Notes under the pieces: generated by a model | Told to the model about the DNA's origin: nothing | Database searches by the model: none | What the model saw: the letters and a program-made list of their open reading frames with translations, nothing else | Made by a program: the position numbers and the translations under genes | In this document: positions 1 to 64,000 of the stretch, one piece after another | Position numbering within the stretch: the stretch's first letter is position 1 | Layout: each line of letters starts with the position of its first letter | Assembly (NCBI GenBank): GCA_963665325.3 | Contig: CAXXWS020000001.1 | Location: 96,001-160,000 of the forward strand | Length of the DNA: 64,000 nucleotides | Reading direction: 5' to 3' | Source: Alphaproteobacteria bacterium | GTDB lineage: Bacteria > Pseudomonadota > Alphaproteobacteria > Bin95

Positions 1-1398
1 TGTTCGCGGCACGGATCGGTCCGCCTCGGGGACGACGATTCGCGGCCGGAGTTCAGTAATTTCTCCTGGTTCGCAATGCTGTTCTCCGCCGGCGTCGGCA
101 TCGGCATCCTGTTCTTCGGCGTGGCGGAGCCGATCTTCTATTTCGACAACTCCGGCGCCTTCGGCTATCCGAACAACCCCCATGCCGATGCAGTCGGCGT
201 CACCGACATGGACATGAACCGCGCTGTCCATGCCATGCGCGTGACCTATTTCCACTGGGGATTCCACGGCTGGGCGATCTACGTGATCATCGGGCTCTGC
301 CTGGCCTATTTCGGTTTCCGGAAGAAGCTGCCGCTTACCATGCGCTCGGCGCTCTACCCGATTATCGGCGACCGCATCTACGGCCCCATCGGGCACGGCG
401 TGGACCTGCTCGCGGTGTTCGGCACCGTGTTCGGTGTCGCCACCTCGCTCGGCCTCGGCGTGACCCAGATGGCGACGGGCATGAATGTGCTGTTCGGCCT
501 CGATCCCGGCATCGCAACGCAACTCGTGCTGATCGTGGTCATCTCGATCGTTGCGACGATCTCGGCCGTTTCGGGAGTCGGCAACGGGATCCGCATCATC
601 TCGGAGTGGAATATCTGGCTCTCGGTGGTGCTGCTGGCGTTCTTCCTGTTCTTCGGGCCGTTCAAATGGCTGATGGGGTTCTTCGTGACCTCCATCGGCG
701 ACTACATCTGGAACGTGATCCCGATGGGCTTTTGGACCGCTGGCACCGATGCGGAGATCGCCTGGCAGGGCGGCTGGACCATCTTCTACTGGGGCTGGTG
801 GATTTCCTGGGCGCCCTTCGTCGGCATGTTCATCGCCCGCATCAGCCGTGGGAGGACGATCCGCCAGTTCATGGTGGGCGTGCTGTTCGTGCCGACCACC
901 ATCGCCTTCTTCTGGCTGTGCATGTTCGGCGGCAACGCCATGTACATGGAGCTCATGGCAGAGGGCGGCGTCGGCACGGCCGGCATCGTCGATCTGGTCC
1001 GCGCGTGGGATCTGCCATCGGCGCTTTACGGCACCATCGACCGGTTGACCGAACTCGCGTTCCTGCAATGGATCATGGCGGCGCTGGCAACGCTGCTGCT
1101 GGCGACCTGGTTCATCACCTCGTCCGACTCCGGCACACTGGTCATCACCACCATGCTGTCCATGGGCGACGACAACCCGCCGCAACGCTTCCGTATCGTC
1201 TGGGGCCTGGGCGAAGGCTTCGTTGCCGGCGTTCTGCTGCTGGCCGGCGGCCTCAAGGCGCTTCAGACGGCTTCCATCGCAGCGGCGCTGCCGATCTCGG
1301 TCATCATGCTGTTCATGACCTACGGCCTGATAAAGTCGCTGTCGGAGGACAGTTCGGCCGTGCCGGCCGAGGGGAAGGCCGAGGCGGCGCCTGCCTGA
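1..1398 (+). CDS. BCCT family (betaine/choline/carnitine) transporter, 5' end outside window
   Basis: Frame open from base 1: RLGDDDSRPEFSNFSWFAMLFSAGVGIG, FHWGFHGWAIY, WTIFYWGWWISWAPFVGMFIARISRGRT, ITSSDSG motifs. Confidence 0.95.
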   Translation, partial: CSRHGSVRLGDDDSRPEFSNFSWFAMLFSAGVGIGILFFGVAEPIFYFDNSGAFGYPNNPHADAVGVTDMDMNRAVHAMRVTYFHWGFHGWAIYVIIGLCLAYFGFRKKLPLTMRSALYPIIGDRIYGPIGHGVDLLAVFGTVFGVATSLGLGVTQMATGMNVLFGLDPGIATQLVLIVVISIVATISAVSGVGNGIRIISEWNIWLSVVLLAFFLFFGPFKWLMGFFVTSIGDYIWNVIPMGFWTAGTDAEIAWQGGWTIFYWGWWISWAPFVGMFIARISRGRTIRQFMVGVLFVPTTIAFFWLCMFGGNAMYMELMAEGGVGTAGIVDLVRAWDLPSALYGTIDRLTELAFLQWIMAALATLLLATWFITSSDSGTLVITTMLSMGDDNPPQRFRIVWGLGEGFVAGVLLLAGGLKALQTASIAAALPISVIMLFMTYGLIKSLSEDSSAVPAEGKAEAAPA

Positions 1399-1550
1399 AC
1401 GGTCCCGGGCCGCCGAGTTCGCGTTTCAGCTCGACTCGGCGTTCGGGTATCCGGCGGTGCTGGGCCGGCCCCAGGCCGGGCCGGCTTCGCTCACCCGGTT
1501 GCGTCAGCGAGCAGGCAGGCGTCGGCGAGCGGCACGACCGGGCTCAGGTG

Positions 1551-1925
1551 TCAACGGCGGAGCGCTGGCAACGGCGGAGCGCTGGCCCATCTTCGATATC
1601 TTGCCCAGCCGCGGCTTGCCGCCGGCTGTGTGCTGGCGCGACACCAGGCCGAGCCAAGCCGCGTACCGGGCATCACCCTCAACTCCGTCGCCTTCATCAG
1701 CGCGCGCCAGGTGCCCGTCTTGCCGTAGCCGTTGCGCTCGGCGTGATGGGAGCCGTCGATCACGACGCAAGCCTTCGTCGCCGCGTGCTTCGCGCGCTCG
1801 ATAAGCGCCTCGGTCACGATCGCGTCCGCCCCCGGTGCGATGAGGAGGCAGGTCTCTCCTGCCTCTCTGATGTGTGCGGCGATATGTGCGGCAATATCCT
1901 CGCTGGTGAGCCGGGTTCCGAGCAT
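1551..1925 (-). pseudogene. Truncated hypothetical protein fragment
   Basis: N-terminal ~90 aa look protein-like (LLIAPG...VVIDG...RNGYG), then degrade into low-complexity sequence. Confidence 0.3.
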
Positions 1926-2124
1926 GTTGGCGGTCTCTCTGGACTTGCGCGGGCTACACGCACCACCTCACACTAGTTCGGGTTTCGGCGCTGTGGCATC
2001 CCGCGCCCAGGCGCAGATTGTCCGAAGCCGTGGGCATGCTGTCAGCCGGCTGCCCGTGGCGCATTCAGAGGGTAATCGCTGGAGCGTCTCCGCCCCTTCG
2101 CACGCCAGCGCAATCTGAAGGCGA

Positions 2125-2583
2125 TCATTTCCCTGACTGCCAGTCCTGGCTCGATGCGGTCGTCAACGAGGCCCAGTCGTCGGGCGGATTTCCCCGCATG
2201 AGCATCCTGGCGAAGACCGTGTACGGATCGTTTCTGCTCCCCGAGGAGCGCAGCGTGGATTGGTCATTGACCCACGCGTAGACGATCGCCCTCGCCCTGG
2301 CATCGTACCGGAAGAACAATCGAAACCGTCTGCCGATCCTGGCGCGCCGCCAATGGCGGTAGCGCGGGCCGAGCGTGCTGCCCTGGCGGTACTCGTCCCG
2401 GGATGGATCCTGCGGGATGACTTCCAGCATCAGCCGGCTCAATGTTTGGAACAGCTTGACGTTCGCATTGGATCCGAATCCCGTCGGATCGCTTCGTTGC
2501 GCGCGCTGGACTGCATCGTGGAGCTTGCGCAGCTGATAGATGAGGCAATCGTGGAAAAGCAGCGTCCACCCGTGGCGCTGCAT
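2125..2583 (-). CDS. yhaV: YhaV family type II TA toxin (RelE superfamily RNase)
   Basis: HGWTLLFH, IPQDPSRDEYRQGSTLG, WRRA, RFRLFFRYD, IVYAWVND..TLR..GS..DPY motifs; overlaps antitoxin stop. Confidence 0.9.
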   Translation of the reverse strand: MQRHGWTLLFHDCLIYQLRKLHDAVQRAQRSDPTGFGSNANVKLFQTLSRLMLEVIPQDPSRDEYRQGSTLGPRYRHWRRARIGRRFRLFFRYDARARAIVYAWVNDQSTLRSSGSRNDPYTVFARMLMRGNPPDDWASLTTASSQDWQSGK

Positions 2584-2903
2584 CAGAGGTCGACGTCGCC
2601 GTCGATGTCCTCGTCCGGTCCCGGTTCACGCTCGGCATGTTCGAGCATGTCCTGTGCCAGATCGTCGGGGATCGTCCGAACATGCCGCCCGGCCTGGATA
2701 TCGCCGGCGAGCAGATCGAGAAACGCAGCGATGGCCGGATCTTCATGCTCGGTGTCGGCACGGCTGACCACGATCTGTCCATCCTCGTGCAGTTCGAACG
2801 CCACCTTGGCGCCGACATCGACCCCCAGCGCCTGACGGACCGTCTTGGGCAGGGTGATCTGGCCCTTCGCGGTCATCGTGGCGACTTCGTGGATGATCGA
2901 CAT
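2583..2903 (-). CDS. prlF: PrlF/SohA AbrB-type antitoxin
   Basis: ATMTAKGQITLPKTVRQALG AbrB fold, EDPAIAAFLDLLAGDI, acidic tail; upstream of yhaV. Confidence 0.88.
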   Translation of the reverse strand: MSIIHEVATMTAKGQITLPKTVRQALGVDVGAKVAFELHEDGQIVVSRADTEHEDPAIAAFLDLLAGDIQAGRHVRTIPDDLAQDMLEHAEREPGPDEDIDGDVDL

Positions 2904-2933
2904 GATCGGCGCTCCTTCTGTGCCGTGCGCGAC

Positions 2934-2953
2934 GGTAAGGATTATTCCTTACC
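2934..2953. promoter_or_regulatory. Palindromic operator upstream of prlF-yhaV
   Basis: GGTAAGGA-TTAT-TCCTTACC perfect 8-bp inverted repeat 30 bp before the antitoxin start. Confidence 0.7.
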
Positions 2954-3614
2954 TGGTCAACGCCATGCGGAGGTTGTGTCGGTGACCAGGATACCTGGCC
3001 TCGGAACCCCGCATTGTTGCCCGCGCGTTGAGCGCGATCCCGTCGTTCATGGCCGAGGTGCGCCGCCCCTCGCTCAGTCGTCCAGGTCCTTGCGCAGGTA
3101 CCGCAGGCCTCACTGAAGAGGATATGTGAGCCGGCCCCAACCCGTGATGCAGGCCAGCCGAAGCAATATGGGGATCAAGGCTTCGCTGGGCGGAAGAATG
3201 GGCGGCGAAGACGGGCGGCGTCGACTTCGATGCGCCGGAGCATGACGAACTGATCGAGCGCGGGCGCTCCCTCGACGCCCGGCCCGACCTCCCGGACAAT
3301 CTGCGCGAGGCCGTTCCCGGTCATCTCCAACGCCATGATCGCCTGGAGAAGAACCGCACCGATGTCAAAGCGTTCCTCAACAGGGCCGGCCGGTTGCTGC
3401 GCGACCGCCACAGACCCGCCAGGTCCGCCCCGGAAGACCGGGCGCAGGCAGGCCTGCCGCTCACATGGGAGGCGTGGAAGCAGAACGCAGACGCGCCGCG
3501 CTGCTCGCCGACGCGGAAGACAATCCCGACTGACCAAAAAACCAGGCGCCCGGAGCCATGCTCAAGGCCGGCCGGAACTTATTGAAATACCCGGCCGGAA
3601 TCTCTGAAATACGC

Positions 3615-3710
3615 AGGCCACGACGCCGACGCGGTCGAGGCGCTGTTCGTCGATCTCTTCCTCGACGCCCATGAGCGCGTGCCGGAGCAACTGGTGTTCG
3701 ACCTCGACGC
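3615..3710 (+). pseudogene. IS1380-family transposase remnant
   Basis: Translates GHDADAVEALFVDLFLDAHERVPEQLVFDLDA, typical of the IS1380 region before the first catalytic Asp. Confidence 0.6.
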
Positions 3711-3794
3711 CAATCGTGGAGTTGCGGCAACTCCCTGCGGGCACGCGGTTTTCGCAACCCGCTGTCCGGCTTCGAAGGCCGCACATTGGGGATT
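3711..3794 (+). promoter_or_regulatory. Conserved porin leader (copy 1)
   Basis: Near-identical to reverse complement of 13412-13506; contains GGAGTTGC-G-GCAACTCC inverted repeat. Confidence 0.6.
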
Positions 3795-5153
3795 ATGAGA
3801 AAAACCCTGCTTGCGACCTCTGCGCTGGCCTTTGCCGGCGCGCTGGCTGCCGGGCCGGCCTCGGCGGCCGACATGCTGAGCGTCGGCGTCGGCGGCTACA
3901 TGCAGCAATGGATTGGTGTATCCAGTCTCGACAGCGCCGCCGGCGATGGCGGCGTCAGCCAGTATTCGGACAGCGAAATCTTCTTCAGGGGCAAGCTGGA
4001 GGCCGACAGCGGGCTGACCTTCTCCGTGAAGGTCGAGTTCGAGGGCAACACCCATGCGGACGTGGTCGATGAATCGCAGGTCACGGTCGGCGGCTCGTTC
4101 GGCCAGATCGTGCTCGGCTCCGAGGACGACCCGACGACGCTCATGCACTACGGCACCGGCGATGTCGGCGTCGGCCTGAACTGCGGCGACGCCTCGTTCA
4201 TCAACGGCCTGACCAGCTGCGCCAGAAGCAGCGGCAAGGGCCTCGGCACGGCCGGCCATCTGATCGGCGGCGACAGCCAGAAGATCGCCTACTACACCCC
4301 CCGCCTGAGCGGCGTGCAGTTCGGCGTGTCCTACAGCCCGGAGTCCGTCGAGGACAGCGGCGCCGGCTCGCCGGTGAACAATGACGAAGACGCGGTGTCG
4401 CTGGGCCTGAACTACACGGGCGCGGTGGGCGATACCAACGTCTCGCTCTCCGTCGGCCATTACCAGAAGAGCCAGGTCGGCGCGACGGAGATGCTCAAGT
4501 CGGGCATGAACGACGCTGCGATCTCGGTCGGCACGTACATGGCCAACGTTAAGGCCATCGAGGACTATGCGACGGCGCAGGCCGAAGGCACCAGCTCCAG
4601 CCTCGACACGCTGGCGAACGGCGCCGCAGCGGCAGAGGCGTCGAACAAGGGCGCGTTCGACACCATGGCCTCGAAGGCCGACAGCCAGACGTTCACCAAT
4701 TTCGGCATTAATGTCGGCATGGGCGCGTTCGGCTTCAGCGCCGCCTACGCCGTGCATGACGGCGGCACCTACATGGTCGCCAAGAGCCCGGACGTGAATG
4801 TCGTCGCCGGCCACACATGGGACGATGACGGCGACGCAACGACAGCCGCTGTCGCGGAGTCCGGCGACAAGAACGACCCGTCGAACGATACCGCGCGGAC
4901 GGTTCTCGTGAAGGACACCTCCAGGGACTACGAGGTGGCGAGCGCCGGCGTGATGTATTCGGACGGCCCGATGGCGGTCAGCCTGGCCCACATGATGGCC
5001 GATGCCGATGACGGCTCCAGTGTCAGCGCGACCATGCTGTCCGTCAGCTACACGCTGGCGCCGGGCGTCGCATCGCGGTCCACGCTTATGGCCGGCGAGC
5101 AGGATGCGGCCCAGGGCACGGCGTTCGTGACCGGCATCACGCTCAGCTTCTGA
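3795..5153 (+). CDS. Outer-membrane porin (copy 1, with long loop insertions)
   Basis: Signal peptide MRKTLLATSALA; DSEIFFRGK, VDES, FGQIVLG, KIAYYTPRLSGVQFGVSYSP; C-terminal Phe. Confidence 0.9.
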   Translation: MRKTLLATSALAFAGALAAGPASAADMLSVGVGGYMQQWIGVSSLDSAAGDGGVSQYSDSEIFFRGKLEADSGLTFSVKVEFEGNTHADVVDESQVTVGGSFGQIVLGSEDDPTTLMHYGTGDVGVGLNCGDASFINGLTSCARSSGKGLGTAGHLIGGDSQKIAYYTPRLSGVQFGVSYSPESVEDSGAGSPVNNDEDAVSLGLNYTGAVGDTNVSLSVGHYQKSQVGATEMLKSGMNDAAISVGTYMANVKAIEDYATAQAEGTSSSLDTLANGAAAAEASNKGAFDTMASKADSQTFTNFGINVGMGAFGFSAAYAVHDGGTYMVAKSPDVNVVAGHTWDDDGDATTAAVAESGDKNDPSNDTARTVLVKDTSRDYEVASAGVMYSDGPMAVSLAHMMADADDGSSVSATMLSVSYTLAPGVASRSTLMAGEQDAAQGTAFVTGITLSF

Positions 5154-5238
5154 TCTGCGCGGCGAACGACCCCACGAAGGAACGATCCAAACGGTTTGCC
5201 CGGCCGAATCCGGTCCGGGTTGAAAGGAGAAGGGTTCG

Positions 5239-6840
5239 ATGAGAACCATGAAACATCTGGCCTTTGCGGCAATGGCCGCTTCGGCTCTGGCACTCGCAGG
5301 CTGCGGAGGTGGCGGCAGCTCCAGTAGCATGGTGGCGCCCACGACGCCCACCACCACCACGTCGGAGACGACGACGCCCACGTCGATGGAGCTCCTGCTG
5401 CCGAGCGGCAGCAACATGTATCTCGACGACAGCGACACGATGCTCGCCGACGGCACATTCACCGTCGCAGCCGGCACGACGGTGAACCGTGGCGCCTACG
5501 CCTTCACCTGCGGCGGCGACGAGGACTGCACGGTCACGGTCGCCGATGACGTAGTCACCGAGACGGGCGGTGTCACGGTCGACTACACGGCGACGGCGCA
5601 GGCCACCATCACCATGAAGATGATGATGGCGGACGAGACGAACACCGAGAAGGCGATCGGCCTGTCGAAGGCGCTGGCCGCCGCCACCGAGGACGACGAC
5701 AATGCTCCCACCGTATCCCGGGGGACGAGCGGCGCCGCCACTTTCAAGAAAGCCGGCTTCGAAGCGGGCGCGGCCCCGATGAGCATCGCCGGCTGGGAAG
5801 GCGCGACGCTGACCCAGAAGACCCAAAGCATCGTGGCCTATACGGAGATCGAGGCCGCGACGCGGATGGCGTTTACGAAGGTTTATAGTGCTACGGCAGC
5901 GGACAATCCCGGCGGACTTGCTTTCGCAGATGGCATGGTGACGATTCCCGCTGCCGCGTTGTCGTCCTCTCAAGCAGCCCTGCTGGACAAGACCCGTTTC
6001 CCGCAGAAGGGAAGCGCGGGTGCTGGAACCGAGACGTGGACCTACGTTGATGAAGCCGATGTCGATGTGGGCGAAAAGATGCACCCTCGGGAGTTCTCCG
6101 GTACCCTCCAAGGTGCGCGGGGCGATTACAGTTGCACCGGTGAGTGCTCCGTGGCGGTCACCGATGCCGGCAGCTACACGTTCGCAGGCACTTGGAATTT
6201 CGATCCCGACTCCTCCGCCCAGGCCGTCGTGACGGATCCCGACTACCTGACCTTCGGATGGTGGATCGACGAGAAGAAGAAGACCGCGGCAGGGGACTAT
6301 CCTTTCACGGTCAACACATTCGCCACCGGGTCAGCGGTGTTCCCGACGGCCGCCGATACCGACACTGGCGCTGTTGGCCTGGACACCCTTACGGGCGAGG
6401 TGGAATATAACGGCGTGGCGGCCGGCCTCTACGCGGTCAAGAATGTCGAGGGCGGGGAGATCGTTTCCGCCGCCCACGGAGCCTTCACCGCTGACGCCAG
6501 CCTGACCGCCGACTTCGAGGCAGGAGATGCCGGGTTCCTTTCCGGCAAGATCGACGGTTTCCAAGGCGGTATGGACATGTCGGGCTGGGAGGTGACGCTG
6601 CAGAAGTCCAACTTCGATACCGACGGCAGCCTGGCGGACCAAGACGACGCCATCAACGCCACCGGCATGATGGTCGCGGGCAAGATCGGCGACACCAAGA
6701 GCACGAACGGCATCTGGGATGTCAGTCTCCACGGGTCAGGCGCAGACGCCGCCGCGCCCAGCGGAATCGCCGGGACCTTCCGGGTCGACTTCACCAACGC
6801 CAATATCGCCGGAGCGTTCGGCGCAACGCGCGACAAGTAG
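5239..6840 (+). CDS. Surface lipoprotein with TbpB-like C-terminal beta-barrel (copy 1)
   Basis: Lipobox LAGC followed by Gly/Ser/Thr linker; DPDYLTFGWW, YNGVAAGLY, GAFTADASLTADF, IAGAFGATR; strong RBS. Confidence 0.8.
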   Translation: MRTMKHLAFAAMAASALALAGCGGGGSSSSMVAPTTPTTTTSETTTPTSMELLLPSGSNMYLDDSDTMLADGTFTVAAGTTVNRGAYAFTCGGDEDCTVTVADDVVTETGGVTVDYTATAQATITMKMMMADETNTEKAIGLSKALAAATEDDDNAPTVSRGTSGAATFKKAGFEAGAAPMSIAGWEGATLTQKTQSIVAYTEIEAATRMAFTKVYSATAADNPGGLAFADGMVTIPAAALSSSQAALLDKTRFPQKGSAGAGTETWTYVDEADVDVGEKMHPREFSGTLQGARGDYSCTGECSVAVTDAGSYTFAGTWNFDPDSSAQAVVTDPDYLTFGWWIDEKKKTAAGDYPFTVNTFATGSAVFPTAADTDTGAVGLDTLTGEVEYNGVAAGLYAVKNVEGGEIVSAAHGAFTADASLTADFEAGDAGFLSGKIDGFQGGMDMSGWEVTLQKSNFDTDGSLADQDDAINATGMMVAGKIGDTKSTNGIWDVSLHGSGADAAAPSGIAGTFRVDFTNANIAGAFGATRDK

Positions 6841-6881
6841 CTTCTCGTTGCAGGGCGCAGAAGCACTCTGCAAGCCAATTT

Positions 6882-6915
6882 CCCCGGCCATCTTCCGAGT
6901 GGCCGGGGCTTTTTT
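6882..6915 (+). terminator. Intrinsic terminator/attenuator between lipoprotein and Slam
   Basis: CCCCGGCCA...TGGCCGGGG stem followed by CTTTTTT. Confidence 0.7.
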
Positions 6916-6934
6916 CCGCAAGATCGTCGAAGCC

Positions 6935-8197
6935 ATGAGTACATTTGTTCTCACCATCGTTCTGGCAGGGCTGCTTGTGCTCATCGCCGCGCCCCTCGCC
7001 TTCGGCCAGGACAGGAACGAAGCCCGCTTCCGCACCGGCATGGCCGCCGTCGAGGCGGCCGCGCAGGAGCAGGACGAAGATGCCCGGGACGAGAAGCTCG
7101 ACGAGGCCATCGCGGCCTTCCGCGCCATTCTCGTGAGCCGCCCGGAGCTTGTGCGGGTGCGGCTCGAACTCGCCCGCGCCTTCTTCCTGAAGGAGGAGGA
7201 CACGCTCGCCCGGAGGCATTTCGAGCAGGTGCTGGCGGGTGACGTGCCCCCGGCTGTCGCCGCCAACATTGCCCGCTTCCTGCGCGTCATGCGCTCCCGG
7301 CGGCGATGGGAGGCGCATTTCGGGGCGGCCATAGCCCCCGACAGCAACCTGAACGCCGCCTCGGGCGAGCGCACGGTCTTCCTCGACACGCCCTTCGGCC
7401 GCCTGCCCTTCACCCGCCAGGGCGACATCGCGCCCAAGTCCGGCCTCGGCGTCTCGGTCTGGGGCGGCGGCGAATACCAGTATCCGCTCGGAGCGGGCCG
7501 CTGGCGGCTGCGCTCCGGGGCGGACGCGAGCGTCCGCGAATACAAGGGCGGGACCTTCGACCGCCATTCCGTCTCCGCACATCTCGGCCCCCGCCGGCTG
7601 ATCGACGCGCGCACCGAGGCGAGCCTGCTCGCCACCGTGGACCGGCAGTGGACCGCCGGCATGCCCGAGACCGACCGCTTCGGACTGCGGCTGGAAGCCG
7701 AGCGCCGCCTGACGCCGCGCCTCGCCATGTTCGGGCAGGCGAGCGCCGCCCGGCGCAACTGCCGCGACTGCAACTGGCTCGACGGCCCGGTGGGAGACAT
7801 TTCGCTGGGGGCGGGCTGGGCCGCGCTTCCCGTGCTCCGGATCGACGCTAATGCCGGCTGGAGCTGGAGCCGCACGAACTCCGAGCACTGGCGTTCGAGC
7901 GGGCCCCAGGCGAGCCTTGGCGCAACGCTGGCGCTGCCGGCGGGCTTCACCGTGGGCCTGCGCGCCTCCCTGCAGCGCACGGAATATCAGGGGCCGGGCT
8001 TCGCCCACAACACCATCGACGGCGAGCCGCGCGAGGACGAAACGCAGACGCTCTCCGCCTCGGTGCACAACCGCGCGGTGACGGTGCTCGGCTTCAGCCC
8101 CCGCCTCTCGCTCGTCCGCGAGGAGCGCGACACCAACGCCCAGGCCCTCGACTACAAGCGAAACCGCGCCGAGCTCAGCTTCGTGCGCCAGTTCTGA
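6935..8197 (+). CDS. Slam/DUF560 surface lipoprotein assembly modifier (T11SS), copy 1
   Basis: Signal peptide, TPR (RVRLELARAFF...ARRHFEQVL), APDSNLN, barrel ending YKRNRAELSFVRQF; directly after a lipoprotein. Confidence 0.88.
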   Translation: MSTFVLTIVLAGLLVLIAAPLAFGQDRNEARFRTGMAAVEAAAQEQDEDARDEKLDEAIAAFRAILVSRPELVRVRLELARAFFLKEEDTLARRHFEQVLAGDVPPAVAANIARFLRVMRSRRRWEAHFGAAIAPDSNLNAASGERTVFLDTPFGRLPFTRQGDIAPKSGLGVSVWGGGEYQYPLGAGRWRLRSGADASVREYKGGTFDRHSVSAHLGPRRLIDARTEASLLATVDRQWTAGMPETDRFGLRLEAERRLTPRLAMFGQASAARRNCRDCNWLDGPVGDISLGAGWAALPVLRIDANAGWSWSRTNSEHWRSSGPQASLGATLALPAGFTVGLRASLQRTEYQGPGFAHNTIDGEPREDETQTLSASVHNRAVTVLGFSPRLSLVREERDTNAQALDYKRNRAELSFVRQF

Positions 8198-8284
8198 CTG
8201 AACAGCCGGATGGACAGGCTGCACGCGCGATAGTCGGCCGCACACGCCGTTGACGGAGTAGCTTTCGGTCGCCACCTTGCTCGC

Positions 8285-8577
8285 ATGAGATCGGTGGCAT
8301 CAAGGTTCTGAACAGCAAGCTGAGCGAATACGTCCGGCTTGCGGCGTCCGGCGAAACGATTCTCGTGACTGATCGGGATCGGGTCGTGGCAGAACTCGGC
8401 CCGCTGAGGGAGACACGGAGCCCGTTTCTCGCCGACGCCTTCCTGGCCGAGGCGGTGCGGTCCGGCGTGCTGACGCCGCCGAGGCTGGCCGCTTCGGGAC
8501 CGCCGCCCAAACCCGCGCCCGTCGCCACGCTGGACGAAATCCTGGCGGATCTGGACGAGAGCCGGCGCGACCGGTGA
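8285..8577 (+). pseudogene. Phd/YefM-type antitoxin, frameshifted near the start
   Basis: MRSV then IKVLNSKLSEYVRLAASGETILVTDRDRVVAELGP in another frame. Confidence 0.7.
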
Positions 8578-8973
8578 TCTACATCGACACGTCCGTCGCG
8601 CTCGCGCATCTTCTTGCCGAGGATCGCCAGCCTCCCGGCTCGCTCTGGGAGGAGACACTGTTTTCCACCCGATTGCTGGAATACGAAATATGGACCCCGC
8701 TGCACGCACGCGAGCTTGCGGCGAAGCAGCACGCTGGCTGATCGGGCGGGTCGCGATGCTGGATCTTTCGCCGTCGGTGCTGGCGCGGGCACTGAATGCC
8801 TTTCCCTGCCCCGGCCCGGTGCGGACGCTCGACGCCTGCATCTGGCGTCGGGCGCTTATCTGGCCGGGCACGGACAGGGGGTCATGCTCGCAAGCTATGA
8901 CCGGCGAATGAACACCATCGCCCGCGCGATGGATATTTCGCTGTTCGACTTGGAAGCATCGCAAACTGCATGA
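8574..8973 (+). pseudogene. vapC: VapC/PIN toxin, frameshifted
   Basis: MIYIDTSVAL, LLEYEIW, PVRTLDA, LASYDRRM motifs spread over several frames. Confidence 0.7.
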
Positions 8974-9009
8974 TTGTCGTAGCGGCGGCCCCGAACGCCC
9001 GAATGGGGA

Positions 9010-9290
9010 CATCCGACGGGTAGGTCAGCCACCATCCTGCCGCGAGGTAGTCCGTCGGGTCGGCGTCATTCCAATCGATGAGAGCGTAGAGGAACACCCG
9101 GCCGTCATAGTGGTTGTCCGCCAGTATCCATTCGCGGCTGGAATGACCGGGCTGGACGGGACGCGGGAGGAACAGCCCCGACGTCCATTCGGTGTCCCGG
9201 ACGGTATTGAGGGTGCCGGTCCGGTCCCGCCGTCAGGGATCCGCACGTCGACACTGAGCACGCCCTCGGCCTGAGCGGCGCGGGCGGCGG
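9010..9290 (-). pseudogene. Remnant of a further surface lipoprotein gene
   Basis: FLYALIDWNDADPTDYLAAGWWL resembles the DPDYLTFGWW/DPAYMTFGWW motif of neighbouring lipoproteins. Confidence 0.45.
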
Positions 9291-9353
9291 GCGCAGCGCA
9301 GGCGGACTTTGTAACCGGTCTTACGGTGCATCCCGCTCTGTCCGGCTGCTCAG

Positions 9354-10652
9354 TCAGAACTGTCTGACGAAGGAGAGTTCGGCGCGGTTGCGCTTGTAGT
9401 CGAGGGCCTGGGCGTTGGTGTCGCGCTCCTCGCGGACGAGGCTGATGCGGGGGCTGAAGCCGAGCACAGTCACCGCGCGGTTGTGCACCGAGAGCGAGAG
9501 CGTCCGCGTCTCGTCCTCGCGCGGCTCGCGGTCGATGGTGTTGTGGGCGAAGCCCCGCCCCTGGTATTCGGTGCGCTGCATTGAGGCGCGCAGGCCCACG
9601 GTGAAGCCAAGCGGCAGCGCCAGCGACGCGCTCAGGCTGGCCTGCGGGCCGCTCGAGCGCCAGTGTTCGGAGTTGGCGCGGCTCCAGTTCCAGCCGGCAT
9701 TGCCGCTGAGGCGCAGGACCGGCAGCGCGGCCCATGTGGCCCCGAGCGAGACATTCCCCTCCGGGCCGTCGAGATGATTGCAGTCGCGGCAGTTGCGCCG
9801 GGCGGCGCTCGTCCGGGCGAACATCGCAAGACGCGGCGTCAGCCGGTGCTCGCCTTCCAGGCGCAGGCCGAAGCGGTCTGTCTCGGGCATCCCGGCGGCC
9901 CATTGCCGGTCCACGGTCGCCAGCAGGCTCGCCTCCGTCCTCGTGTCGATGAGCCGGCGCGGGCCGAGATGGGCCGAGAGGAAATGGCGGTCGAAGGTCC
10001 CGCCCTTGTATTCCCGGATGCTGGCGTTGGCCCCGGAGCGCAGCCGGAGAGTCTGTGAAAGCGGATACTGGTATTCGCCGCCACCCCAGATGGAGAGGCC
10101 AAGGCCGGACTTCGGTGCGATGTCGCCCTGGCGGGTGAACGGTATGCGTTGCCCGAGAAAGTCGAGGAAGATCGTGCGTTCGCCGGAGGCGGCGTTCAGA
10201 TTGCTGTCCGGGGCAAGGGCCGCGCCGAAATGCGCCTCCCAGCGCCGCCGCGAGCGCATGGTGCGCAGAAAGCGGACGATATTGGCAACCACCGGGGGCG
10301 GCGGCCTGCCGGCCAGCACCTGCTCGAAATGCCTCCGGGCGAGCGTGTCCTCCTCCTTCAGGAAGAAGGCGCGGGCGAGTTCGAGCCGCACCCGCACAAG
10401 CTCCGGGTTATTCACCAGGATGGAACGGAACGCGGCGATGGCCTCGTCGAGCTTCTCGTCGCGGGCCTCACGGCCCGTTGCGGTGTGGGCGGCATGGAGG
10501 GCCGCTATGCCAGCTCGGAAGCGCCTGTCGGTGGCATCAGCGGCGCCAACGCCGCCTTTCGCAACATTCGCTGCGCCGGGAGCGGCATAGGCGAGCGTCG
10601 CGGTGACGAGGATGAGAAGGCCGGTGACGATGATGAGGATCAGGAAGCGCAA
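9354..10652 (-). CDS. Slam/DUF560 (T11SS), copy 2
   Basis: Highly similar to copy 1; probable TTG start before hydrophobic signal (LRFLILIIVTGLL); ends FVRQF. Confidence 0.88.
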   Translation of the reverse strand: MRFLILIIVTGLLILVTATLAYAAPGAANVAKGGVGAADATDRRFRAGIAALHAAHTATGREARDEKLDEAIAAFRSILVNNPELVRVRLELARAFFLKEEDTLARRHFEQVLAGRPPPPVVANIVRFLRTMRSRRRWEAHFGAALAPDSNLNAASGERTIFLDFLGQRIPFTRQGDIAPKSGLGLSIWGGGEYQYPLSQTLRLRSGANASIREYKGGTFDRHFLSAHLGPRRLIDTRTEASLLATVDRQWAAGMPETDRFGLRLEGEHRLTPRLAMFARTSAARRNCRDCNHLDGPEGNVSLGATWAALPVLRLSGNAGWNWSRANSEHWRSSGPQASLSASLALPLGFTVGLRASMQRTEYQGRGFAHNTIDREPREDETRTLSLSVHNRAVTVLGFSPRISLVREERDTNAQALDYKRNRAELSFVRQF

Positions 10653-10671
10653 ATCACGTTCCGCTGACTCG

Positions 10672-10708
10672 AATGAAAGAGGCCCACGGGGCAGTGCCCC
10701 GTGGGCCT
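10672..10708 (-). terminator. Hairpin terminator between lipoprotein 2 and Slam 2
   Basis: AGGCCCACGGGGCA-C-TGCCCCGTGGGCCT followed by CTTTCATT on the minus strand. Confidence 0.65.
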
Positions 10709-10767
10709 GGGTAGTCCCCCGCGCCCCGGCCGCCGGAGCAGCCGGGGTGAAGGCCCGAACAACGCCG

Positions 10768-12300
10768 TCAGTTCGGCGGGTTCGGGTTCTCGATATTGGC
10801 GCCGAACGCGCCGAGCATCCTGCCCTGTTCGTTGAAGTTGGCGTTGAACGTGCCCGAAACGCCGGTGGGCAGATTGTCGTTGCGGCTCTTGCCGGTGTTG
10901 GAAAGCTGCGCTTGCCAACCGCCCGCTGCGTCCGCCTTGCTCGACCCGACGGCCCATTGCGTGGACGAATCGGCTCTCGCGACCGAGCCATCGGCGGTGG
11001 AGATGGCATGTGGCATCAGCGTCACGGTCCAGCCCGGGTCCGTGCCGTCATCGCCGAGCCGGAAGCCGAAGATCGAGCCATTCATCATGTTGGTATCGAA
11101 GTTTGCCGCAAGGCTGGCCTTCGCGGTGAAGTGGCCGCCATGGGCGGTGTCCGCGACCCGGTCCCGCCAAGCATACTTGCCGGCGGCGCCGCCTTCGTAA
11201 TCCGCCTCGCCGGTCAGTGCGTCAACATCGCCCACGGCGGTGCCCCCCCGCGGTCCGTGGAACACCGTCACGGCGTCAAGCGGATCGGAGGACGTCTTGA
11301 TGTCCCTCATCCACCACCCGAAGGTCATGTAGGCGGGATCCGCGATCGAGACCATCGCTCCGGTGTTGGCGGTGAACGTCCAGCCCGCACCGCCGCCGAA
11401 CGCGATGGTGCCATTGGCATTCACCGACGAGGTGCAGTCGGCCCCGGTGCACTGGTAGGACCCGGTGGCGCCACTGTACGTGCCGGGCAGCATCACCACA
11501 TCGTTCGTAGCCGCGGCCTCAGTCGACTTGGCATTCGGCTCGTGCTCGACCGTGCCGCCGTCGCGCCCATCGAAGGCCGCGCCCGCAACGCCTGCGTGAG
11601 CAGTGGTCGACAACGGCAGCTCCTGCCCGCCGCCGCCATGCACCTCCGAGAACAGCTTGCTGCTCGACGCGGCGATGTCGGTATAGACGAACATCGTGTC
11701 GGCCCTGGTCGTGTCCTCCCAGGTCAGCATCGTTCCCGAGAAGCCGTTGTTCGCGGCAAGGCTCACCGACGTTCCGGCCTGTGCGCTCGTGAACGCGGTA
11801 TTGGTGGTTGCGTCGATGTCGACAAGCGGGTCAGCAACACCGGCACCGTCAAGAAACGTCTTTAGATTGGTGCCGGTCAACCGTGTCGTCCCCCCGTACC
11901 TCGCCGATACCAGCGGCGTGGTTCCGGCAATCGACGCGTCGGCGGGAGTGGTGGAATCGCCCAACGGGTCGAGCACGCCGAAGATGGCCTTGCCCTTCGC
12001 CGTCATGGCGATCGTGGCAGCCTTGTTCGCATTATCCTTCTCGTCGTTGACCTGCTTGGTGAGATCGCGCACCTGATTTTCCAGAGCGGTGACGCTGCCG
12101 GTCAGGTCGTCAATGTCGATCGCCGGCAGCCCAAGCTCCGCCCGCAGCGCGTTGATCTGCCCTTGAAGCGTGGCGATCTGCTCTACCTGTGTCGCGCCGT
12201 CCGTTGCCGACTGGGGCGACCCTCCGCCGCCTCCGCATCCGGCAAGCGCCAGGGCCGTAGCGGTCATCGCCGCGATAGCCCAATGTTTCATGGTTCTCAT
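10768..12300 (-). CDS. Surface lipoprotein with TbpB-like barrel (copy 2)
   Basis: Lipobox LAGC, N-terminal coiled coil, DPAYMTFGWW, YEGGAAGKY, GHFTAKASLAANF, LGAFGA. Confidence 0.8.
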   Translation of the reverse strand: MRTMKHWAIAAMTATALALAGCGGGGGSPQSATDGATQVEQIATLQGQINALRAELGLPAIDIDDLTGSVTALENQVRDLTKQVNDEKDNANKAATIAMTAKGKAIFGVLDPLGDSTTPADASIAGTTPLVSARYGGTTRLTGTNLKTFLDGAGVADPLVDIDATTNTAFTSAQAGTSVSLAANNGFSGTMLTWEDTTRADTMFVYTDIAASSSKLFSEVHGGGGQELPLSTTAHAGVAGAAFDGRDGGTVEHEPNAKSTEAAATNDVVMLPGTYSGATGSYQCTGADCTSSVNANGTIAFGGGAGWTFTANTGAMVSIADPAYMTFGWWMRDIKTSSDPLDAVTVFHGPRGGTAVGDVDALTGEADYEGGAAGKYAWRDRVADTAHGGHFTAKASLAANFDTNMMNGSIFGFRLGDDGTDPGWTVTLMPHAISTADGSVARADSSTQWAVGSSKADAAGGWQAQLSNTGKSRNDNLPTGVSGTFNANFNEQGRMLGAFGANIENPNPPN

Positions 12301-12388
12301 CGAACCTCTCTCCTTTCAACCCGGGCCGGCCGCGCCAGCCGGGCAAATTGTCTTGGTCGTTCCTCCGTGGCGTGGACTACCGCGCCGA

Positions 12389-13411
12389 TCAGAAGCCGAG
12401 CGTGATGCCGGTCACGAACGCCGTGCCTTCGGTCTCGTTGGCGGTGTCCTCGACGCCGAAGACAGAGCTTTTCCACGCGACGCCCGGCGCCAGCGAATAG
12501 CTGGCCGAGAGCATGGTCGCGTTGCGCTCCGTGCCGTCTTCCACATCGTGGAGCATATGCCCCAGGCTGACCGACATCGGGCCGTCCGCGTAGCTGACGC
12601 TGGCGCCCACGACCGACCACTCGTCCTTTGTCATGCCCGTGCCCTTGTCGCGCTCGGCATAGGCAACGTTGAAACCGAACGCGCCGGTGCTGACCGCAAG
12701 GCCCATGTTGGTGAACGTGTCGTCGTCGGCGTCAGTGCCGGCGGCGCGGTGGCCGAGCGAAATCTTGACGCTGGCGTCGGCGAGTTCCTGGTTCAGGTTG
12801 ATGCCGCCGGCGACCACGGCGTTGTCGTTGTTCTTCGGTGCGCTGGTGACCGAGTTCTCGCTGGCCGAGTCCGCCCCGTAGGACAGGCCGACCTGTACGC
12901 CGTTCATGCGCGGCGAGATGTAGATGACGTTCAGGTTGTCCCCGATCCAGCCATTGGTGTCGAGATAGGCGCCCGGGATCCACTTCTGCGTGTCGCCTGC
13001 GTTCAGGCCGACGCCGACATCCTTGATGCCGTAATGCGTGCGCGCATGGATCGGGTCGCGCTGGCCGATCTCGATCCGACCGAAGTCGCCGCTCATGAAT
13101 GCGAACGACTCGTCGATCTCGGTGTCGTCGCCCTTCGGATCGGTATGCGCTTCGTTGTTGGCCTCGAGCTGGACATGCACGCCGAACTTGAGACCCATGT
13201 CGGACTCCATCGAGCCCTTGAAATAGATTTCGCTGTCCGACTGGATGTCGACACCGCCCTCGTCGCTGTCGTCAGTCCGGTCGGCTGCACCAATCCACTG
13301 TTGCATATAGCCGCCGACGCCGACGCTCAGCATGTCGGCCGCCGAAGCCGGCCCGGCAGCCAGCGCGCCGGCCAAGGCCAGCGCGGAGGTCGCAAGCAGG
13401 GTTTTTCTCAT
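12389..13411 (-). CDS. Outer-membrane porin (copy 2)
   Basis: First ~40 aa almost identical to porin 1; DSEIYFKG, IDES, FGRIEIG, YISPRMNGVQVGLSY; C-terminal Phe. Confidence 0.9.
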   Translation of the reverse strand: MRKTLLATSALALAGALAAGPASAADMLSVGVGGYMQQWIGAADRTDDSDEGGVDIQSDSEIYFKGSMESDMGLKFGVHVQLEANNEAHTDPKGDDTEIDESFAFMSGDFGRIEIGQRDPIHARTHYGIKDVGVGLNAGDTQKWIPGAYLDTNGWIGDNLNVIYISPRMNGVQVGLSYGADSASENSVTSAPKNNDNAVVAGGINLNQELADASVKISLGHRAAGTDADDDTFTNMGLAVSTGAFGFNVAYAERDKGTGMTKDEWSVVGASVSYADGPMSVSLGHMLHDVEDGTERNATMLSASYSLAPGVAWKSSVFGVEDTANETEGTAFVTGITLGF

Positions 13412-13635
13412 AATCCCCAATGTGCGACCGGAAGATGCTTCGAAAGCCGATCAGCGGGTTACGAAAACCGCGTGTCCGCAGGGAGTTGCCGTAACTCCAC
13501 GATTGCCGGATGGACCCGGTTATGCGGGTCGGGTCGAACGGCTACCTGTCGGTTCAGGCTTCCGGTGGTTACCGAGATCGCCTGTCCCGTTCAGCGCCGC
13601 CCGTGCGCATCCAGACGCCAAATTGTCATCGATAA

Positions 13636-13666
13636 GGGACTTACAAAGATTGGTTGACGGCATCTT
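13636..13666 (+). repeat. 31-bp direct repeat, copy 1
   Basis: GGGACTTACAAAGATTGGTTGACGGCATCTT, identical at 28198-28228. Confidence 0.85.
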
Positions 13667-13693
13667 GCCAGTCTTCGTCCGGACCGGTCCGCG

Positions 13694-14968
13694 TCAGGGG
13701 CATGCAGGCTCCGAAACGCGGTCCAAACCGCTCCAGGAGAGCGCTATGTCGGCGCTTCGATGTTCGAAGGCGCCGGCATAGCGCCTGATTTCCTCGGGCG
13801 TCATACCCAGCCGTTCCCCCAACCCTCGCCAGTTGTCGCGGATATATGAGGCCATCGCTTTCGCCCGCGCTGCCGCGGCATCGACGGAGACGTCGAAAAA
13901 CGGGGCGGCATCGATCGCCGCCTCGATGTCGGGTTCGAACCCGTGGACCTCCGAAATGCCGGTCTGCAAAAGGCCTCCTCCCCCGGGCTCGGGATTGATG
14001 TCGTAGGCGGGCGACAGACGCCACCGGCCGCCAGAGACATGGAGAAAGGCATGATTGCGGAGATGGTCGTCGAAGTTCGAGACGAGGATGGTAAACAGCA
14101 GGCGGCCGTACAGCTCGGCCATGTCCACTGCCGGCTCTTCCCCATGCCCCCTGATGGCGTCCGCGATCGAAACGTAATCGCTCGGCTCGGCGCCGTCGAT
14201 CGCGAGCATTGTCTGCGCCGACATGAAAGGAATACGCCTCTCTCCCGACCGGTCGAAGCGCCGGATGAGGGCGACGGGATAGCGACGGGCTCCGGGCAGC
14301 AGCTGCGCCTCGGCCGCACGGATGCCGCATGCAGATGCGAGCTGCAACGCGAGGACCTCTCCCCTCGCCACGGGGAGCGCGTCCCCGGTGCTTGCCAGCT
14401 TTGCAATCCAGAGCACGCCGTCGCGGTCCGCTACATTGACCTTCGGTCGCGCGCCGCCGAGTGAACCCAAAGCCCCCATGAACTCGTCCCGAAGTTCCCT
14501 GAACGCCTCCGGATCGTCTTCGAACCTTCTCGAGGCCACGTTCAGCGCCGGGATATCGCTAAACCGCGGAATGCGCTGCTCACGCGGCGCCGCCAACGGC
14601 TCACCGTCCTCGTTGAAGTATCGCAGCGCTCCTGTGCGAAGGTAATCGTCGACCTCGGTCAGATAGTCGAAGTCGTCGCAATGCCGGCCGCGAGATCGCC
14701 TCCTTATGATCGCCCGTCCCCATGAGTCCGGAGCCCCGTCCATCATGACGGCCGGAATTCCAGACCTCTCTCCCCGGCGCGCCGTATGAAACGTGAACCC
14801 GCTCAGGGGGAGCGCCGGGGAGAGCGCGAATGCATCCCGCGATTGAAGCCAATCCGGGTCGTAGGTGAAGACCGAATGCTCGCGCCGACCGTCATTTTCG
14901 TAAATAAGCGTTCCCACCGGTCGCGCAACTTCGCCGATGCGTACGTCGAGATGCCGCGTTCCTACCAT
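13694..14968 (-). CDS. hipA: HipA family kinase toxin
   Basis: PDSWGR, GSLGGARPK, WIAK, RRFDR, N.DDHLRNH, LSPAYDINP. Confidence 0.92.
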   Translation of the reverse strand: MVGTRHLDVRIGEVARPVGTLIYENDGRREHSVFTYDPDWLQSRDAFALSPALPLSGFTFHTARRGERSGIPAVMMDGAPDSWGRAIIRRRSRGRHCDDFDYLTEVDDYLRTGALRYFNEDGEPLAAPREQRIPRFSDIPALNVASRRFEDDPEAFRELRDEFMGALGSLGGARPKVNVADRDGVLWIAKLASTGDALPVARGEVLALQLASACGIRAAEAQLLPGARRYPVALIRRFDRSGERRIPFMSAQTMLAIDGAEPSDYVSIADAIRGHGEEPAVDMAELYGRLLFTILVSNFDDHLRNHAFLHVSGGRWRLSPAYDINPEPGGGGLLQTGISEVHGFEPDIEAAIDAAPFFDVSVDAAAARAKAMASYIRDNWRGLGERLGMTPEEIRRYAGAFEHRSADIALSWSGLDRVSEPACP

Positions 14969-15315
14969 GCCGATTCGTCCCGCCGCCCGGCTGCGGAAGG
15001 AACATGGGGATAGCGTCTGGTTCTCCGGATACGTTGTGGAATCGTCTGCCCGGACAGCAGCAGCCCGGCATCGTCCCTGGCAGGGTTCACGAGCTCGCGG
15101 AGACGGTCCAGCTCGCCGAGCGCCTGCAGGGCGGCCGCCAAATTGCCGATCGAAATGCCGGAGTCACCCCTCTCGAGACGCGCGAGCGTGCTCCTTGACA
15201 CACCCATCCGCTCGGCGAAGTCCTCCGTCGACATCCGTCGAACGCGACGGGCCCGGGCGATATCCCTGCCGAGTTGGCGGATCGACCGGTCTATGGCTGG
15301 ACGAATTGTTGGCAT
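14962..15315 (-). CDS. XRE HTH antitoxin (HipB-like)
   Basis: ARARRVRRMSTEDFAERMGVSRSTLARLERG; overlaps hipA start. Confidence 0.85.
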   Translation of the reverse strand: MPTIRPAIDRSIRQLGRDIARARRVRRMSTEDFAERMGVSRSTLARLERGDSGISIGNLAAALQALGELDRLRELVNPARDDAGLLLSGQTIPQRIRRTRRYPHVPSAAGRRDESAW

Positions 15316-15839
15316 TGTCCTGAATGTGCTGCAATGTAAGCGATAAAGACTCGTATATGACACAGTAAATAGATTGTCAATCTATGACAAGAATTCTGGA
15401 TGCACACCTGTTGCTCTATCTTGAATGGGACTTTCGTCACAATCGACAAGGCCTGCGATACGAACCTCCATCCGGTCCAGAGTGACGCGCACGCACCTTT
15501 GTCTCCGCAAGCCGGCTATTGCCTCCTCCTCCCTACAGGTGCCCCTGAACAGACCCAAGCCGGCCATTTTGGGCATGCTGCATCCGGCGTCCAGAATCAC
15601 GAAACGGGTCACCGCTCCACCGGCAGGCATTGGCTCGTTTCCCAGATTCTCTTGCCGCCGGCGTCCAGCGTCCAGACCGCCACGCCCGCGTGATCCCCCA
15701 GACTCGGAACCGCGTCGACCACGTCAGGTTCCGCAGACGGCCTGCCGTGGGCCGGAATGTGGCAAGGCACGTTCTTCGGTCCGAATATGGGCACGGACGC
15801 AGATGGCGATCCCATCTCCGTAGCGCCGTCCGGCGTTGC

Positions 15840-16361
15840 CGGGCACCCGGAACTGCGCCGGGACGATATCGAGCCGCTCGGAGCGGTCTTCGCCGATACG
15901 AACCATCTCGCCGCAGCCGCAAGGCCACTCGATGCTCTCGGGTTCGATCACCCGCTCGATGCGCGGCAGGTGGCCGGCAGCCGACCGATGTTGCGTTCGG
16001 CGGCCGGGCGCTTCGGCCGCGCCGGCCGCGTCGTGCTCGCCGGCGTCTCTTCTTCGGCCCCGGCGAGCGCTCCCTCCAGCTCCTCAAGGGCGAACTGGAG
16101 CTGATCGGGATGAAGCTTCTCGGACTTCTTCGCGAAGAACGCCCGTCGCAACTCGTCGAGAAGATGTTCGAGACGGCGGTTCTGCTCGGTGAGCGAGACC
16201 ACCTCGGCGCGCAGCCTCTCGACAACGCCTCCGGCGTTAAGATCGCTCAGGGCCGGGTTCTCGGCGCGCAGCGCCTCAAGAGCCGCCTGCTGACCGTCGA
16301 TCAGCGCCCGCAAGGGCGGCGCAAGCGATGAAAGGTCAACTCCGGCCGCGCTCGTCTCCAT
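15840..16361 (-). pseudogene. IS66 transposase TnpC N-terminal remnant
   Basis: LRRAFFAKKSEKL, RNIGRLP, then frameshifted PCGCGEMVRIGEDRSERLDIVPAQFRV. Confidence 0.8.
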
Positions 16362-16599
16362 GCCCGAACACTACGATGGAATCGGCGCCCCGGAATGCGG
16401 CAAGCCGCCAACTCCGTGTGGCGGCTTCGTTCAACTACGGTCAAGTGCGTCGGAATCCGCGACAGGCCCCCACCGCTTCATTTCCCGCACAACCGCCCCC
16501 GGCCCGGACGAGGACGCCGAAGGCGGCGGCCGCCTCCCGGGCGGCCCCGCGATGGCGCGCCATCGATGCCCCGTCTATATTCCCGTCCTCAAACAAGTG

Positions 16600-16880
16600 C
16601 CGCCGCGACCGCTTCCTATATCAACACGCCCGGTCGCGCGACCCAACAAGAGGAGCCGCAAGCCCGGATCGTCCGCAAGGACATCCTGCCTACCTGCGGT
16701 CATCTCGCCGTGGACGCCATCCGCACTACGCCGAGGGCGGGGACGCGTACAGCCTTCGAACCTGCTGGCGAACCGTTTGCGAAGACGCGATGCTCGGTCG
16801 CCTTCGCCTGCATGGCCTCCGACATACGGCAGCAAGTCAGGCGGTCATGGCGGGCGAGAATCTGCCGCTGGAGCCGCAGG
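16600..16880 (+). pseudogene. Tyrosine integrase remnants
   Basis: WRTVCEDAMLGRLRLHGLRHTAASQAVMAGENLPL (HxLRH box); fragmented. Confidence 0.65.
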
Positions 16881-17012
16881 CCTGGTCGCGATCATGGTGA
16901 ATCGAGCGTTGCGCCTGCACGCTACAATGTCAAAATGCTCCTGCCTGCCGTGATGGCTGGAGTTCGGCGGAACCCAAGACGACAATGTTCCCGATCGTTT
17001 GGAGAGGATCTC

Positions 17013-19847
17013 GTGAAGACATCTGCAACTCTGGCGCTTCGTCCAGGCATCGGCGATGCGGATTGTCCGGGTCGCGCACGGCGCACGGGCGCCTGGCTTC
17101 CATTCAGCCTCACCGTCATCGTCCTGGGCATCGCGCTCGGCGGCGCGGGCGCGGCATGGGCGGAGAATGAATGCGGCCGGCCCGAAGCCGGAACGCCGGT
17201 CGTCTGCTCACCCTCGAACTACGATACGGCCACGGACGGCAACATCGTGTACCGCCCCGGCGAGGCGCACGAGGGCGGTTTCACCATCCGGCTCGCCGAT
17301 GACCTTTCAATCCGCTACGACCGCGACAATCCCGACGACGACCAACTGGTCTTGCCTCAAGATGGAGAGCCCCTCTACAGCGCCGTCAGGGTCGAGACCG
17401 GCGCGGACCATGCGGGCAACATCTCGTTTCTCTCTTCCGCCGACGTGACCTCGAACGGGAGAGGGATTTCGGTCGACCACAACGGGAAGTCGGGCGCGCT
17501 GCGCACGGAAGTCGCGGGCGGCACCTTCACGATCGCAAGCGATTGGCTACGCGCGTACGCCATCCACAGCAATCGTGGCGACGGCTATGAAACAGGCCAG
17601 GAGTTCAGCGGCGACCACGATGTCATCGTCCGCGACGTTGTCGTCGACCTGGACGGAGGGTGGGCCGGCATCGTTGGAGCCCAGGGCGGCGAGGGAAACC
17701 TGAATGTCGCCGTGCGGGACTCCGACATCGAGGTCGATGCCCCCTGGGCCACTGGCGTGTTCGCCATACATCGCGGCACCGGAGACGTCGACATCGATAT
17801 CCGGAATGTCGACATAGACGCTGGCGGCACAATGTCGGTTGACGGGTTCCTGGGCTTCCATCTCGGCAGCGGCAAGACCGACATCGCCGTTCGGGACAGC
17901 ACCATTGCGGTCAAGACCGCGGAAACCAGGTCCGGAAACGGCATAGCCTTTCTCTATTCGGGGGGAGAGGGTGGCGACCTCTCCTTCGATATCCAGGACG
18001 TCGACATCGATATCTCCAGCAGCCTCGGCATCTACCGCATGCACGACAATGAGGAAGGAGGGAGGTATTTCGATGGCATCTGGGGCGGATACTGGGGCGA
18101 GGAAGGCGACATTCACGTCGATGTTCGACGCGCCAATATCGTGATCGAGGGTGCTGACTCCGGTGGAATGTCCTTCATCCATGACAGAAGGGGCGACATC
18201 GCCATCGCCGCGCGCAACGTCGACATCCAGGTCGAGGGCGACCGTTCCGTGGGTATCGGCGGCGGCCAGCGCCACGAGGGCACGGGCGACATCGCCATTG
18301 ACGTTCGCGATTCGACCGTCGTGGCGAAGGGAGAGAGCGTCGCAGGCATTCGGGCGTTCAACTTCACGGGCGAAGGCAGCATCGGCATTCGCGTCGAGGG
18401 CGGGTCGATTACGGCGGAGGGCGAGGGCAGTTCCGGCATCCTTGTCGGCCTCACCGGCCGGTTGTTCGACGACCGGCCTGAGCCGATCGGGGCCCCCGCC
18501 CTTCGGGACGTCACCGTGGACGCCAGCGACAACACGCGCGGGGCGACAGCGGCGCAGAAGGTCGTTGTGAACGGGCGCGTGCGGGGCGGCTCGGGTGTGG
18601 GGGCGGGGGTCCGGCTCTACGGCGGCGGCCGGGTCGAGATCGGCCCCCGGGGCAGCGTCGGCGCGGCCTCCGGCGTTGCCGTGCGGGCCGAGGGACCCGA
18701 GGGAACCGAGCCCGCGTTGCATGTCGAGGCGCAGCTGGACGGCCGCCGGGTGAGCGATACGATCGCGGGCGAAATCAGAAACGACGACGGCCGGACGACT
18801 GTCGCGGTCAACGGGGTGGTCCTGCATGACGGCATGACGGGGGCGACCGGGCTGCGGGCGCCGAACGGGGCGCGCGACATCTCCCTTGCCGCCTCGCAGA
18901 CCGTTGCGGGGCGGACGTTCATGCCGACGGATTTCGCGAGCGCCCATGCGCCGCGGGCCGCGATCTACGAGGCGCTGCCCGGGTTCATGCTGCGGCTGGA
19001 CAGCCGGGAGGAAGTCGGAAAGCGGCTGCGCATGCCCGGTTCGCCCGCGTGGGTCAGGGTTTCTGGCGGCCAGGGGTCCTACGCGCCGGATCGCTCGCGT
19101 GTCGGCGCGGCCTATGAATTCGGCCGCTTCGAAGCCGAGGCGGGGGTCGATTTTGCGTTCTCCCGGGAGGCAAACGTGGCCGGCTGGGCCTCGCTGCGCC
19201 ATGTACGGGGCTCGGCGGACGTGTCCGCGGCGACGGGCGGCGGGAAGATCGATGCCGAGGGCTTCGGCGCGTCGTTCGGGGTCTCGTGGGAGAACGCCGC
19301 CGGCTACCATGCGAGCGGGCGCATCTCGGTGACCCGATACGGGTCGGACCTGCGCGCGGACGGCCGGGGCCTGCTGAAGGAGGGAGTCGATGCAACGGTG
19401 CGCAGCCTCGGGATCGAGGCGGGCCGGCGTTTCTCGCTCGCCGACGATCTGACCCTGACGCCCCAGGCGTGGTTGACCCGCTCGGACGTTTCGATTGACG
19501 GATTCCGGGACGCCGTGGGTTCGCGGGTCTCGCCTGGAAAGACCGATCGGTCCGTCGCCGGTGTCGGCGTCGTCACGGAGACCGCGCATTCATGGGACGG
19601 CGGTGAACGAAAGCTCGACTTGCGCGGCCGTCTGGGCGTGGAGCGGGTGCTGGGGGATGCGGAGACTGCGGCCGATGTCTCGGGCGAGCGCCTCGGCTCG
19701 GAGGCTGCCCGGACCCGGGGCGTGCTGGGTCTGGGCGCGGCGTACCGCTGGAACAGGTGGTCGCTGGGCGGCGAGGTTTCCGCCTCCGGCCTGGGCTCGG
19801 ACGACAGCGGCTACACCGTCAGCCTCCGTCTCGGAATGCAGTTCTAG
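17013..19847 (+). CDS. Autotransporter with beta-helical passenger
   Basis: GTG after GGAGAGG; signal peptide; repetitive GDI.IDV.D units; PRAAIYEALP linker; barrel with LTPQAWL, ending LRLGMQF. Confidence 0.88.
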   Translation: MKTSATLALRPGIGDADCPGRARRTGAWLPFSLTVIVLGIALGGAGAAWAENECGRPEAGTPVVCSPSNYDTATDGNIVYRPGEAHEGGFTIRLADDLSIRYDRDNPDDDQLVLPQDGEPLYSAVRVETGADHAGNISFLSSADVTSNGRGISVDHNGKSGALRTEVAGGTFTIASDWLRAYAIHSNRGDGYETGQEFSGDHDVIVRDVVVDLDGGWAGIVGAQGGEGNLNVAVRDSDIEVDAPWATGVFAIHRGTGDVDIDIRNVDIDAGGTMSVDGFLGFHLGSGKTDIAVRDSTIAVKTAETRSGNGIAFLYSGGEGGDLSFDIQDVDIDISSSLGIYRMHDNEEGGRYFDGIWGGYWGEEGDIHVDVRRANIVIEGADSGGMSFIHDRRGDIAIAARNVDIQVEGDRSVGIGGGQRHEGTGDIAIDVRDSTVVAKGESVAGIRAFNFTGEGSIGIRVEGGSITAEGEGSSGILVGLTGRLFDDRPEPIGAPALRDVTVDASDNTRGATAAQKVVVNGRVRGGSGVGAGVRLYGGGRVEIGPRGSVGAASGVAVRAEGPEGTEPALHVEAQLDGRRVSDTIAGEIRNDDGRTTVAVNGVVLHDGMTGATGLRAPNGARDISLAASQTVAGRTFMPTDFASAHAPRAAIYEALPGFMLRLDSREEVGKRLRMPGSPAWVRVSGGQGSYAPDRSRVGAAYEFGRFEAEAGVDFAFSREANVAGWASLRHVRGSADVSAATGGGKIDAEGFGASFGVSWENAAGYHASGRISVTRYGSDLRADGRGLLKEGVDATVRSLGIEAGRRFSLADDLTLTPQAWLTRSDVSIDGFRDAVGSRVSPGKTDRSVAGVGVVTETAHSWDGGERKLDLRGRLGVERVLGDAETAADVSGERLGSEAARTRGVLGLGAAYRWNRWSLGGEVSASGLGSDDSGYTVSLRLGMQF

Positions 19848-20070
19848 GGTGCGACCGGACCACAGCCTCGTCGGAACATGCGCAAGGATGTCACCAGCAA
19901 CCGACCGCGGGAGCGGAGCGCGGCCCCGAAGCGTTGAACCCGGGGCGTCGCCTGCAGTGACAATTTCGACGCGAGCCAGGCCGCTGCATGGTCATCGGAC
20001 GAAAGGGGACTGGGTCGATGAACAGCGCCGTGTCGCCAGAACCTGCGGTCGGCGCTGCGGATTCCCGTCC

Positions 20071-22053
20071 ATGAACAGATTCGTTGCGCCCGCCGTCCTC
20101 TTAGCCGCCGTCCTTGCATCCACATCATACGCGAGCGCTCGCGAACCGGGCGACATGATCGAGTGGCCCATCGTCGGCTCGGGACAGGCGCAGACCAAAT
20201 ACTCCATGGCCAGAGAAATCACGGCCGCCAATATCGACGAACTCAAGATCGTCTGGCGATGGGAGCCGAACGAGAAGCCACTGGAGAAATACGGCACCCG
20301 GCCCGGTCCGTTCCAGGCAACACCGATCATGCTCGACAACGTCCTGTATCTGTCGACCATGTACACGCGGGTCGTGGCCCTCGATGCGGAGACGGGCGCC
20401 GAGCTTTGGAGCTTCGATCCGAAGGTCTATGAAGGCGGACCCAAGGGCGCGGGGCCGAGGGGCTTCAAGCATCGGGGCATAGCCTGGTGGAGCAACGGGG
20501 ACGAGCGCCGTATCTTCCTCAACAGCCGCGACCGTCTCTATGCAATCGACGCCGTAACGGGCAAGCCGGATGCCGGCTTCGGCGAGGGCGGGAGCGTCCT
20601 GCTAACCGACGCCTTCGCCCGTCCGGTGACCCGTTTCGAATTCGACCAGACCTCGCCGCCGGTCGTGTTCGAGGACCTGGTGATCGTGGGCAGCCGCATT
20701 CCCGACCGCCTGCAGCGCAAGTTCGACCCGCCGGGCACCGTGCAGGCGTTCGACGCGCGCACCGGCGAGCGCCGCTGGGTGTTCTTCACCGTCCCCCAAT
20801 CTGCCGGGGACGTCGGCGCAGACACATGGGTGAACGAGTCCTGGCGCTTTACCGGCCATGCCAATGTGTGGGGGCTGATGTCGCTTGACGCCGAGCGCGG
20901 GCTTCTCTATGCGCCGACGAGCACGCCGAGCAGCGACTACTGGGGCGGCCGCCGGCCCGGCGCCAACCTCTTCGCCGAGTCGCTGGTGTGTCTCGACGCG
21001 CGCACGGGCGAGCGGAAATGGCACTTCCAGACGGTGCATCACGGCGTGTGGGACTACGACCTGGCCGCGGCGCCGAACCTCGTGACGATCAATGTGGACG
21101 GGCGCGAGATCGACGCGGTGGCGCAGGTCTCCAAGCATGGCTTCACCTATGTGTTCGACCGGGTGACGGGCAAGCCGGTGTGGCCCATTGAGGAGCGCGC
21201 GGTGGACACGGCAACGGACGTACCGGGCGAGGCGCTCTATCCGACACAGCCCTTCCCGACCAAACCGCCGCCATTCGCCGGGCAGGGCGTGTCTCTGGAG
21301 GACACGAACGACCTGACGCCAGAGATCCATGCGCTTGCGGTGGCGGAGATGCGGCGGTTCCGGATAGGCCCGCTGTTCACGCCGCCCAGCCTGCGCGGCA
21401 CCCTCCAGCGACCGGGCGCCAGCGGCGGCGCGAACTGGGGCGGGGCGGCCTTCGACCCCGGGACCGGGCTCCTGTTCGTGCGGACATCGGAGGACGCGGA
21501 CACGAACCAGGTCTGCGTGAACAAGGGCGACGACCCGGAGGTCGATGTCGAATACAGCAACAATTGTCCTTTCGGGGCGTCGCTGCTCATGTTCCACGAA
21601 CCTGACGGGCCGGGCGCCGCGGACACCCCGGAGAGCAGGCTGGGCCCGATCCCCCTCATCAAGCCGCCTTGGGCGCATCTGGTGGCGATCGACCTCAATG
21701 CGGGCGAGATCGCATGGAAGGTGCCGTTCGGCGAAGGCAGCCGAGAAATCCGCGAGCATCCACTGCTGCGCGGCGTCAAACTGCCGGATCGGTTGGGCAC
21801 GCGCGGTAATTCCGGCCCGATGGCGACAGCGGGGGGCCTCGTCTTCGTCGGCGGCGGCGCGCCTTACCTCTATGCGTTCGACAAGGCGACGGGCGCCGAG
21901 CTCTGGCGCGGCGCTACGCCGTTCAAGACCTTCGGGAATCCAATGACCTACCGCGCCCGGTCGGGGCAGCAGTTCGTCGTCATCGCAACCGGCCGCGGGG
22001 CGCACGCCGCGCTCGTCGCCTTCGCGCGAGTCATACCAGCGGTGCCGGGTTGA
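20071..22053 (+). CDS. PQQ-dependent dehydrogenase (quinoprotein glucose dehydrogenase-like)
   Basis: FQATP, VALDAETGAELWSFDP, WHFQTVHHGVWDYD, GGANWGG, KPPW, TAGGLVF, NPMTY. Confidence 0.92.
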   Translation: MNRFVAPAVLLAAVLASTSYASAREPGDMIEWPIVGSGQAQTKYSMAREITAANIDELKIVWRWEPNEKPLEKYGTRPGPFQATPIMLDNVLYLSTMYTRVVALDAETGAELWSFDPKVYEGGPKGAGPRGFKHRGIAWWSNGDERRIFLNSRDRLYAIDAVTGKPDAGFGEGGSVLLTDAFARPVTRFEFDQTSPPVVFEDLVIVGSRIPDRLQRKFDPPGTVQAFDARTGERRWVFFTVPQSAGDVGADTWVNESWRFTGHANVWGLMSLDAERGLLYAPTSTPSSDYWGGRRPGANLFAESLVCLDARTGERKWHFQTVHHGVWDYDLAAAPNLVTINVDGREIDAVAQVSKHGFTYVFDRVTGKPVWPIEERAVDTATDVPGEALYPTQPFPTKPPPFAGQGVSLEDTNDLTPEIHALAVAEMRRFRIGPLFTPPSLRGTLQRPGASGGANWGGAAFDPGTGLLFVRTSEDADTNQVCVNKGDDPEVDVEYSNNCPFGASLLMFHEPDGPGAADTPESRLGPIPLIKPPWAHLVAIDLNAGEIAWKVPFGEGSREIREHPLLRGVKLPDRLGTRGNSGPMATAGGLVFVGGGAPYLYAFDKATGAELWRGATPFKTFGNPMTYRARSGQQFVVIATGRGAHAALVAFARVIPAVPG

Positions 22054-22952
22054 GACTCATGGGTTGGCGCCGCCCCGCTTGGCGTCCCGGCCCTCTCCTT
22101 ATCCTGAGTAGCGCCCGCGCGCCAGCGGGCACGTATCGAAGGGCCGTCCCGCCGCCGGAAACGCCCCCCTCGATACGCGGCGGGCACTGCTACTCGGGAT
22201 ACAAGGGGGAAGAGGACCGGGCCGAAGGCAGGGGCGCCCTCTCTATGGGTTCCGATCAACTACCGCCGGTATCAGGTAGTTGGTGGCCGGCTGAGTGCGC
22301 CGGCATCCCGGCACCTGGTTCGGCTGGATTGGCACTCATCGGAGGGGAACGACATGCGGATGTCCTTGTCTGCTGGCCGGCCTGCGTCGGAAACACGGCC
22401 GGCTTTCACCCGCGCCTGGTAATACCAGCGTTCGATGGTGCCAGTGTCGATACGACGGTCCGACAACTCTTTGTTGACCTGTCGGCTTTCTGATACGAAC
22501 TCGTCCCGTGCCGCTGTTCCGTCCCCCGGTGCGGGGACGTGTCCCGCAATCGGACGACGAGGAGTCCACAGGAAATGAAGACCGCTTGCCCGGCGCGACA
22601 CACCGCGCCGCTCACCCTGACCAGACGCAGCTTCACGGCTGCAGCCGCGCTTTCGGCGCTCGTTCCGCGGACGATGGGGCCCGCCCGCAGGTGCCCATGC
22701 CGAACGGCCGCGTGGAAGCACATGAGGGGGGCCGAACCATGAGCGGAAAATCACCGGATGAAAGAAGCCGGCGGGCAAGTCTTGATCCGCTCACAAGACA
22801 CGCGCATTGCCGGCAAGAACGGCACGGGTGGGCAACCGCGCCCTGCATGAGGAGACACGGCGATGGCGGTTGCGGTCAGCACGGCCCCTGAGCGATATTC
22901 AACCCGGCGCGTGGCGTCTGTCGCCTGCGTGGCGAGCGCGCACACGCTCAAC

Positions 22953-23900
22953 TCACTGGCGGTCCGACCTGGTAGCGCCGAACGACCCGACGATCGACCC
23001 CGACCTGAACACGCCGCCGGCCTCCTCGTGGTAACCGCCGTAGAACGTCCCCGCGACATGCTCGCCGTCCCAGTGCGTGCCCTTCGAGAACGCCCCGTCA
23101 TTCACCGCGATGCCAGTCCACGCCATCCTGTGGCCCGCGGCGGCGCCGGTCCTCAGATCGACGAAATTGTCGAGCGTGACATCGACCGAGGAGTCGCCGA
23201 AGTCATAGACGATCCCGGCATCCCCCTGCAGCATGTCGGGAGCGGGAAACAGCCGCTTCAGGTCCGTGCCCACCGCGACGCCGGTCCACGATGCCGATCC
23301 CGAAACCGGATTCGTGCCGGAAGCCCGGCCGACCGAATAGGGCGCGGCCTGGACCGAGTCGGGTGCGCCCTTGTCGGGATGAAAGCTGATCTGCACCAGG
23401 AAGGTGCTGTAATGCATCCAGGCCCCATAGCCGGTTAACTCCTGGGGCGCGTCGGGATTGGATGTCGCATCGTAGAAGGCCTGGCCGAGCCGGATGCCCC
23501 CACGTTCCATGACCGGCTGGTATTCCGCATCGAAAAAGAAACCGTCCAGGTCCCCTTCCCCGCTCGCGCCGTACCTGCATGCGCCTCCCGTGCACGCCGC
23601 CCCGTAAATGTAGCCGGGGAACTCTCCGGGGGAGCGATAGACACCGCCGAGCATCCAGGTATCGGCGCTCGTGACGATCCTCTCGTCGAGCGCCGAAAGT
23701 TCATCCGAGGTCATGGCGTACGCGGTGCTTCCGGCAACGTTCCCCGATGCGGTCCCGGCATCCAGCAGCCAGTCCGGCGGGCCGGATTCCGTGCTGGCAT
23801 CGGAACCGGCGGCCGTCTCCGCCATGTTCTCCCGGTGCCCGCCGCACCCGGAAAGGGCCAAGACGACGAGTATCGCGAACAACCCGATCATGGTTCGCAT
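22953..23900 (-). CDS. Orphan surface lipoprotein with TbpB-like barrel
   Basis: MRTM start, lipobox LSGC, SASWTGVAVG, VAGTFYG..HEEAGGVF, IVGSFGATR. Confidence 0.75.
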   Translation of the reverse strand: MRTMIGLFAILVVLALSGCGGHRENMAETAAGSDASTESGPPDWLLDAGTASGNVAGSTAYAMTSDELSALDERIVTSADTWMLGGVYRSPGEFPGYIYGAACTGGACRYGASGEGDLDGFFFDAEYQPVMERGGIRLGQAFYDATSNPDAPQELTGYGAWMHYSTFLVQISFHPDKGAPDSVQAAPYSVGRASGTNPVSGSASWTGVAVGTDLKRLFPAPDMLQGDAGIVYDFGDSSVDVTLDNFVDLRTGAAAGHRMAWTGIAVNDGAFSKGTHWDGEHVAGTFYGGYHEEAGGVFRSGSIVGSFGATRSDRQ

Positions 23901-24427
23901 GCTCAATTGCCCCGCGTATCCAGACGAACCCGAACGGTGCTCCGCCCCCGGTCCGGAGTCAACGCGCCGCGTCACATCGTCAATCGGGAGCGCCGCCCGG
24001 AGAGACGGCCGGCGGGCAGGAGCGCGCCACGAGCGGCGCATGAGCAAGCCCTCCCTCTCCAGTCCGGTTCGCGGCGTTGCGCGCCGCCGCCCCGGCGAAG
24101 AACTCTGGCGAATTGGGTCTCCGGCGGATACCGCGCGCGGGCAACGGCAGGCCGGGCCGTCTCAAACGCGTCTTCGACGATGACGCCGGCCCTCTCCGTT
24201 GACCCCGACAGGACGGGCACGGCAAGGTGAACGCACCCGCGGCTGTCCGGGCTGCCCGACGGCCGGCGGCATCCCGCCGAAGGCCGGCAGTATGCGCACG
24301 GCCTTGTGTTTCGCGCACCGAGGTTCCCGGTGCGACTTGCAGCGCCGGAGATTTGAGGTTCACCGCACAATGCAGGAGAAACTATGGTAATGGCAGATTT
24401 GATCGATCCGCACGGCACTGTAGCGAT

Positions 24428-24958
24428 ATGCGACCCGGCGCGTGGCGTTGGCGGCGCTGGCCGGCGTCGTCGCCTGCGTGGCGGGACTCCTCCGGCGCCA
24501 AGACCGGCTGGGCGGCCTGCCCCTTCTCGACAACTGCACGTGGTGCACGTGGTGCACGTGGTACAACTGTACAACCGCACTTGGTACACACCGGCCGATG
24601 CGGTGGCGCTATTCAAGACGCTCGACCGGCTCGACGCCAATTTGCGGGCGGTCTACGCGGCGACCGGCCTCATGATCGACATGGTCTTTCCGGCGGCCTA
24701 CGGGCTGCCGTTCGCGATCCTGCTGGTTCGCCTGTTCCGGGCGCCGTTCTTCCTGCTGCCGCTCGCGACGGCGGCCGCGGACGTGCTGGAGAACGCGACC
24801 GTCGCCGTGCTGGCGCTGGGCTGCACCGGCGCGCCGTCGCCGCTCGCGTGGCTGCCGCGGCGTTCACCTTGGTCAAGGCGCTGTTCGGCTGCGCCGGGCT
24901 GGCGGCGGCCTGCATCGGCGATGTCCGCTGGTTGTGGCTGCGGGTGCGCCGGTGCTGA
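24428..24958 (+). pseudogene. Membrane protein disrupted by repeat expansion and frameshifts
   Basis: Hydrophobic segments in different frames; WYTPADA...IDMVFPAAYG...ADVLEN. Confidence 0.5.
24535..24575 (+). repeat. (TGCACGTGG)x3 plus degenerate duplication
   Basis: Seen directly; 41-bp insert between GACAAC and CGCACTTGG. Confidence 0.8.
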
Positions 24959-25095
24959 TGGGCCGGCCGCGCGGGCAGACAGGCGCCGCTCTCCCGGGCC
25001 GCGGTGTCCGCGATCGGCTGGTCCAGCTCGTCTTCGCGGTCCTCGTCGAGCATCTAGCCGCGCAGTTCTTGCCACTATGATGTACGCCGCGCGGA

Positions 25096-25659
25096 TCAAC
25101 GAGACTCCACCATGTGGAGGACGAGCGCCTTCAAAGAGGCCAGCAGGGCGAGCAGGTGCTCCCTGTCCCTCGCCTTGTGCCTGATGCCGTACCAGGACGC
25201 CTGCATGAGATCGCAGAGCTGCTTCGCGCCCGGTCCCCAGGCCGGCGTACGCCGGGTGCAGGGGGCGAGCATCTCTTCCAGCATCGCCCCGTAGCGGGCA
25301 TCCGCGAGCACTATCTCCTGCCGCGCCGCATCGCGGAATCCGGTCAGGATTTCGTCGCCGTGAGGGGTCGCATGGATCCGTTCCCAGGGTACGACGACAA
25401 GGCAATGGAAAACGATGTCGAGCTTCTCGCCGAGATCGGAGAGCCCGGCGCATTCGGCCTCGATCTCGGCGATGGAGCGGTCTGCATATCCCCGGATGGT
25501 CGCGCGCAACAGGTCCTCTTTGCCCGAAAACAGATTGTAGAGGGTCTGGCGTGCAACGCCGGCTTCTTCGGCGACATCGTTCATCGTCGCGCGCTTCACG
25601 CCGTAACGCGAGAACACCCGGAACGCTGCCTTCGCGATGGTTTCCCTGCGTTCTGACAT
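25096..25659 (-). CDS. TetR/AcrR family regulator
   Basis: AAFRVFSRYGVKRATMNDVAEEAGVARQTLYNLFSGKEDL HTH. Confidence 0.92.
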   Translation of the reverse strand: MSERRETIAKAAFRVFSRYGVKRATMNDVAEEAGVARQTLYNLFSGKEDLLRATIRGYADRSIAEIEAECAGLSDLGEKLDIVFHCLVVVPWERIHATPHGDEILTGFRDAARQEIVLADARYGAMLEEMLAPCTRRTPAWGPGAKQLCDLMQASWYGIRHKARDREHLLALLASLKALVLHMVESR

Positions 25660-25671
25660 ATCCCGACCATT

Positions 25672-25718
25672 GACAAATTCAGCCCGAATGTCCAGTTGAC
25701 ATTAGAACTAATTATGTC
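25672..25718. promoter_or_regulatory. Two tandem GACA-N13-TGTC operators in the divergent promoter
   Basis: 25672-25692 and 25698-25718, between tetR and the 2Fe-2S gene. Confidence 0.65.
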
Positions 25719-25789
25719 TATTCGTCCAAGGACCGGAGAGTGGCCCGACGGGCGCGCGACCGGGAGCAATTCGAACGAAGGGAGTCGGG

Positions 25790-26181
25790 GATGCGGACGA
25801 CACTGAAGGTCAACGGCCATACCGTCGAGGCCGAGGCGGCTGACGGCACGCCGCTCTTGTGGGTGCTGCGGGACGAGCTGAAGCTGACGGGCACCAAATA
25901 CGGTTGCGGCGTGGCCGCATGCGGGGCCTGCACGGTCCATGTCGACGGCGTGCCGGTCCGGTCCTGCCAGACTTACGCGGAAGATGTCGATGGGGCGGAG
26001 ATCACGACTATCCGACATCGGCGCCATCGATGTCCATATCGTGCCGTCGGCGGAGCCTCCGACGGACGTGGGCGAGCCCGGGGTGCCTCCGGCCGGACCC
26101 GCGCTCGCCAACGCCATTGCGGCGGACGGCGCGCGCGTGACCGTGCTGCCGATGGCGGATAACGGTGTCCGTTTTGCGTGA
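25790..26181 (+). pseudogene. Collapsed isoquinoline/aldehyde oxidoreductase operon (2Fe-2S subunit N-terminus joined to Mo-subunit C-terminus)
   Basis: [29 protein letters not shown] followed out of frame by [31 protein letters not shown]. Confidence 0.85.
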
Positions 26182-26323
26182 GCCGCTTGGGCCCGCACCT
26201 GCCCGGCACCTTGCTTCGGGGCCGGAGGCCGGGCGGCTGGTCTCCCGCTCCGCATCCCTGCGCGACCTTCGCAGATGGCGCGACAGCCGTCAGGGAGTGT
26301 CGTAGCGCGAAAGGAGCGCCCCC

Positions 26324-28165
26324 ATGACCCGCAAGACCGGCAGGCTAAAGCGGTTGTCCTCCGCTCAGCGGAACGGGCGTATCTCGATCACGGTCACGCT
26401 GGCGGCCGCGATCTCGCTGCTCGTCCTCCTGGCGGTCGGGAGCGTGTTCGGCGCCGGCGTCTGGCTCGCGGCAAGGAACACGCTCTCGCTCCTCAGCGAC
26501 AACGGCAACCGGAACCTCGCCGACACGGTCGGGCGGATCGAACTGCACCTGCGCCCGGCCGAGGACAAGGCCCGTTTCATCGCCCGTCGGATCGCCGAGG
26601 GCGACATCGACCCGCACGACCGTGCGACGTTCGGCCTCCTGCTGACCGGCGCCCTCGCAGGCGTTCCACAGATCAGGTCGGTCTCTTTCTTCGATACCAA
26701 CCTGAAAACCTTCGTTGCCGCCCGCCTCGGAGACGGCAACCTCAGGTTGGGCGAATTGGACCACTCGCGGGATCCCAGGTTCCACGAATTCCTGGCGGAG
26801 ATGCCGGAAGAGCCGCACTGGCACAGACCGTTCCGGCTCGACCGGTCCGAGGAGACCTTCTTCAGCCGGGTCCATCCGCTGTGGCGGGACGGACGGCTCA
26901 TCGGCGCCGTATTGGCGACGGTGTCGGTCCGGGGCCTCTCGGCGCATGTCGGCGCCTTCGGTGCGGCCGATTCCGGCACCCGGTTCATTCTGTACGGCCG
27001 CGGCCGTGTGTTCGCGCACCCGCTCATGGCGAACGGTTATTCGGGTCTGTCCGTCAAGAATCCGCTTCCCCGCCTGGCGGACTTCCGCGATTCCGTTCTG
27101 GCGTCGATCTGGCAGCAGGAAGACCGCTACGAGTTGATCATCGAACTCGCGCAGGGGTCCAATGGCCATGCCATAAGCACCGGCGGGGAGGACTATGTGT
27201 TCATGTACCGCCGCCTGCACGGCTTCGGGCCGAAGCCGCTGATCGTCGGCGCCTGGTTCCCAAGCTCCAGTGTCAGTGCAGAGATTCGCAGGATGCTCGC
27301 CGCGATCTATATCGGGATCGCCGCCCTGGTGCTGGCGATCGTCGCAGCGGTGATCCTCGGCCGGCGCATCGCCCGGCCGATCGTGCGCTTCTCGACGGCA
27401 GCCGGCCAGGTCCGCGACCTGAATATCCGCGACATCGGCGATCTTCCGGGCAGCGTGTTCCGCGAGCTCGACCGGCAGGCCAGGTCGTTCAACGCCATGC
27501 TGCATGCCCTGCGCTGGTTCGAACTCTACATTCCCAGGAAGGTCGTGGAACGATTGGTGAAGCGGGGCGAAATCGACGACTCGGCCTCGTCGGCGCATGA
27601 AATCACCGTCATGTTTACCGACATTGCGGGATTTTCGACGGTGTCCGAAAACCTGACAGCCCCCGAAGTCGCCGCCGTCGTCAATCGCCACTTTGAAATT
27701 GTCGCCGGCTGCATCGAGGCCGAGGACGGCACAGTCGACAAGTTCATCGGCGATTCCGTGATGGCGTTCTGGGGCGCGCCTGACGCCCAGCCCGATGCCG
27801 CGGAGCGGGCCTGTCGAGCTGCGCTGGCGATTGCAGACGGCATCCGGGCGGAGAATGCCCGGCGCCGTTCCAAAGGCGAGGCGCCGCTGGGCATCCGCAT
27901 CGGAGTCCATACCGGCATTGCAACAGTCGGCAACATCGGTTCGCCAGGTCGCATCAATTACACGATCATTGGCGATACGGTGAATGTCGGCCAGCGTCTG
28001 GAAGAGCTCGGCAAGACGCTGTTTGCCGAAGGCAGCGAGGCAGCGATCCTGATCAGCGGCGCGACCGCAGCGGGCCTGGGGCCGGACTTCGATCCAAAGC
28101 CGGCGGGCAATCATCACGTCAAGGGGCGTACCGGGGAAGTCGAGGTGTTCAGGCTGAGCGGTTGA
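26324..28165 (+). CDS. Membrane class III adenylate/guanylate cyclase with periplasmic sensor and HAMP
   Basis: Two TM segments; VMFTDIAGFS, DKFIGDSVMAFWGAP, RIGVHTG, YTIIGDTVNVGQRLE. Confidence 0.93.
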   Translation: MTRKTGRLKRLSSAQRNGRISITVTLAAAISLLVLLAVGSVFGAGVWLAARNTLSLLSDNGNRNLADTVGRIELHLRPAEDKARFIARRIAEGDIDPHDRATFGLLLTGALAGVPQIRSVSFFDTNLKTFVAARLGDGNLRLGELDHSRDPRFHEFLAEMPEEPHWHRPFRLDRSEETFFSRVHPLWRDGRLIGAVLATVSVRGLSAHVGAFGAADSGTRFILYGRGRVFAHPLMANGYSGLSVKNPLPRLADFRDSVLASIWQQEDRYELIIELAQGSNGHAISTGGEDYVFMYRRLHGFGPKPLIVGAWFPSSSVSAEIRRMLAAIYIGIAALVLAIVAAVILGRRIARPIVRFSTAAGQVRDLNIRDIGDLPGSVFRELDRQARSFNAMLHALRWFELYIPRKVVERLVKRGEIDDSASSAHEITVMFTDIAGFSTVSENLTAPEVAAVVNRHFEIVAGCIEAEDGTVDKFIGDSVMAFWGAPDAQPDAAERACRAALAIADGIRAENARRRSKGEAPLGIRIGVHTGIATVGNIGSPGRINYTIIGDTVNVGQRLEELGKTLFAEGSEAAILISGATAAGLGPDFDPKPAGNHHVKGRTGEVEVFRLSG

Positions 28166-28197
28166 GAATCGGACTCACCAAGCATGGCGTAACAGAG

Positions 28198-28228
28198 GGG
28201 ACTTACAAAGATTGGTTGACGGCATCTT
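28198..28228 (+). repeat. 31-bp direct repeat, copy 2
   Basis: Identical to 13636-13666. Confidence 0.85.
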
Positions 28229-28514
28229 ACGCCGTTTCGAAACGCTCCACCGCGATCTCGCCGGCGCGGGACCGGGCCTGCCAGAGATCGTAGGCCATCT
28301 GCATCCCGAGCCAGGTTTCGGGCGTCGACCCGAAGGCTTTTGTTAGCCGGATCGCCATCTCCACCGAAATCCCCGAGCGTTCGTTCACCAGCTCCGACAG
28401 CGCCTGGCGCGTCACACCCAGCCCCTCGGCGGCCCGCGTCACCGTAAGGCCCAACGGCTCGAGACACTGTCGCTTCACGATGCCGCCCGGATGCGGCGGG
28501 TTGTGCATGCCCAT
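28227..28514 (-). CDS. higA: HigA antitoxin
   Basis: MHNPPHPG, LGVTRQALSELVN, ETWLGMQMAYDL. Confidence 0.92.
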   Translation of the reverse strand: MGMHNPPHPGGIVKRQCLEPLGLTVTRAAEGLGVTRQALSELVNERSGISVEMAIRLTKAFGSTPETWLGMQMAYDLWQARSRAGEIAVERFETA

Positions 28515-28524
28515 GACCATCTCC

Positions 28525-28803
28525 TCAGTGATAATCCACATAGCCCACGTCGACTGCCGATCCGTCCTCGAACCGGAAGGTCACCCACCAATTGCCCGAG
28601 ACCGACACCGCCCAGTGCCGCTCCAGCCGCCCCGCAAGCCGGTGCAGGCGGAAGCCCGGCAGGTTCATGCCCTCGGGCCCCTGGCACATGTCGAGCGCCG
28701 CCAGGATGTCGAGCAACCTCCCGACATGCGCCTGCGCCATGCGCCGTGCCGTCCTGCCCTCGTACAGCGCCTTCAGGCCGCGGTGACGGAACGATGCGAT
28801 CAC
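28525..28803 (-). CDS. higB: HigB (RelE/ParE) toxin
   Basis: MIASFRHRGLK, PGFRLHRL.G, WAVSVSGNW.VTFRF, VDYH. Confidence 0.9.
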   Translation of the reverse strand: MIASFRHRGLKALYEGRTARRMAQAHVGRLLDILAALDMCQGPEGMNLPGFRLHRLAGRLERHWAVSVSGNWWVTFRFEDGSAVDVGYVDYH

Positions 28804-28903
28804 GAACCGACTCTAGACTGTCGCCTATCAAGTGACAATTGACATCGGCGTTTCTGCGGGTCCGTGCCGGTAAAGGTCGGCCGCCTCAATGCAGCCTGCT
28901 AAA

Positions 28904-29194
28904 TCAGGCGGCTGCCAAAGGCGTGATATCGGAGAGGTCCAGGGTCTCCCGGGCCCGGGCAAGATCGTGGGACTGCTGCAGGTTGATCCAGAACTCGGCG
29001 GTCGTGCCGAAGAACTTCGACAGCCGCATTGCGGTATCGACACTCACCGTCGTTTCTCCCTTTACCAGCCGTTCGATCCGCGTCCGCGGCACATTCAGGC
29101 GGTTGGCTAGCGCCATCGCACTCATGCCGAGCGGCCCGAGATACAACTCGGCGAGCACCTCACCGGGATGTGACGGATTCTTCAGCAGCATCAT
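28904..29194 (-). CDS. higA: HigA antitoxin (second module)
   Basis: HPGEVL, LNVPRTRIERLV, TTAEFWINLQ. Confidence 0.92.
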   Translation of the reverse strand: MMLLKNPSHPGEVLAELYLGPLGMSAMALANRLNVPRTRIERLVKGETTVSVDTAMRLSKFFGTTAEFWINLQQSHDLARARETLDLSDITPLAAA

Positions 29195-29208
29195 GTCCCG
29201 GATCCCTT

Positions 29209-29490
29209 TCAATGGTAATCGACTATTTCGACGTCCGCCGGACCCCGGCCGGTCCACACGAAACAGATGCGCCACTGGTTATTGATCCGGACCGAGTACT
29301 GGCCGCGCCGGTCTCCGCCGAGAGCCTCCAGGTGGTTTCCCGGAGGAAACCTCAGGTCCTCAATGGCCGCGGCGGCATCCATGGCTGACAGCATGGCGCG
29401 AGTCCTCTTCACCAGATGCGTCGGGAAGCCTTTGCGATACCGGTTCCGCACCGCATCGGCCGCCAGCTTGCCCCTGGTGCTGACTATCAT
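29209..29490 (-). CDS. higB: HigB toxin (second module)
   Basis: DLRFPPGNHLEALGGDRRGQYSVRINNQWRICF, VEIVDYH. Confidence 0.92.
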   Translation of the reverse strand: MIVSTRGKLAADAVRNRYRKGFPTHLVKRTRAMLSAMDAAAAIEDLRFPPGNHLEALGGDRRGQYSVRINNQWRICFVWTGRGPADVEIVDYH

Positions 29491-29493
29491 GAC

Positions 29494-29522
29494 CGACATG
29501 TATCATAACACGATACATGTCG
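29494..29522. promoter_or_regulatory. higBA operator
   Basis: CGACATGTATC-N7-GATACATGTCG perfect 11-bp inverted repeat. Confidence 0.7.
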
Positions 29523-29609
29523 AAAAGCCGGACATCCGCCTGACGGGGCCGCCCCTGTTCCTCAATGCAGCGTCGGACGGCTGGCCAGGTCCGCGCACTC
29601 TCCGGCTCC

Positions 29610-29695
29610 AGGAGACCGTCGAGATCGCCGCATCGACCGTGCCGGCGTTCAAGCCGGGCAAGCCATTGAAGGATGCCGTGAACGGCGCCGGGTGA
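29610..29695 (+). pseudogene. HU DNA-binding protein C-terminal remnant
   Basis: ETVEIAASTVPAFKPGKPLKDAVN. Confidence 0.7.
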
Positions 29696-29820
29696 GCGGA
29701 CGGGAAAATCGCGCGGCAGCGGGGCAGAGTCCAGTCCGGCTGCCGTCGGCTGCCGTGAAGAGGCCACCCGGGCCTGGAGTACCGGAGTCTTGTGGCACAG
29801 CCATGTTGACGCGGACGAAG

Positions 29821-29844
29821 ATCTAGCCATAATGTTAGCTAGAT
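29821..29844. promoter_or_regulatory. Operator upstream of phd-vapC
   Basis: ATCTAGC-N10-GCTAGAT inverted repeat. Confidence 0.6.
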
Positions 29845-29867
29845 ATGCCGAAGAGCGGTGAAAGTCG

Positions 29868-30101
29868 ATGCACGTCGTCAATGTTCATCAAGCGAAAACC
29901 GGACTTTCCCGGTTGTTGGCGCGGGTCGAGGCCGGCGAGGACGTGGTGATCGCGCGTCGCGGCGAACCCGTCGCGCGTCTCGTCGCCTGCAAGGCCCGAG
30001 TGAAGCGGCAGCCCGACATCCTCAAGGGGAAGCTGGTCGTTTCCGATGCTTTCTTCGATCCGCTGCCGGAGGAAGAGCTGGCGGCGTGGGAGTCCGGATA
30101 G
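29868..30101 (+). CDS. Phd/YefM antitoxin
   Basis: VNVHQAKTGLSRLLARVEAGEDVVIARRGEPVARL. Confidence 0.9.
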   Translation: MHVVNVHQAKTGLSRLLARVEAGEDVVIARRGEPVARLVACKARVKRQPDILKGKLVVSDAFFDPLPEEELAAWESG

Positions 30102-30103
30102 CG

Positions 30104-30490
30104 GTGCAGGTGCTGCTGGACACCCATGCCTTTTTCTGGTGGCTTGCGGACAGCGCGCGTCTTTCGGAACCGGCGCGCGACGCGATCGCAGATGAGTCGA
30201 ATGACATCACAGTCAGCGCAGCGTCCGCCTGGGAAATCGCCACCAAGTTCCGGATCGGCAAACTGCCGGGGTGCGAGGCCGTGGCGCTCGATGTCGCATC
30301 CCACATTGCCGGACAGGGGTTCGAAGAGTTGGCGATCGGCGTTGCAGACGCCGAGCGCGCCGGGCGCCTGCCCGGTTCTCATCGCGACCTGTTCGACCGG
30401 ATTCTCACCGCACAGGCTCTGGCGCGCGACGTCCCGATCGTCTCGGTCGATTCCGTATTCGACAGCTTCGGCGTCATTCGTCTGTGGTGA
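30104..30490 (+). CDS. vapC: VapC PIN toxin
   Basis: LLDTHAFFW, SAASAWEIATK, HRDLFDRIL.AQA, SVD. Confidence 0.9.
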   Translation: MQVLLDTHAFFWWLADSARLSEPARDAIADESNDITVSAASAWEIATKFRIGKLPGCEAVALDVASHIAGQGFEELAIGVADAERAGRLPGSHRDLFDRILTAQALARDVPIVSVDSVFDSFGVIRLW

Positions 30491-30534
30491 CCGGATTGCG
30501 CGGCATGCTCCGTCGTTCAGGACGGGGAGGATGT

Positions 30535-30735
30535 CTGCGCCGGGCTTCGGGCGGCCAGGGCGCGCGGCCGCAAGGGCGGTCGGAAGCCGGCCCTGACCAA
30601 GGCGCAGGTCCGCACGATCCAAGCAGCCATGGCCCACCGGGACACATCGGTCTCGGAACAGTGCAGGGGCTCGGGATCTCGCCCGTCATCCTCTACCGCT
30701 ATGTCGATCCGCAGGGAAACCTGCGAGACCACGTG
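30535..30735 (+). pseudogene. Serine resolvase/invertase C-terminal remnant
   Basis: AGLRAARARGRKGGRKPAL...GISPVILYRYVDPQG, frameshifted. Confidence 0.7.
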
Positions 30736-30790
30736 CAAAATCTCGCGACACTTGACCGCGATTGACGGAAAGCGCGTACTCGGCGCTTAG

Positions 30791-31810
30791 CCCAAGTTTA
30801 ACGTTTTGGTGGCCGATTTTGTCGAGATTGGCCGGCGCGGTGTCATCAAGCCATTGATATTGCTGTATTGAGGTTTCCGGGGGCGCAATGTAGTGCCATA
30901 ATATTTTCGCTTGGGTATTTCTAGACCTTGCGCCCGCTCCTATGCTGTGCGCCATGTTCATTCGCCGCACCAGGACCGGAACCGGCGAGCGCGGCGAGGT
31001 CTATTATTCCCATCGCCTTGTTCGCTCGGAGCGCGACGGCGGGCAGATCCGCCAGCGCACCCTGCTCAACCTGGGGAGCGACTTCCCTGTCGAGCGGCGG
31101 CACTGGGCGGTGCTGTGCAGCCGGATCCAGCAGCAGCTCGACCGCCAGGCCGAGCTGGTTCCGCTGTCCTGTCCGGAGGAGGTCGAGCGGCACGCCCAGC
31201 GCATCGCCGCGCAATTGCTCAACAGCGCGCCGTCCGGCGGGACCGGGCGCCCTGACCTGCAGACGGTGGATGTCGGCTCCCTGGAGCTGATCCGCCCGCG
31301 TTCGGTCGGCGTCGAGCATGTCGGGCTGTGGGCCATGGAGCGGACCTATACCTCGCTCACCGATGTGGAGGCGGTGTTCCGATCGCTCAAGTCGGAACTC
31401 GGCCTGCGCCCCATCTTCCACCAGACCCAGAGGCGCTCCGACGGCCACCTGTTCATCACCGTGATCGCCTACCAGATGGTGCAGACCATCCGCCGGCGCC
31501 TCGCCCAGCAGGGCGAATACGCCAGCTGGGCCAGCCTGCGAGCCATCCTCGAAGGCCAGCAGCGGGTCACCGCGACCTTCAGGCGCAAGGACGGACGCAC
31601 CTTGCATGTCCGCAAGGCCACACGGGCCGAGCCCGAACAGCAGGAAATCTATCGCGCGCTCGGCATCGACCCCGCCCCTGGAGGCATCAGGAAAATGATC
31701 GTCTGATCCCGAACCGGGCGAAATAACCGAAATGTAGTGCCAGACGCGAAATAGTTGCTCCGTAAGGCATTGATAATCAATGATCTTTAAAATGCTCTGT
31801 TAAACTTGGG
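30791..31810 (+). mobile_element. IS1634-family element, internally deleted (1020 bp)
   Basis: 12-bp TIR CCCAAGTTTAAC; TTAG on both flanks. Confidence 0.8.
30954..31706 (+). pseudogene. IS1634 transposase with in-frame internal deletion
   Basis: N-terminal RQRTLLNLG joined near 31340 to YTSLTDVEAVFRSLKSELGLRPIFHQ; too short to hold a full DDE core. Confidence 0.8.
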
Positions 31811-32143
31811 TTAGAGCCCCTCCGCGTACATGTCCCACGTCACGCCGTCCACACCGGCGGCAGCGTCCCGCTTCAGCGAGTGGAACGCCTCTTCCAGCAC
31901 AGGCACCGTGATGTGGTGCAGGAGCGCCACAAGACGCTCATCCGGGTTCCTCTTGGCAGCTTGCCGTATCCGGTCGGCCGCCTGTGTCACGCTTGCCCGC
32001 TTCTGCGCGCGGCGCGTGCTTTGGCTTTCCGGATTTCCCTCGGCCCCGGCCCTTGGCTCCACCGGTTCCGCCGGGCGTTGCCGCCCCTTGTTCGCCGGTC
32101 TCAAAGCTACTACTGCCGGGTCTGACTTCTTCAGGTCGTTCAT
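31811..32143 (-). pseudogene. Group II intron fragment (RNA domain III/IV region and RT N-terminus)
   Basis: KSDPAVVA..PANK...AEPVEPRAGAEGN typical of intron RNA; RIRQAAK...ALLHHIT...AF..LKRDAAAGVDGVTW RT domain 0. Confidence 0.8.
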
Positions 32144-33697
32144 CGCGCGGATGCGCTTCATCCGCATCCAGCGCCACTCGGGGCCGTAGGCGGCGCGGCG
32201 CAGCAGCGCCATCGCGTTGAGCGCCAGCGCCGCCAGCCACAGCCAGGCGGCGTTCGCCCCGAACCGCCCCGACGGCATCATCCCGGCGGCGAGGTCGGAC
32301 TTGAGCACCGCGTGCACCTCCTCGCCATGGCCGCAGCGTTGGTGGGCTGCCGCCACGACCTCGGCGGCTTCCATCACCTTCAGCCCGTTCGCCTTCTCCG
32401 CCCGGATTGCGTCGGGAGCCGGGAAGTTGGTCATATACGCCCTGATCCTGTAGGCGGGCCTGCCGTCCGTCGCCGGCAGGTCTCCCTCGTCCATGCCCAG
32501 CTTCCCGGGAAGCGCGCGCCGGGTCACGACGTAGCGGATCACATGGTGCGGCTTCAGCCCGTTGGCGGTTGCGGGGACGTAGGGCAGTTCGGCGCATTCG
32601 AGGTGGGGCTCGCCCGGCGCCGCCTGCGCACTCCGCGTCCCCGACACCGGGCGCCAGGCGTCTTCGGCGAGCCGCGCCACCTCCGCCATCAGCGGCTCCG
32701 AACGAGTGGCGCCGCAGATCAGCCCCACGGTCCCGAAGCGCCGCGTCTCCTCCCGGCGGAAGGCGGGGTCGTTGCAGGCGCGGATCACATCTTCCTGGTA
32801 GCCCGCCCCGTCGGTGCGAAGGGTGACCCGGCGCACAGCGCCGGGCAGTTGCAAGAGCGCCTCCTCCAGCGCCCGCAGGTTATCCATCGACGCCGGCACG
32901 TTGCCGTCACGGATCTCGAGCCAGGGCGCCATCCCGATCTCGGGGCAGAAGGCGACCAGCGGCTGGTAGCCCCGCTCGCCCGGAACCACCCGCTCCGCCG
33001 CCCGGTAGGTGTACAGGCATTCGCGCTTGCCGGACGCGATGATCGTCGCATCGAGGTCGATGGTCACCGACCCCGCACCTGCCTCCCGCACGCCTTCGGC
33101 GACCAGACGCCGCCCGACCTCCCGGAACAGCTCGTGGTGTTCGCTGTGCGCCGGGATGAACGCCTTGCCCTTCTCGCGCTCTACGTCATGCACGCCCGCG
33201 ACATGAAAGCGGTCCAGCCAGTCGCGCAGCGAGCGCGCCGAGGGAAAGCAGCGCTCCCGTCCGCCCCGGAAGCGCCGGGCGAGCGCGCGCCTCGACAGGC
33301 CGAGCAGCTTCGCCTCGAAGCGCCCGACCAGCGCACAAAGACCCGCATCGCCTTCCAGACGGTCGATGTCCGACACCCGGTCGAACCCCGCGACGTTGAG
33401 AAACAGGACGGCCAGGATCATCTGACCGTCGCTCCAGCCCTGCGAAGAGCTGCCATCCGACCCCGGCAGAGCCGCCAGAACGCGTGTCGCCGCCAGCAAC
33501 TCCAACAGCACCACCAGACCGCCCAGCGCCGTCGCAGGCGTCCCATCCCGGGCAACTTCAAGCTTGACCGGAGAGCGATAAGGCGTGACCATTTTCTTCA
33601 CCCGGTTGGTGACGCCCACAAGGGCGGGTTGCTGACACAACCCATTGCAAAAATGGCCCAACCGGGTGCTCAAACTTTTTCTGATCGCCGATCAGGG
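32144..33697 (-). mobile_element. IS1380-family element, 3' truncated (transposase from 33592)
   Basis: TALGGL, TIDLDAT, GYQPL, RDGNVPA, LRTDGAGY, E..HAVLK, PSGRFGANAAW; end CCCTGATCGGCGA at 33685-33697. Confidence 0.85.
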
Positions 33698-34262
33698 ATA
33701 ATCGGGTCCCTTCGGGGCGCCGGTGTACGTGGATTGCCGGTTTCGTTCGCGCAGCGCCAATCCCGCAGGCAATGTGTACGCCTACGGGACACCCTCTATG
33801 CAGCTTGTCCGCTGAGGGTGTCGCCCCCGCCGCATCCTGGGGATGGCGGCGGGGGCGACGGTTGCAACACACCCCTTGGGAAAAAGGGATGAGTGATCAG
33901 CCTGACTCTCCCGCCCGGACCTGTCAAACAAAATGACGCATTTTCTCCGCGATACGATGACGGCCGGCGCAAGCTGATTACAGAACGAGGCTGCCCTTTT
34001 CCAATGTTGTTCGGCGTGTGGTTTCGACGCTGATCAGCGGCTCAATCCGTTCACCTGGCGAGATACCGCGCTTGCCCCGGCCGGAACCGGCCCAGCGCAG
34101 CTTGCGAATGGCGCGCTCACAGCGCTCGCGTGACGTACAGATTCATCCGATACATTCTGCGTAACTGCCCAGGTCTGATTCTGTCGAGCACTTGGACGTG
34201 ATGGATTGATGGTTCTGAGGAGGCAGGGGCCAGGCGGCGCTTTCCCTGAGCAGCGCAGGATT

Positions 34263-34455
34263 TCAGAGGCGCAATACGGGGATCATCTGGATGGGATCGG
34301 GGTGCGCCAGGGTTTCGAGGACATTCCAGCGCTGTTTTCGAGCGGTGGCGATGACGGATCGCAGGTTTGCGAAGTCGCGGGCGCCTTGCATCGAGCGGAA
34401 GCCGCCTGAGATTTTCTGGCGCAGCTTGCCCATTCGGAGGTCGCGCTCGGCCTCG
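34263..34455 (-). pseudogene. IS66-A transposase C-terminal part
   Basis: EAERDLRMGKLRQKISGGFRS continues SNN from the 37873 side. Confidence 0.88.
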
Positions 34456-34593
34456 TTATCCCCGATCACGGATTATTCCCGATTCGTCGCCGGACCCGCC
34501 GATTCGCGCAGCATCGAGCGCAAGATGCCGGAATAATCACAAGCTGTCTTCTCCCGCTGGCTCGCTCGCCAGCGTATGCAAAGGAGAAGACAG

Positions 34594-35844
34594 ATGTCGA
34601 CAACCCACTTCTTTCTCGCGGCAGGAGCGGGCTGGGATCGGCTGTATGCCGGCCCGCTCGCCAGCCATGTTGATGATTTTGCGGATTGGCTCGCGCATCA
34701 GGGCTACGCGCGGAAGACCGGACGCCGGAAGCTTCGATTGGTCGGCCAGTTCAGCCGCTGGCTGGGGGATCACGGGCTCAACCTTCCGGCGCTGGACGAG
34801 GTGCAACTCGAACGGTTTCGTAGCTTCCGATCACGCCTCGGCAAGTACACGGCCAACGTCATGTCCGACGGTCGGGAGCTGTTGACGTGGCTACGCGAGA
34901 CCGGCCGTCTGGCGCCGGTCGAGGCCGAACCGTCGTGCGATGACCCGGTTGGGGACGCCGTAGACCGGTATGAGCGCTTCCTCTTCGGCGAACGCGGCGC
35001 AAGCCTGAACACGGTACAGGCTTATCTGTCGACCGTTCGAACCTTTCTCGGCGATCGTTTCGAGTCCAGGCCTGCTGAGCTTGAGTCTCTGGGTATCCAG
35101 GACATCAACGGGTTCATTCTGCACTCGTGCCAGAGCCACAGTCCGGCGACGACACGGGTCCATGTTGCGGCTTTGCGCAGTTTCACGGGGTATCTGTATC
35201 GATCCGGGATCATGGCCACAGATATCGCCGACGGGATAGCCGGGGTCAGAACCTGGCGCCTGTCGAGCTTGCCCAAGGGGCTGGAGCCGGATCAGGTCAA
35301 AGCGGTACTCGCCAGTTGCGACCGCAGCACGGTCACTGGTCGGCGCGATTACGGCGTTCTGCTGTTGCTGGCGCTCCTCGGATTGCGGGCCTGTGAGGTC
35401 GTGCGCCTGACCCTGGACGACATCGACTGGGGCAACGCCGAGATTGCCGTGGTCGGCAAGGGTGGCCGACGCGATGTTCTGCCCCTGCCCCAAGAGGTCG
35501 GCGAAGCTCTCGTTGCGTATCTGCAAGCCGGTCGGCCGACTTGTGCGACACGCCGTCTGTTTGTGGGGCGCTATGCCCCGGTTCGCGGCTTTCAGTCGTC
35601 GTGCGCCGTTGTCAAAATCGTTCGTTATGCGTTCGCACGGGCCGGAATCGAACGACCGGGCAGGGGCGCGGCCCATCTTCTTCGTCATTCACTGGCAACC
35701 AGAATGCTGCGCAACGGAGCCTCGCTCGAGGAGATCGGGCAGATCCTGCGGCACCACAGTCCCGACAGCACGCGGATCTACGCCAAGGTCGATCTTGACG
35801 CCCTTCGCCCCCTGGCCCCGGCGTGGCCGGGAGGTGCGGCATGA
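34594..35844 (+). CDS. ritA: RIT tyrosine recombinase A
   Basis: RD...LLGLRACEV, GKG, HLLRHSLA, LRH...STRIYAKVD. Confidence 0.9.
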   Translation: MSTTHFFLAAGAGWDRLYAGPLASHVDDFADWLAHQGYARKTGRRKLRLVGQFSRWLGDHGLNLPALDEVQLERFRSFRSRLGKYTANVMSDGRELLTWLRETGRLAPVEAEPSCDDPVGDAVDRYERFLFGERGASLNTVQAYLSTVRTFLGDRFESRPAELESLGIQDINGFILHSCQSHSPATTRVHVAALRSFTGYLYRSGIMATDIADGIAGVRTWRLSSLPKGLEPDQVKAVLASCDRSTVTGRRDYGVLLLLALLGLRACEVVRLTLDDIDWGNAEIAVVGKGGRRDVLPLPQEVGEALVAYLQAGRPTCATRRLFVGRYAPVRGFQSSCAVVKIVRYAFARAGIERPGRGAAHLLRHSLATRMLRNGASLEEIGQILRHHSPDSTRIYAKVDLDALRPLAPAWPGGAA

Positions 35845-36770
35845 CAAGCCTTCGGACCCTGTGTGAGGACTATCTCGCCTTCCGCCGCTCCCTGGGGGCC
35901 AAGCTCCTGATGACGCGCGGGCTCCTGTTCCAGTTCATCGCGTTTCTGGCGCAGCGCGAGGCCCCGTTCATCACCGCCGCGCTGGCGATCGAGTGGGCCA
36001 GCAAGCCGGAAGGCGTCCAACAGGAATGGCGGGCGCGCCGCCTGTCGGAAGTCCGTCAGTTCGCCCGCTATGTTCACGCGGTCGATCCGCGCCACGAGGT
36101 CCCGCCTCAGCGGCTCCTGCCCTATCGGCGCCAGCGCCCCCAGCCCTACATCTACAGTGATGGCGAGATCGAAGACCTGATCGGTGCCGCACGTGATCTG
36201 TCCGGGCATCTCCGCCCGCGGACCTGCTCGACGATGCTGGGCCTGCTGGCGGTGACCGGCATGCGCAGCGGCGAAGTGGTCCGTCTCGACCGCGACGATG
36301 TCGATCTCCGGCAGGGGATCCTGACCATCCGCGAGAGCAAGTTCGGCAAGTCGCGTCTCAACCTCTGCCATGACACGACCGTGCAGGCCTTGAGCGAGTA
36401 CGCTGCCTGGCGGGACGAACGCTGTCCTCGTCCGCAATCTCCCGCCTTCTTCCTGAACGAACGCGCGAAGCGGATCGGCAAGGCAAGCTTCCGCAAGACG
36501 TTCAAGACCCTGACGTGTCAGACCGGTCTGCGGGACCCCGCGGCTTCCCATGGACCCCGCCTTCACGATCTCCGTCACACCTTCTCCGTAAGAACTCTGA
36601 TTCGGTGGTATCGCGACGGTGTTGACGTCGACCGCCACCTGCCACGTCTCTCCACCTGGCTCGGCCATAGCTGTATTGCCGATTCCTATTGGTATCTCAC
36701 CGCAGTTCCCGAACTCATGGCGCTTTCCGCCTGGCGTCTCGATGAATGGCAGGGGAGGCACAGCTCATGA
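35841..36770 (+). CDS. ritB: RIT tyrosine recombinase B
   Basis: TGMRSGE, SKFGKSR, RLHDLRHTF, LSTWLGH...YWYL; ATGA overlap. Confidence 0.9.
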   Translation: MTSLRTLCEDYLAFRRSLGAKLLMTRGLLFQFIAFLAQREAPFITAALAIEWASKPEGVQQEWRARRLSEVRQFARYVHAVDPRHEVPPQRLLPYRRQRPQPYIYSDGEIEDLIGAARDLSGHLRPRTCSTMLGLLAVTGMRSGEVVRLDRDDVDLRQGILTIRESKFGKSRLNLCHDTTVQALSEYAAWRDERCPRPQSPAFFLNERAKRIGKASFRKTFKTLTCQTGLRDPAASHGPRLHDLRHTFSVRTLIRWYRDGVDVDRHLPRLSTWLGHSCIADSYWYLTAVPELMALSAWRLDEWQGRHSS

Positions 36771-37765
36771 GTGCGATCGCCGATTTTGCCAAGCTGCTGG
36801 CCCTGTTCTTCTCCCGGTACCTCATGCAGCAACGTCAGGTCAGCCCCAACACCATCGCCAGCTACCGCGACACGTTCCGGCTTCTCGTCAACCATGCCAA
36901 CAGGGTCCTCGGCAAGTCGCCACAGGACCTGTCTTTCGAGGATCTCGACGCCGACTTCATCGGTGACTTCCTCAATCATCTCGAGCACGAGCGCGGCAAC
37001 GATGTCCGTACCCGCAATGCCCGCCTGGCGGCAATCCGGTCTCTGTTCGGTTATGTCGCCCTGCACGAGCCGCAGCATGCAGCCCTGGCTCAACGGGTCC
37101 TGGCCATACCGACCAAACGCTATACCCGACGAGAGGTCGACTTCCTCAATCGCGCGGAGAGCGAAGCTCTCCTGCGGGCACCGGATCGGACCGGTTGGGT
37201 TGGGCGACGCGACTACTGCTTGCTGTTGGTGGCGCTGCAGACCGGCATGCGGAGCTCGGAGATCATCGCCCTGCGCCGCACCGATGTCCGCCTTGGTGAC
37301 GGCGCTCATGTCCGCTGTCACGGCAAGGGGCGGAAGGAGCGCTCGATCCCGTTGCGCCGGGACTCGGTGGCGGCCCTCCGTGCGTGGTTGAAAGAGCGCG
37401 GCGGCGAGCCCTATGACCGGATCTTCCCGAACCAGCGCAGCAGACCGCTCACGCATGGCAGTTTCGACTATCTCCTGGCTCGGAACCTCGCCGTCGCGCG
37501 GGCGGCCTGCACGTCGCTGGCGGACAAACGGGTCACGCCCCATACCCTGCGCCACAGCGCCGCCATGGAACTGCTTCAAGCTGGCGTTGACCGTGCAACC
37601 ATCGCGTTGTGGCTCGGGCATGAATCCGTCGAGACCACCTACATCTATTTGCATGCCGATCTCGAACTGAAGGAGCGGGCAATGGCCAGAACGACCCCTG
37701 CCGGGACCCCAATGAGAAGGTACGAACCGCAGGACAGTGTCCTGGCGTTCCTGAACAGCTTGTGA
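36767..37765 (+). CDS. ritC: RIT tyrosine recombinase C
   Basis: SPNTIASYRD, TRNARLAAIRS, GKGRKER, TPHTLRHS, WLGHESVETTYIY. Confidence 0.9.
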   Translation: MSAIADFAKLLALFFSRYLMQQRQVSPNTIASYRDTFRLLVNHANRVLGKSPQDLSFEDLDADFIGDFLNHLEHERGNDVRTRNARLAAIRSLFGYVALHEPQHAALAQRVLAIPTKRYTRREVDFLNRAESEALLRAPDRTGWVGRRDYCLLLVALQTGMRSSEIIALRRTDVRLGDGAHVRCHGKGRKERSIPLRRDSVAALRAWLKERGGEPYDRIFPNQRSRPLTHGSFDYLLARNLAVARAACTSLADKRVTPHTLRHSAAMELLQAGVDRATIALWLGHESVETTYIYLHADLELKERAMARTTPAGTPMRRYEPQDSVLAFLNSL

Positions 37766-37872
37766 TTATTCCGGCATCTTGCGCTCGATGCTGCGCGAAT
37801 CGGCGGGTCCGGCGACGAATCGGGAATAATCCGTGATCGGGGATAACGAGGCTTATTTCAGATCTGGAATAA

Positions 37873-39227
37873 GCCTCGTTGTTGGAGAAGGGTGTTCGCG
37901 GATCGGTGAGGAAGCGCAGGCACCCCTCCTTGTACTTCTGGAGCCGGAGGGCGAGGTTGTGACCGATGCGGCGCTTTTGTCGTCCACGCTTTCCGGTCCG
38001 GAGCGGTGGCATTTCTTCGTGAGAGGCGATGGCCCGCTCAAGGATGCGGTCCCAGGCTTGCGAGATGCGGGCCACCAGTGAGGCGGGCACGTCGCGATCA
38101 TTGTTGCGGGCGAAGCGGGCGGCTCTGTTGGCACGGGTGAGGAGCCGGTATGTGCTCGTTGCCCAGTCTTCCTTCTCGATCTCGATGAGGGCCTGGAGCT
38201 CACGCAGGTGATGGGCGTTGCAGGCCCCGTGACGCACGCCCTCGAGAGCGAAGTAGGTGGCGTAGTCGTCATGGATGACGATGCCGTTGAGCTTCTCGTC
38301 GATGTGGCTGCGCCCGGTGGCGACGCGCAGGATGGTGAGCAACGGGGTGCACAGCACATGGAGCCACCGGGTCCGGGCGGCGATGCGGATGCCGGTCTCG
38401 TCGAGGTGTTTGACCGGGGCTGCGGTGCGGATGATCTCCGCGAGGCGATCGAGGAAGCCTTCGAAGCGCCGGGCGGTGCGCCTGCCCATGGCGACGATGG
38501 TGGCTGTTGAGAGCTTGACCGCGAAGAGGTCGCTCATGACCTCGGCGACGCGCTTCTCGGGAATGAACTGAGCGTGCAACAGGTAGGTCACCCACGCGGT
38601 GATGCGCGGCCCATACTGGACCGGAGCGCTCACGCCGTTCGGGAAGGCGGCTGTCGTCACGGTGCCGCAGGCGGCGCAGAGGCAGCGATGGCCGCGATGT
38701 TCGGTGACCTCGAGGGGCTGCGGCTCGGGCACATCGAAGACCTGCCGGCAGACGGGGGCTCCGTGACGGTCAGCGTCCGACAGCGGCGCGCCGCAGCCCT
38801 CACAAGCGCACGGATCATGATCGACGACATGGTCGGGCGTCGCGGTCCGTTCCAGGGTGGTTCCCTTGTGGCCCGGCTGGCCGCCACTGGGCCTGTCGGA
38901 CTTGCCGCGCTGGCTCCGGGTGCGCTTCTCCCGGTCACCGCTCTTCTTCTTCAGGCCGTCGCTGGCCGGCGGCCTGGAGCTGGTGGTGCTGTCGAGCGCG
39001 GCGCGGCGCTCGAGTTCGGCGATCCGCTCGCGCAAGCGGGCGTTCTCCTGCTCCAGCGCGTCGTTCTCCTTGACCAGGGCCGCGCTCAGGCGCAGCAACC
39101 TCTGGCCCCATTCCCGAATGGCTTTGACGGCGGTCATCGCGAAGGATTGTGGGGTAAAAAGGTCCTGCAGGCACGCGAAGGCCTCGTCGTGGGCAGCGAG
39201 GTCCTCGTGCCAGCGCGACACTGTCAC
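37873..39227 (-). pseudogene. IS66-A transposase N-terminal part
   Basis: DSTTSSRPPASD, GGQPGHKG, zinc finger, HLDETG, CNAHHLREL, PFSNNEA at the break. Confidence 0.9.
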
Positions 39228-39892
39228 GAACCCTCGTCGGCCTCGACGGCCATGATCGCGGCCAGCACCGCCAGGCGTTCGCCCGCCGGCATGGCCTCGT
39301 AGCGCCGGCCCCAGTTGGCCGCCTTGCGCTTGATGGACTGGCGTTCGGTGAAGTTCCGGCCGGCGAAGCTCGCCCAGTGCACCCGGTCAGGCGCGAAGTT
39401 GAACCACACGACCTCGGTCCGCACCTGGGCCTGGGTCGTCACCTGCAGCGCCAGCCGGCGCCAGCCCGCCAGCAGCTCGTCATAGAGCGCAGACGGGTGG
39501 CCCGAGACCATCACCTGGCAGGGCAGACCCTTGAGCAGTTCGAGGAGCGCGACGTGGTCGGCTTCCTCATACTCGAAGCGGTAGCGCTGCGACGAACGAC
39601 GGGTCGCGTGCAGATAGGGCGGATCGCTGTAGACCAGCTCCGGGCCCAGGAACGGGAACGAGGCCAGGAAGGAATGGGCGCAGCCGTGCACCAACTCTAC
39701 CGGGTAGTCGCAGCCAAAGGCCTCAAGCGCCCGCTCGTCGCGGTCGATCCCGATCGAGCGCATGGCCGCCGGCTTGCGCTTCATCAGCGCCCCGCCTCCA
39801 AGATGGCTCTCGATATAGACAGAGTGCGGCGGCATCAGCGCAATCAGCGCCTGGCTCAGACCGGTCGTCGCCTTCGACCCGAAATACCCCAA
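39224..39892 (-). CDS. Dam-like (D12 class) DNA adenine methyltransferase
   Basis: YFGSK, PPHSVYIESHLGGGA, DPPY, EVVWFNF; stop overlaps transposase start. Confidence 0.85.
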   Translation of the reverse strand: MGYFGSKATTGLSQALIALMPPHSVYIESHLGGGALMKRKPAAMRSIGIDRDERALEAFGCDYPVELVHGCAHSFLASFPFLGPELVYSDPPYLHATRRSSQRYRFEYEEADHVALLELLKGLPCQVMVSGHPSALYDELLAGWRRLALQVTTQAQVRTEVVWFNFAPDRVHWASFAGRNFTERQSIKRKAANWGRRYEAMPAGERLAVLAAIMAVEADEGS

Positions 39893-40338
39893 CGGCTGCT
39901 CCTCTCATGCGAGAGTGCAACCCATAGTTGCGTGGGCCTATACAGTCAAGAGAGGAAGGGGATCGACGACCCGCCGACCGCAAAACGGCGCCCACGGCCA
40001 ACAAAACTCAGAACGCACTCAGAGCGCGCGGCAGGCTACCTGGGTAGTTACAATGGCAGTTTCGTAGTAATTGCGGAAGCACTGGGTGCCGATGGATGGC
40101 AGCAGTCTGTTGATATCGGTCATCATCGGCATCCAGTTCTAGGTAAAGCCGGCAAACTGAACCGAGAGCGCCGCGTATCGGGGACGACCGGTCGTGCAGG
40201 GAGACTGGTTGCGGGTCAGTGCCATTGGTGTTCGGAAATTATGTAGGAAACCTGGTATTAGCCATTCGGCTTCGGGTTAATTCCGGCAGGGGCCTGATCG
40301 TAGTACGCGAGGCGAAGTGGTGCGGGTGCAGGGGGTTG

Positions 40339-41280
40339 CTACTGCATCTTGTCGAGACCGAGCTCGAGTGAGCACGTGCCGACTGCGCGACCGGCGTTGA
40401 GGCGTTCTTGCGAAAACGCGTGTCTGAGGTCGGTAGAGACGATCAGAGAGAAGTGGCTCGGGTGGTCCATTCTGTCGTAGGCGCAGTCACACATTTTGAT
40501 GATCTGGGGGCGCTGGACGTCGGTCAATGGAATGCCTTTTCGCAGTTTGGATTGCTCGTCGAAGAAGGTAAGGCAGGTGTCGTTCACGAATTCCTCGCGT
40601 CGCCGTTGTTGTTCAATGACGGCCATTTCTCGAGCGAAGCCGGATGAGGAAGGGTGGTTTCCTGTTTTCGCGAGAGACTGCAGTTGGTCGGGTGGGACGA
40701 GTTCGACAACCGAATAAATCTTCGACTCTACTGCATCGGTGATTTGGTAGTCTCCGATGCCGAGGGCGACCTGGAGGACCGTGTAATTGGGTTCGAGGAA
40801 GTAGAGGACGAGATAGTCCGCAATGTCGAACAGGCAATTGTTCCGGAATGCGGTGATGGAGGCTATCCAGTCGTCGATGACCGCCGGATGGTCGGGACTG
40901 CGCCAGTTGAAGTCGTAGACGTAATCGGAGTGTGTGAGGATCCGGTCCTTCAGCTCAGCGTATACATCGGGGTGTTCGTCAGGTCCTGCCAGAATGAACG
41001 GGATGGCAGCGATGTAGGCGGGGGCATAAGGGACTTCGTGTTCGGAGAGCCCGTCCATGGCATTGCCTTTGTTGAACAGGGCGCCGAAAGTTCCGACCGC
41101 CTCTAGCTTTGGCGCGCATTGGTCACGCTCTGCGAGCAGGCGCTCGCTGTCGTCTTGGATTCTCTCCCGACGTTGTTGTTCGCTTTCGGATTTTGCCGCT
41201 TCTGCTTTTCGTTGCGAATCGGCTGAAGCTGGAAGGACAGCAAGTAGAGAAAGGGCACAGGTTAGAAGGAGACGCTTCAT
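40339..41280 (-). CDS. Secreted hypothetical protein
   Basis: Signal peptide MKRLLLTCALSLLAVLPASA; several Cys; lower GC than flanks. Confidence 0.7.
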   Translation of the reverse strand: MKRLLLTCALSLLAVLPASADSQRKAEAAKSESEQQRRERIQDDSERLLAERDQCAPKLEAVGTFGALFNKGNAMDGLSEHEVPYAPAYIAAIPFILAGPDEHPDVYAELKDRILTHSDYVYDFNWRSPDHPAVIDDWIASITAFRNNCLFDIADYLVLYFLEPNYTVLQVALGIGDYQITDAVESKIYSVVELVPPDQLQSLAKTGNHPSSSGFAREMAVIEQQRRREEFVNDTCLTFFDEQSKLRKGIPLTDVQRPQIIKMCDCAYDRMDHPSHFSLIVSTDLRHAFSQERLNAGRAVGTCSLELGLDKMQ

Positions 41281-41347
41281 TTTCTGGACCTTGGCTAGAT
41301 GTGCTGGGAGGTAATCCTTCGTTCGTCGGGTGATGGGGCTGGAGATT

Positions 41348-42229
41348 TCATCGATTGAGGGTTCGCTTCCAGTCTTTTCGGAGGGGTCGCAGCCAGATGT
41401 CCTTCCTGGGCTCGGCCCGTTTCATGTGGGTGTCGTAGCGTCCCCGGCCCTGGGTGGTCCCGACCCGTATCCAGCCGGAAGCCCTGTAGACGGCGCCGGT
41501 ATAGCGCGGGGTCTCGACGAAGGTCTCGATGAGCACGGGGGTGGTGTTGTAGCGTTCGGTCCAGTCGAGGGGCAGGCGGCGGCGCACGAGGGCGAGGATG
41601 TGCGAGCCGAGGTTGGGGATCTCGACCCATGGCAGGATGAGGAAGCGGGGGTTGTCGACCACCAGCGGCAGGTTCTTCTCGCGCATCTCGGGGGTCCATC
41701 CGATGAAGTCGTCGCGCGGGGCGAGCTTCCAGGCGGCGGTGGAGAAGCCGAGCATGGCGATGGGCCAGCCGTTCCGATCGTGGACGGCGTAGCGCATCTG
41801 GGCGCCGACCAGGGTCTTGTATCCGAGGTAGTGGTAGCGGGCGACGAACTCGTTCCACAGCCTGCCCTCGCGGGTCTCGCGCACGACGGTGCGCATCTCC
41901 AGCGGGCGGACCTCGTCGAGGGTGGTCGGAGCGGGGAACAGCGGCGGCTCGGTGTCCGGTCCGAAGACGATGGGCCTGGGCCGGCCCTGCTTTCCCCTCG
42001 GCGGCGGCAGGACGATCACGCCGTCGCGGTGCATGGCGAGCATGGTGACCCGGGCCATCATGTCCTTGAGCCCGCCGTCGGGCTTGAGCCAGCCGATGCG
42101 CCGGCAGAACTCTCGGGACAGGGCGGCTCGGGTGGGCTGCGGATCGGCGGCGATCAGGGCGCGCAGCAGCGCCATCTCGTCGGTGGTGAAGTCGCGGCCG
42201 TAGTAGCGGCACTCGATCGTGCCGGTCAT
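41348..42229 (-). CDS. DUF4338 (Druantia DruA-like) protein
   Basis: WNEFVARYHYLG, RDDFIGW, RFLILPWV.IPNLGS, ETFV, G..YRASGW..VG.TQGRG; ATGA-coupled to transposase. Confidence 0.85.
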   Translation of the reverse strand: MTGTIECRYYGRDFTTDEMALLRALIAADPQPTRAALSREFCRRIGWLKPDGGLKDMMARVTMLAMHRDGVIVLPPPRGKQGRPRPIVFGPDTEPPLFPAPTTLDEVRPLEMRTVVRETREGRLWNEFVARYHYLGYKTLVGAQMRYAVHDRNGWPIAMLGFSTAAWKLAPRDDFIGWTPEMREKNLPLVVDNPRFLILPWVEIPNLGSHILALVRRRLPLDWTERYNTTPVLIETFVETPRYTGAVYRASGWIRVGTTQGRGRYDTHMKRAEPRKDIWLRPLRKDWKRTLNR

Positions 42230-42490
42230 CCCGGCGTCGTGAACTTGCGCTTGCGCGCCTCGCTCATCGTCCAGGGCAGCCAGGGCGACAGGTCGTCCGG
42301 CGGCTTGCCGCCATTCTTCGCGCACGCCGTCAGCCATGCCTCCAGCCAGCGCAACACGTCGATGCCGTGCATCGAGAGCGTGCCCACCACGGAGTGCATG
42401 ATCGCGGTGAACTTCGCGCCGTCCTCGCTGTTCGAACCGAAGCTCAATCGGCGCCGGATGACCGCGCAGCGCAGTCCGCGCTCGGCGATG
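42226..42490 (-). pseudogene. IS66-B transposase C-terminal part
   Basis: IAERGLRCAVIRRRLSFGSNS...WLPW. Confidence 0.88.
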
Positions 42491-42571
42491 TTATCCCCGA
42501 TCACGGATTATTCCCGATTCGTCGCCGGACCCGCCGATTCGCGCAGCATCGAGCGCAAGATGCCGGAATAA

Positions 42572-43570
42572 TCACAAGCTGTTCAGGAACGCCAGGACAC
42601 TGTCCTGCGGTTCGTACCTTCTCATTGGGGTCCCGGCAGGGGTCGTTCTGGCCATTGCCCGCTCCTTCAGTTCGAGATCGGCATGCAAATAGATGTAGGT
42701 GGTCTCGACGGATTCATGCCCGAGCCACAACGCGATGGTTGCACGGTCAACGCCAGCTTGAAGCAGTTCCATGGCGGCGCTGTGGCGCAGGGTATGGGGC
42801 GTGACCCGTTTGTCCGCCAGCGACGTGCAGGCCGCCCGCGCGACGGCGAGGTTCCGAGCCAGGAGATAGTCGAAACTGCCATGCGTGAGCGGTCTGCTGC
42901 GCTGGTTCGGGAAGATCCGGTCATAGGGCTCGCCGCCGCGCTCTTTCAACCACGCACGGAGGGCCGCCACCGAGTCCCGGCGCAACGGGATCGAGCGCTC
43001 CTTCCGCCCCTTGCCGTGACAGCGGACATGAGCGCCGTCACCAAGGCGGACATCGGTGCGGCGCAGGGCGATGATCTCCGAGCTCCGCATGCCGGTCTGC
43101 AGCGCCACCAACAGCAAGCAGTAGTCGCGTCGCCCAACCCAACCGGTCCGATCCGGTGCCCGCAGGAGAGCTTCGCTCTCCGCGCGATTGAGGAAGTCGA
43201 CCTCTCGTCGGGTATAGCGTTTGGTCGGTATGGCCAGGACCCGTTGAGCCAGGGCTGCATGCTGCGGCTCGTGCAGGGCGACATAACCGAACAGAGACCG
43301 GATTGCCGCCAGGCGGGCATTGCGGGTACGGACATCGTTGCCGCGCTCGTGCTCGAGATGATTGAGGAAGTCACCGATGAAGTCGGCGTCGAGATCCTCG
43401 AAAGACAGGTCCTGTGGCGACTTGCCGAGGACCCTGTTGGCATGGTTGACGAGAAGCCGGAACGTGTCGCGGTAGCTGGCGATGGTGTTGGGGCTGACCT
43501 GACGTTGCTGCATGAGGTACCGGGAGAAGAACAGGGCCAGCAGCTTGGCAAAATCGGCGATCGCACTCAT
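42572..43570 (-). CDS. ritC: RIT tyrosine recombinase C
   Basis: Identical translation to 36767-37765. Confidence 0.9.
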   Translation of the reverse strand: MSAIADFAKLLALFFSRYLMQQRQVSPNTIASYRDTFRLLVNHANRVLGKSPQDLSFEDLDADFIGDFLNHLEHERGNDVRTRNARLAAIRSLFGYVALHEPQHAALAQRVLAIPTKRYTRREVDFLNRAESEALLRAPDRTGWVGRRDYCLLLVALQTGMRSSEIIALRRTDVRLGDGAHVRCHGKGRKERSIPLRRDSVAALRAWLKERGGEPYDRIFPNQRSRPLTHGSFDYLLARNLAVARAACTSLADKRVTPHTLRHSAAMELLQAGVDRATIALWLGHESVETTYIYLHADLELKERAMARTTPAGTPMRRYEPQDSVLAFLNSL

Positions 43571-44496
43571 GAGCTGTGCCTCCCCTGCCATTCATCGAGA
43601 CGCCAGGCGGAAAGCGCCATGAGTTCGGGAACTGCGGTGAGATACCAATAGGAATCGGCAATACAGCTATGGCCGAGCCAGGTGGAGAGACGTGGCAGGT
43701 GGCGGTCGACGTCAACACCGTCGCGATACCACCGAATCAGAGTTCTTACGGAGAAGGTGTGACGGAGATCGTGAAGGCGGGGTCCATGGGAAGCCGCGGG
43801 GTCCCGCAGACCGGTCTGACACGTCAGGGTCTTGAACGTCTTGCGGAAGCTTGCCTTGCCGATCCGCTTCGCGCGTTCGTTCAGGAAGAAGGCGGGAGAT
43901 TGCGGACGAGGACAGCGTTCGTCCCGCCAGGCAGCGTACTCGCTCAAGGCCTGCACGGTCGTGTCATGGCAGAGGTTGAGACGCGACTTGCCGAACTTGC
44001 TCTCGCGGATGGTCAGGATCCCCTGCCGGAGATCGACATCGTCGCGGTCGAGACGGACCACTTCGCCGCTGCGCATGCCGGTCACCGCCAGCAGGCCCAG
44101 CATCGTCGAGCAGGTCCGCGGGCGGAGATGCCCGGACAGATCACGTGCGGCACCGATCAGGTCTTCGATCTCGCCATCACTGTAGATGTAGGGCTGGGGG
44201 CGCTGGCGCCGATAGGGCAGGAGCCGCTGAGGCGGGACCTCGTGGCGCGGATCGACCGCGTGAACATAGCGGGCGAACTGACGGACTTCCGACAGGCGGC
44301 GCGCCCGCCATTCCTGTTGGACGCCTTCCGGCTTGCTGGCCCACTCGATCGCCAGCGCGGCGGTGATGAACGGGGCCTCGCGCTGCGCCAGAAACGCGAT
44401 GAACTGGAACAGGAGCCCGCGCGTCATCAGGAGCTTGGCCCCCAGGGAGCGGCGGAAGGCGAGATAGTCCTCACACAGGGTCCGAAGGCTTGTCAT
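43567..44496 (-). CDS. ritB: RIT tyrosine recombinase B
   Basis: Identical translation to 35841-36770. Confidence 0.9.
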   Translation of the reverse strand: MTSLRTLCEDYLAFRRSLGAKLLMTRGLLFQFIAFLAQREAPFITAALAIEWASKPEGVQQEWRARRLSEVRQFARYVHAVDPRHEVPPQRLLPYRRQRPQPYIYSDGEIEDLIGAARDLSGHLRPRTCSTMLGLLAVTGMRSGEVVRLDRDDVDLRQGILTIRESKFGKSRLNLCHDTTVQALSEYAAWRDERCPRPQSPAFFLNERAKRIGKASFRKTFKTLTCQTGLRDPAASHGPRLHDLRHTFSVRTLIRWYRDGVDVDRHLPRLSTWLGHSCIADSYWYLTAVPELMALSAWRLDEWQGRHSS

Positions 44497-45743
44497 GCCG
44501 CACCTCCCGGCCACGCCGGGGCCAGGGGGCGAAGGGCGTCAAGATCGACCTTGGCGTAGATCCGCGTGCTGTCGGGACTGTGGTGCCGCAGGATCTGCCC
44601 GATCTCCTCGAGCGAGGCTCCGTTGCGCAGCATTCTGGTTGCCAGTGAATGACGAAGAAGATGGGCCGCGCCCCTGCCCGGTCGTTCGATTCCGGCCCGT
44701 GCGAACGCATAACGAACGATTTTGACAACGGCGCACGACGACTGAAAGCCGCGAACCGGGGCATAGCGCCCCACAAACAGACGGCGTGTCGCACAAGTCG
44801 GCCGACCGGCTTGCAGATACGCAACGAGAGCTTCGCCGACCTCTTGGGGCAGGGGCAGAACATCGCGTCGGCCACCCTTGCCGACCACGGCAATCTCGGC
44901 GTTGCCCCAGTCGATGTCGTCCAGGGTCAGGCGCACGACCTCACAGGCCCGCAATCCGAGGAGCGCCAGCAACAGCAGAACGCCGTAATCGCGCCGACCA
45001 GTGACCGTGCTGCGGTCGCAACTGGCGAGTACCGCTTTGACCTGATCCGGCTCCAGCCCCTTGGGCAAGCTCGACAGGCGCCAGGTTCTGACCCCGGCTA
45101 TCCCGTCGGCGATATCTGTGGCCATGATCCCGGATCGATACAGATACCCCGTGAAACTGCGCAAAGCCGCAACATGGACCCGTGTCGTCGCCGGACTGTG
45201 GCTCTGGCACGAGTGCAGAATGAACCCGTTGATGTCCTGGATACCCAGAGACTCAAGCTCAGCAGGCCTGGACTCGAAACGATCGCCGAGAAAGGTTCGA
45301 ACGGTCGACAGATAAGCCTGTACCGTGTTCAGGCTTGCGCCGCGTTCGCCGAAGAGGAAGCGCTCATACCGGTCTACGGCGTCCCCAACCGGGTCATCGC
45401 ACGACGGTTCGGCCTCGACCGGCGCCAGACGGCCGGTCTCGCGTAGCCACGTCAACAGCTCCCGACCGTCGGACATGACGTTGGCCGTGTACTTGCCGAG
45501 GCGTGATCGGAAGCTACGAAACCGTTCGAGTTGCACCTCGTCCAGCGCCGGAAGGTTGAGCCCGTGATCCCCCAGCCAGCGGCTGAACTGGCCGACCAAT
45601 CGAAGCTTCCGGCGTCCGGTCTTCCGCGCGTAGCCCTGATGCGCGAGCCAATCCGCAAAATCATCAACATGGCTGGCGAGCGGGCCGGCATACAGCCGAT
45701 CCCAGCCCGCTCCTGCCGCGAGAAAGAAGTGGGTTGTCGACAT
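44493..45743 (-). CDS. ritA: RIT tyrosine recombinase A
   Basis: Identical translation to 34594-35844. Confidence 0.9.
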   Translation of the reverse strand: MSTTHFFLAAGAGWDRLYAGPLASHVDDFADWLAHQGYARKTGRRKLRLVGQFSRWLGDHGLNLPALDEVQLERFRSFRSRLGKYTANVMSDGRELLTWLRETGRLAPVEAEPSCDDPVGDAVDRYERFLFGERGASLNTVQAYLSTVRTFLGDRFESRPAELESLGIQDINGFILHSCQSHSPATTRVHVAALRSFTGYLYRSGIMATDIADGIAGVRTWRLSSLPKGLEPDQVKAVLASCDRSTVTGRRDYGVLLLLALLGLRACEVVRLTLDDIDWGNAEIAVVGKGGRRDVLPLPQEVGEALVAYLQAGRPTCATRRLFVGRYAPVRGFQSSCAVVKIVRYAFARAGIERPGRGAAHLLRHSLATRMLRNGASLEEIGQILRHHSPDSTRIYAKVDLDALRPLAPAWPGGAA

Positions 45744-45907
45744 CTGTCTTCTCCTTTGCATACGCTGGCGAGCGAGCCAGCGGGAGAAGACAGCTTGTGA
45801 TTATTCCGGCATCTTGCGCTCGATGCTGCGCGAATCGGCGGGTCCGGCGACGAATCGGGAATAATCCGTGATCGGGGATAACGAGGCTTATTCCAGATCT
45901 GAAATAA

Positions 45908-47778
45908 GCCTCGTTGTTGTCCATGGGGATGAAGGGCTTGTCGAGGAAGACGCACAGCCCCTCGCGATGCTTGAGCAGTCTGCGCAGCGGCTTGGCCTTG
46001 CGCGACCCGTCCGACAGGCTGGCCAGCTCCGCTTCGGCGTCCGCGAACAGGCGCTCGACGGCGGTCTTCAGGGCAGCCTGCGCCGCGTCGAAGGCCGGCG
46101 TCTGGCGTTCGGGTGCGCGAGCGGGGTCGTAATGTTCCAGCCGCTCCTTGTTCAGCCGGTAGATATCCGCGATCCGCTCGACCCAGCCATCGCTCCAGGC
46201 AGAGAGCCGGGCATGGCCGACCACGCTCTGGACGAAGTCGCGCCTCTGGTGGGCCCAGCACCAGCACAGGATCACCTTGCCGCCGAGTTCGCGCGCCAGC
46301 TTCCTGTAGGCGCTGTAGCGGTCGCAGACCACATACACGGTGCAGGCGGTGTCGCCGAACAGGCTCTTTGCGACCTCGGCGCTGCGCGAGGGGTCGATGA
46401 GGTAGTAGACTGCATCCTCGCTGACCGAGATCCACAGCCAGGCGCGGCTCGACCGGCCGTTGCGGCGGTACTCCTGCACCCGCCAGCCGGTCTCGTCGGC
46501 ATGGCGCAGCGTCGCCTTGTTCTGGTGCGCGAGGATCGCTTCGGCGAGCGGCTCGAACAGCGGCACGAAGCGCTTGATGCTGTCGGCCAGGGTTCCCGGC
46601 GAGATCGCCAGCCCCTGGTCCCCCATCCAGGCCGCGATCCGGTTCAGCGGGCGCAGGCAGACACAGTGCTCGAAGAGAAAGCGCGTCCAGACACCGATCC
46701 CGTAGGACGTGTTGTCGAACAGCCGCTCCGGCGGGGGCGCGGTGACTTCCAGGGGCGAGGACGCGCAGTCGCAACCCCGGCGCCAGCGTGTGCGGAGGAT
46801 CCTGCGAATGTGGGCCTTGACCTCGATCTCGACGAGGCTCGTGGAACGCTCGCCGTTGGCGATATAGGGCTTGCCGCAGCAGGAGCAGGTGCGCGCGGCC
46901 TTCGGCGGATTGCGCCGTTCCTTCTTCTCGCCGAGCCCGGGCCGCGGGGTGCGGCCGTGGCCCGGCGCGCCGCGCTGCTGGCCGCGCTTGCGCCCCGTAC
47001 CCTTCTTCTTCTGCTTCTCGCTCTTGCTCCCGAACAGCGCCTTCGACAAGGCGCTTCGGGTCGATTGCAGTCGGGCTATCCGGGCTTCCAGTCCCGTGTT
47101 CCGGGCCCGCAGCGCCTCTATCTTCTTGCCCTGGCGGGCGTTCGCCCTGCGCAGAGACGCGAGCTCGTCCTTGCGCTCCCGCGCGCGTTCCAGCGCCTTG
47201 TGCAACCGGGCATTCTTCCGCGTCAGGGAAGCGACTTCCCGGCGCAGCGTCCCGATCGTGTCCTTGTCGGGCTTCCGTGTCGGCGCGGTCTTGGGCGGCC
47301 GGACGGCAGCCGTATCCTTCGCGGCTTCCGACGCCCGCAAATCCTGGCGCAACCGGACGACTTCCATGCGCAGCGACGTGATCGTGCCGCGCTTGCGCGA
47401 ATCGACGCCGGCCTCCGAAAGCAGCTTCTCCAGCCGCGCCACTTCCGACTGGTGGAACAGCGCGTCCTTCGCCGCGCGCCGGACCTCCTTCACCTCCTCG
47501 ACCGCCGCCTTGAGCTTGTCCCGGCTCTGGTCGAGGTTCCACTTCAGCGAACCGGCCTGGGAACGGGCGGTCCGCTCCGCCACAAGCAACGCTTCGGCGC
47601 GCGCTTCCGCCGCGTCCGCCCGCGCCCGCTCCTGCTCCGCGCGGGCCTCCGCCTGTTCGCACAGGGACTGCCAGTCGGGAGGCTCGCACACCGATGCCGC
47701 CATGGAAGGCGACCAGAGCCCGTCGTCGCTCTCGGCCAGCGTCAGGGTCGCCGCAAAATCCTCGTCGCGCATCGCCAT
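45908..47778 (-). pseudogene. IS66-B transposase N-terminal part with long coiled-coil extension
   Basis: LFGSKSEK, RGQQRGAPGHGR, CSCCG, HADETGW, CDRYSAY, CWAHQRRDF, PMDNN at the break. Confidence 0.9.
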
Positions 47779-47855
47779 GGGCGCGACGATAGCGAATCCC
47801 GGCCGGCGTTACCCGAGCCGCGCGCATGGCGCCCAAAACGAACTCGGACTGCCCA

Positions 47856-48494
47856 TCACCCGACGAACGAAGGATTACGCTGGGAGTGGTTGGGGGCGGA
47901 CGTGGTTGGAGTCGGATTCCACATACGGGCGAGAAACTCGCGTGCCTCGATGGCGATGGCCGTGGTGTACATCGCCGTTGTCGCTATGTCGGTATGACCC
48001 AGCACGGCTGCGATGGTGGGCAGCGGCACGCCGGCCGTGACGGCGGCGATTCCGAAGGCGTGGCGTAATCCCTTCGGACAAGCCTGCGGTCCGGAGATCC
48101 CGGCGCGATCCATAACGGCGACGATGCGCCGGTGGCCGGTTGCGCGCGACCAGGGCCAGAGCGGCTCGCCGGCGCGCCGGGCCGGGATGCCGCGCAGCCC
48201 GTGGACGAGTTCGAGCGCGCGGAGGGTCTCGGGCGGCAGAGGGACCTCGCGCCAGTGTTCGGCGCGCCTCTTGAGGCTGGATATCCGGATGGCGCTGGCG
48301 TCCAGGTCGATATCGGTCGGTCTCAGTGCGAGGGCCTCGGAGATCCGGGCTCCGCTGTGCGCCAGGGTCAGGGCGAAGGTCTGATGCTCGGGCTTCGGGG
48401 CTCGCGCAGCGGCCTGCAGGAACCGCTCGCGCTCCTCCCGGGTCAGGTATTTCCGGCCCTGGCGGTCGAACAGGGAGATGGCGTTTCCGGTCAT
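47856..48494 (-). CDS. Small catalytic-domain tyrosine recombinase; last codons replaced by the IS66-B end
   Basis: RKYLT, SGARISEAL, LKRR, PKGLRHAFG, LGH...TTAMY. Confidence 0.85.
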   Translation of the reverse strand: MTGNAISLFDRQGRKYLTREERERFLQAAARAPKPEHQTFALTLAHSGARISEALALRPTDIDLDASAIRISSLKRRAEHWREVPLPPETLRALELVHGLRGIPARRAGEPLWPWSRATGHRRIVAVMDRAGISGPQACPKGLRHAFGIAAVTAGVPLPTIAAVLGHTDIATTAMYTTAIAIEAREFLARMWNPTPTTSAPNHSQRNPSFVG

Positions 48495-48778
48495 GCTGCG
48501 AGGGCGGCGGCAATTCTGGCGACGAGGGCATCATCCACGACGATGCCTATGCGGTTGCTGTCGAGCATGCGGGATTCGAGGTCGGCGGCCAGGTGCGCAT
48601 CGGCGTCGAGCGCGGCTTCAATGCGCGCTTCGTCGCCGATGCGGCCGAGATGCCAGGCGATCCAGCCGGGGCGCCTTTCGATAGCGCGCTGGTGGACTTC
48701 GGCAGGGGTCAGGCGGCGGGCGCGGCCGTCGCCGATGAATTCGTGCTGGGAGGCGTCGATGTAGATTTCGTAAGGCAT
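48491..48778 (-). CDS. Hypothetical protein
   Basis: ATGA overlap with the recombinase start; plausible composition. Confidence 0.5.
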   Translation of the reverse strand: MPYEIYIDASQHEFIGDGRARRLTPAEVHQRAIERRPGWIAWHLGRIGDEARIEAALDADAHLAADLESRMLDSNRIGIVVDDALVARIAAALAA

Positions 48779-48990
48779 GGGCGGAGATTTCCGTGTCGGT
48801 CGGCAAGTGCGACATTACCCTTAGCGGTAGTGGCCGTCGAGTGGATTCCGGGGCCGCCTGCAAGGCTCCAGGAGCGCCGGTCGGGCCTCGCGGCGGGGTG
48901 AAGTGCGCCCCGGATTGAGACACTACCGGAATAGTGGATCACAACAAATCCTCACTTGACGGTGCCCTATTTTTTGTCGTGACATAAACA

Positions 48991-49266
48991 ATGCGGATCG
49001 AATACGACCCCGCCAAGCGCAGCACCACGCTTCGTGATCGCGGTCTCGACATGGCCGACGCCAGCAACGTGTTCAACGGCCCCACTATCACCATTGAGGA
49101 CGACCGCAGGGACTACGGCGAGCCCCGGCACATCACAGTCGGAATTCTCGCCGATCGCATGGTGTTCGTGGCATGGACCCCTCGCGGCGGTGCCCGCCGC
49201 ATTATCAGCATGAGAAAGGCCAACGCTCGTGAACAAGACCTCTACAGTCCCCGACTTCGACGATGA
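48991..49266 (+). CDS. brnT: BrnT toxin
   Basis: IEYDPAKR, DDRRDYGEPR, RRIISMRKANARE. Confidence 0.9.
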   Translation: MRIEYDPAKRSTTLRDRGLDMADASNVFNGPTITIEDDRRDYGEPRHITVGILADRMVFVAWTPRGGARRIISMRKANAREQDLYSPRLRR

Positions 49267-49468
49267 CCTGCCGGACTTCAGCACACCCGAATGGCAGAAG
49301 AAATTCAACAAGGCCACGGTGCGCCGCGGCCGGCCTAAGTCCGATATGACGAAAGTACGCACCACGCTCCGCCTCGATCCTGACATCCTTGCCGCATTTC
49401 GCTCTGGCGGGCCCGGCTGGCAAAGCCGTATCAATGATGCGCTCCGAAAAGCGGCGGGGCTCACCTGA
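49229..49468 (+). CDS. brnA: BrnA antitoxin
   Basis: RGRPK, TLRLDPDILAAFRSGGPGWQSRINDALR. Confidence 0.9.
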   Translation: MNKTSTVPDFDDDLPDFSTPEWQKKFNKATVRRGRPKSDMTKVRTTLRLDPDILAAFRSGGPGWQSRINDALRKAAGLT

Positions 49469-49549
49469 AGAGCCGATGCCGCGAACGTCGCGCTGTAGCG
49501 CGGGGCGAGAGCCCTCAACCGTCATCGGCTCCGGATCAAGAGGTTGGAT

Positions 49550-50035
49550 ATGCGACGGTTGCTTGCCGAGGTGACAGAGTACCGGGACCGGTTCATGCGG
49601 GAATGAGAGCGTATTCATGGTCGATCCGACTGACGCGGAACTCAAGGCTGCCGAGGCGCGCGGCGGCGAGATAATGAAGTCCGAACCCCGGCCACCGCCG
49701 CGCATTACGACCGCGAGACGGGCCGTGTGGTGATCGAACTTGCGAATGGCTGCACGTATATCTTTCCCGCGCAGCTGGCCCAGGAGCTGCACGGTGCCGA
49801 CGATGACGCCCTGTCCGGCATCGTGGTCGATGGCGCAGGCTTCAACCTGCACTGGCCCGCGATCGATGCCGACCTTTACGTCCCCGCCCTGGTCGCGGGC
49901 GTGTTCGGCACGCGGGACTGGATGGCGAAGGAGTGGGCGCGCACGGCCGGACGCGCCACAACGCCCGCCAAGGCCGCGGTGGCCCGGGCAAACGGCGCGA
50001 AAGGAGGCCGACCGCGCAAGAGCCGGGCGAGTTAG
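49550..50035 (+). pseudogene. DUF4160 remnant plus frameshifted DUF2442 antitoxin-like gene
   Basis: ATG 49617 out of frame with VIELANG...LHWPAIDADLYVPAL...ANGAKGGRPRK. Confidence 0.65.
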
Positions 50036-50131
50036 CAGTCTGTCGGACTTTGGGTCATCGATTGCGTATGGATTTGTCGCTGGCGGTTTTGTCGTCGGGC
50101 TGAGATTGAGCGCGATCCGGACCGGGGTATA

Positions 50132-51160
50132 ATGGGTCCCCGAAACCGGATCGGACTTTCCATGCCCTGCCGCATCGTCCTGGCCGTTGTCACGGCCTGC
50201 GCTCTTGCAGCCTGCCAGACCGCGAAACCGGACGGCAGCGCCGCCGCGCCCGGCGTCGAAACCGTCCGCTATACGACCGCAAATGTATCGTCCGGTTTCG
50301 CCCTTACGGACGAACGGCTGTCGTCCTTCCCCGTGACGCTCTCCGGCAAGCTGTGGCTGCCCGAAGGGGACAGGCCCTTCCCGGTTGTCGTATGGGGGCA
50401 TCCGGGCACCTTCAACAGTAACGATCTGGCGCAATGGCGGCGTGACCTGCGACGCGGCCTTGCCGCCGAAGGCATCGGCATCTTCTTTGCCAATTCCTAT
50501 TCCGGCAGGGGTTTGCCTCGAAAAGTCACCGCCAGGCGGCTGAATTCGACCAGTCGCTATGTGGACGGGATGCGCGCCCTTGTGGCGCTGGCCGGGCATC
50601 CGAGAGTCGATCCGCAGCGGATCGGGGTCAGCGGTGCGAGCTGGGGGGCGAATGTCGCCATGCGGCTGCAATGGGAATCCTTCGTCGCCAAGGTCCTGCC
50701 GCCCGGCCTTCGCTATGCCGCCCATGTTCCGATCTATCCGCCCTGCTCCGCGATTATCAAGGATTACACATCGACCGGAGCGCCGATGCTGATCCTGATC
50801 GGCGAGAAGGATTACAACGACGCCAGCCGGTGCAAGGACCGGGTTGCCGAGCTTCGGCAGGCGGGAGCGCGGATCGATCTCGTGACCTATCCGGGCGCTC
50901 ATCACGGCTTCCTGGCGTCCGTGCCTCCGCGAATGGTCGAGACCCCGGTTTACCGGGACTGTATGCCCTACACTGTCGACAGGGCGAACGGTGTCCTTGA
51001 GATGAAATTCGGCAGCACGGCCGACATGCCGGTCAAGGAACTGGTCGGCAGGATGTTCAAGAGCGGCTGCATCGAGCCGCGCGGCATGATCGGCGGCAAC
51101 GGCGCGGCGACAAGGGACGCGCTGAAGCGCATGATCGCTTTCTTTGCCGCGAACCTGTAG
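50132..51160 (+). CDS. Dienelactone hydrolase-family lipoprotein
   Basis: Lipobox LAAC; RIGVSGASWG nucleophile elbow, GEKD, YPGAHHGF. Confidence 0.85.
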   Translation: MGPRNRIGLSMPCRIVLAVVTACALAACQTAKPDGSAAAPGVETVRYTTANVSSGFALTDERLSSFPVTLSGKLWLPEGDRPFPVVVWGHPGTFNSNDLAQWRRDLRRGLAAEGIGIFFANSYSGRGLPRKVTARRLNSTSRYVDGMRALVALAGHPRVDPQRIGVSGASWGANVAMRLQWESFVAKVLPPGLRYAAHVPIYPPCSAIIKDYTSTGAPMLILIGEKDYNDASRCKDRVAELRQAGARIDLVTYPGAHHGFLASVPPRMVETPVYRDCMPYTVDRANGVLEMKFGSTADMPVKELVGRMFKSGCIEPRGMIGGNGAATRDALKRMIAFFAANL

Positions 51161-51207
51161 GGGCCTGGGCGGCGGCCGGGCAAGCCATCATGCGGGTCGT
51201 CAAGCTC

Positions 51208-51321
51208 GAAGTTGCCGTATCTCCACGATTGCCGGACATGCCTCTGCAAACATTGGAAACCCCGCCCGACGGAACCGGTTATGCGGGCCGGGTCCAACGG
51301 CTGCCTGTCGGTTCAGGCTTC
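51208..51321 (-). repeat. Third partial copy of the porin upstream region
   Basis: GTTGCCGTA.CTCCACGATTGCCGGA and CCGGTTATGCGGG.CGGGTC.AACGGCT.CCTGTCGGTTCAGGCTTC match 13485-13562. Confidence 0.75.
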
Positions 51322-51575
51322 GGCCGTTCCATCCCGGCGGGACAGCGTCTGTCCGAACGCAGCGGCGGACAGTATGGGCACGCAGAATTCTTCCGCGAGC
51401 GCCAGGAGATCGCCGTCGCCGGTCACAAGGGCATCGGCCTGCCCGGCAAGCGCGCGTTCCGGGGATCTACGGCCGGACGGATCGCGGCACTCGGGAACCC
51501 TCGGCGGGGGCTCCGGCACAGCGGTCGTCTCGCGGAAGGAAAGACAGTCGTCGAGAAGGTCCTGCCGGTCATCGC
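51313..51575 (-). pseudogene. PIN-domain toxin C-terminal remnant
   Basis: CRDP...ALAGQADALVTGDGDLL. Confidence 0.7.
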
Positions 51576-51577
51576 CG

Positions 51578-51868
51578 CTCAGCGGGAATGCCGGCTGGAA
51601 CCGGGGCCGCACCAACTCCGAACACTGGCGCTCGCGCGGGCCCCGGGCGAGTCTGAGCGTGTCGCTGGCGCTCCCCGCCGGCTTCACCGTCGGCCTGCGC
51701 GCCTCCCTGCAGCGCACCGAATACGGGGGCGGGACTTCGCCCACAACACCATCGACCGCCAGCCGCGCGAGGATGAGACGCAGACGCTCTCGCTTTCGGC
51801 GCATAACCGCGCGGTGACGGTGCTCGGCTTCAGCCCGCGCCTCTCGCTTGTTCGCAAGGAGCGCGGCA
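51578..51868 (+). pseudogene. Slam/DUF560 3' remnant (third copy)
   Basis: NSEHWRS.GP.ASL, GFTVGLRASLQRTEY, FAHNTID..PREDET, NRAVTVLGFSPRLSL; frameshifted. Confidence 0.88.
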
Positions 51869-51882
51869 CCGTTTCACGCCCG

Positions 51883-53103
51883 TCATGACCAGAGACAAGA
51901 CAGTGGCGCGGCTACCATCCTGTCACCGAACGGCACCAGCTCGGCGCTGTCATAGAGAACGACCCCTTGACTGAAACGCTCCCCGCACGCTTCGGCCAAG
52001 GACCGTAGCCCTGCGAAATCGCCGGACCTCACAGTTGCAGCCGCCTTGATCTCGATTCCGGCGATCATACCATCATCGCGCTCCAGAACGATGTCCACTT
52101 CGTGCATCTGCTGGTCCCGAAAATGGTAAGGAGCCAGTTGCAGGTCGGACGCCGTCATCAGTTTCAGGATTTCCGAGAACGCGAAGCTTTCGAGGAGTCC
52201 GCCGAATTCTCCACGGTCCGCCTTCAGTCGGGCAAAGCTCAATCCGCGCGCCGCAGCAAGCAGACCGCAGTCGAGAAAATGCAGCTTGGGGGTCTTCACG
52301 ATCCTCTTCAGCGCGTTCGTGTGCCAAGGCTGCAATGTGGCAACGACGAAGACCTGCTCCAGCAGGCTGACATATCGCTGCCCCGTCTTGTGACTGACAC
52401 CGATACCGGAACCAAACCGTGAATAGTTGACCAGCTTTCCCGAGTGCTCAGCCAGCAATCGGACGAATTTCGGCAGTTCGGTCAATTTCTCGATCTCGGC
52501 GATATCTCTCAGATCGCGCGTGAGAACCGACGCCAGCCAGGATCGGGCCCAGGTTTGCCGCCGCCGTTCGCTTGCCCGTGCCAGGGCCTCGGGGAATCCG
52601 CCTGCCAACACAGTCCGGACAAGCTCGTCACCGACCAATGCCTGACCGGCGCCCTGAAGCTCTCCTGCGAACGCCCGGTCAAGGAATGTCGGTCCCGTAC
52701 CCTCGATTTCTGTGCGCGCCAGCGGAAGCATCCGAAGGGTTTCGATCCGGCCGGCCAGGCTGTCCGCGACGCGCGGCAAGGTCATCACATTCGCCGAACC
52801 GGTCAGCAGGAACCGGCCGGGCCGATAGTCTTCATCCACGGACTTCTTGATCGCCAGAAGAAGCTCGGGGGCACGCTGGATCTCATCAATGGTTGCCTCG
52901 TTCAAACCGCGAACGAATCCGGCCGGATCGAATTGCGCGGCATTGAGCGTCGTTCGATCGTCAAGCGTTACATAGGTGCGATTTGTTCCCCCGATCTTGC
53001 GGACCAGTGTGGTCTTACCCGCTCGGCGCGGCCCCACGATCAAAACGACCGGCGTGTCCGAGAGGGCTTCTTCCGCCTTGCGCTCCAACAGGCGCTCGTA
53101 CAT
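51883..53103 (-). CDS. AAA+ ATPase with DUF4143 domain and PD-(D/E)xK-like tail
   Basis: GPRRAGKTT, IDEIQ, LTGS, SLAGR, KTPKLHFLD, EVDIV...IEIK. Confidence 0.9.
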   Translation of the reverse strand: MYERLLERKAEEALSDTPVVLIVGPRRAGKTTLVRKIGGTNRTYVTLDDRTTLNAAQFDPAGFVRGLNEATIDEIQRAPELLLAIKKSVDEDYRPGRFLLTGSANVMTLPRVADSLAGRIETLRMLPLARTEIEGTGPTFLDRAFAGELQGAGQALVGDELVRTVLAGGFPEALARASERRRQTWARSWLASVLTRDLRDIAEIEKLTELPKFVRLLAEHSGKLVNYSRFGSGIGVSHKTGQRYVSLLEQVFVVATLQPWHTNALKRIVKTPKLHFLDCGLLAAARGLSFARLKADRGEFGGLLESFAFSEILKLMTASDLQLAPYHFRDQQMHEVDIVLERDDGMIAGIEIKAAATVRSGDFAGLRSLAEACGERFSQGVVLYDSAELVPFGDRMVAAPLSCLWS

Positions 53104-53127
53104 GCGAGCTATTTCCGTTTTCTTGTC

Positions 53128-53203
53128 GATTGGAAATATATACCATGATGATTGGAGATCAATGATCTGACGATTGGTAATTTTGAGGTTGATAACTGGT
53201 ACT
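53128..53203. promoter_or_regulatory. Four GATTGG-type direct repeats with 22-bp period
   Basis: GATTGGAAAT 53128, GATTGGAGAT 53150, GATTGGTAAT 53172, AACTGGTACT 53194. Confidence 0.6.
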
Positions 53204-53456
53204 TGCGATACCTGTTGCACCGTGTACGGCCACGGGCAGGTACTTGTGTCGCTTGGCCTGTCACGGGTGAAGCAGTCGATTATGTCCGCAATATCTTCGG
53301 GCCGCGAGGGTGCCGGAGGGGCGTTGCAACCCATCCCTCCGGCAGCCGGCCCGAACCGGAAGGAGGCATGGGGAGTGCCTGCTCTGTCCGGGCTGGCCAT
53401 TCTGCAACGCATACAACGCGGCGAATGGTATCGCTGCTCGGGGTTCTGGAGCGGCG

Positions 53457-53760
53457 ATGATCCCGGTTCCGAGCGGGGCGCGGGTCTGGCTTGCGACCGG
53501 AGTGACGGACATGTAGCGCGGGATGAACACGCTGGCGCTGCAGGTCCAGCAGGGTCTCGGTCGCGACCCGGACAAGCTCAAGGCGCGCTTCACACCGGAC
53601 CGGGGCAGCATGCCCAGCGTCCGCACCGCCAAGCCGCTCCTTGCCGGCTACGGCGGCCTGCTCGACGCGGGAGGCGCGGCATGACCGCCAACCAGGACAA
53701 GATCGCGACCGACCCCAACAAGGTTGATGCCATAAAGCTCGCGCTGATGCTCCGCGAGAA
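53457..53760 (+). pseudogene. IS66 tnpB remnant joined to a probable IS21 istA/istB junction remnant
   Basis: [37 protein letters not shown]; then LAGYGGLL and VDAIKLALML. Confidence 0.6.
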
Positions 53761-53784
53761 CCCGCGTTCGAACCGAGGCGGCGC

Positions 53785-54957
53785 CTATCCATGGATGCGT
53801 TTCATGAAGGCATCGAAAAGAGGCACGGTGAACGCCGCATACCCGTATCGCGGGCTATAGATCATGCCGCTGGCGATCAGCGCCTCCCGGGTCGGACCCA
53901 TCTGCTGCGACGATTTCCCCAAGGCCCTGGCGATGTCTCCCGTCCGATGAGGACCGGGGCCACACCGCGCCATCGCGTACAGATAGGCCTTCTGCGGCTC
54001 CGACAGGCGTTCGTATCGCGACCTGAAGAAGTTCCGGTCGAGGCGCCCGATTGCGGCTTCGCTCGATCTCGCGATGTCTTCTCCGGTAATGGGAGAGACC
54101 GCCGCCGTGTTCCAGGCCTGGTATCCCCATTCCTGAAGGAAGTAGGGATAGCCCCGGGTCTCGCGGATCACCCCGGCGATCGCTTCGTCGTCGAATTCGA
54201 CATTCGCCTCCGCGGCGGGCTTGACCAGGGCGCGTCTCGCCTCCATCGGGTCCAGAGCCCCGATATCCGGATATTCGAAGAGACGCTCGGCATAGGTCTT
54301 CGCGTTTCCGGAGAGCCTGACCAGCAGCGGCAGTCCCGCGCCGACGACAAGCAGGGGAAGCCGTTTCTGATCGGTGCGGTGCACGGCCATGATGAGCGCC
54401 TCGAACTCCTCGGGCGGCAGGCTCTGGATCTCATCGATCAGGATCACGATCGAGGTACCGCGCGCCCTGGCCGCCTCACCCGCGGCCACGAAGACTTCGG
54501 CAAGGTCGCGGCTCAGCGTGCCGCTGTCCGCCACGCCCGGCTCGCCGTCGATATCGACGGCGAATTCGACGCCCTCGACCGTCACCTTCACCGCGCCGAC
54601 GAAACTCTTCAGAACCCGCAGACTCCTCTTGACGTGTTCGCTCACACCCTTGATGCGGTCGAGCTTCAGCAGAATCGAGCGCAGGGTGGCAATGACCGTT
54701 ACCGACAGCGGCTCGTTGTTGGCGACCTCGATGAAATCCGTCAGCGCGCCCTCTTCCTCGGCCATCGCCTGGACTTCGTTCAGCAGGACCGTCTTGCCGA
54801 CGCCGCGCAGCCCTACGAACATGAAGCTGCGGGCTGATCGGCCGGACTTGTTGCGCTGGATCGCGAGGCGGGCGTCGGCGAGAACGCCGTCGCGCCCCGC
54901 CAGCTCCGGGGGCGGCGTTCCAGCGCCAGGCGCATAGGGGTTCACGCGTGGGTCCAT
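53785..54957 (-). CDS. AAA ATPase with C-terminal winged helix
   Basis: NPYAPGAG.PP.LAGR, GLRGVGKT, IDEIQ, GYPYFLQ, FTVPLF. Confidence 0.88.
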   Translation of the reverse strand: MDPRVNPYAPGAGTPPPELAGRDGVLADARLAIQRNKSGRSARSFMFVGLRGVGKTVLLNEVQAMAEEEGALTDFIEVANNEPLSVTVIATLRSILLKLDRIKGVSEHVKRSLRVLKSFVGAVKVTVEGVEFAVDIDGEPGVADSGTLSRDLAEVFVAAGEAARARGTSIVILIDEIQSLPPEEFEALIMAVHRTDQKRLPLLVVGAGLPLLVRLSGNAKTYAERLFEYPDIGALDPMEARRALVKPAAEANVEFDDEAIAGVIRETRGYPYFLQEWGYQAWNTAAVSPITGEDIARSSEAAIGRLDRNFFRSRYERLSEPQKAYLYAMARCGPGPHRTGDIARALGKSSQQMGPTREALIASGMIYSPRYGYAAFTVPLFDAFMKRIHG

Positions 54958-55306
54958 TCAGCCGCTTCTACATGGTTTATTCGCAACCGGCATAAACATC
55001 GCCGGTCCGGCCCCCTGACCGCCACCGCCAGTTTACACCCCACTGCGATAAACTTCCTACAAGTCAAGGCGCCTGGCTTTCTGACCGGCGTTCCGGTCTC
55101 GCCCCGGACCGTCGGGTACCTGCCCGCACGAGGGCGACGGCCCGCCGCGTGCCAGTCGCTTCGGCGCAACGGCGCGGCGTGGCGAAGGACGGAGACCCGC
55201 GCGTATTCCTCCCCGAACCCCGCATCCTCCATGAAGCGCGCCGTCGGCTCCTTCGATGCTGATTTGCCCTGCCGGCGGTGCCCGCTGTCGATTCCAGATG
55301 GCTGGA

Positions 55307-56200
55307 CTACCGAGAAGTCGAGGCGTGAGGAAGGGTTTCCCGAATGTCCGGGATGCCGGTCAGAAAGATCGCCTCATGCCGATGACCCGTATAGGCGCAC
55401 AGGATGTATTCGTTCCAGTGATTCGGCTCCGGACCGTACTTCATCAGATGACCGTGCAAGTCGTCCGTCCGGGGCGGTCTCTTCTGCGCCATCATCCGAG
55501 CCAGCTCGCGCTCCAGATAGTCGACAAAAGCCTCTTCGGGATAGTCCCGGATGACATAGGGCGTGTTGATCACGATATGCCGGTGGCACAAAGGATGCGG
55601 CGGCGGAAGCACGCGCACGAACCAGATCTGGCCCTTGCCGCCGGAATAGCCGGCTGGAACCGCGCAGGAAACGGTCTCCCGCGTGCCGACCTCGCGCAGC
55701 AGAACGCCGTCGCCCTCGCTGCCGCAGTGTACATAGAAGCCCATCCGTGACCGCTGCATCAGCCCGACGGTGTCCGTCAGCCAGGACGGGGAGTCGAGCT
55801 CGGGGGCGATGCGCAGGATGCAGCTGCCCATGGTCTCCCGGCTGCTCCCGAACCGGACGTCGAACAGCGCCCACATCGTGAAATAGCTGACGGTCAGCGG
55901 GCTCATCGGCGGCCCGGACGGCATGTATTCGTCCTCGGCCTCGCCGACGATCCTGACGAAGCCCTTCGCCTCTCTCATCGTGGACATGGATTCCGACATG
56001 ATGGAGGCGATGTTCTGCGCCAGGGCGTAGATCCCGTGGCAGGGGTCATGGTCCGCGAACTTCGCGGGGACCGGACCCTCGCCGCCAAGACCAGCGTCGA
56101 GGGCCATCTTCCTGCCCTCCCGCCAGTTCGCCAGATCGACGACCTTCGAGCCGCGGGACGAAACGATCTTCTTCGCCATCTTGTCGGCAACGGAACCCAT
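55307..56200 (-). CDS. Hypothetical protein
   Basis: 297-aa ORF with host-like codon use; EYMPSGPPMSPLT.SYF..W. Confidence 0.7.
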   Translation of the reverse strand: MGSVADKMAKKIVSSRGSKVVDLANWREGRKMALDAGLGGEGPVPAKFADHDPCHGIYALAQNIASIMSESMSTMREAKGFVRIVGEAEDEYMPSGPPMSPLTVSYFTMWALFDVRFGSSRETMGSCILRIAPELDSPSWLTDTVGLMQRSRMGFYVHCGSEGDGVLLREVGTRETVSCAVPAGYSGGKGQIWFVRVLPPPHPLCHRHIVINTPYVIRDYPEEAFVDYLERELARMMAQKRPPRTDDLHGHLMKYGPEPNHWNEYILCAYTGHRHEAIFLTGIPDIRETLPHASTSR

Positions 56201-56635
56201 GGCCTGTCTTGTAATCGCTTTCGTTCGCGAGGCTCATCCGTTCTGCTGCAAATACCCGATCATCTATCCCTCCGCCTCACGGTGATCGCCGGGCGGCGGC
56301 GACAACCTGCTGCACGGTCGCCCGCGCGAGGTGGAATTCCCGTGCGATCGCCGCCGGTTTCAGTCCGGCCTCGAAGGCGGCGAGGATGAGACGCTCCTGT
56401 CCCAGTGTCACCGATGCGGCGCTGCCAGCCGTCGCCCGATTCTCCTTTGACGGCCTTTCTGTCTTCCGCCCCGAGGCGGAAGACCCGCCCGGTAGGTCAC
56501 GGCCTCGGCGCCGAACCTCTCCGGTCGCGGCCTTCGTGAGCCGGCCGAGCTGACCGTCGTCCAGCAGACGCAGGGACCGGTCCAGATCGACCGGCAGGGC
56601 GAGCCCCGGCGGCTGCCGTCCGGTGACTCCGGGCG

Positions 56636-57073
56636 ATGGCGCTGCTGCGCCGCACCGCCTATGGCCCCGAGTGGCGCTGGATGCGGATGAAGCGCATCCG
56701 CGCGGTATGGCTCCACCTCGTCGCCCGTGTCGTGCGTCATGGGCGACGGGTCAAGGTCGTGCCTGGCGCCGGCGGCGCCCATCTCATGGCCGCGCGCCAG
56801 CGGATGAACCTTGCCATGCCGCCGCCGGCATCCGCGTCCGGCTGACCCCGGCGCGAACGGATCTGCACCGATAAAACAATCCGGCACGACGCCGGACGGA
56901 GCCGCGCGCGCCCAAGACGTCGGTGAAGACCCAACCATCCCGAAAATGCCGACCTTCCCGCTCCGCAAAAGCCTCTTGCAAGCGACAACAGCCTGATCGA
57001 CGACCCGGCAGAACCCGACAGCCTGCTGAACGCGGAAATCCGGCCGCAAAAGAAAGCAGCTCGCCGATCAGGG
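56636..57073 (+). mobile_element. IS1380 right-end remnant
   Basis: MALLRRTAYGPEWRWMRMKRIRA matches the transposase at 32144-32215; ends TCGCCGATCAGGG like 33685-33697. Confidence 0.75.
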
Positions 57074-57143
57074 GCCTTGACGCAGCCTTGAACAGTTCCC
57101 ATCGTGACCGGGATTGAGGGGTCTTTCAGGAGCGTATGAACCC

Positions 57144-57938
57144 GTGACCGGATTCGAGCAGGCATTCGGCGAAGCGGAACAAGCCGCTGAGGCGGCACGA
57201 AAGGCTGCAGCACGTCTGGTTTCTACAGCAAATGCGGTGAAAAGGGCAGCTCAGACCGGGAATATCGCGACGATGCGGCGCGAGCAGGGCAAACTTGGCG
57301 AAGCGCTGGACGCATTGCGGGAAGAGGTTGGACGCGCCGCCGCCTGCTGGCCGTTTTCCGAAGCCGAAGAGGCGGACTATCTGAAAGAAAAATACACGCC
57401 GGAATTGCTGGAGGCAGCGGCCAGGAAGGGCTTGAACATCTATGAGCGCGACGGGCAATTCATATCCCCGCCGTCCATCTTGCGGATCCTGCCGGACAAT
57501 CGTTCCGTCCAGCTCGACAGGAAACGCATTCCAACCATCCGTCCGACCTGGCTTGCGGAATTGCTGCTCCGCAACCGGGGTAAATCCAGCGGCTTCACCC
57601 CGCGGCGGTTTCTGGAAGCGCTCTACTCCGTGTACGCAGACATAACCGGTCCGTCGGCCCTGATGTCGCAGCAGGGGGGCGGCGTCGTGCCCCTCGCCCG
57701 CATATATCGGCTCCTGACCGCCTTGCCGGGCGTGGGCCGCAGCTACGACCGGATGGATTTCGGCAGGGATCTCTACATGCTGGATTCAAGGGGGCCGCAT
57801 AGGACAAGGAAGGGTGCGGAGGTGTCCTTTTCGTCATCGGGCGGCAAGTACCGCCCGCGCGACCTGTTCTATTTCGTCGATCCCGACGGCGTCAGCATCG
57901 ACTATTTCGGGATCCGCTTCAGGGAAGTTAGCGAATGA
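57144..57938 (+). CDS. Hypothetical protein, first gene of candidate defence operon
   Basis: GTG after AGGAG; helical N-terminus; ATGA overlap with next gene. Confidence 0.75.
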   Translation: MTGFEQAFGEAEQAAEAARKAAARLVSTANAVKRAAQTGNIATMRREQGKLGEALDALREEVGRAAACWPFSEAEEADYLKEKYTPELLEAAARKGLNIYERDGQFISPPSILRILPDNRSVQLDRKRIPTIRPTWLAELLLRNRGKSSGFTPRRFLEALYSVYADITGPSALMSQQGGGVVPLARIYRLLTALPGVGRSYDRMDFGRDLYMLDSRGPHRTRKGAEVSFSSSGGKYRPRDLFYFVDPDGVSIDYFGIRFREVSE

Positions 57939-58900
57939 ACAACAGGATTCCGCTCGAGGACTGGCTTGCGGTCATCGACCGGGAATATCTGTCTACCTTC
58001 ATCCGCAACGGTGGTTCGGCCGTCAAATTCGCGGTTGCGGAAGAGGATCGCAGGCCGGGGCTGCGTACAGCGTTGATGTCGCAAGGTGAATCGCTCGGAT
58101 ACTTGTTCGTCGATCTGGATGCAGCGACATGCCGGGCCTATATGCCGCAGGATCTTTTTTTCGGCGTCGCACGTCAGGTCGATTGGCGATCGCTGGCCCG
58201 TCACGTCATCCTGGGCTTCCTCGCAGAAGAAGGCTTCGCCGTCGAGGGCATCGAAGCGCGGGAAGCACACGCGGTCGATGCGGCTATCGCCGGGAATGCC
58301 TCCGGGCGGGACTTTGTGCGCGGTGTACTGAGGCCATATCTCGAAGACCGGATTTTCAGGAACGCCGACCTCGCCAAGGCTTTTCGAATCGCCATGCTGC
58401 ATCTCTGCCGGTTCGAGCTCCAGGACGCTGCCGGAACCGACGGATATCCCGGCCAAGCCCTTCTGGACTGGCTGACCGGCGAGGACGGCAGGATCGGACA
58501 GTTGCGCGACTTCCAGATCCGGACCCGGATCGACCGGACGACGGCGCGGCACTTCCTGGAGTCTGCCTGTCACTGGATGAGACAGGCAGGTTATGCCGGC
58601 ACGATCATCCATCTGGACAATGTCCGCGTGACTGTGGGACGAAATCCACGGGATGGACTGAAATACTATACCAGGGCCATGACGTTGGATCATTACGAGG
58701 TCTTGCGGGAATTCATAGACGGCATGGACCGGTTGCCCGGCGTTTTGCTGGCAGTTGCAACCGGCTACGAGTTCCTGAATGACGATCCCGTCAGAGGCCG
58801 GGGCTGGGGTATCTACTCCGCCCTGCGTACGAGGATCATGGACGATGTCCGTGACAGGAATGTAGTGAACCCTGTCTCGTCGTTGGTCAGAATATCCTGA
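57935..58900 (+). CDS. DUF2791/BrxD-like P-loop protein with degenerate Walker motifs
   Basis: GGSAVKF lacking GKS/T; GYAGTIIHLDN; YEVLREFID; GIYSALRTRI. Confidence 0.65.
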   Translation: MNNRIPLEDWLAVIDREYLSTFIRNGGSAVKFAVAEEDRRPGLRTALMSQGESLGYLFVDLDAATCRAYMPQDLFFGVARQVDWRSLARHVILGFLAEEGFAVEGIEAREAHAVDAAIAGNASGRDFVRGVLRPYLEDRIFRNADLAKAFRIAMLHLCRFELQDAAGTDGYPGQALLDWLTGEDGRIGQLRDFQIRTRIDRTTARHFLESACHWMRQAGYAGTIIHLDNVRVTVGRNPRDGLKYYTRAMTLDHYEVLREFIDGMDRLPGVLLAVATGYEFLNDDPVRGRGWGIYSALRTRIMDDVRDRNVVNPVSSLVRIS

Positions 58901-58920
58901 GTGAGGAGCATGCCTCAGCC

Positions 58921-60198
58921 ATGACCGTGCAATCGGACGAGTTGGCAAATGTCGCATCCAGACGCGCGATAGAGGCACTCCGGAGCGGCGTGCCCAACCG
59001 GGATGCGGTGCGGGAGCTTGGGAGCAGCCAGCCAGATGTCGAACAGCGGTTTTCCCGTATGCTGGACAGTGCCGCCGATCTTGCGCGGCCCTTGCCTGTT
59101 ACGCGCGGAATGCTGATTTCAGGAGACTTCGGCGCCGGGAAATCCCATCTCCTGGCTCACCTGGAGCAGATGGCGCTTTCTGAGAACTTCGTCACGAGCC
59201 GGGTGGTGATAAGCAAGGAAACGCCGCTCTACGATTTGGGAAAGGTGTACTCTTCCGCCGCGGACAGCGCCAGAATTCCGGACCGGAATGGGCGCTTCAT
59301 TGAAGAACTGTCGCTCGCCCTGAAGCCCGGGACTGAAAGCTATGACCTGTTTTCCGGAGCTATCGCCAACGCCGCACTGGACGGCCAGTTGAGCATGATG
59401 TTTCCTGCGACCCGTGTTGTGCATGAGCGGTCGCACGATCAGGAGATCCTGAACGAGATAGAGTCGTTCTGGGCCGGAGACAGAATTTCGGTTGCAAGCG
59501 TAAGGAGAGGATTGCGATCAGTCGGCGAAGCGCAGAATTACCGTTTCTCCGCGCCGAAAGCCGCGGAACTCCCGCTGCAGCGGCTCCGGTTCGCCGCCGA
59601 ACTCATCCGGGGGACGGGATACAAGGGATGGATCGTCTTCATGGACGAGATCGAACTGATCGGCAATTACTCGATATTGCAGCGAGCCAGATCCTATGCG
59701 GAGCTTGCGCGCTGGACAGGATGCGTTTCGGGGGACAGCTATTCTGGCCTGATCGCGGTCGGCGCGGTCACGGACGATTATTTTTCGACGGTCATCGGAG
59801 CGGACGGGAAACAGGACAAAGACAAGATCGGCCCCCGGTTGCGGGAAAGCGCGCGATACGGGAGTCTGGTCGAAGCAGCCGAGGTCGGCATGACTGCGCT
59901 GGAGCGGGATGTAGTCGAATTGAAGCCGGTCGGGGACGCCGACGTGGGCGCGGTATTGGAGAAATTGCGCGATGTCTACGAAAGGGCTTACGACTGGCGG
60001 CCGCCCCCGGCCTCAAGGACTTCGGAGAGCGCGGGGTACCGTAACCAGATGCGCTACAAGGTCCGGGCGGCGATCAACGAATGGGACTTGTTAAGGTTGT
60101 GTCCCGGCTATTGCCCGGACATTGAGACCGAAGAGTTTCGACGCAGTTATAAAGAGGATGCGCAACTCGAAAGGCCGGCCGCGGACGATGTGGAATAG
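58921..60198 (+). CDS. DUF2791/BrxD-like ATPase
   Basis: AIEALRSGVP, GDFGAGKSH Walker A, ISKETPL, GWIVFMDEIE Walker B. Confidence 0.8.
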   Translation: MTVQSDELANVASRRAIEALRSGVPNRDAVRELGSSQPDVEQRFSRMLDSAADLARPLPVTRGMLISGDFGAGKSHLLAHLEQMALSENFVTSRVVISKETPLYDLGKVYSSAADSARIPDRNGRFIEELSLALKPGTESYDLFSGAIANAALDGQLSMMFPATRVVHERSHDQEILNEIESFWAGDRISVASVRRGLRSVGEAQNYRFSAPKAAELPLQRLRFAAELIRGTGYKGWIVFMDEIELIGNYSILQRARSYAELARWTGCVSGDSYSGLIAVGAVTDDYFSTVIGADGKQDKDKIGPRLRESARYGSLVEAAEVGMTALERDVVELKPVGDADVGAVLEKLRDVYERAYDWRPPPASRTSESAGYRNQMRYKVRAAINEWDLLRLCPGYCPDIETEEFRRSYKEDAQLERPAADDVE

Positions 60199-60228
60199 CG
60201 GTCGACTGTAGCCAGCCGGGATTCCGGA

Positions 60229-62193
60229 ATGGCGGGCGAATACAACGCATCCGGCGGCCGGGCTGATGTCGTGGCATGGCTGCGGATTGAGGAGGTTGAT
60301 CGTGTCGCCGGGGTTCGCCTGGCGCTGCTGGAGACCTCGCTGGAGGGAGAACTTCTTGGCTTCGGATTTGCGTGTGCCCGTCGGGGAGCAGTAGCAAGAA
60401 CCGCCGAGGCGTTGTTGGGGGTTGCTGTCTTTGAACCTGCGGTGATCGTGGCGTTGGCGGACGAATCGTCCTCGCGAGCACTGCAGGACTCCTTTCGAAT
60501 GTCCGCACCGCTCTGCCTTGTAGGCCCCAACGGCGAGAAGTCTGGATGCGACCTTCTTTGGCCGAGCGCATGGCCTGCACCCGATTCTCACGCCGGTCGG
60601 GTTGTCTCGGCACTGAAGTCCCGGTGCAACGCATTCGAGCCGCTGGAGCGGGCAGCGAGGGGACTGAGTGAGGCCTTCGCCGATGCGCGGGTACAGCAGG
60701 CGGCCCGCATTGCCGGGCTCGATCTGTTGTTTTCCTTGCCGATGAAGGCTTCCGGGCCAGCAGACGGTGCCGGGACGGACCTAGACGAGCGATTGCGATC
60801 AGTACTGACCATACCACGAGAGCCGCCGTTCGCCGAGTCGGACCTGAATCTGGAATGGGCAGGCGAACTGATGCCCTTCCAGCGGGATGGAGTGAGGGCG
60901 CTATTGGAGATGGACCGGCTGTTGCTGGCGGACGATATGGGGCTCGGCAAGACGGTTCAGGCCGTCGCCGCCTTGCGGATCCTGGCGGCACGGAGCGAAC
61001 CCGGATCCAGTCTCGTGGTTGCGCCGGCCAGCCTGCTCGATCAATGGCGCCGGGAGCTCGCCAAGTGGGCACCTGAGCTTTCAGCAATCGTGGTACGCGG
61101 CGCGGCGGATGACCGGACATGGCAATGGCGGGCAGACAAGGATGTCGTTCTGTCGAGTTACGAGACGTTGCGCACGGACGTCCATCGTCTGCCGGCATTG
61201 CGGCCTCCGGGAGAACGCTGGAGTTCGGTCGTGGCCGATGAAGCACAGAGGATCAAGAACCGCAACGATACCAGCCGGGCTGTCAAGGGGCTGCCGAGAA
61301 TGCGCTCCTGGGCGCTGACCGGCACACCGGTGGAGAACCGGGAAGATGAACTCGCGTCCATCATGGAGTTTGTGGACCACAATGGTAAGGAGCAGCCCAT
61401 CCACTACCGTCCCGGTCCCGCGTTGCAGCGGCGCCACCGGGAGTTGCAGCTTCGCCGTCGCAAGGGCGATGTGCTGGCCGATTTGCCGCCGAAGCTCGAG
61501 TCCCGACTGACTTTGGCGCTCCGCCCCGAACAGCGGAGGAGCTACGACCGGGCGGAACAGGAGGGCATCGTTTATCTCAGGTCTCTGGGCGCCAATGTTA
61601 CCGTCCGCCATATCCTTGAGTTGATTACCCGCCTGAAGCAGATATGCAATTTCGACCCGCAGACAGGCGTGTCCGCCAAAATGGACGACATCGACGAGAA
61701 ATTGCGGGAAATCTTGTCTCGTGGGCACAAGGCGCTGATTTTTTCGCAGTACACCAACGAAATATCGGGCGTGAAGGCGGCCGCGCGCCGATTGCAGGAG
61801 TTCGCCCCGCTTGTGCTGACAGGTGAAGTGCCGGTCGAGGTGCGTCCCCGCCTTGTGGAGAGATTCAGGACCTCGGACCTGCACAGGATCATGGTCGTGT
61901 CGCTCCGCGCCGGCGGCGTCGGGCTTAATCTTCAGGAGGCCTCTTATGTGTTTCATCTGGACCGCTGGTGGAACCCGGCGGTGGAGCGGCAGGCGGAAGA
62001 CCGAGCGCATCGTATCGGGCAGACGGTCAAGCTCAATGTCGTCAAATATATTTGCGCCGATACCATTGAGGAGCGCATAGACAGGATTCTCGTCGGCAAA
62101 CAGGAATTGTTCGACCGCATCGTGGACGATGTCTCGCTGGACCTGTCGAAGCGGCTGACACGCCGCGAACTTCTCGCGCTATTCGGGCTGTAA
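60229..62193 (+). CDS. SNF2-family helicase/ATPase with unknown N-terminal domain
   Basis: LADDMGLGKT, DEAQ, LTGTP, AGGVGLNL, WWNPA, QAEDRAHRIGQ. Confidence 0.92.
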   Translation: MAGEYNASGGRADVVAWLRIEEVDRVAGVRLALLETSLEGELLGFGFACARRGAVARTAEALLGVAVFEPAVIVALADESSSRALQDSFRMSAPLCLVGPNGEKSGCDLLWPSAWPAPDSHAGRVVSALKSRCNAFEPLERAARGLSEAFADARVQQAARIAGLDLLFSLPMKASGPADGAGTDLDERLRSVLTIPREPPFAESDLNLEWAGELMPFQRDGVRALLEMDRLLLADDMGLGKTVQAVAALRILAARSEPGSSLVVAPASLLDQWRRELAKWAPELSAIVVRGAADDRTWQWRADKDVVLSSYETLRTDVHRLPALRPPGERWSSVVADEAQRIKNRNDTSRAVKGLPRMRSWALTGTPVENREDELASIMEFVDHNGKEQPIHYRPGPALQRRHRELQLRRRKGDVLADLPPKLESRLTLALRPEQRRSYDRAEQEGIVYLRSLGANVTVRHILELITRLKQICNFDPQTGVSAKMDDIDEKLREILSRGHKALIFSQYTNEISGVKAAARRLQEFAPLVLTGEVPVEVRPRLVERFRTSDLHRIMVVSLRAGGVGLNLQEASYVFHLDRWWNPAVERQAEDRAHRIGQTVKLNVVKYICADTIEERIDRILVGKQELFDRIVDDVSLDLSKRLTRRELLALFGL

Positions 62194-62582
62194 GGTGAAA
62201 CCGGATCCCGGTAGCTCACCTTCGATGGCGAGTGCAATGTTCACATCTATGTTAGCCCAAGCCCAACTTGATGATCGTAGCCGATACCTTCAGCCGGTGT
62301 CGGACGTGGCCGAGTCCTCTGTGACCGGCCGGCGGCCTTCTGTCCGCTTGCGGAAAAGTGTACGAGGGTTCCAGCGCGGCAACGACGTTGAGTGTAGTCA
62401 GCCTGCGGCACGGTCCGTCGACCGCCGACTGCGCCTCCACGGCGCACAGAGGTCGTCACCCCGTAGTCCACCACAGGTTTCCGTAAAGAGACAGCGCGAA
62501 CCGTTGCCTAGCAAGGGGTACCGGGTTTCCCCGCCCGGTAATCAGAAGGAGTTCGAAGCCCCGGTTGGGCGGGAAGCTGATG

Positions 62583-62717
62583 CGGTGCCGCTGACCATCA
62601 ACCTCGACGCCACGATCATCGCCTCGGAAGAGCGCGAATTCCTGTTCACCTGGCGGACGGCGGAACGGATGGTTCCGGGTGAGCGGGGCTACCAGCCGCC
62701 GGGTGCTTTCTGCCTAG
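62583..62717 (+). pseudogene. IS1380 transposase internal remnant
   Basis: TINLDATIIAS...AERMVPGERGYQP matches 32950-33070. Confidence 0.7.
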
Positions 62718-62897
62718 AAGTCAGGAGCCGCGTCAGACGCAGCACCGGCAAAACGGCACTGGTGCGTCGACCGCCCCGAAGGCGGCGGTCTGAGCGCGGG
62801 ATGAACGGTGGTGCTCCCGAATGCTGCCCCACGAGCCCTTGTGCAGGGTCTGGAATGCAGCCTGCCAGCCTCCGACAGCAACAGCTCCTGATTATTC

Positions 62898-62947
62898 TTG
62901 ACCGGCAAAACGGTCAATAGTATTATATTGACTGATAAAACAGTCAA
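62898..62947. promoter_or_regulatory. Two TTGACYG-N6-CRGTCAA operators upstream of hipBA
   Basis: Palindromes at 62898-62917 and 62928-62947. Confidence 0.75.
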
Positions 62948-62956
62948 TGCTTTGCC

Positions 62957-63292
62957 ATGCCGAGCGCGCCACGTTCATACTCGCGCCTTACAGAAGATGC
63001 GCTCCTTCTGCTGGGCAAGCAAATCAGGCTCGCTCGGAAACGCCGACGCATGTCCGAGCACGATCTCGCGACCCGCATAGGCATCGCCAGAAGCACGTTG
63101 CAACAGATCGAGAAGGGCAAACCTTCCGTGGCGATCGGCCTCGTGCTGGAAGCCGCCACCCTCACCGGCGTCGATCTGTTCGTTCCGGAAGCGACGACTC
63201 TCGCGCCTCAGGTAGAGCGAACCGACGACAAGCTCGCCTTGATGCCCGGCTCGATCCGCAAGCCCCGACACGAGGTCGACGATGACTTCTGA
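62957..63292 (+). CDS. XRE HTH antitoxin (HipB-like)
   Basis: IRLARKRRRMSEHDLATRIGIARSTLQQIEKG. Confidence 0.85.
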   Translation: MPSAPRSYSRLTEDALLLLGKQIRLARKRRRMSEHDLATRIGIARSTLQQIEKGKPSVAIGLVLEAATLTGVDLFVPEATTLAPQVERTDDKLALMPGSIRKPRHEVDDDF

Positions 63293-64000
63293 CGCGGCTC
63301 AGCTCCACGGGGCGTTCGTCTGGATATGGCTGCCCGGGAGGACCTCGCCGGTGGTTGCGGGCCATGTTCACGCGGAAGATGACCACTTCGTCTTCACATA
63401 TGGTCGATCCTATCTCTCCAGAGACGGCGCGATCCCGATTTATGCACCCGAATTGCCCTTGCGCCGTGGCGCCATCGTACCCGACCCGCCGCTGGAGATC
63501 GCCAACGCCCTGCGGGACGCTTCACCCGATGCCTGGGGTCGTCGTGTGATCGCCCATCGCCTCGCCGGCAGCTACGGCGAAATGAATGCGTTCGCCGATC
63601 TCGGCGAGCTCACCTCCATGCTTCGGTCCGGGTCCGACCGCACCGGCGCGCTCGACTTCCAGGCATCCCCCCGCGACTATGTTCCCCGCGAGGCCGACAA
63701 CGAGACTCTCGAACGCCTGCTGGACTCGGCCGATCGGGTTGATCGCGGCCTGCCGCTAGCGCCGGACCTCGCCGAAGCGTTGCAGCACGGGACGGCGATC
63801 GGGGGAGCGAGGCCCAAGGCGCTCATCCGGGACGGAGACGCCAAGTATGTCGCGAAGTTCTCCTCCTCGACCGACACCTACAGCGTTGTCAAAGCTGAGT
63901 TCGTCGCCATGCGTTTAGCGGACCTCGTCGGGTTGAGCGTTGCCCCGGTCAGTCTCGCCCGGGCGATGAACAAGGATGTGCTGCTGATCCGGCGCTTCGA
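63282..64000 (+). CDS. hipA: HipA kinase toxin, runs off the window
   Basis: FVWIWLPG, FTYGRSYL, DASPDAWGRRVI, GTAIGGARPKA, YVAKF, RRF. Confidence 0.88.
   Translation, partial: MTSDAAQLHGAFVWIWLPGRTSPVVAGHVHAEDDHFVFTYGRSYLSRDGAIPIYAPELPLRRGAIVPDPPLEIANALRDASPDAWGRRVIAHRLAGSYGEMNAFADLGELTSMLRSGSDRTGALDFQASPRDYVPREADNETLERLLDSADRVDRGLPLAPDLAEALQHGTAIGGARPKALIRDGDAKYVAKFSSSTDTYSVVKAEFVAMRLADLVGLSVAPVSLARAMNKDVLLIRRF

What the first reader, a model, noticed from the sequence alone, without database searches (positions are those of the whole stretch)
34450..45913. RIT junctions imply a circular intermediate with two alternately used attachment sites and a carried 6-bp spacer
Seen: copy 1 reads GCCTCG-[TIR ritABC TIR]-CGAGGC-TTATTTCAGATCTGGAATAA-GCCTCG. 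Copy 2 reads GCGATG-[core reversed]-CGAGGC-TTATTCCAGATCTGAAATAA (linker reversed)-GCCTCG. Core and linker are both flipped, yet the linker stays on the same side of the target. Inference: circularising copy 1 and opening it at its other core/linker junction gives exactly copy 2. Rejoining the target 2 flanks with GCGATG gives DNNIAER, so its right-hand GCCTCG is most simply imported from the copy 1 site. This resembles the coupling sequences established for Tn916-type tyrosine-recombinase transposons, and it suggests a mechanism and a direction (1 to 2).
Basis: partly seen in the sequence, partly recalled or inferred. Interest (0 to 1): 0.88.

Follow-up and report, generated by a model that had tools for sequence, protein, structure and literature searches.

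The report
RIT transposon with double attachment site
Two identical copies of a three-recombinase mobile element (RIT) sit in two IS66 transposase genes in a way best explained by a joined-ends, probably circular, form that can be opened at either of two neighbouring recombination sites and carries six bases from an earlier target.

Summary
The 3423-nt unit of copy 2 is an exact rotation, by 32 nt, of the reverse complement of the copy 1 unit. Inverting the core alone fails at 2 nt.

Both copies split the NNxAER codons of IS66-family transposase genes.

- Each hexamer lies between inverted arms, as in a tyrosine-recombinase core site, and the 20-bp linker is two such arms back to back.
- All 16 RIT insertions that I parsed, from 11 genomes, read tip-6-linker-6. 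The linker is next to ritC in 9 and next to ritA in 7.
- Genomes G231 and G285 repeat the window's pattern, G285 with hexamer markers.
- 0 of 25 intact relatives of target 2 carry GCCTCG, and all have a single hexamer. Intact relatives of target 1 carry GCCTCG or GCCTCA.

Not shown: the circle itself and the direction 1 to 2. The closest analogues are Tn554 and the SE elements rather than Tn916. I found no tested RIT mechanism in the papers I could search.

The parts
34263..34455 (-). 3' piece of the IS66-family transposase gene A (target 1). It ends with the hexamer GCCTCG (34450-34455), called HL of copy 1.
   Evidence: The frame runs EAERDLRMGK... to a stop at 34263-34265.
34456..34547 (+). 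ritA-proximal terminal inverted repeat of copy 1. The tip reads TTATCCCCGATCACGG.
   Evidence: (I2).
34576..35844 (+). ritA, copy 1 (422 aa).
   Evidence: Phage_integrase plus a SAM-like domain. HxLRH...Y.
35823..36770 (+). ritB, copy 1 (315 aa, counted from the earliest start codon).
36746..37765 (+). ritC, copy 1 (339 aa).
37755..37846 (+). ritC-proximal terminal inverted repeat of copy 1.
   Evidence: (I2).
37847..37878 (+). Inner hexamer CGAGGC (37847-37852), 20-bp linker TTATTTCAGATCTGGAATAA (37853-37872) and outer hexamer GCCTCG (37873-37878).
   Evidence: Arm analysis.
37879..39227 (-). 5' piece of IS66-family transposase gene A.
   Evidence: (DDE_Tnp_IS66, DUF6444).
41311..41337 (.). 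One 27-bp terminal repeat of the IS66-family element B. Its partner is at 47852-47878.
   Evidence: (I5). That these are the IS ends is my inference.
42226..42490 (-). 3' piece of IS66-family transposase gene B (target 2). It ends with the hexamer GCGATG (42485-42490), called HL of copy 2.
42491..45881 (-). Copy 2 core, reversed. It holds the ritC-proximal TIR (42491-42582), ritC (42572-43591), ritB (43567-44514), ritA (44493-45761) and the ritA-proximal TIR (45790-45881).
   Evidence: (I1, I3).
45882..45913 (+). Inner hexamer CGAGGC (45882-45887), reversed linker TTATTCCAGATCTGAAATAA (45888-45907) and outer hexamer GCCTCG (45908-45913), which I infer was imported.
45914..47778 (-). 5' piece of IS66-family transposase gene B.
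   Evidence: (DDE_Tnp_IS66, E 2.7e-47).
47852..47878 (.). The other 27-bp terminal repeat of IS66-family element B.
   Evidence: (I5).

Best explanation
The element is a RIT (ritA-ritB-ritC, all tyrosine recombinases). I propose that it moves through a form in which its two ends are joined, most simply a circle.

In that form the ends are bridged by: tip - 6 bp - 20-bp linker - 6 bp - tip. Each 6-bp hexamer is flanked by two inverted arms, a TIR tip and one half of the linker. The bridge therefore holds two complete core-type recombination sites lying back to back.

Either site can recombine with the target, which here is the NNxAER codons of IS66-family transposase genes. Because the target is asymmetric, the linker always ends up on the NN side. 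Which rit end it touches (ritC in copy 1, ritA in copy 2) depends on which site was opened.

The hexamers are the overlap regions between the staggered cuts. They need not match the target. After insertion the target's own hexamer sits at the junction without the linker, and the element's hexamer sits between the linker and the target. In this way hexamers are carried from site to site and turn over.

Shown: the anatomy, the exact permutation, the replication in other genomes and the foreign origin of the outer hexamer.

Inferred: the joined-ends or circular molecule, staggered 6-bp cleavage, and which Rit protein binds which arm.
For: 1; the copy 2 unit is an exact rotation of the reverse complement of the copy 1 unit. 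Core-only inversion fails at 2 nt.

2; linker halves resemble their own TIR tip. Matches are 109 of 176 positions over 9 families, against 584 of 1408 when tips are paired with other families' linkers. In the window the figures are 7/10 and 8/10.

3; 16 of the 16 insertions I tried to parse, from 11 genomes, read tip-6-linker-6. The linker is next to ritC in 9 and next to ritA in 7.

4. G231 has two copies 100% identical over 3737 nt, with the linker at opposite ends. In G285, copy a (linker at ritA) and copy d (linker at ritC) both read ATGGGG-linker-CCGTAT in element orientation. Hexamer, linker and hexamer therefore flip together with the core, as in the window.

5; 25 of 25 intact homologous junctions of target 2 have exactly one hexamer, with 9 different sequences, and 0 of 25 is GCCTCG. 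The nearest relatives read GCGAGA and GCGACA, close to GCGATG.

6; intact relatives of target 1 carry one GCCTCA (4 copies in G042) or one GCCTCG. The GCCTCG cases are contigs in X1, X15 and X19 that skip exactly 3423 nt.

7; element-borne hexamers (CCGCGG, GCAAAA, GCCTCG) are native hexamers of other IS66 copies. Among the closest relatives (G062-G064 and the window) the hexamers differ at 2-4 of 6 positions, while the linker differs at no more than 1 of 20 and the 24-nt tip at 1 position.

8; in 3 of 3 informative insertions (copy 2, G062, G063) the hexamer on the side without the linker matches the nearest intact homologue, and the hexamer beside the linker does not.

9. RitA, RitB and RitC each keep HxLRH and a downstream tyrosine. 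I compared these by eye with the motif as I recall it.
Against: - No molecule with joined ends was observed. The four runs laid are assembled contigs, which cannot show rare forms. None of the RIT-type hits of the two collection scans has a tip on both sides of the linker.
- Within the window the argument against simple inversion rests on one marked base pair.
- No exact uninterrupted allele of target 2 was found, so 'GCGATG is native' is inferred from relatives 72-84% identical.
- In G063, five same-genome paralogues carry CCGCGG, which is the linker-side hexamer. The assignment of the native hexamer there rests on one closer homologue from another genome, 95.7% and 91.5% identical on the two flanks.
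- A 500-bp fragment related to target 1 (G000:C2:160586-161086) has 3 nt where a hexamer is expected. The model does not explain this.
- Two fetched RIT loci (L140, L141) showed no clear tip-6-linker-6 by eye and were left out of the table.
- The three-of-three bias is not significant (one-sided p = 0.125).
Confidence: 0.75

Rival explanations
1. No joined-ends form is needed. The element always inserts the same way, and the other arrangement arises in place by two inversions. One inversion acts between the two TIR-tip sites and flips the core. The other acts between the two linker-flanking sites and flips the linker.
For: The sites at HL and Hi are in inverted orientation, as are the two sites around the linker, so a recombinase could invert either segment (inference). 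For elements whose linker is a perfect palindrome and whose hexamers are identical, this cannot be told apart from permutation.
Against: It needs two events where permutation needs one. In the window the result is an exact rotation. In G285 the two hexamers beside the linker are swapped and complemented together with the core, which again needs both inversions. This model does not explain why element-borne hexamers equal the native hexamers of other IS66 copies.
Confidence: 0.08
2. The outer hexamer is a fixed part of the element, and exchange happens at a point (G|TT). Nothing is carried from earlier targets, and the hexamers differ between elements only through ordinary mutation.
For: Both window copies have the same outer and inner hexamers. 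GCCTCG is also the outer hexamer in G062. The static junctions of one copy fit either reading.
Against: Among the closest relatives the hexamers differ at 2-4 of 6 positions, while the 20-bp linker differs at no more than 1 position and the 24-nt tip at 1 position. The variants are exactly the sequences found natively in IS66 targets. Hexamers also differ within one genome between near-identical copies: G285 a-d are 99.3-99.8% identical in the pairs compared.
Confidence: 0.06
3. The intermediate is not a circle but a linear or hairpin-ended molecule, or a replicative figure-eight or tandem form that brings the ends together only transiently. Nielsen et al. 2017 suggested a hairpin-structured form.
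For: PMC5737581 (passages read) reports raised coverage of RIT elements after exonuclease treatment, but no circle junction by paired-end mapping. It proposes hairpin-structured intermediates because of the terminal palindromes.
Against: The permutation needs both ends to be joined through the linker at some stage. By my inference, a junction of 98+20+98 nt of near-perfect palindrome would be missed by short paired reads, which could explain that negative result.
Confidence: 0.08
4. Assembly or polishing artefact. The orientation of the core, or the two linker letters, is wrong in one copy.
For: The copies are 3.4-kb perfect inverted repeats only 4.6 kb apart. The linker regions are reverse complements of each other (I4). 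I could not look at raw reads of this strain.
Against: The genome is in 5 contigs with no N. The same alternation occurs in the independent assemblies G231 and G285. Each copy has matching halves of its own target gene on its two sides.
Confidence: 0.03

Closest known systems
RIT (recombinase in trio) elements: Van Houdt et al. 2012 (PMC3414803, passages read); Ricker et al. 2013 (not held, recalled only)
   Same: Three adjacent tyrosine-recombinase genes ritA, ritB and ritC. Size about 3.4-3.7 kb. Terminal inverted repeats. Identical copies within a genome. Some members insert in transposase genes. [quoted passage not shown]
   Different: The papers I could read give no mechanism, no target rule and no role for the palindrome. 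PMC10214605 (2023) lists RIT target specificity, empty site and movement as not tested. New here: the reading of the palindrome as two back-to-back core sites, the alternating position of the linker, the hexamer turnover and the IS66 NNxAER target.
[quoted passage not shown]
   Same: Transposons driven by several tyrosine recombinases. They make no target duplication. A 6-bp spacer is carried in the joined form and placed at one new junction, while the target's central 6 bp stays at the other. This matches copy 2, G062 and G063.
   Different: SEs and Tn554 have one joint site and unlike ends. They use two recombinases plus accessory proteins. No linker or second site has been described, and the element has a fixed polarity relative to the carried 6 bp. 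Strand bias and copy-out are not shown for RIT.
Tn916 / CTnDOT-type coupling sequences (recalled knowledge; Scott et al. 1988 appears in the reference list of PMC10214605)
   Same: A tyrosine recombinase makes staggered cuts. Non-homologous overlap bases from the flanks travel in the circle and appear at new junctions.
   Different: These elements have a single integrase with Xis, they are large conjugative elements, they have one joint, and there are no long perfect TIRs and no linker.
Xer/dif-type core sites (recalled: two roughly 11-bp inverted arms around a 6-bp centre). Rit proteins are classed among simple, Xer-like recombinases in PMC8138268 (passages read).
   Same: Each hexamer is flanked by inverted arms of about 10-11 bp, for example ATCTGGAATAA / ATCGGGGATAA around GCCTCG.
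   Different: Two such sites share a 20-bp block. The central regions tolerate 1-4 mismatches with the target. The sites serve transposition, not dimer resolution.

Membership tests
RIT element | Three adjacent or overlapping tyrosine-recombinase genes in the order ritA, ritB, ritC. | tested here: met
   three overlapping ORFs, each with Phage_integrase; homologous trios in the same order in 7 other loci.
RIT element | All three proteins keep the catalytic R...HxxR...Y residues. | tested here: inconclusive
   HxLRH and a downstream Y are present in all three. I compared them by eye with a recalled motif and made no structural alignment.
RIT element | Terminal inverted repeats and a size of about 3.5 kb. 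| tested here: met
   perfect TIR of 92-98 nt. The unit is 3423 nt.
RIT element | RitA with two sequential core-binding domains, and RitC with an extra C-terminal helix (PMC8138268). | not tested
   Pfam finds one SAM-like domain in RitA at residues 129-210 and leaves the first 128 residues unassigned. No structure was predicted.
Tn554 / SE-type 6-bp spacer transfer | The target's central 6 bp stays at one junction and the element's carried 6 bp goes to the other. | tested here: met
   Copy 2, G062 and G063 (3 of 3 informative cases). The native hexamers are inferred from homologues, not from exact alleles.
Tn554 / SE-type 6-bp spacer transfer | Strict strand bias and copy-out (the donor site is not emptied). 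| not testable with these tools
   This needs sequencing of the joint and of donor sites in living cells.
Tn554 / SE-type 6-bp spacer transfer | Gene set: one ordinary and one large recombinase plus TnpC/Srap. | tested here: not met
   Three recombinases of 315-422 aa and no further ORF inside the element.
Tn916-type conjugative transposon | A single Int with Xis, plus conjugation genes. | tested here: not met
   The 3.4-kb unit holds only ritABC.
Xer/dif-like core site | Two inverted arms of about 11 bp around a 6-bp central region. | tested here: met
   arm matches of 7-9 of 10 in 6 of 9 families, 6 of 10 in G231 and 6-7 of 10 in G408; the spacing is exactly 6 in 16 of 16 parsed insertions.

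The most novel reading that the evidence does not exclude
RIT elements form a widespread class of tyrosine-recombinase transposons with a mode of movement that has not been described. In the joined form, a palindromic bridge carries two complete core sites, so one molecule can enter an asymmetric target in either orientation. The 6-bp overlaps act as a running record of earlier targets. The three recombinases share out the different arm types (TIR tip or linker arm, left target arm, right target arm), which would answer why a trio is needed. Whole RIT lineages specialise in conserved codons of IS66 genes, NNxAER of the transposase and a site in tnpB. That would make them parasites of another transposon family.
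Probability: 0.35. Interest if true: 0.85.

Novelty: new variant of a known kind. Interest (0 to 1): 0.72.

Why it matters
RIT elements are common in bacterial chromosomes and plasmids. In the papers I could search, their movement has never been reproduced or explained. PMC10214605 (2023) lists target specificity, empty site and movement as not tested. PMC3414803 asks how three recombinases could serve one four-strand reaction.

The anatomy found here gives a concrete model that can be tested at the bench: which bases are exchanged, what the joined form should look like, and why it may escape short-read detection. It also yields a simple parsing rule (tip-6-linker-6) that lets any genome's RIT copies be read for orientation and history.

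It further shows that one mobile element family preys on conserved codons of another (IS66).

Tried and rejected
**Close relatives**
- The plasmid collection gave only two weak partial matches to the element (5% and 2% of the query). It gave nothing for the flanks of target 2.
- The 60 related genomes gave no near-full match.
- Of the loci fetched from them, only L054 (G005) turned out to be a parsable RIT. L047-L049 (G011) are part of a repeat longer than 5.8 kb. L050-L053 and L055 showed no clear TIR pair. I dropped these.

**Collection scans with the linker pattern**
- Genome contigs returned 18 stretches. Seven have RIT context; the other 11 are AT-rich and probably chance.
- Metagenome contigs returned 28 stretches. 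Rit genes occur only in L112. L114 and L118 repeat the L046 locus.
- No hit has a tip on both sides of the linker, so no assembled circle or tandem was found.

**Class-wide RitB search**
- 10 of 401 genomes match at E <= 1e-40, counting G000.
- Of the 13 loci fetched I parsed 8.
- L140 and L141 showed no clear tip-6-linker-6 by eye.
- L144 has no TIR within its cut contig.
- L145 and L146 show a palindrome on the ritA side, but their contigs are cut.
- These 5 are not in the table.

**Targets of the other families**
- Pfam on the longest frames abutting the insertions gave nothing usable for G005, G231, G438, G408 or the Clostridia element.
- Only the G285 target could be named.

**Reads**
It cannot show circles, rare empty sites in this strain, or depth. 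Parts without cover mean nothing.

**Papers**
- Ricker et al. 2013 is not held. Anything I say about it is recalled, and it may already describe parts of this anatomy.
- Supplementary tables of PMC3414803 (the RIT lists) were not opened.
- My statement that no tested mechanism is in print rests on three searches: 2 terms, at least 1 required; ritA/ritB/ritC, at least 2 required; four RIT phrases, from 2013 on. It also rests on the passages read.
- PMC12306157 uses 'RIT' for another thing.

**Considered and rejected**
- A crossover at the centre of the linker. The flanks hold no linker halves.
- A 6-bp target duplication. HL differs from Ho in 9 of 15 insertions.

Full report
**1. What is in the window**

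The repeat finder shows two stretches, 34450-37847 and 42490-45887, that are 100% complementary over 3398 nt. Each is bounded by perfect inverted repeats of 93-98 nt. Each holds three overlapping ORFs that match Pfam Phage_integrase (E 1.4e-24, 1.2e-17, 5.5e-33). This is a recombinase-in-trio (RIT) element.

- Copy 1: GCCTCG | tip...tip | CGAGGC | TTATTTCAGATCTGGAATAA | GCCTCG | TTGTTGGAG.
- Copy 2: GCGATG | the same core reversed | CGAGGC | TTATTCCAGATCTGAAATAA | GCCTCG | TTGTTGTCC.

Both insertions split genes that match DDE_Tnp_IS66. With one hexamer between the flanks, both frames stay open and read SNNEAER and DNNIAER. With two hexamers they gain two residues; with none they lose two.

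The genome (5 contigs; the window is G000:C2:96001-160000) has only these two copies and only these two linkers.

**2. The permutation is exact**

The 3423-nt unit 42491-45913 is a rotation, by 32 nt (6+20+6), of the reverse complement of unit 34456-37878, with no mismatch. A model in which only the core is inverted differs from copy 2 at two letters.

Those two letters are one marked base pair. The linker in related elements is the perfect palindrome TTATTCCAGATCTGGAATAA. The window's linker has one change in one half. So inside the window, the case for permutation over inversion rests on one marker, set against zero other differences in the unit.

**3. What the linker is**

Each hexamer lies between two inverted arms. 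For example, ATCTGGAATAA-GCCTCG-TTATCCCCGAT has arms that match at 9 of 11 positions when one is reverse-complemented (read).

Over nine RIT families the linker halves match their own TIR tip at 109 of 176 positions. Pairing tips with other families' linkers gives 584 of 1408. Two families with 18-bp linkers match poorly (2 of 9) without an offset.

The linker is therefore two recombinase-binding arms back to back. If the element's ends are joined, tip-6-linker-6-tip contains two complete core-type sites of the kind used by Xer-like recombinases. That site geometry is recalled. Rit proteins are classed as simple, Xer-like recombinases in PMC8138268 (passages read).

**4. Related elements**

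A scan of one genome per species for the linker, with its two marker positions left free, gave 18 stretches. Seven have RIT context. Rit proteins there are 82-97% identical to the window's in G061, G063 and G064, and 24-30% identical in a Clostridia element.

A RitB search in 401 genomes of the same class found 10 genomes with a match, counting G000. More distant RITs turned up in G005 and on the chromosome of G000 itself.

I parsed 16 insertions from 11 genomes, and all 16 read tip-6-linker(18-20)-6. Five fetched loci were left out: L140 and L141 had no clear pattern, and L144-L146 lie on cut contigs. The loci of G011, G042 and G006 were also left out.

From the table:
- The linker is next to ritC in 9 insertions and next to ritA in 7.
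- The hexamer at the junction without the linker (HL) equals the outer hexamer (Ho) in 6 of 15.
- The complement of the inner hexamer equals Ho in 8 of 16.

So these are not target duplications.

**5. Independent replicates**

*G231.* This genome has two copies that are 100% identical over 3737 nt, with the linker at opposite ends. Their hexamer-linker-hexamer strings, written in element orientation, agree except for one letter of the hexamer that touches the target.

*G285.* The copy pairs compared (a/b, b/c, b/d) are 99.3-99.8% identical. Copies a, b and c have the linker at the ritA end, and copy d has it at the ritC end.
- In element orientation, a and d both read ATGGGG-linker-CCGTAT.
- In target orientation, a reads ATACGG-linker-CCCCAT and d reads ATGGGG-linker-CCGTAT.
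- So hexamer, linker and hexamer flip together with the core while staying on the same side of the target.

This is the window's pattern with hexamers as markers instead of a linker base. A core-only inversion would not produce it.

**6. Target and native hexamers**

In the IS66-NNxAER group (copies 1 and 2, G061, G062, G063, G064 and the G065 locus) the linker is always on the side of the NN codons.

*Target 2.* The 60 relatives and G000 gave 25 intact homologous junctions, after dropping two partial alignments, two loci without a hit and the window's own locus.
- All 25 have exactly one hexamer.
- There are nine sequences: CCGCGG x7, GCGACA x7, GCGAGA x4, GCAAAA x2, and CTGCGG, GCGCGG, GCCGCA, GCGGTG and CAAACA once each.
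- None is GCCTCG.
- The nearest ones, 82.5% and 80.5% identical over the first 400 nt, read GCGAGA and GCGACA. GCGATG therefore fits the family and GCCTCG does not.

*Target 1.* Four intact copies in G042 (82% identical) read GCCTCA. Contigs of three public runs bridge the insertion site by skipping exactly 3423 nt, leaving one GCCTCG:
- X1: shorter side of the joint 209 letters.
- X15: shorter side 152.
- X19: shorter side 40, with 8 letters shared across the joint.

These contigs were laid at 90% likeness and come from other organisms. They show related intact alleles, not excision in this strain.

*The other NNxAER insertions.*
- In G062 the junction without the linker has GCGGCG, as does an intact paralogue that is 80% identical. 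The linker side has GCCTCG.
- In G063 the junction without the linker has GCGCGG, as does the closest intact homologue, L075 of G016 (95.7% and 91.5% identical on the two flanks). The linker side has CCGCGG, which is the native hexamer of five other IS66 copies in the same genome.
- In G061 both hexamers equal the native AGATGG.

So in 3 of 3 informative cases the target's hexamer stays at the junction without the linker, and a foreign hexamer lies beside the linker. Three cases do not make a significant bias (p = 0.125).

**7. Hexamer turnover**

Among the closest relatives, the 20-bp linker differs at no more than one position and the 24-nt tip at one position. The hexamers beside the linker differ at 2-4 of 6 positions. 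They take values (GCCTCG, CCGCGG, GCAAAA) that are native hexamers of IS66 genes.

Both the inner and the outer hexamer vary. This is what carried overlap sequences predict if both sites are used. It is not what point mutation of a fixed element end predicts.

**8. Mechanism proposed**

Shown: the anatomy, the exact permutation, the replication elsewhere and the foreign outer hexamer.

Inferred:
- The ends are joined, as a circle or an equivalent form.
- Either of the two sites pairs with the target.
- Cuts are staggered by 6 bp around the hexamer, and mismatched overlaps are tolerated (1-4 mismatches observed between HL and Ho).

The direction 1 to 2 is compatible with the data. Under an SE-like rule, the left-flank hexamer of copy 1 would become the linker-side hexamer of copy 2, and the reverse direction would have brought GCGATG to copy 1. 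Under a Tn916-like rule, or with a third donor, the same junctions arise. The direction is therefore not established.

A junction made of 98+20+98 nt of near-perfect palindrome would be hard to find with short reads. This may explain why PMC5737581 saw raised exonuclease-resistant coverage of RITs without finding a circle junction (passages read). That is my inference.

**9. Comparison with what is known**

The element is a member of the RIT family. Order, domains, TIRs and size were tested and met. The extra RitA and RitC features were not tested.

It works most like Tn554 and the SE elements. There, the 6-bp spacer of the joined form goes to one new junction and the target's 6 bp stays at the other (PMC10214605, passages read). 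It is not a member of either family: the gene set is different, and no second site or linker has been described for them. Tn916-type coupling sequences are a looser analogue.

In the papers I could search and read, the RIT mechanism, target specificity and empty sites are stated to be untested, and the palindrome is noted but not interpreted. Ricker et al. 2013 could not be read.

**10. Verdict**

The central interpretation is supported, and it extends to other RIT families. The circle itself and the direction of movement remain to be shown.

I rate it a new variant of a known kind (a tyrosine-recombinase transposon with a carried 6-bp spacer), with an unusual double site. Interest: 0.72.

Noticed in passing
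G000:C1:447319-451054 (outside the window): A second, distant RIT family in the same genome (Rit proteins 35-36% identical). It has the same design: CAGTGG | tip...tip | CCGCTG | 20-bp near-palindromic linker | CAGCGG. The linker is next to ritC.
   Followed up: partly
G000:C2:160586-161086 (about 600 nt beyond the window's end): A 500-bp fragment, 94-98% identical to the flanks of target 1. It reads GCA (3 nt) where intact relatives have the hexamer GCCTCG/A, which gives NNAER. It is not a simple excision product under the model and remains unexplained.
   Followed up: partly
L046/L062 (G065:C31:3819-3838); also L114 and L118: The linker with GCGATG lies next to the DNN codons of a degenerate IS66 gene, but there is no TIR on its other side (TATTCA, then unrelated sequence). 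A TIR tip lies on another contig (G065:C12:12871-12894). The same structure appears in three assemblies. It may be a left-behind linker or a rearrangement.
   Followed up: partly
L112 (metagenome contig, 3626 nt), linkers at 25-44 and 3559-3578: A Clostridia-type RIT with a linker at both ends. Both flanks are of the type normally found beside the linker. This is what homologous recombination between two inverted copies would produce, but it could also be a chimeric assembly.
   Followed up: no
L135 (G285:C2), flanks at 2001-2150 and 5599-5749: A different RIT family is inserted inside IS66 tnpB (Pfam TnpB_IS66, profile positions 1-25 and 33-81 on the two flanks). The IS66 transposase gene next to it is intact. 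A second RIT lineage therefore also targets IS66.
   Followed up: partly
window 41311-47878: Perfect 27-bp inverted repeats at 41311-41337 and 47852-47878 look like the ends of IS66-family element B. Besides the transposase gene, the element holds an ORF (41348-42337, minus strand) with a DruA (Druantia) domain, E 4.6e-39. This part is 90% identical to three other places in the genome (C5 and C3).
   Followed up: no
L117, L123, L124, L127, L130, L132 (metagenome contigs): Palindromes of about 100 nt centred on a variant of the linker (TTATTGCAGATCTGCAATAA or ...TGTAATAA), with 6-nt blocks beside it. No Rit-like gene was found in the loci with the window's proteins.
   Followed up: no
window 37849, in runs X15, X3 and X19: Contigs carrying a roughly 97% identical RIT read T instead of A at the third base of the inner hexamer (CGTGGC). 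This is one more hexamer variant in an otherwise conserved end.
   Followed up: no
window 31811-33673 (minus strand): An ORF of 620 aa with a DDE_Tnp_1_4 transposase domain lies just upstream of target 1. The region is dense in mobile elements.
   Followed up: no

What the first reader, a model, noticed from the sequence alone, without database searches (positions are those of the whole stretch)
34440..45925. RIT element targets the conserved NNxAER codons of two different IS66 transposases
Seen: two dissimilar IS66 tnpC genes are each split at CGCGCTCG-GCnnnG-TTGTTG (SNNEAERD and DNNIAERG). Established: NNxAER is a highly conserved IS66 motif around the presumed catalytic Glu, and RITs are known to show target preference. 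Inference: a hyperparasite that uses IS66 as a safe, multicopy landing pad, inactivating it, and possibly restoring it on excision or hitch-hiking when the IS is mobilised in trans.
Basis: partly seen in the sequence, partly recalled or inferred. Interest (0 to 1): 0.75.

Follow-up and report, generated by a model that had tools for sequence, protein, structure and literature searches.

The report
Recombinase-trio element homes into IS66 transposase genes
A small mobile element that carries three recombinase genes has inserted twice, at exactly the same conserved codon, into two unrelated IS66 transposase genes, and its relatives in other bacteria do the same, which shows where and roughly how this poorly understood element family integrates.

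Summary
Two 100% identical copies of a recombinase-in-trio (RIT) element, a 3,423-nt insert each, sit in opposite gene orientation inside two IS66-family transposase genes that share only 26% protein identity. Both genes are cut at the same model column (Pfam PF03050 col 257, NCBIfam NF033517 col 331), between the NN and xAER codons.

The targeting holds elsewhere. In the RitA clade of this element, 7 of 8 elements have at least one flank that is an IS66 gene broken at that column. Contigs from other public runs carry the matching empty site.

The anatomy suggests a mechanism. The layout is flank, hexamer, inverted repeat, ritABC, inverted repeat, hexamer, 20-nt palindrome, hexamer, flank. A circular form would therefore hold two core-type sites. 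The hexamers vary like the coupling sequences of Tn554 or Tn916, and here they cover only the variable codon x.

Other RIT lineages use the same anatomy on other conserved codons. These include the Arg-His codons of tyrosine recombinases (33 of 49 loci, often the ritB gene of another RIT), radC, and other IS66 sites.

A RIT interrupting an IS66 gene was noted in passing in 2010. I found no description of the codon-level rule or this site anatomy in the papers I could search. Circle formation and transposition were not shown here.

The parts
34263..34455 (-). IS66-1 transposase gene, C-terminal part (..EAERDLRMGKLRQKISGGFRS.. to the stop). Its last 6 nt, 34450-34455 GCCTCG, are hexamer h1.
   Evidence: Translation. 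PF03050 columns 257-283. NF033517 columns 331-382.
34456..37846 (+). RIT copy 1 proper, 3,391 nt. Terminal inverted repeats lie at 34456-34547 and 37755-37846. They read as 98 nt when the flanking hexamers are included.
   Evidence: Eight TTATYYC repeats lie at the ends and in the palindrome, and none in the coding part.
34594..35844 (+). ritA (416 aa from the ATG at 34594; the ORF is open from 34576).
   Evidence: PF00589 and PF02899. Homologues are typically 416 aa.
35841..36770 (+). ritB. Its ATG overlaps the ritA stop (ATGA). It contains PRLHDLRHTFSV..WYRDG.
   Evidence: PF00589. Sequence.
36767..37765 (+). ritC. The likely ATG at 36767 overlaps the ritB stop. The ORF is open from 36746.
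   Evidence: PF00589 and PF02899. Sequence.
37847..37878 (.). Attachment module of copy 1: hexamer h2' CGAGGC (37847-37852), 20-nt near-palindrome TTATTTCAGATCTGGAATAA (37853-37872), hexamer h3 GCCTCG (37873-37878).
   Evidence: The same module occurs in 76 of 162 RIT loci.
37879..39101 (-). IS66-1 transposase gene, N-terminal part, ending ..TDPRTPFSNN. The ORF is open up to 39227.
   Evidence: PF03050 columns 2-257, DUF6444 and zf-IS66. NF033517 columns 1-331.
41311..41337 (.). Left terminal inverted repeat of IS66-2 (GTAATCC.., 27 nt). Its partner is at 47852-47878.
42229..42490 (-). IS66-2 transposase gene, C-terminal part (..IAERGLRCAVIRRRLSFGS..). Its last 6 nt, 42485-42490 GCGATG, are hexamer h1.
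   Evidence: NF033517 columns 331-386. At E<=1 only weak Pfam hits, both under their cut-offs: PF13817 (E 0.083) and PF03050 columns 257-283 (E 0.22).
42491..45881 (-). RIT copy 2 proper, 3,391 nt, with the rit genes on the minus strand: ritC 42572-43570, ritB 43567-44496, ritA 44493-45743.
   Evidence: 100% complementary to copy 1. ORFs.
45882..45913 (.). Attachment module of copy 2: h2' CGAGGC (45882-45887), palindrome TTATTCCAGATCTGAAATAA (45888-45907), h3 GCCTCG (45908-45913). The palindrome is the reverse complement of copy 1's, as its two asymmetric positions show.
   Evidence: (pair I4).
45914..47400 (-). IS66-2 transposase gene, N-terminal part, ending ..DKPFIPMDNN. The frame is open up to 47778.
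   Evidence: PF03050 columns 4-257. NF033517 columns 1-331.
47852..47878 (.). Right terminal inverted repeat of IS66-2.

Best explanation
What it is. The element is a 3.4-kb recombinase-in-trio (RIT) transposon. Its lineage integrates site-specifically into IS66-family transposase genes, at the DNA that encodes N-N-x-A-E. In the orientation of the window's plus strand the target is YTCG | 6 nt | TTGTTG.

Proposed mechanism.
1. The element leaves as, or is copied into, a circle.
2. The circle junction reads: inverted-repeat end, hexamer, 20-nt palindrome, hexamer, inverted-repeat end.
3. That junction is two adjacent core-type sites. Each site has two inverted recombinase-binding repeats (TTATYYC) around a 6-nt spacer.
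4. Either site can recombine with the target.
   - This is why the rit genes can face either way.
   - It is also why the palindrome always ends up on the same side of the target.
5. The spacer hexamers behave as coupling sequences. They need not match the target. One stays with each junction, so the element carries hexamers from earlier targets.

Consequences. The hexamer spans only the last base of the second Asn codon, the variable codon x, and the first two bases of the Ala codon. Insertion therefore separates NN from xAER, which most likely inactivates the transposase. Excision would give back an open gene that differs at most in residue x.

What is shown and what is inferred.
- Shown: the anatomy, the same-column targeting, the empty sites, the hexamer variability and the swapped hexamers.
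- Inferred: the circle, which protein binds which repeat, the order of strand exchange, and whether the donor copy is kept.
For: 1. Independent insertions. The two copies are 100% identical, while their host genes share 26% protein identity. The own genome holds only these two copies.

2. Same model column in seven IS66 genes.
- W1 and W2.
- L029 N-part: PF03050 columns 41-256. L031 N-part: columns 4-256. L110 C-part: columns 257-283 plus PF13817.
- C-parts of L030, L031 and L040: NF033517 columns 331/333-385.
- Count: 7 of 8 elements of the clade. The miss is L109, a truncated element whose one visible flank gave no IS66 hit.

3. Phylogeny. These 8 form one clade with support 100 (FastTree) and 99 (IQ-TREE quick). 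The clade is nested among RITs with other targets.

4. Empty sites. Contigs of three other public runs join across exactly 3,423 nt at the predicted ends.
- Same-genus IS66-1 homologues read NNEAER in 9 of 10 loci examined. In 8 of those 9 the DNA is GAGGCC, which gives the hexamer GCCTCG. The ninth reads GAGGCG. The tenth locus (L204) did not reach the site.

5. Fixed polarity. The palindrome side faces the NN part in 5 of 5 cases (W1, W2, L029, L031, pHG1). The plain end faces the xAE part in 7 of 7 (W1, W2, L029, L030, L031, L040, L110).

6. Hexamers vary where the neighbouring DNA does not.
- W carries GCCTCG and GCCTCG. L031 carries CCGCGG and CCGCGG. L029 carries GCAAAA and GCGAAG.
- These elements are about 96% identical in DNA overall.
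- The carried hexamers equal real IS66 variants: CCGCGG = NNRGE in own-genome copies, and GCAAAA = NNFAE in L237.

7. Three pairs of the same element have the internal and external hexamers swapped and the element flipped: W1/W2, L043/L042 and L167/L171.

8. Repeats. There are 8 TTATYYC repeats per copy, all in the ends and the palindrome, against 6 in the other 57 kb of the window.

9. Circle-like junction. The contig L149 begins with a 70-nt perfect palindrome that equals the predicted circle junction.
Against: - No circle, excision or transposition was observed. All runs laid were assembled contigs, which cannot show rare forms.
- The empty sites may never have been occupied.
- Direction of transfer, and which flank's hexamer travels with the element, cannot be decided. 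The two mirror-image rules fit equally well.
- L045/L047 do not fit a single-step history. In 4 of 51 loci the internal hexamer equals h1 but not h3.
- L030 and L040 have an IS66 flank on one side only, and L109 on none.
- L040 is one base short at the junction.
- In the own genome at least 6 related IS66 copies are unoccupied. There are 26 non-IS66 matches to the minimal motif YTCG-N6-TTGTTG, so the recognised target must be larger than that motif or insertion is rare.
- Ten loci show the palindrome on both sides. These may be rearrangements or fold-back assembly errors.
In 86 of 162 loci no palindrome was found, many of them on short contigs.
Confidence: 0.8

Rival explanations
1. The hexamers are fixed parts of the element and are never exchanged. 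Integration is a classical attP x attB reaction with a very short overlap (G-TT), and the element's GCnnnG copies only mimic the target to help binding.
For: At copy 2 only G-TT is shared between the two junctions. In 10 of 51 loci all three hexamers are identical.
Against: Elements about 96% identical in DNA differ at 3-5 of 6 hexamer positions, while the repeats next to the hexamers are conserved. Elements with identical RitA (L042/L043 and L167/L171) carry different hexamers in a swapped pattern. In the 33 loci with tyrosine-recombinase targets, 98 of 99 hexamers fit the codon pattern N-CGN-CA or N-AGR-CA.
Confidence: 0.12
2. One ancient IS66::RIT chimera spread and diverged. Alternatively, the RIT was copied from one IS66 to the other by homologous recombination or gene conversion between IS66 copies, without any site-specific targeting.
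For: Both copies lie 4.6 kb apart on the same replicon, in a region rich in mobile elements.
Against: The RIT copies are 100% identical, whereas the IS66 genes share 26% protein identity. Their flanks share only 10 nt and 6 nt of DNA. The copies are flipped, including the asymmetric palindrome. The same site is used in different IS66 genes in other organisms.
Confidence: 0.03
3. Chance: a randomly inserting element landed twice in IS66 genes because such genes are common and insertions in them are tolerated.
For: The own genome holds several IS66 copies. Insertions in an IS cost the host nothing.
Against: The same codon boundary is used in seven IS66 genes of different subgroups, and polarity is fixed. 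Even among sites in the own genome that carry the minimal motif, both insertions falling in IS66 would have a probability of about 0.02. I derived this from the counts: 5 IS66 sites of 31, counting the two occupied ones.
Confidence: 0.02

Closest known systems
RIT (recombinase in trio) elements, e.g. ritA1B1C1 of Cupriavidus metallidurans CH34 and the trios on plasmid pHG1
   Same: Three co-oriented, overlapping tyrosine recombinase genes, a size of about 3.4 kb, flanking inverted repeats and a palindrome near one end. Identical copies occur within a genome. Passages of PMC3414803 and PMC2864759 describe these features. [quoted passage not shown] RitA of the window is 40-49% identical to plasmid-borne RitA.
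   Different: The passages I read give no target sequence, no codon-level rule and no core-site model. [quoted passage not shown] PMC10214605 lists target specificity and movement as not tested. Here the inverted repeats are 98 nt. The lineage is a distinct clade and is absent from 72,556 plasmid records at high identity.
[quoted passage not shown]
   Same: These are multi-recombinase tyrosine transposons with site specificity. A 6-bp piece of donor flank is carried to the new site (passage of PMC10214605). The RIT hexamers behave alike.
   Different: RITs have long terminal inverted repeats and a palindrome that gives two alternative core sites, so they can insert in either gene orientation. 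They lack a fourth accessory gene (Tfp/Srap/TnpC). Their targets are codons of conserved motifs in other mobile elements. Relatedness of the proteins was not tested here.
Tn916-type conjugative transposons (coupling sequences); this comparison is recalled, not checked in a paper here
   Same: A tyrosine recombinase tolerates heterology in a 6-7-bp overlap. The flank-derived coupling sequences travel with the circle.
   Different: Tn916 has one integrase plus Xis, and it has loose AT-rich targets. RITs have three recombinases and sharply defined targets.
Homing elements that exploit conserved coding sequence (homing endonuclease genes, group II introns; Tn7 at glmS); recalled
   Same: The logic is the same. 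The target DNA cannot drift because it encodes an invariant protein motif, so the site is present wherever the host gene family is.
   Different: The chemistry differs (tyrosine recombination). The target here is itself a selfish element. There is no splicing to rescue the host gene.

Membership tests
RIT (recombinase in trio) element | Three adjacent, co-oriented tyrosine recombinase genes (ritA, ritB, ritC) with short overlaps | tested here: met
   PF00589 is found in all three ORFs. ATG codons at 35841 and 36767 overlap the preceding stop codons.
RIT (recombinase in trio) element | Flanking inverted repeats, a unit of about 3.5 kb, and identical copies within a genome | tested here: met
   98-nt perfect inverted repeats, a 3,391-nt element (3,423 nt with its attachment module), and two 100% identical copies.
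RIT (recombinase in trio) element | Each protein falls in its own RitA, RitB or RitC subfamily. RitA has two CB domains (PMC8138268, passage). | tested here: inconclusive
   RitA, RitB and RitC of the window each hit the corresponding gene, in order, in other trios. Pfam finds one SAM-like domain at residues 129-210 of RitA and leaves residues 1-128 unassigned. No subfamily models were available.
IS66 family (the target genes) | Transposase with the DDE_Tnp_IS66 domain | tested here: met
   PF03050: E 2.3e-29 and 3.8e-47. NF033517: 214 and 210 bits, above the cut-off of 180, for the N-parts alone. IS66-2 has 27-nt GTAA.. terminal repeats.
IS66 family (the target genes) | The Glu of NNxAER is the catalytic E of the DDE triad | not tested
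   This is recalled from the IS66 literature (Gourbeyre et al. 2010, not held). Two searches and the passages of PMC3281130 gave no statement on it. N, N and E were invariant in every IS66 sequence read here.
Coupling-sequence transposons of the Tn554 / SE kind | A 6-bp flank sequence is carried from the donor to the new site, and heterology is tolerated | tested here: inconclusive
   h1 differs from h3 in 31 of 51 loci. Three pairs have swapped hexamers. No observed transposition event.
Coupling-sequence transposons of the Tn554 / SE kind | Circular double-stranded intermediate | not testable with these tools
   Only assembled contigs were on hand. The start of contig L149 looks like a circle junction but could be an assembly effect.

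The most novel reading that the evidence does not exclude
RITs as a whole family may be 'catalytic-motif homing' transposons. Each lineage has evolved a core site that recombines with the DNA encoding an invariant motif of another mobile element's key gene. The motifs seen here:
- Arg-His of tyrosine recombinases, including the ritB and ritC genes of other RITs
- N-N-x-A-E and T-A-K-L-N of IS66 TnpC
- IS66 TnpB
- H-N-H-P-S-G of RadC
- DDE transposases of other families

In the two best-sampled classes (IS66 NNxAE and tyrosine-recombinase Arg-His) the 6-nt crossover region lies on wobble or variable positions; for the other motifs this was not checked. A target placed this way cannot escape by mutation. 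Excision is silent at the protein level. The carried hexamers are a readable log of the element's last hosts.
Probability: 0.5. Interest if true: 0.85.

Novelty: new variant of a known kind. Interest (0 to 1): 0.72.

Why it matters
RIT elements are widespread. One search scored 4,976 RitA relatives at E<=1e-30 among 8,000 candidates. Yet their movement has never been reproduced, and their target specificity is listed as untested in a 2023 paper.

This window, together with about 160 related loci, provides three things:
- a concrete attachment-site model,
- a precise target,
- a testable prediction for the circle junction.

An integration assay can now be designed directly from these.

The result also shows a layered parasitism. 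A transposon lives inside other transposons' catalytic codons, and inside its own relatives. This bears on how mobile elements compete and persist.

A recombinase set whose target choice has shifted between defined 16- to 20-nt sites during evolution may also interest people who look for programmable integrases.

Tried and rejected
Tools and papers not available.
No earlier notes were seen.
The closest RitA relatives (those listed at 59-91% identity, P0001-P0028 among them) could therefore not be placed on contigs.
- Ricker et al. 2013 (Plasmid 70:226) is not held. Van Houdt et al. 2009 and Gourbeyre et al. 2010 were not seen. They may already describe part of the target rule or the palindrome.

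Literature searches for prior description.
- Searches found no paper with a codon-level RIT target.
- PMC12306157 held none of the terms in its main text.

Searches that came back empty.
- Close DNA relatives of the element in plasmids: none. Two weak matches covered 5% and 2% of the query.
- IS66-1 in plasmids: no match.
- Same-family genomes: no close copy of the element in 36 genomes, with best matches at 64-72% identity over short stretches.

Steps that failed or were only partly useful.
- Terminal repeats of IS66-1: none longer than 11 nt were found, so its ends remain undefined.
- The native hexamer of IS66-2 could not be settled. The nearest intact relatives are 85% identical and read NNLAER.
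- The first regex for the IS66-1 site printed nothing.
- One search used a query one base out of frame. This was found and corrected.
- One search had a syntax error and was repeated.
- The automatic frame choice picked wrong frames in GC-rich loci and was replaced by motif-guided frames. That script still mislabelled L100, which I corrected by eye and by Pfam.
- The canonical-anatomy script recognised only L246 among the five plasmid loci. pHG1 was read by eye.

Not used as evidence.
- Parts of the stretch without contig cover say nothing.
- No structure prediction, complex prediction or RNA-family scan was run, because none would bear on the question.

Full report
**What is in the window**

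Positions 34456-37846 and 42491-45881 are two copies of a 3,391-nt element. Together with one flanking hexamer each, they are 100% complementary to each other over 3,398 nt.

Each copy encodes three co-oriented tyrosine recombinases of 416, 309 and 332 aa. All three match PF00589, and their start codons overlap the preceding stop codons.

Each copy ends in 98-nt perfect inverted repeats. This is the known anatomy of a recombinase-in-trio (RIT) element (passages of PMC3414803).

The own genome (5 contigs, 5.58 Mb) holds only these two copies, plus a distant trio on contig C1.

**The junctions**

Read on the plus strand, both insertions have the same layout:

left flank - hexamer h1 - TTATCCCC..(inverted repeat)..rit genes..(inverted repeat)..GGGGATAA - hexamer h2' - 20-nt near-palindrome - hexamer h3 - right flank

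| | h1 | h2' | h3 | left flank ends | right flank starts |
|---|---|---|---|---|---|
| Copy 1 | GCCTCG | CGAGGC | GCCTCG | CGCGCTCG | TTGTTGGAG |
| Copy 2 | GCGATG | CGAGGC | GCCTCG | CGCGCTCG | TTGTTGTCC |

The rit genes face opposite ways in the two copies, yet the palindrome lies on the same side of the target in both. The palindrome has two asymmetric positions, and in copy 2 it is the reverse complement of copy 1's (pair I4). The whole unit, palindrome included, is therefore flipped.

The heptamer TTATYYC occurs 8 times per copy: three times in each inverted repeat and twice in the palindrome. It is absent from the coding part and occurs 6 times in the other 57 kb of the window.

**The targets**

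- Both flanking genes are IS66-family transposase genes on the minus strand.
- Their N-parts end at PF03050 column 257 and NF033517 column 331. Their C-parts begin at the same columns.
- The peptides read ..FSNN|EAERD.. and ..MDNN|IAERG...
- The two N-parts are 26% identical.
- The flanks share only 10 nt and 6 nt of DNA next to the element.
- IS66-2 keeps its 27-nt GTAA.. terminal repeats.

Two identical elements in two very different genes at the same column means two separate insertions. It rules out an inherited chimera.

**Is it a rule? Relatives of the element**

A RitA alignment was used to scan genome contigs, and the single protein was used to scan metagenome contigs. This gave 160 loci.

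Eight elements (the two window copies, L029, L030, L031, L040, L109, L110) form one RitA clade. Support is 100 in FastTree and 99 in IQ-TREE quick. Their DNA identity to the window element is 80-96%.

| Element | IS66 flanks | Evidence |
|---|---|---|
| W1, W2, L029, L031 | both sides | |
| L030, L040 | plain-end side only | |
| L110 | the one flank on the contig | |
| L109 | none (truncated after 1,696 nt; its one flank gave no IS66 hit) | |

So 7 of 8 elements interrupt an IS66 gene, and all 7 do so at the same model column.

The host records are labelled Thalassobaculaceae, Gammaproteobacteria and Dehalococcoidia MAGs, so the element has moved between distant hosts.

A much more distant RIT on plasmid pHG1 of Cupriavidus necator (RitA 43% identical) also abuts an IS66 family transposase gene. 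That gene reads ..WPISNN and then runs into hexamer, palindrome, hexamer and inverted repeat. In the tree it lies outside the window clade, on a long branch.

**Empty sites**

Contigs from three other public runs join position 34449 to 37873, or 34458 to 37882. They skip exactly 3,423 nt, which equals 3,391 + 6 + 20 + 6. IS66-1-like genes with the predicted uninterrupted site therefore exist.

Of 10 same-genus loci holding IS66-1 homologues that I examined:
- 9 read NNEAER at the site;
- 8 of those 9 have the DNA GAGGCC, which gives the hexamer GCCTCG, and the ninth has GAGGCG;
- the tenth did not reach the site.

The hexamer at copy 1 is thus most likely the target's own. It equals the two hexamers the element carries.

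The own genome also has at least 6 unoccupied IS66-2-like copies (NNRGEL and NNVAER). It also has 26 non-IS66 matches to the minimal motif YTCG-N6-TTGTTG. The minimal motif is therefore not sufficient, or insertion is rare.

**The hexamers**

Elements that are about 96% identical overall differ at 3-5 of 6 hexamer positions (rc = reverse complement):

| Element | rc(h2') | h3 |
|---|---|---|
| Window | GCCTCG | GCCTCG |
| L031 | CCGCGG | CCGCGG |
| L029 | GCAAAA | GCGAAG |

Each carried hexamer decodes, in the target's frame, to (AA)Y-xxx-GS. That is a plausible N-x-A or N-x-G of some IS66 gene. Two of them were found as real sites:
- CCGCGG in own-genome copies and in G010 and G002;
- GCAAAA in L237.

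In three pairs of the same element, the hexamer that is internal in one copy is external in the other, and the element is flipped. The pairs are W1/W2, L043/L042 and L167/L171. This is what is expected if a circle holds two core sites and integrates through the one that was internal before.

The direction of transfer cannot be told, because the mirror-image rule fits as well. One pair (L045/L047) does not fit a single step.

The behaviour resembles the 6-bp carry-over described for SEs and Tn554 (passage of PMC10214605). By my recollection it also resembles the coupling sequences of Tn916.

**The wider family**

The same anatomy was found in 76 of 162 loci. The other 86 include many short contigs.

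Of 49 loci outside the window with one palindrome and both flanks of at least 30 nt, the in-script reading of the empty site gave the following (with L100 corrected):

| Target | Loci | Confirmation |
|---|---|---|
| Tyrosine recombinase gene cut at ..H-x-L-R\|H.. | 33 | four tested N-parts all end at PF00589 column 133 |
| IS66 NNxxE | 2 | |
| IS66 TnpC further downstream at ..T-A-K/R-L-N.. | 2 | |
| radC at HNHPSG | 2 | both end at PF04002 column 76 |
| IS66 TnpB | 1 | |
| rve/Mu-type transposase | 1 | |
| DDE_Tnp_1 transposase | 1 | |
| csrA | 1 | |
| Unclassified | 6 | three of these still have a recombinase C-part on the palindrome side |

For the 33 recombinase targets, 98 of 99 hexamers fit N-CGN-CA or N-AGR-CA. 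These are wobble variants of Leu-Arg-His codons.

In 8 of 14 long loci examined, the interrupted recombinase gene is the ritB of another, different RIT. On pNGR234a the annotation shows a trio inside what looks like the ritC of another trio (read from the feature table only).

Identical elements sit in different recombinase genes (L042 and L043).

**What is known already**

- Janssen et al. [quoted passage not shown] They also state that a second trio and its B. petrii relative inactivate radC.
- Van Houdt et al. 2012 (passages) mention a RIT in a Tn6049-like transposase gene and one in radC. They also mention 'complex combinations' of truncated rit genes, a 28-29-bp inverted repeat and an overlapping palindrome, and they say these do not fit the usual site models.
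- Nielsen et al. 2017 (passages) saw raised mobilome coverage for rit elements but could not determine circles.
- The 2023 paper lists target specificity and movement as not tested.

The association with IS66 and radC is therefore in print as anecdote. I did not find the codon-level rule, the two-core-site reading, the travelling hexamers or the nesting in ritB in any held paper. Ricker et al. 2013 could not be read.

**Verdict**

- The 'restoration on excision' and 'hitch-hiking' parts remain inference.
- The element itself is an ordinary member of a known kind.
- Its value lies in what the pair of flipped copies reveals about how RITs choose and enter their targets.

Noticed in passing
own genome C2:160586-160793, about 600 nt beyond the window's end: A truncated second copy of IS66-1, 98% identical. 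Its uninterrupted site reads CTCGGCATTGTTGGAG (FSNNAERD). This is 3 nt shorter than the NNEAER found in 9 same-genus homologue loci, and the change lies exactly at the RIT hexamer. It could be a scar or an escape variant. No explanation was tested.
   Followed up: partly
window 37879-42490: The 4.6-kb segment between the two RIT copies is bracketed by 3.4-kb perfect inverted repeats, so it could invert by homologous recombination. The IS66 halves are currently in their matching pairs, so no net inversion has occurred.
   Followed up: partly
window 31811-33673 (-): An ORF of 620 aa with a DDE_Tnp_1_4 transposase domain (PF13701) lies just left of IS66-1. The region is a pile-up of mobile elements.
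   Followed up: no
own genome C1:450118-450814: Weak DNA matches (76-80% over 60-72 nt) to ritC of the window element. Probably a second, distant RIT on the largest contig.
   Followed up: no
L053, L057, L059, L064, L065, L067, L114, L115, L146, L172: Ten RIT loci have the palindrome and a recombinase C-part on both sides of the element. They may result from recombination between inverted copies, from tandem insertion at another RIT's site, or from fold-back assembly errors at the palindrome.
   Followed up: partly
L149:1-70: A 3.1-kb metagenome contig starts with a 70-nt perfect palindrome: inverted-repeat end, hexamer, 20-nt core, hexamer, inverted-repeat end. This is the predicted circle junction of that RIT.
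   Followed up: no
L178 and L179: The same left flank and hexamer, but different right flanks and a flipped element. It looks like flank exchange between two copies.
   Followed up: no
public runs X1-X14: 14 runs from 6 studies and 6 coded organisms hold 52-60% of the sampled words of the stretch. In the four runs laid, the element's contigs break inside the inverted repeats. Close relatives of the element are therefore widespread in sequenced samples.
   Followed up: partly
G009 (same genus), five places on C2 and C3: Five places share one identical 153-nt match (71% identity) to ritA. This suggests a multi-copy related RIT in a sister species. Its targets were not examined.
   Followed up: no
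L243 (pHG1 128344-137677): The 'maze' of recombinase genes on pHG1 reads as ritA-ritB-partial ritC, then a full second trio, then an inverted ritB-ritA that abuts the IS66 gene. It looks like nested and rearranged RITs.
   Followed up: partly
L040:5555-5570: The junction in L040 is one base shorter than in the other IS66 insertions (three T instead of four), which puts the IS66 remnant out of frame with the Asn codon. It may be a mutation or a homopolymer error in a MAG.
   Followed up: no
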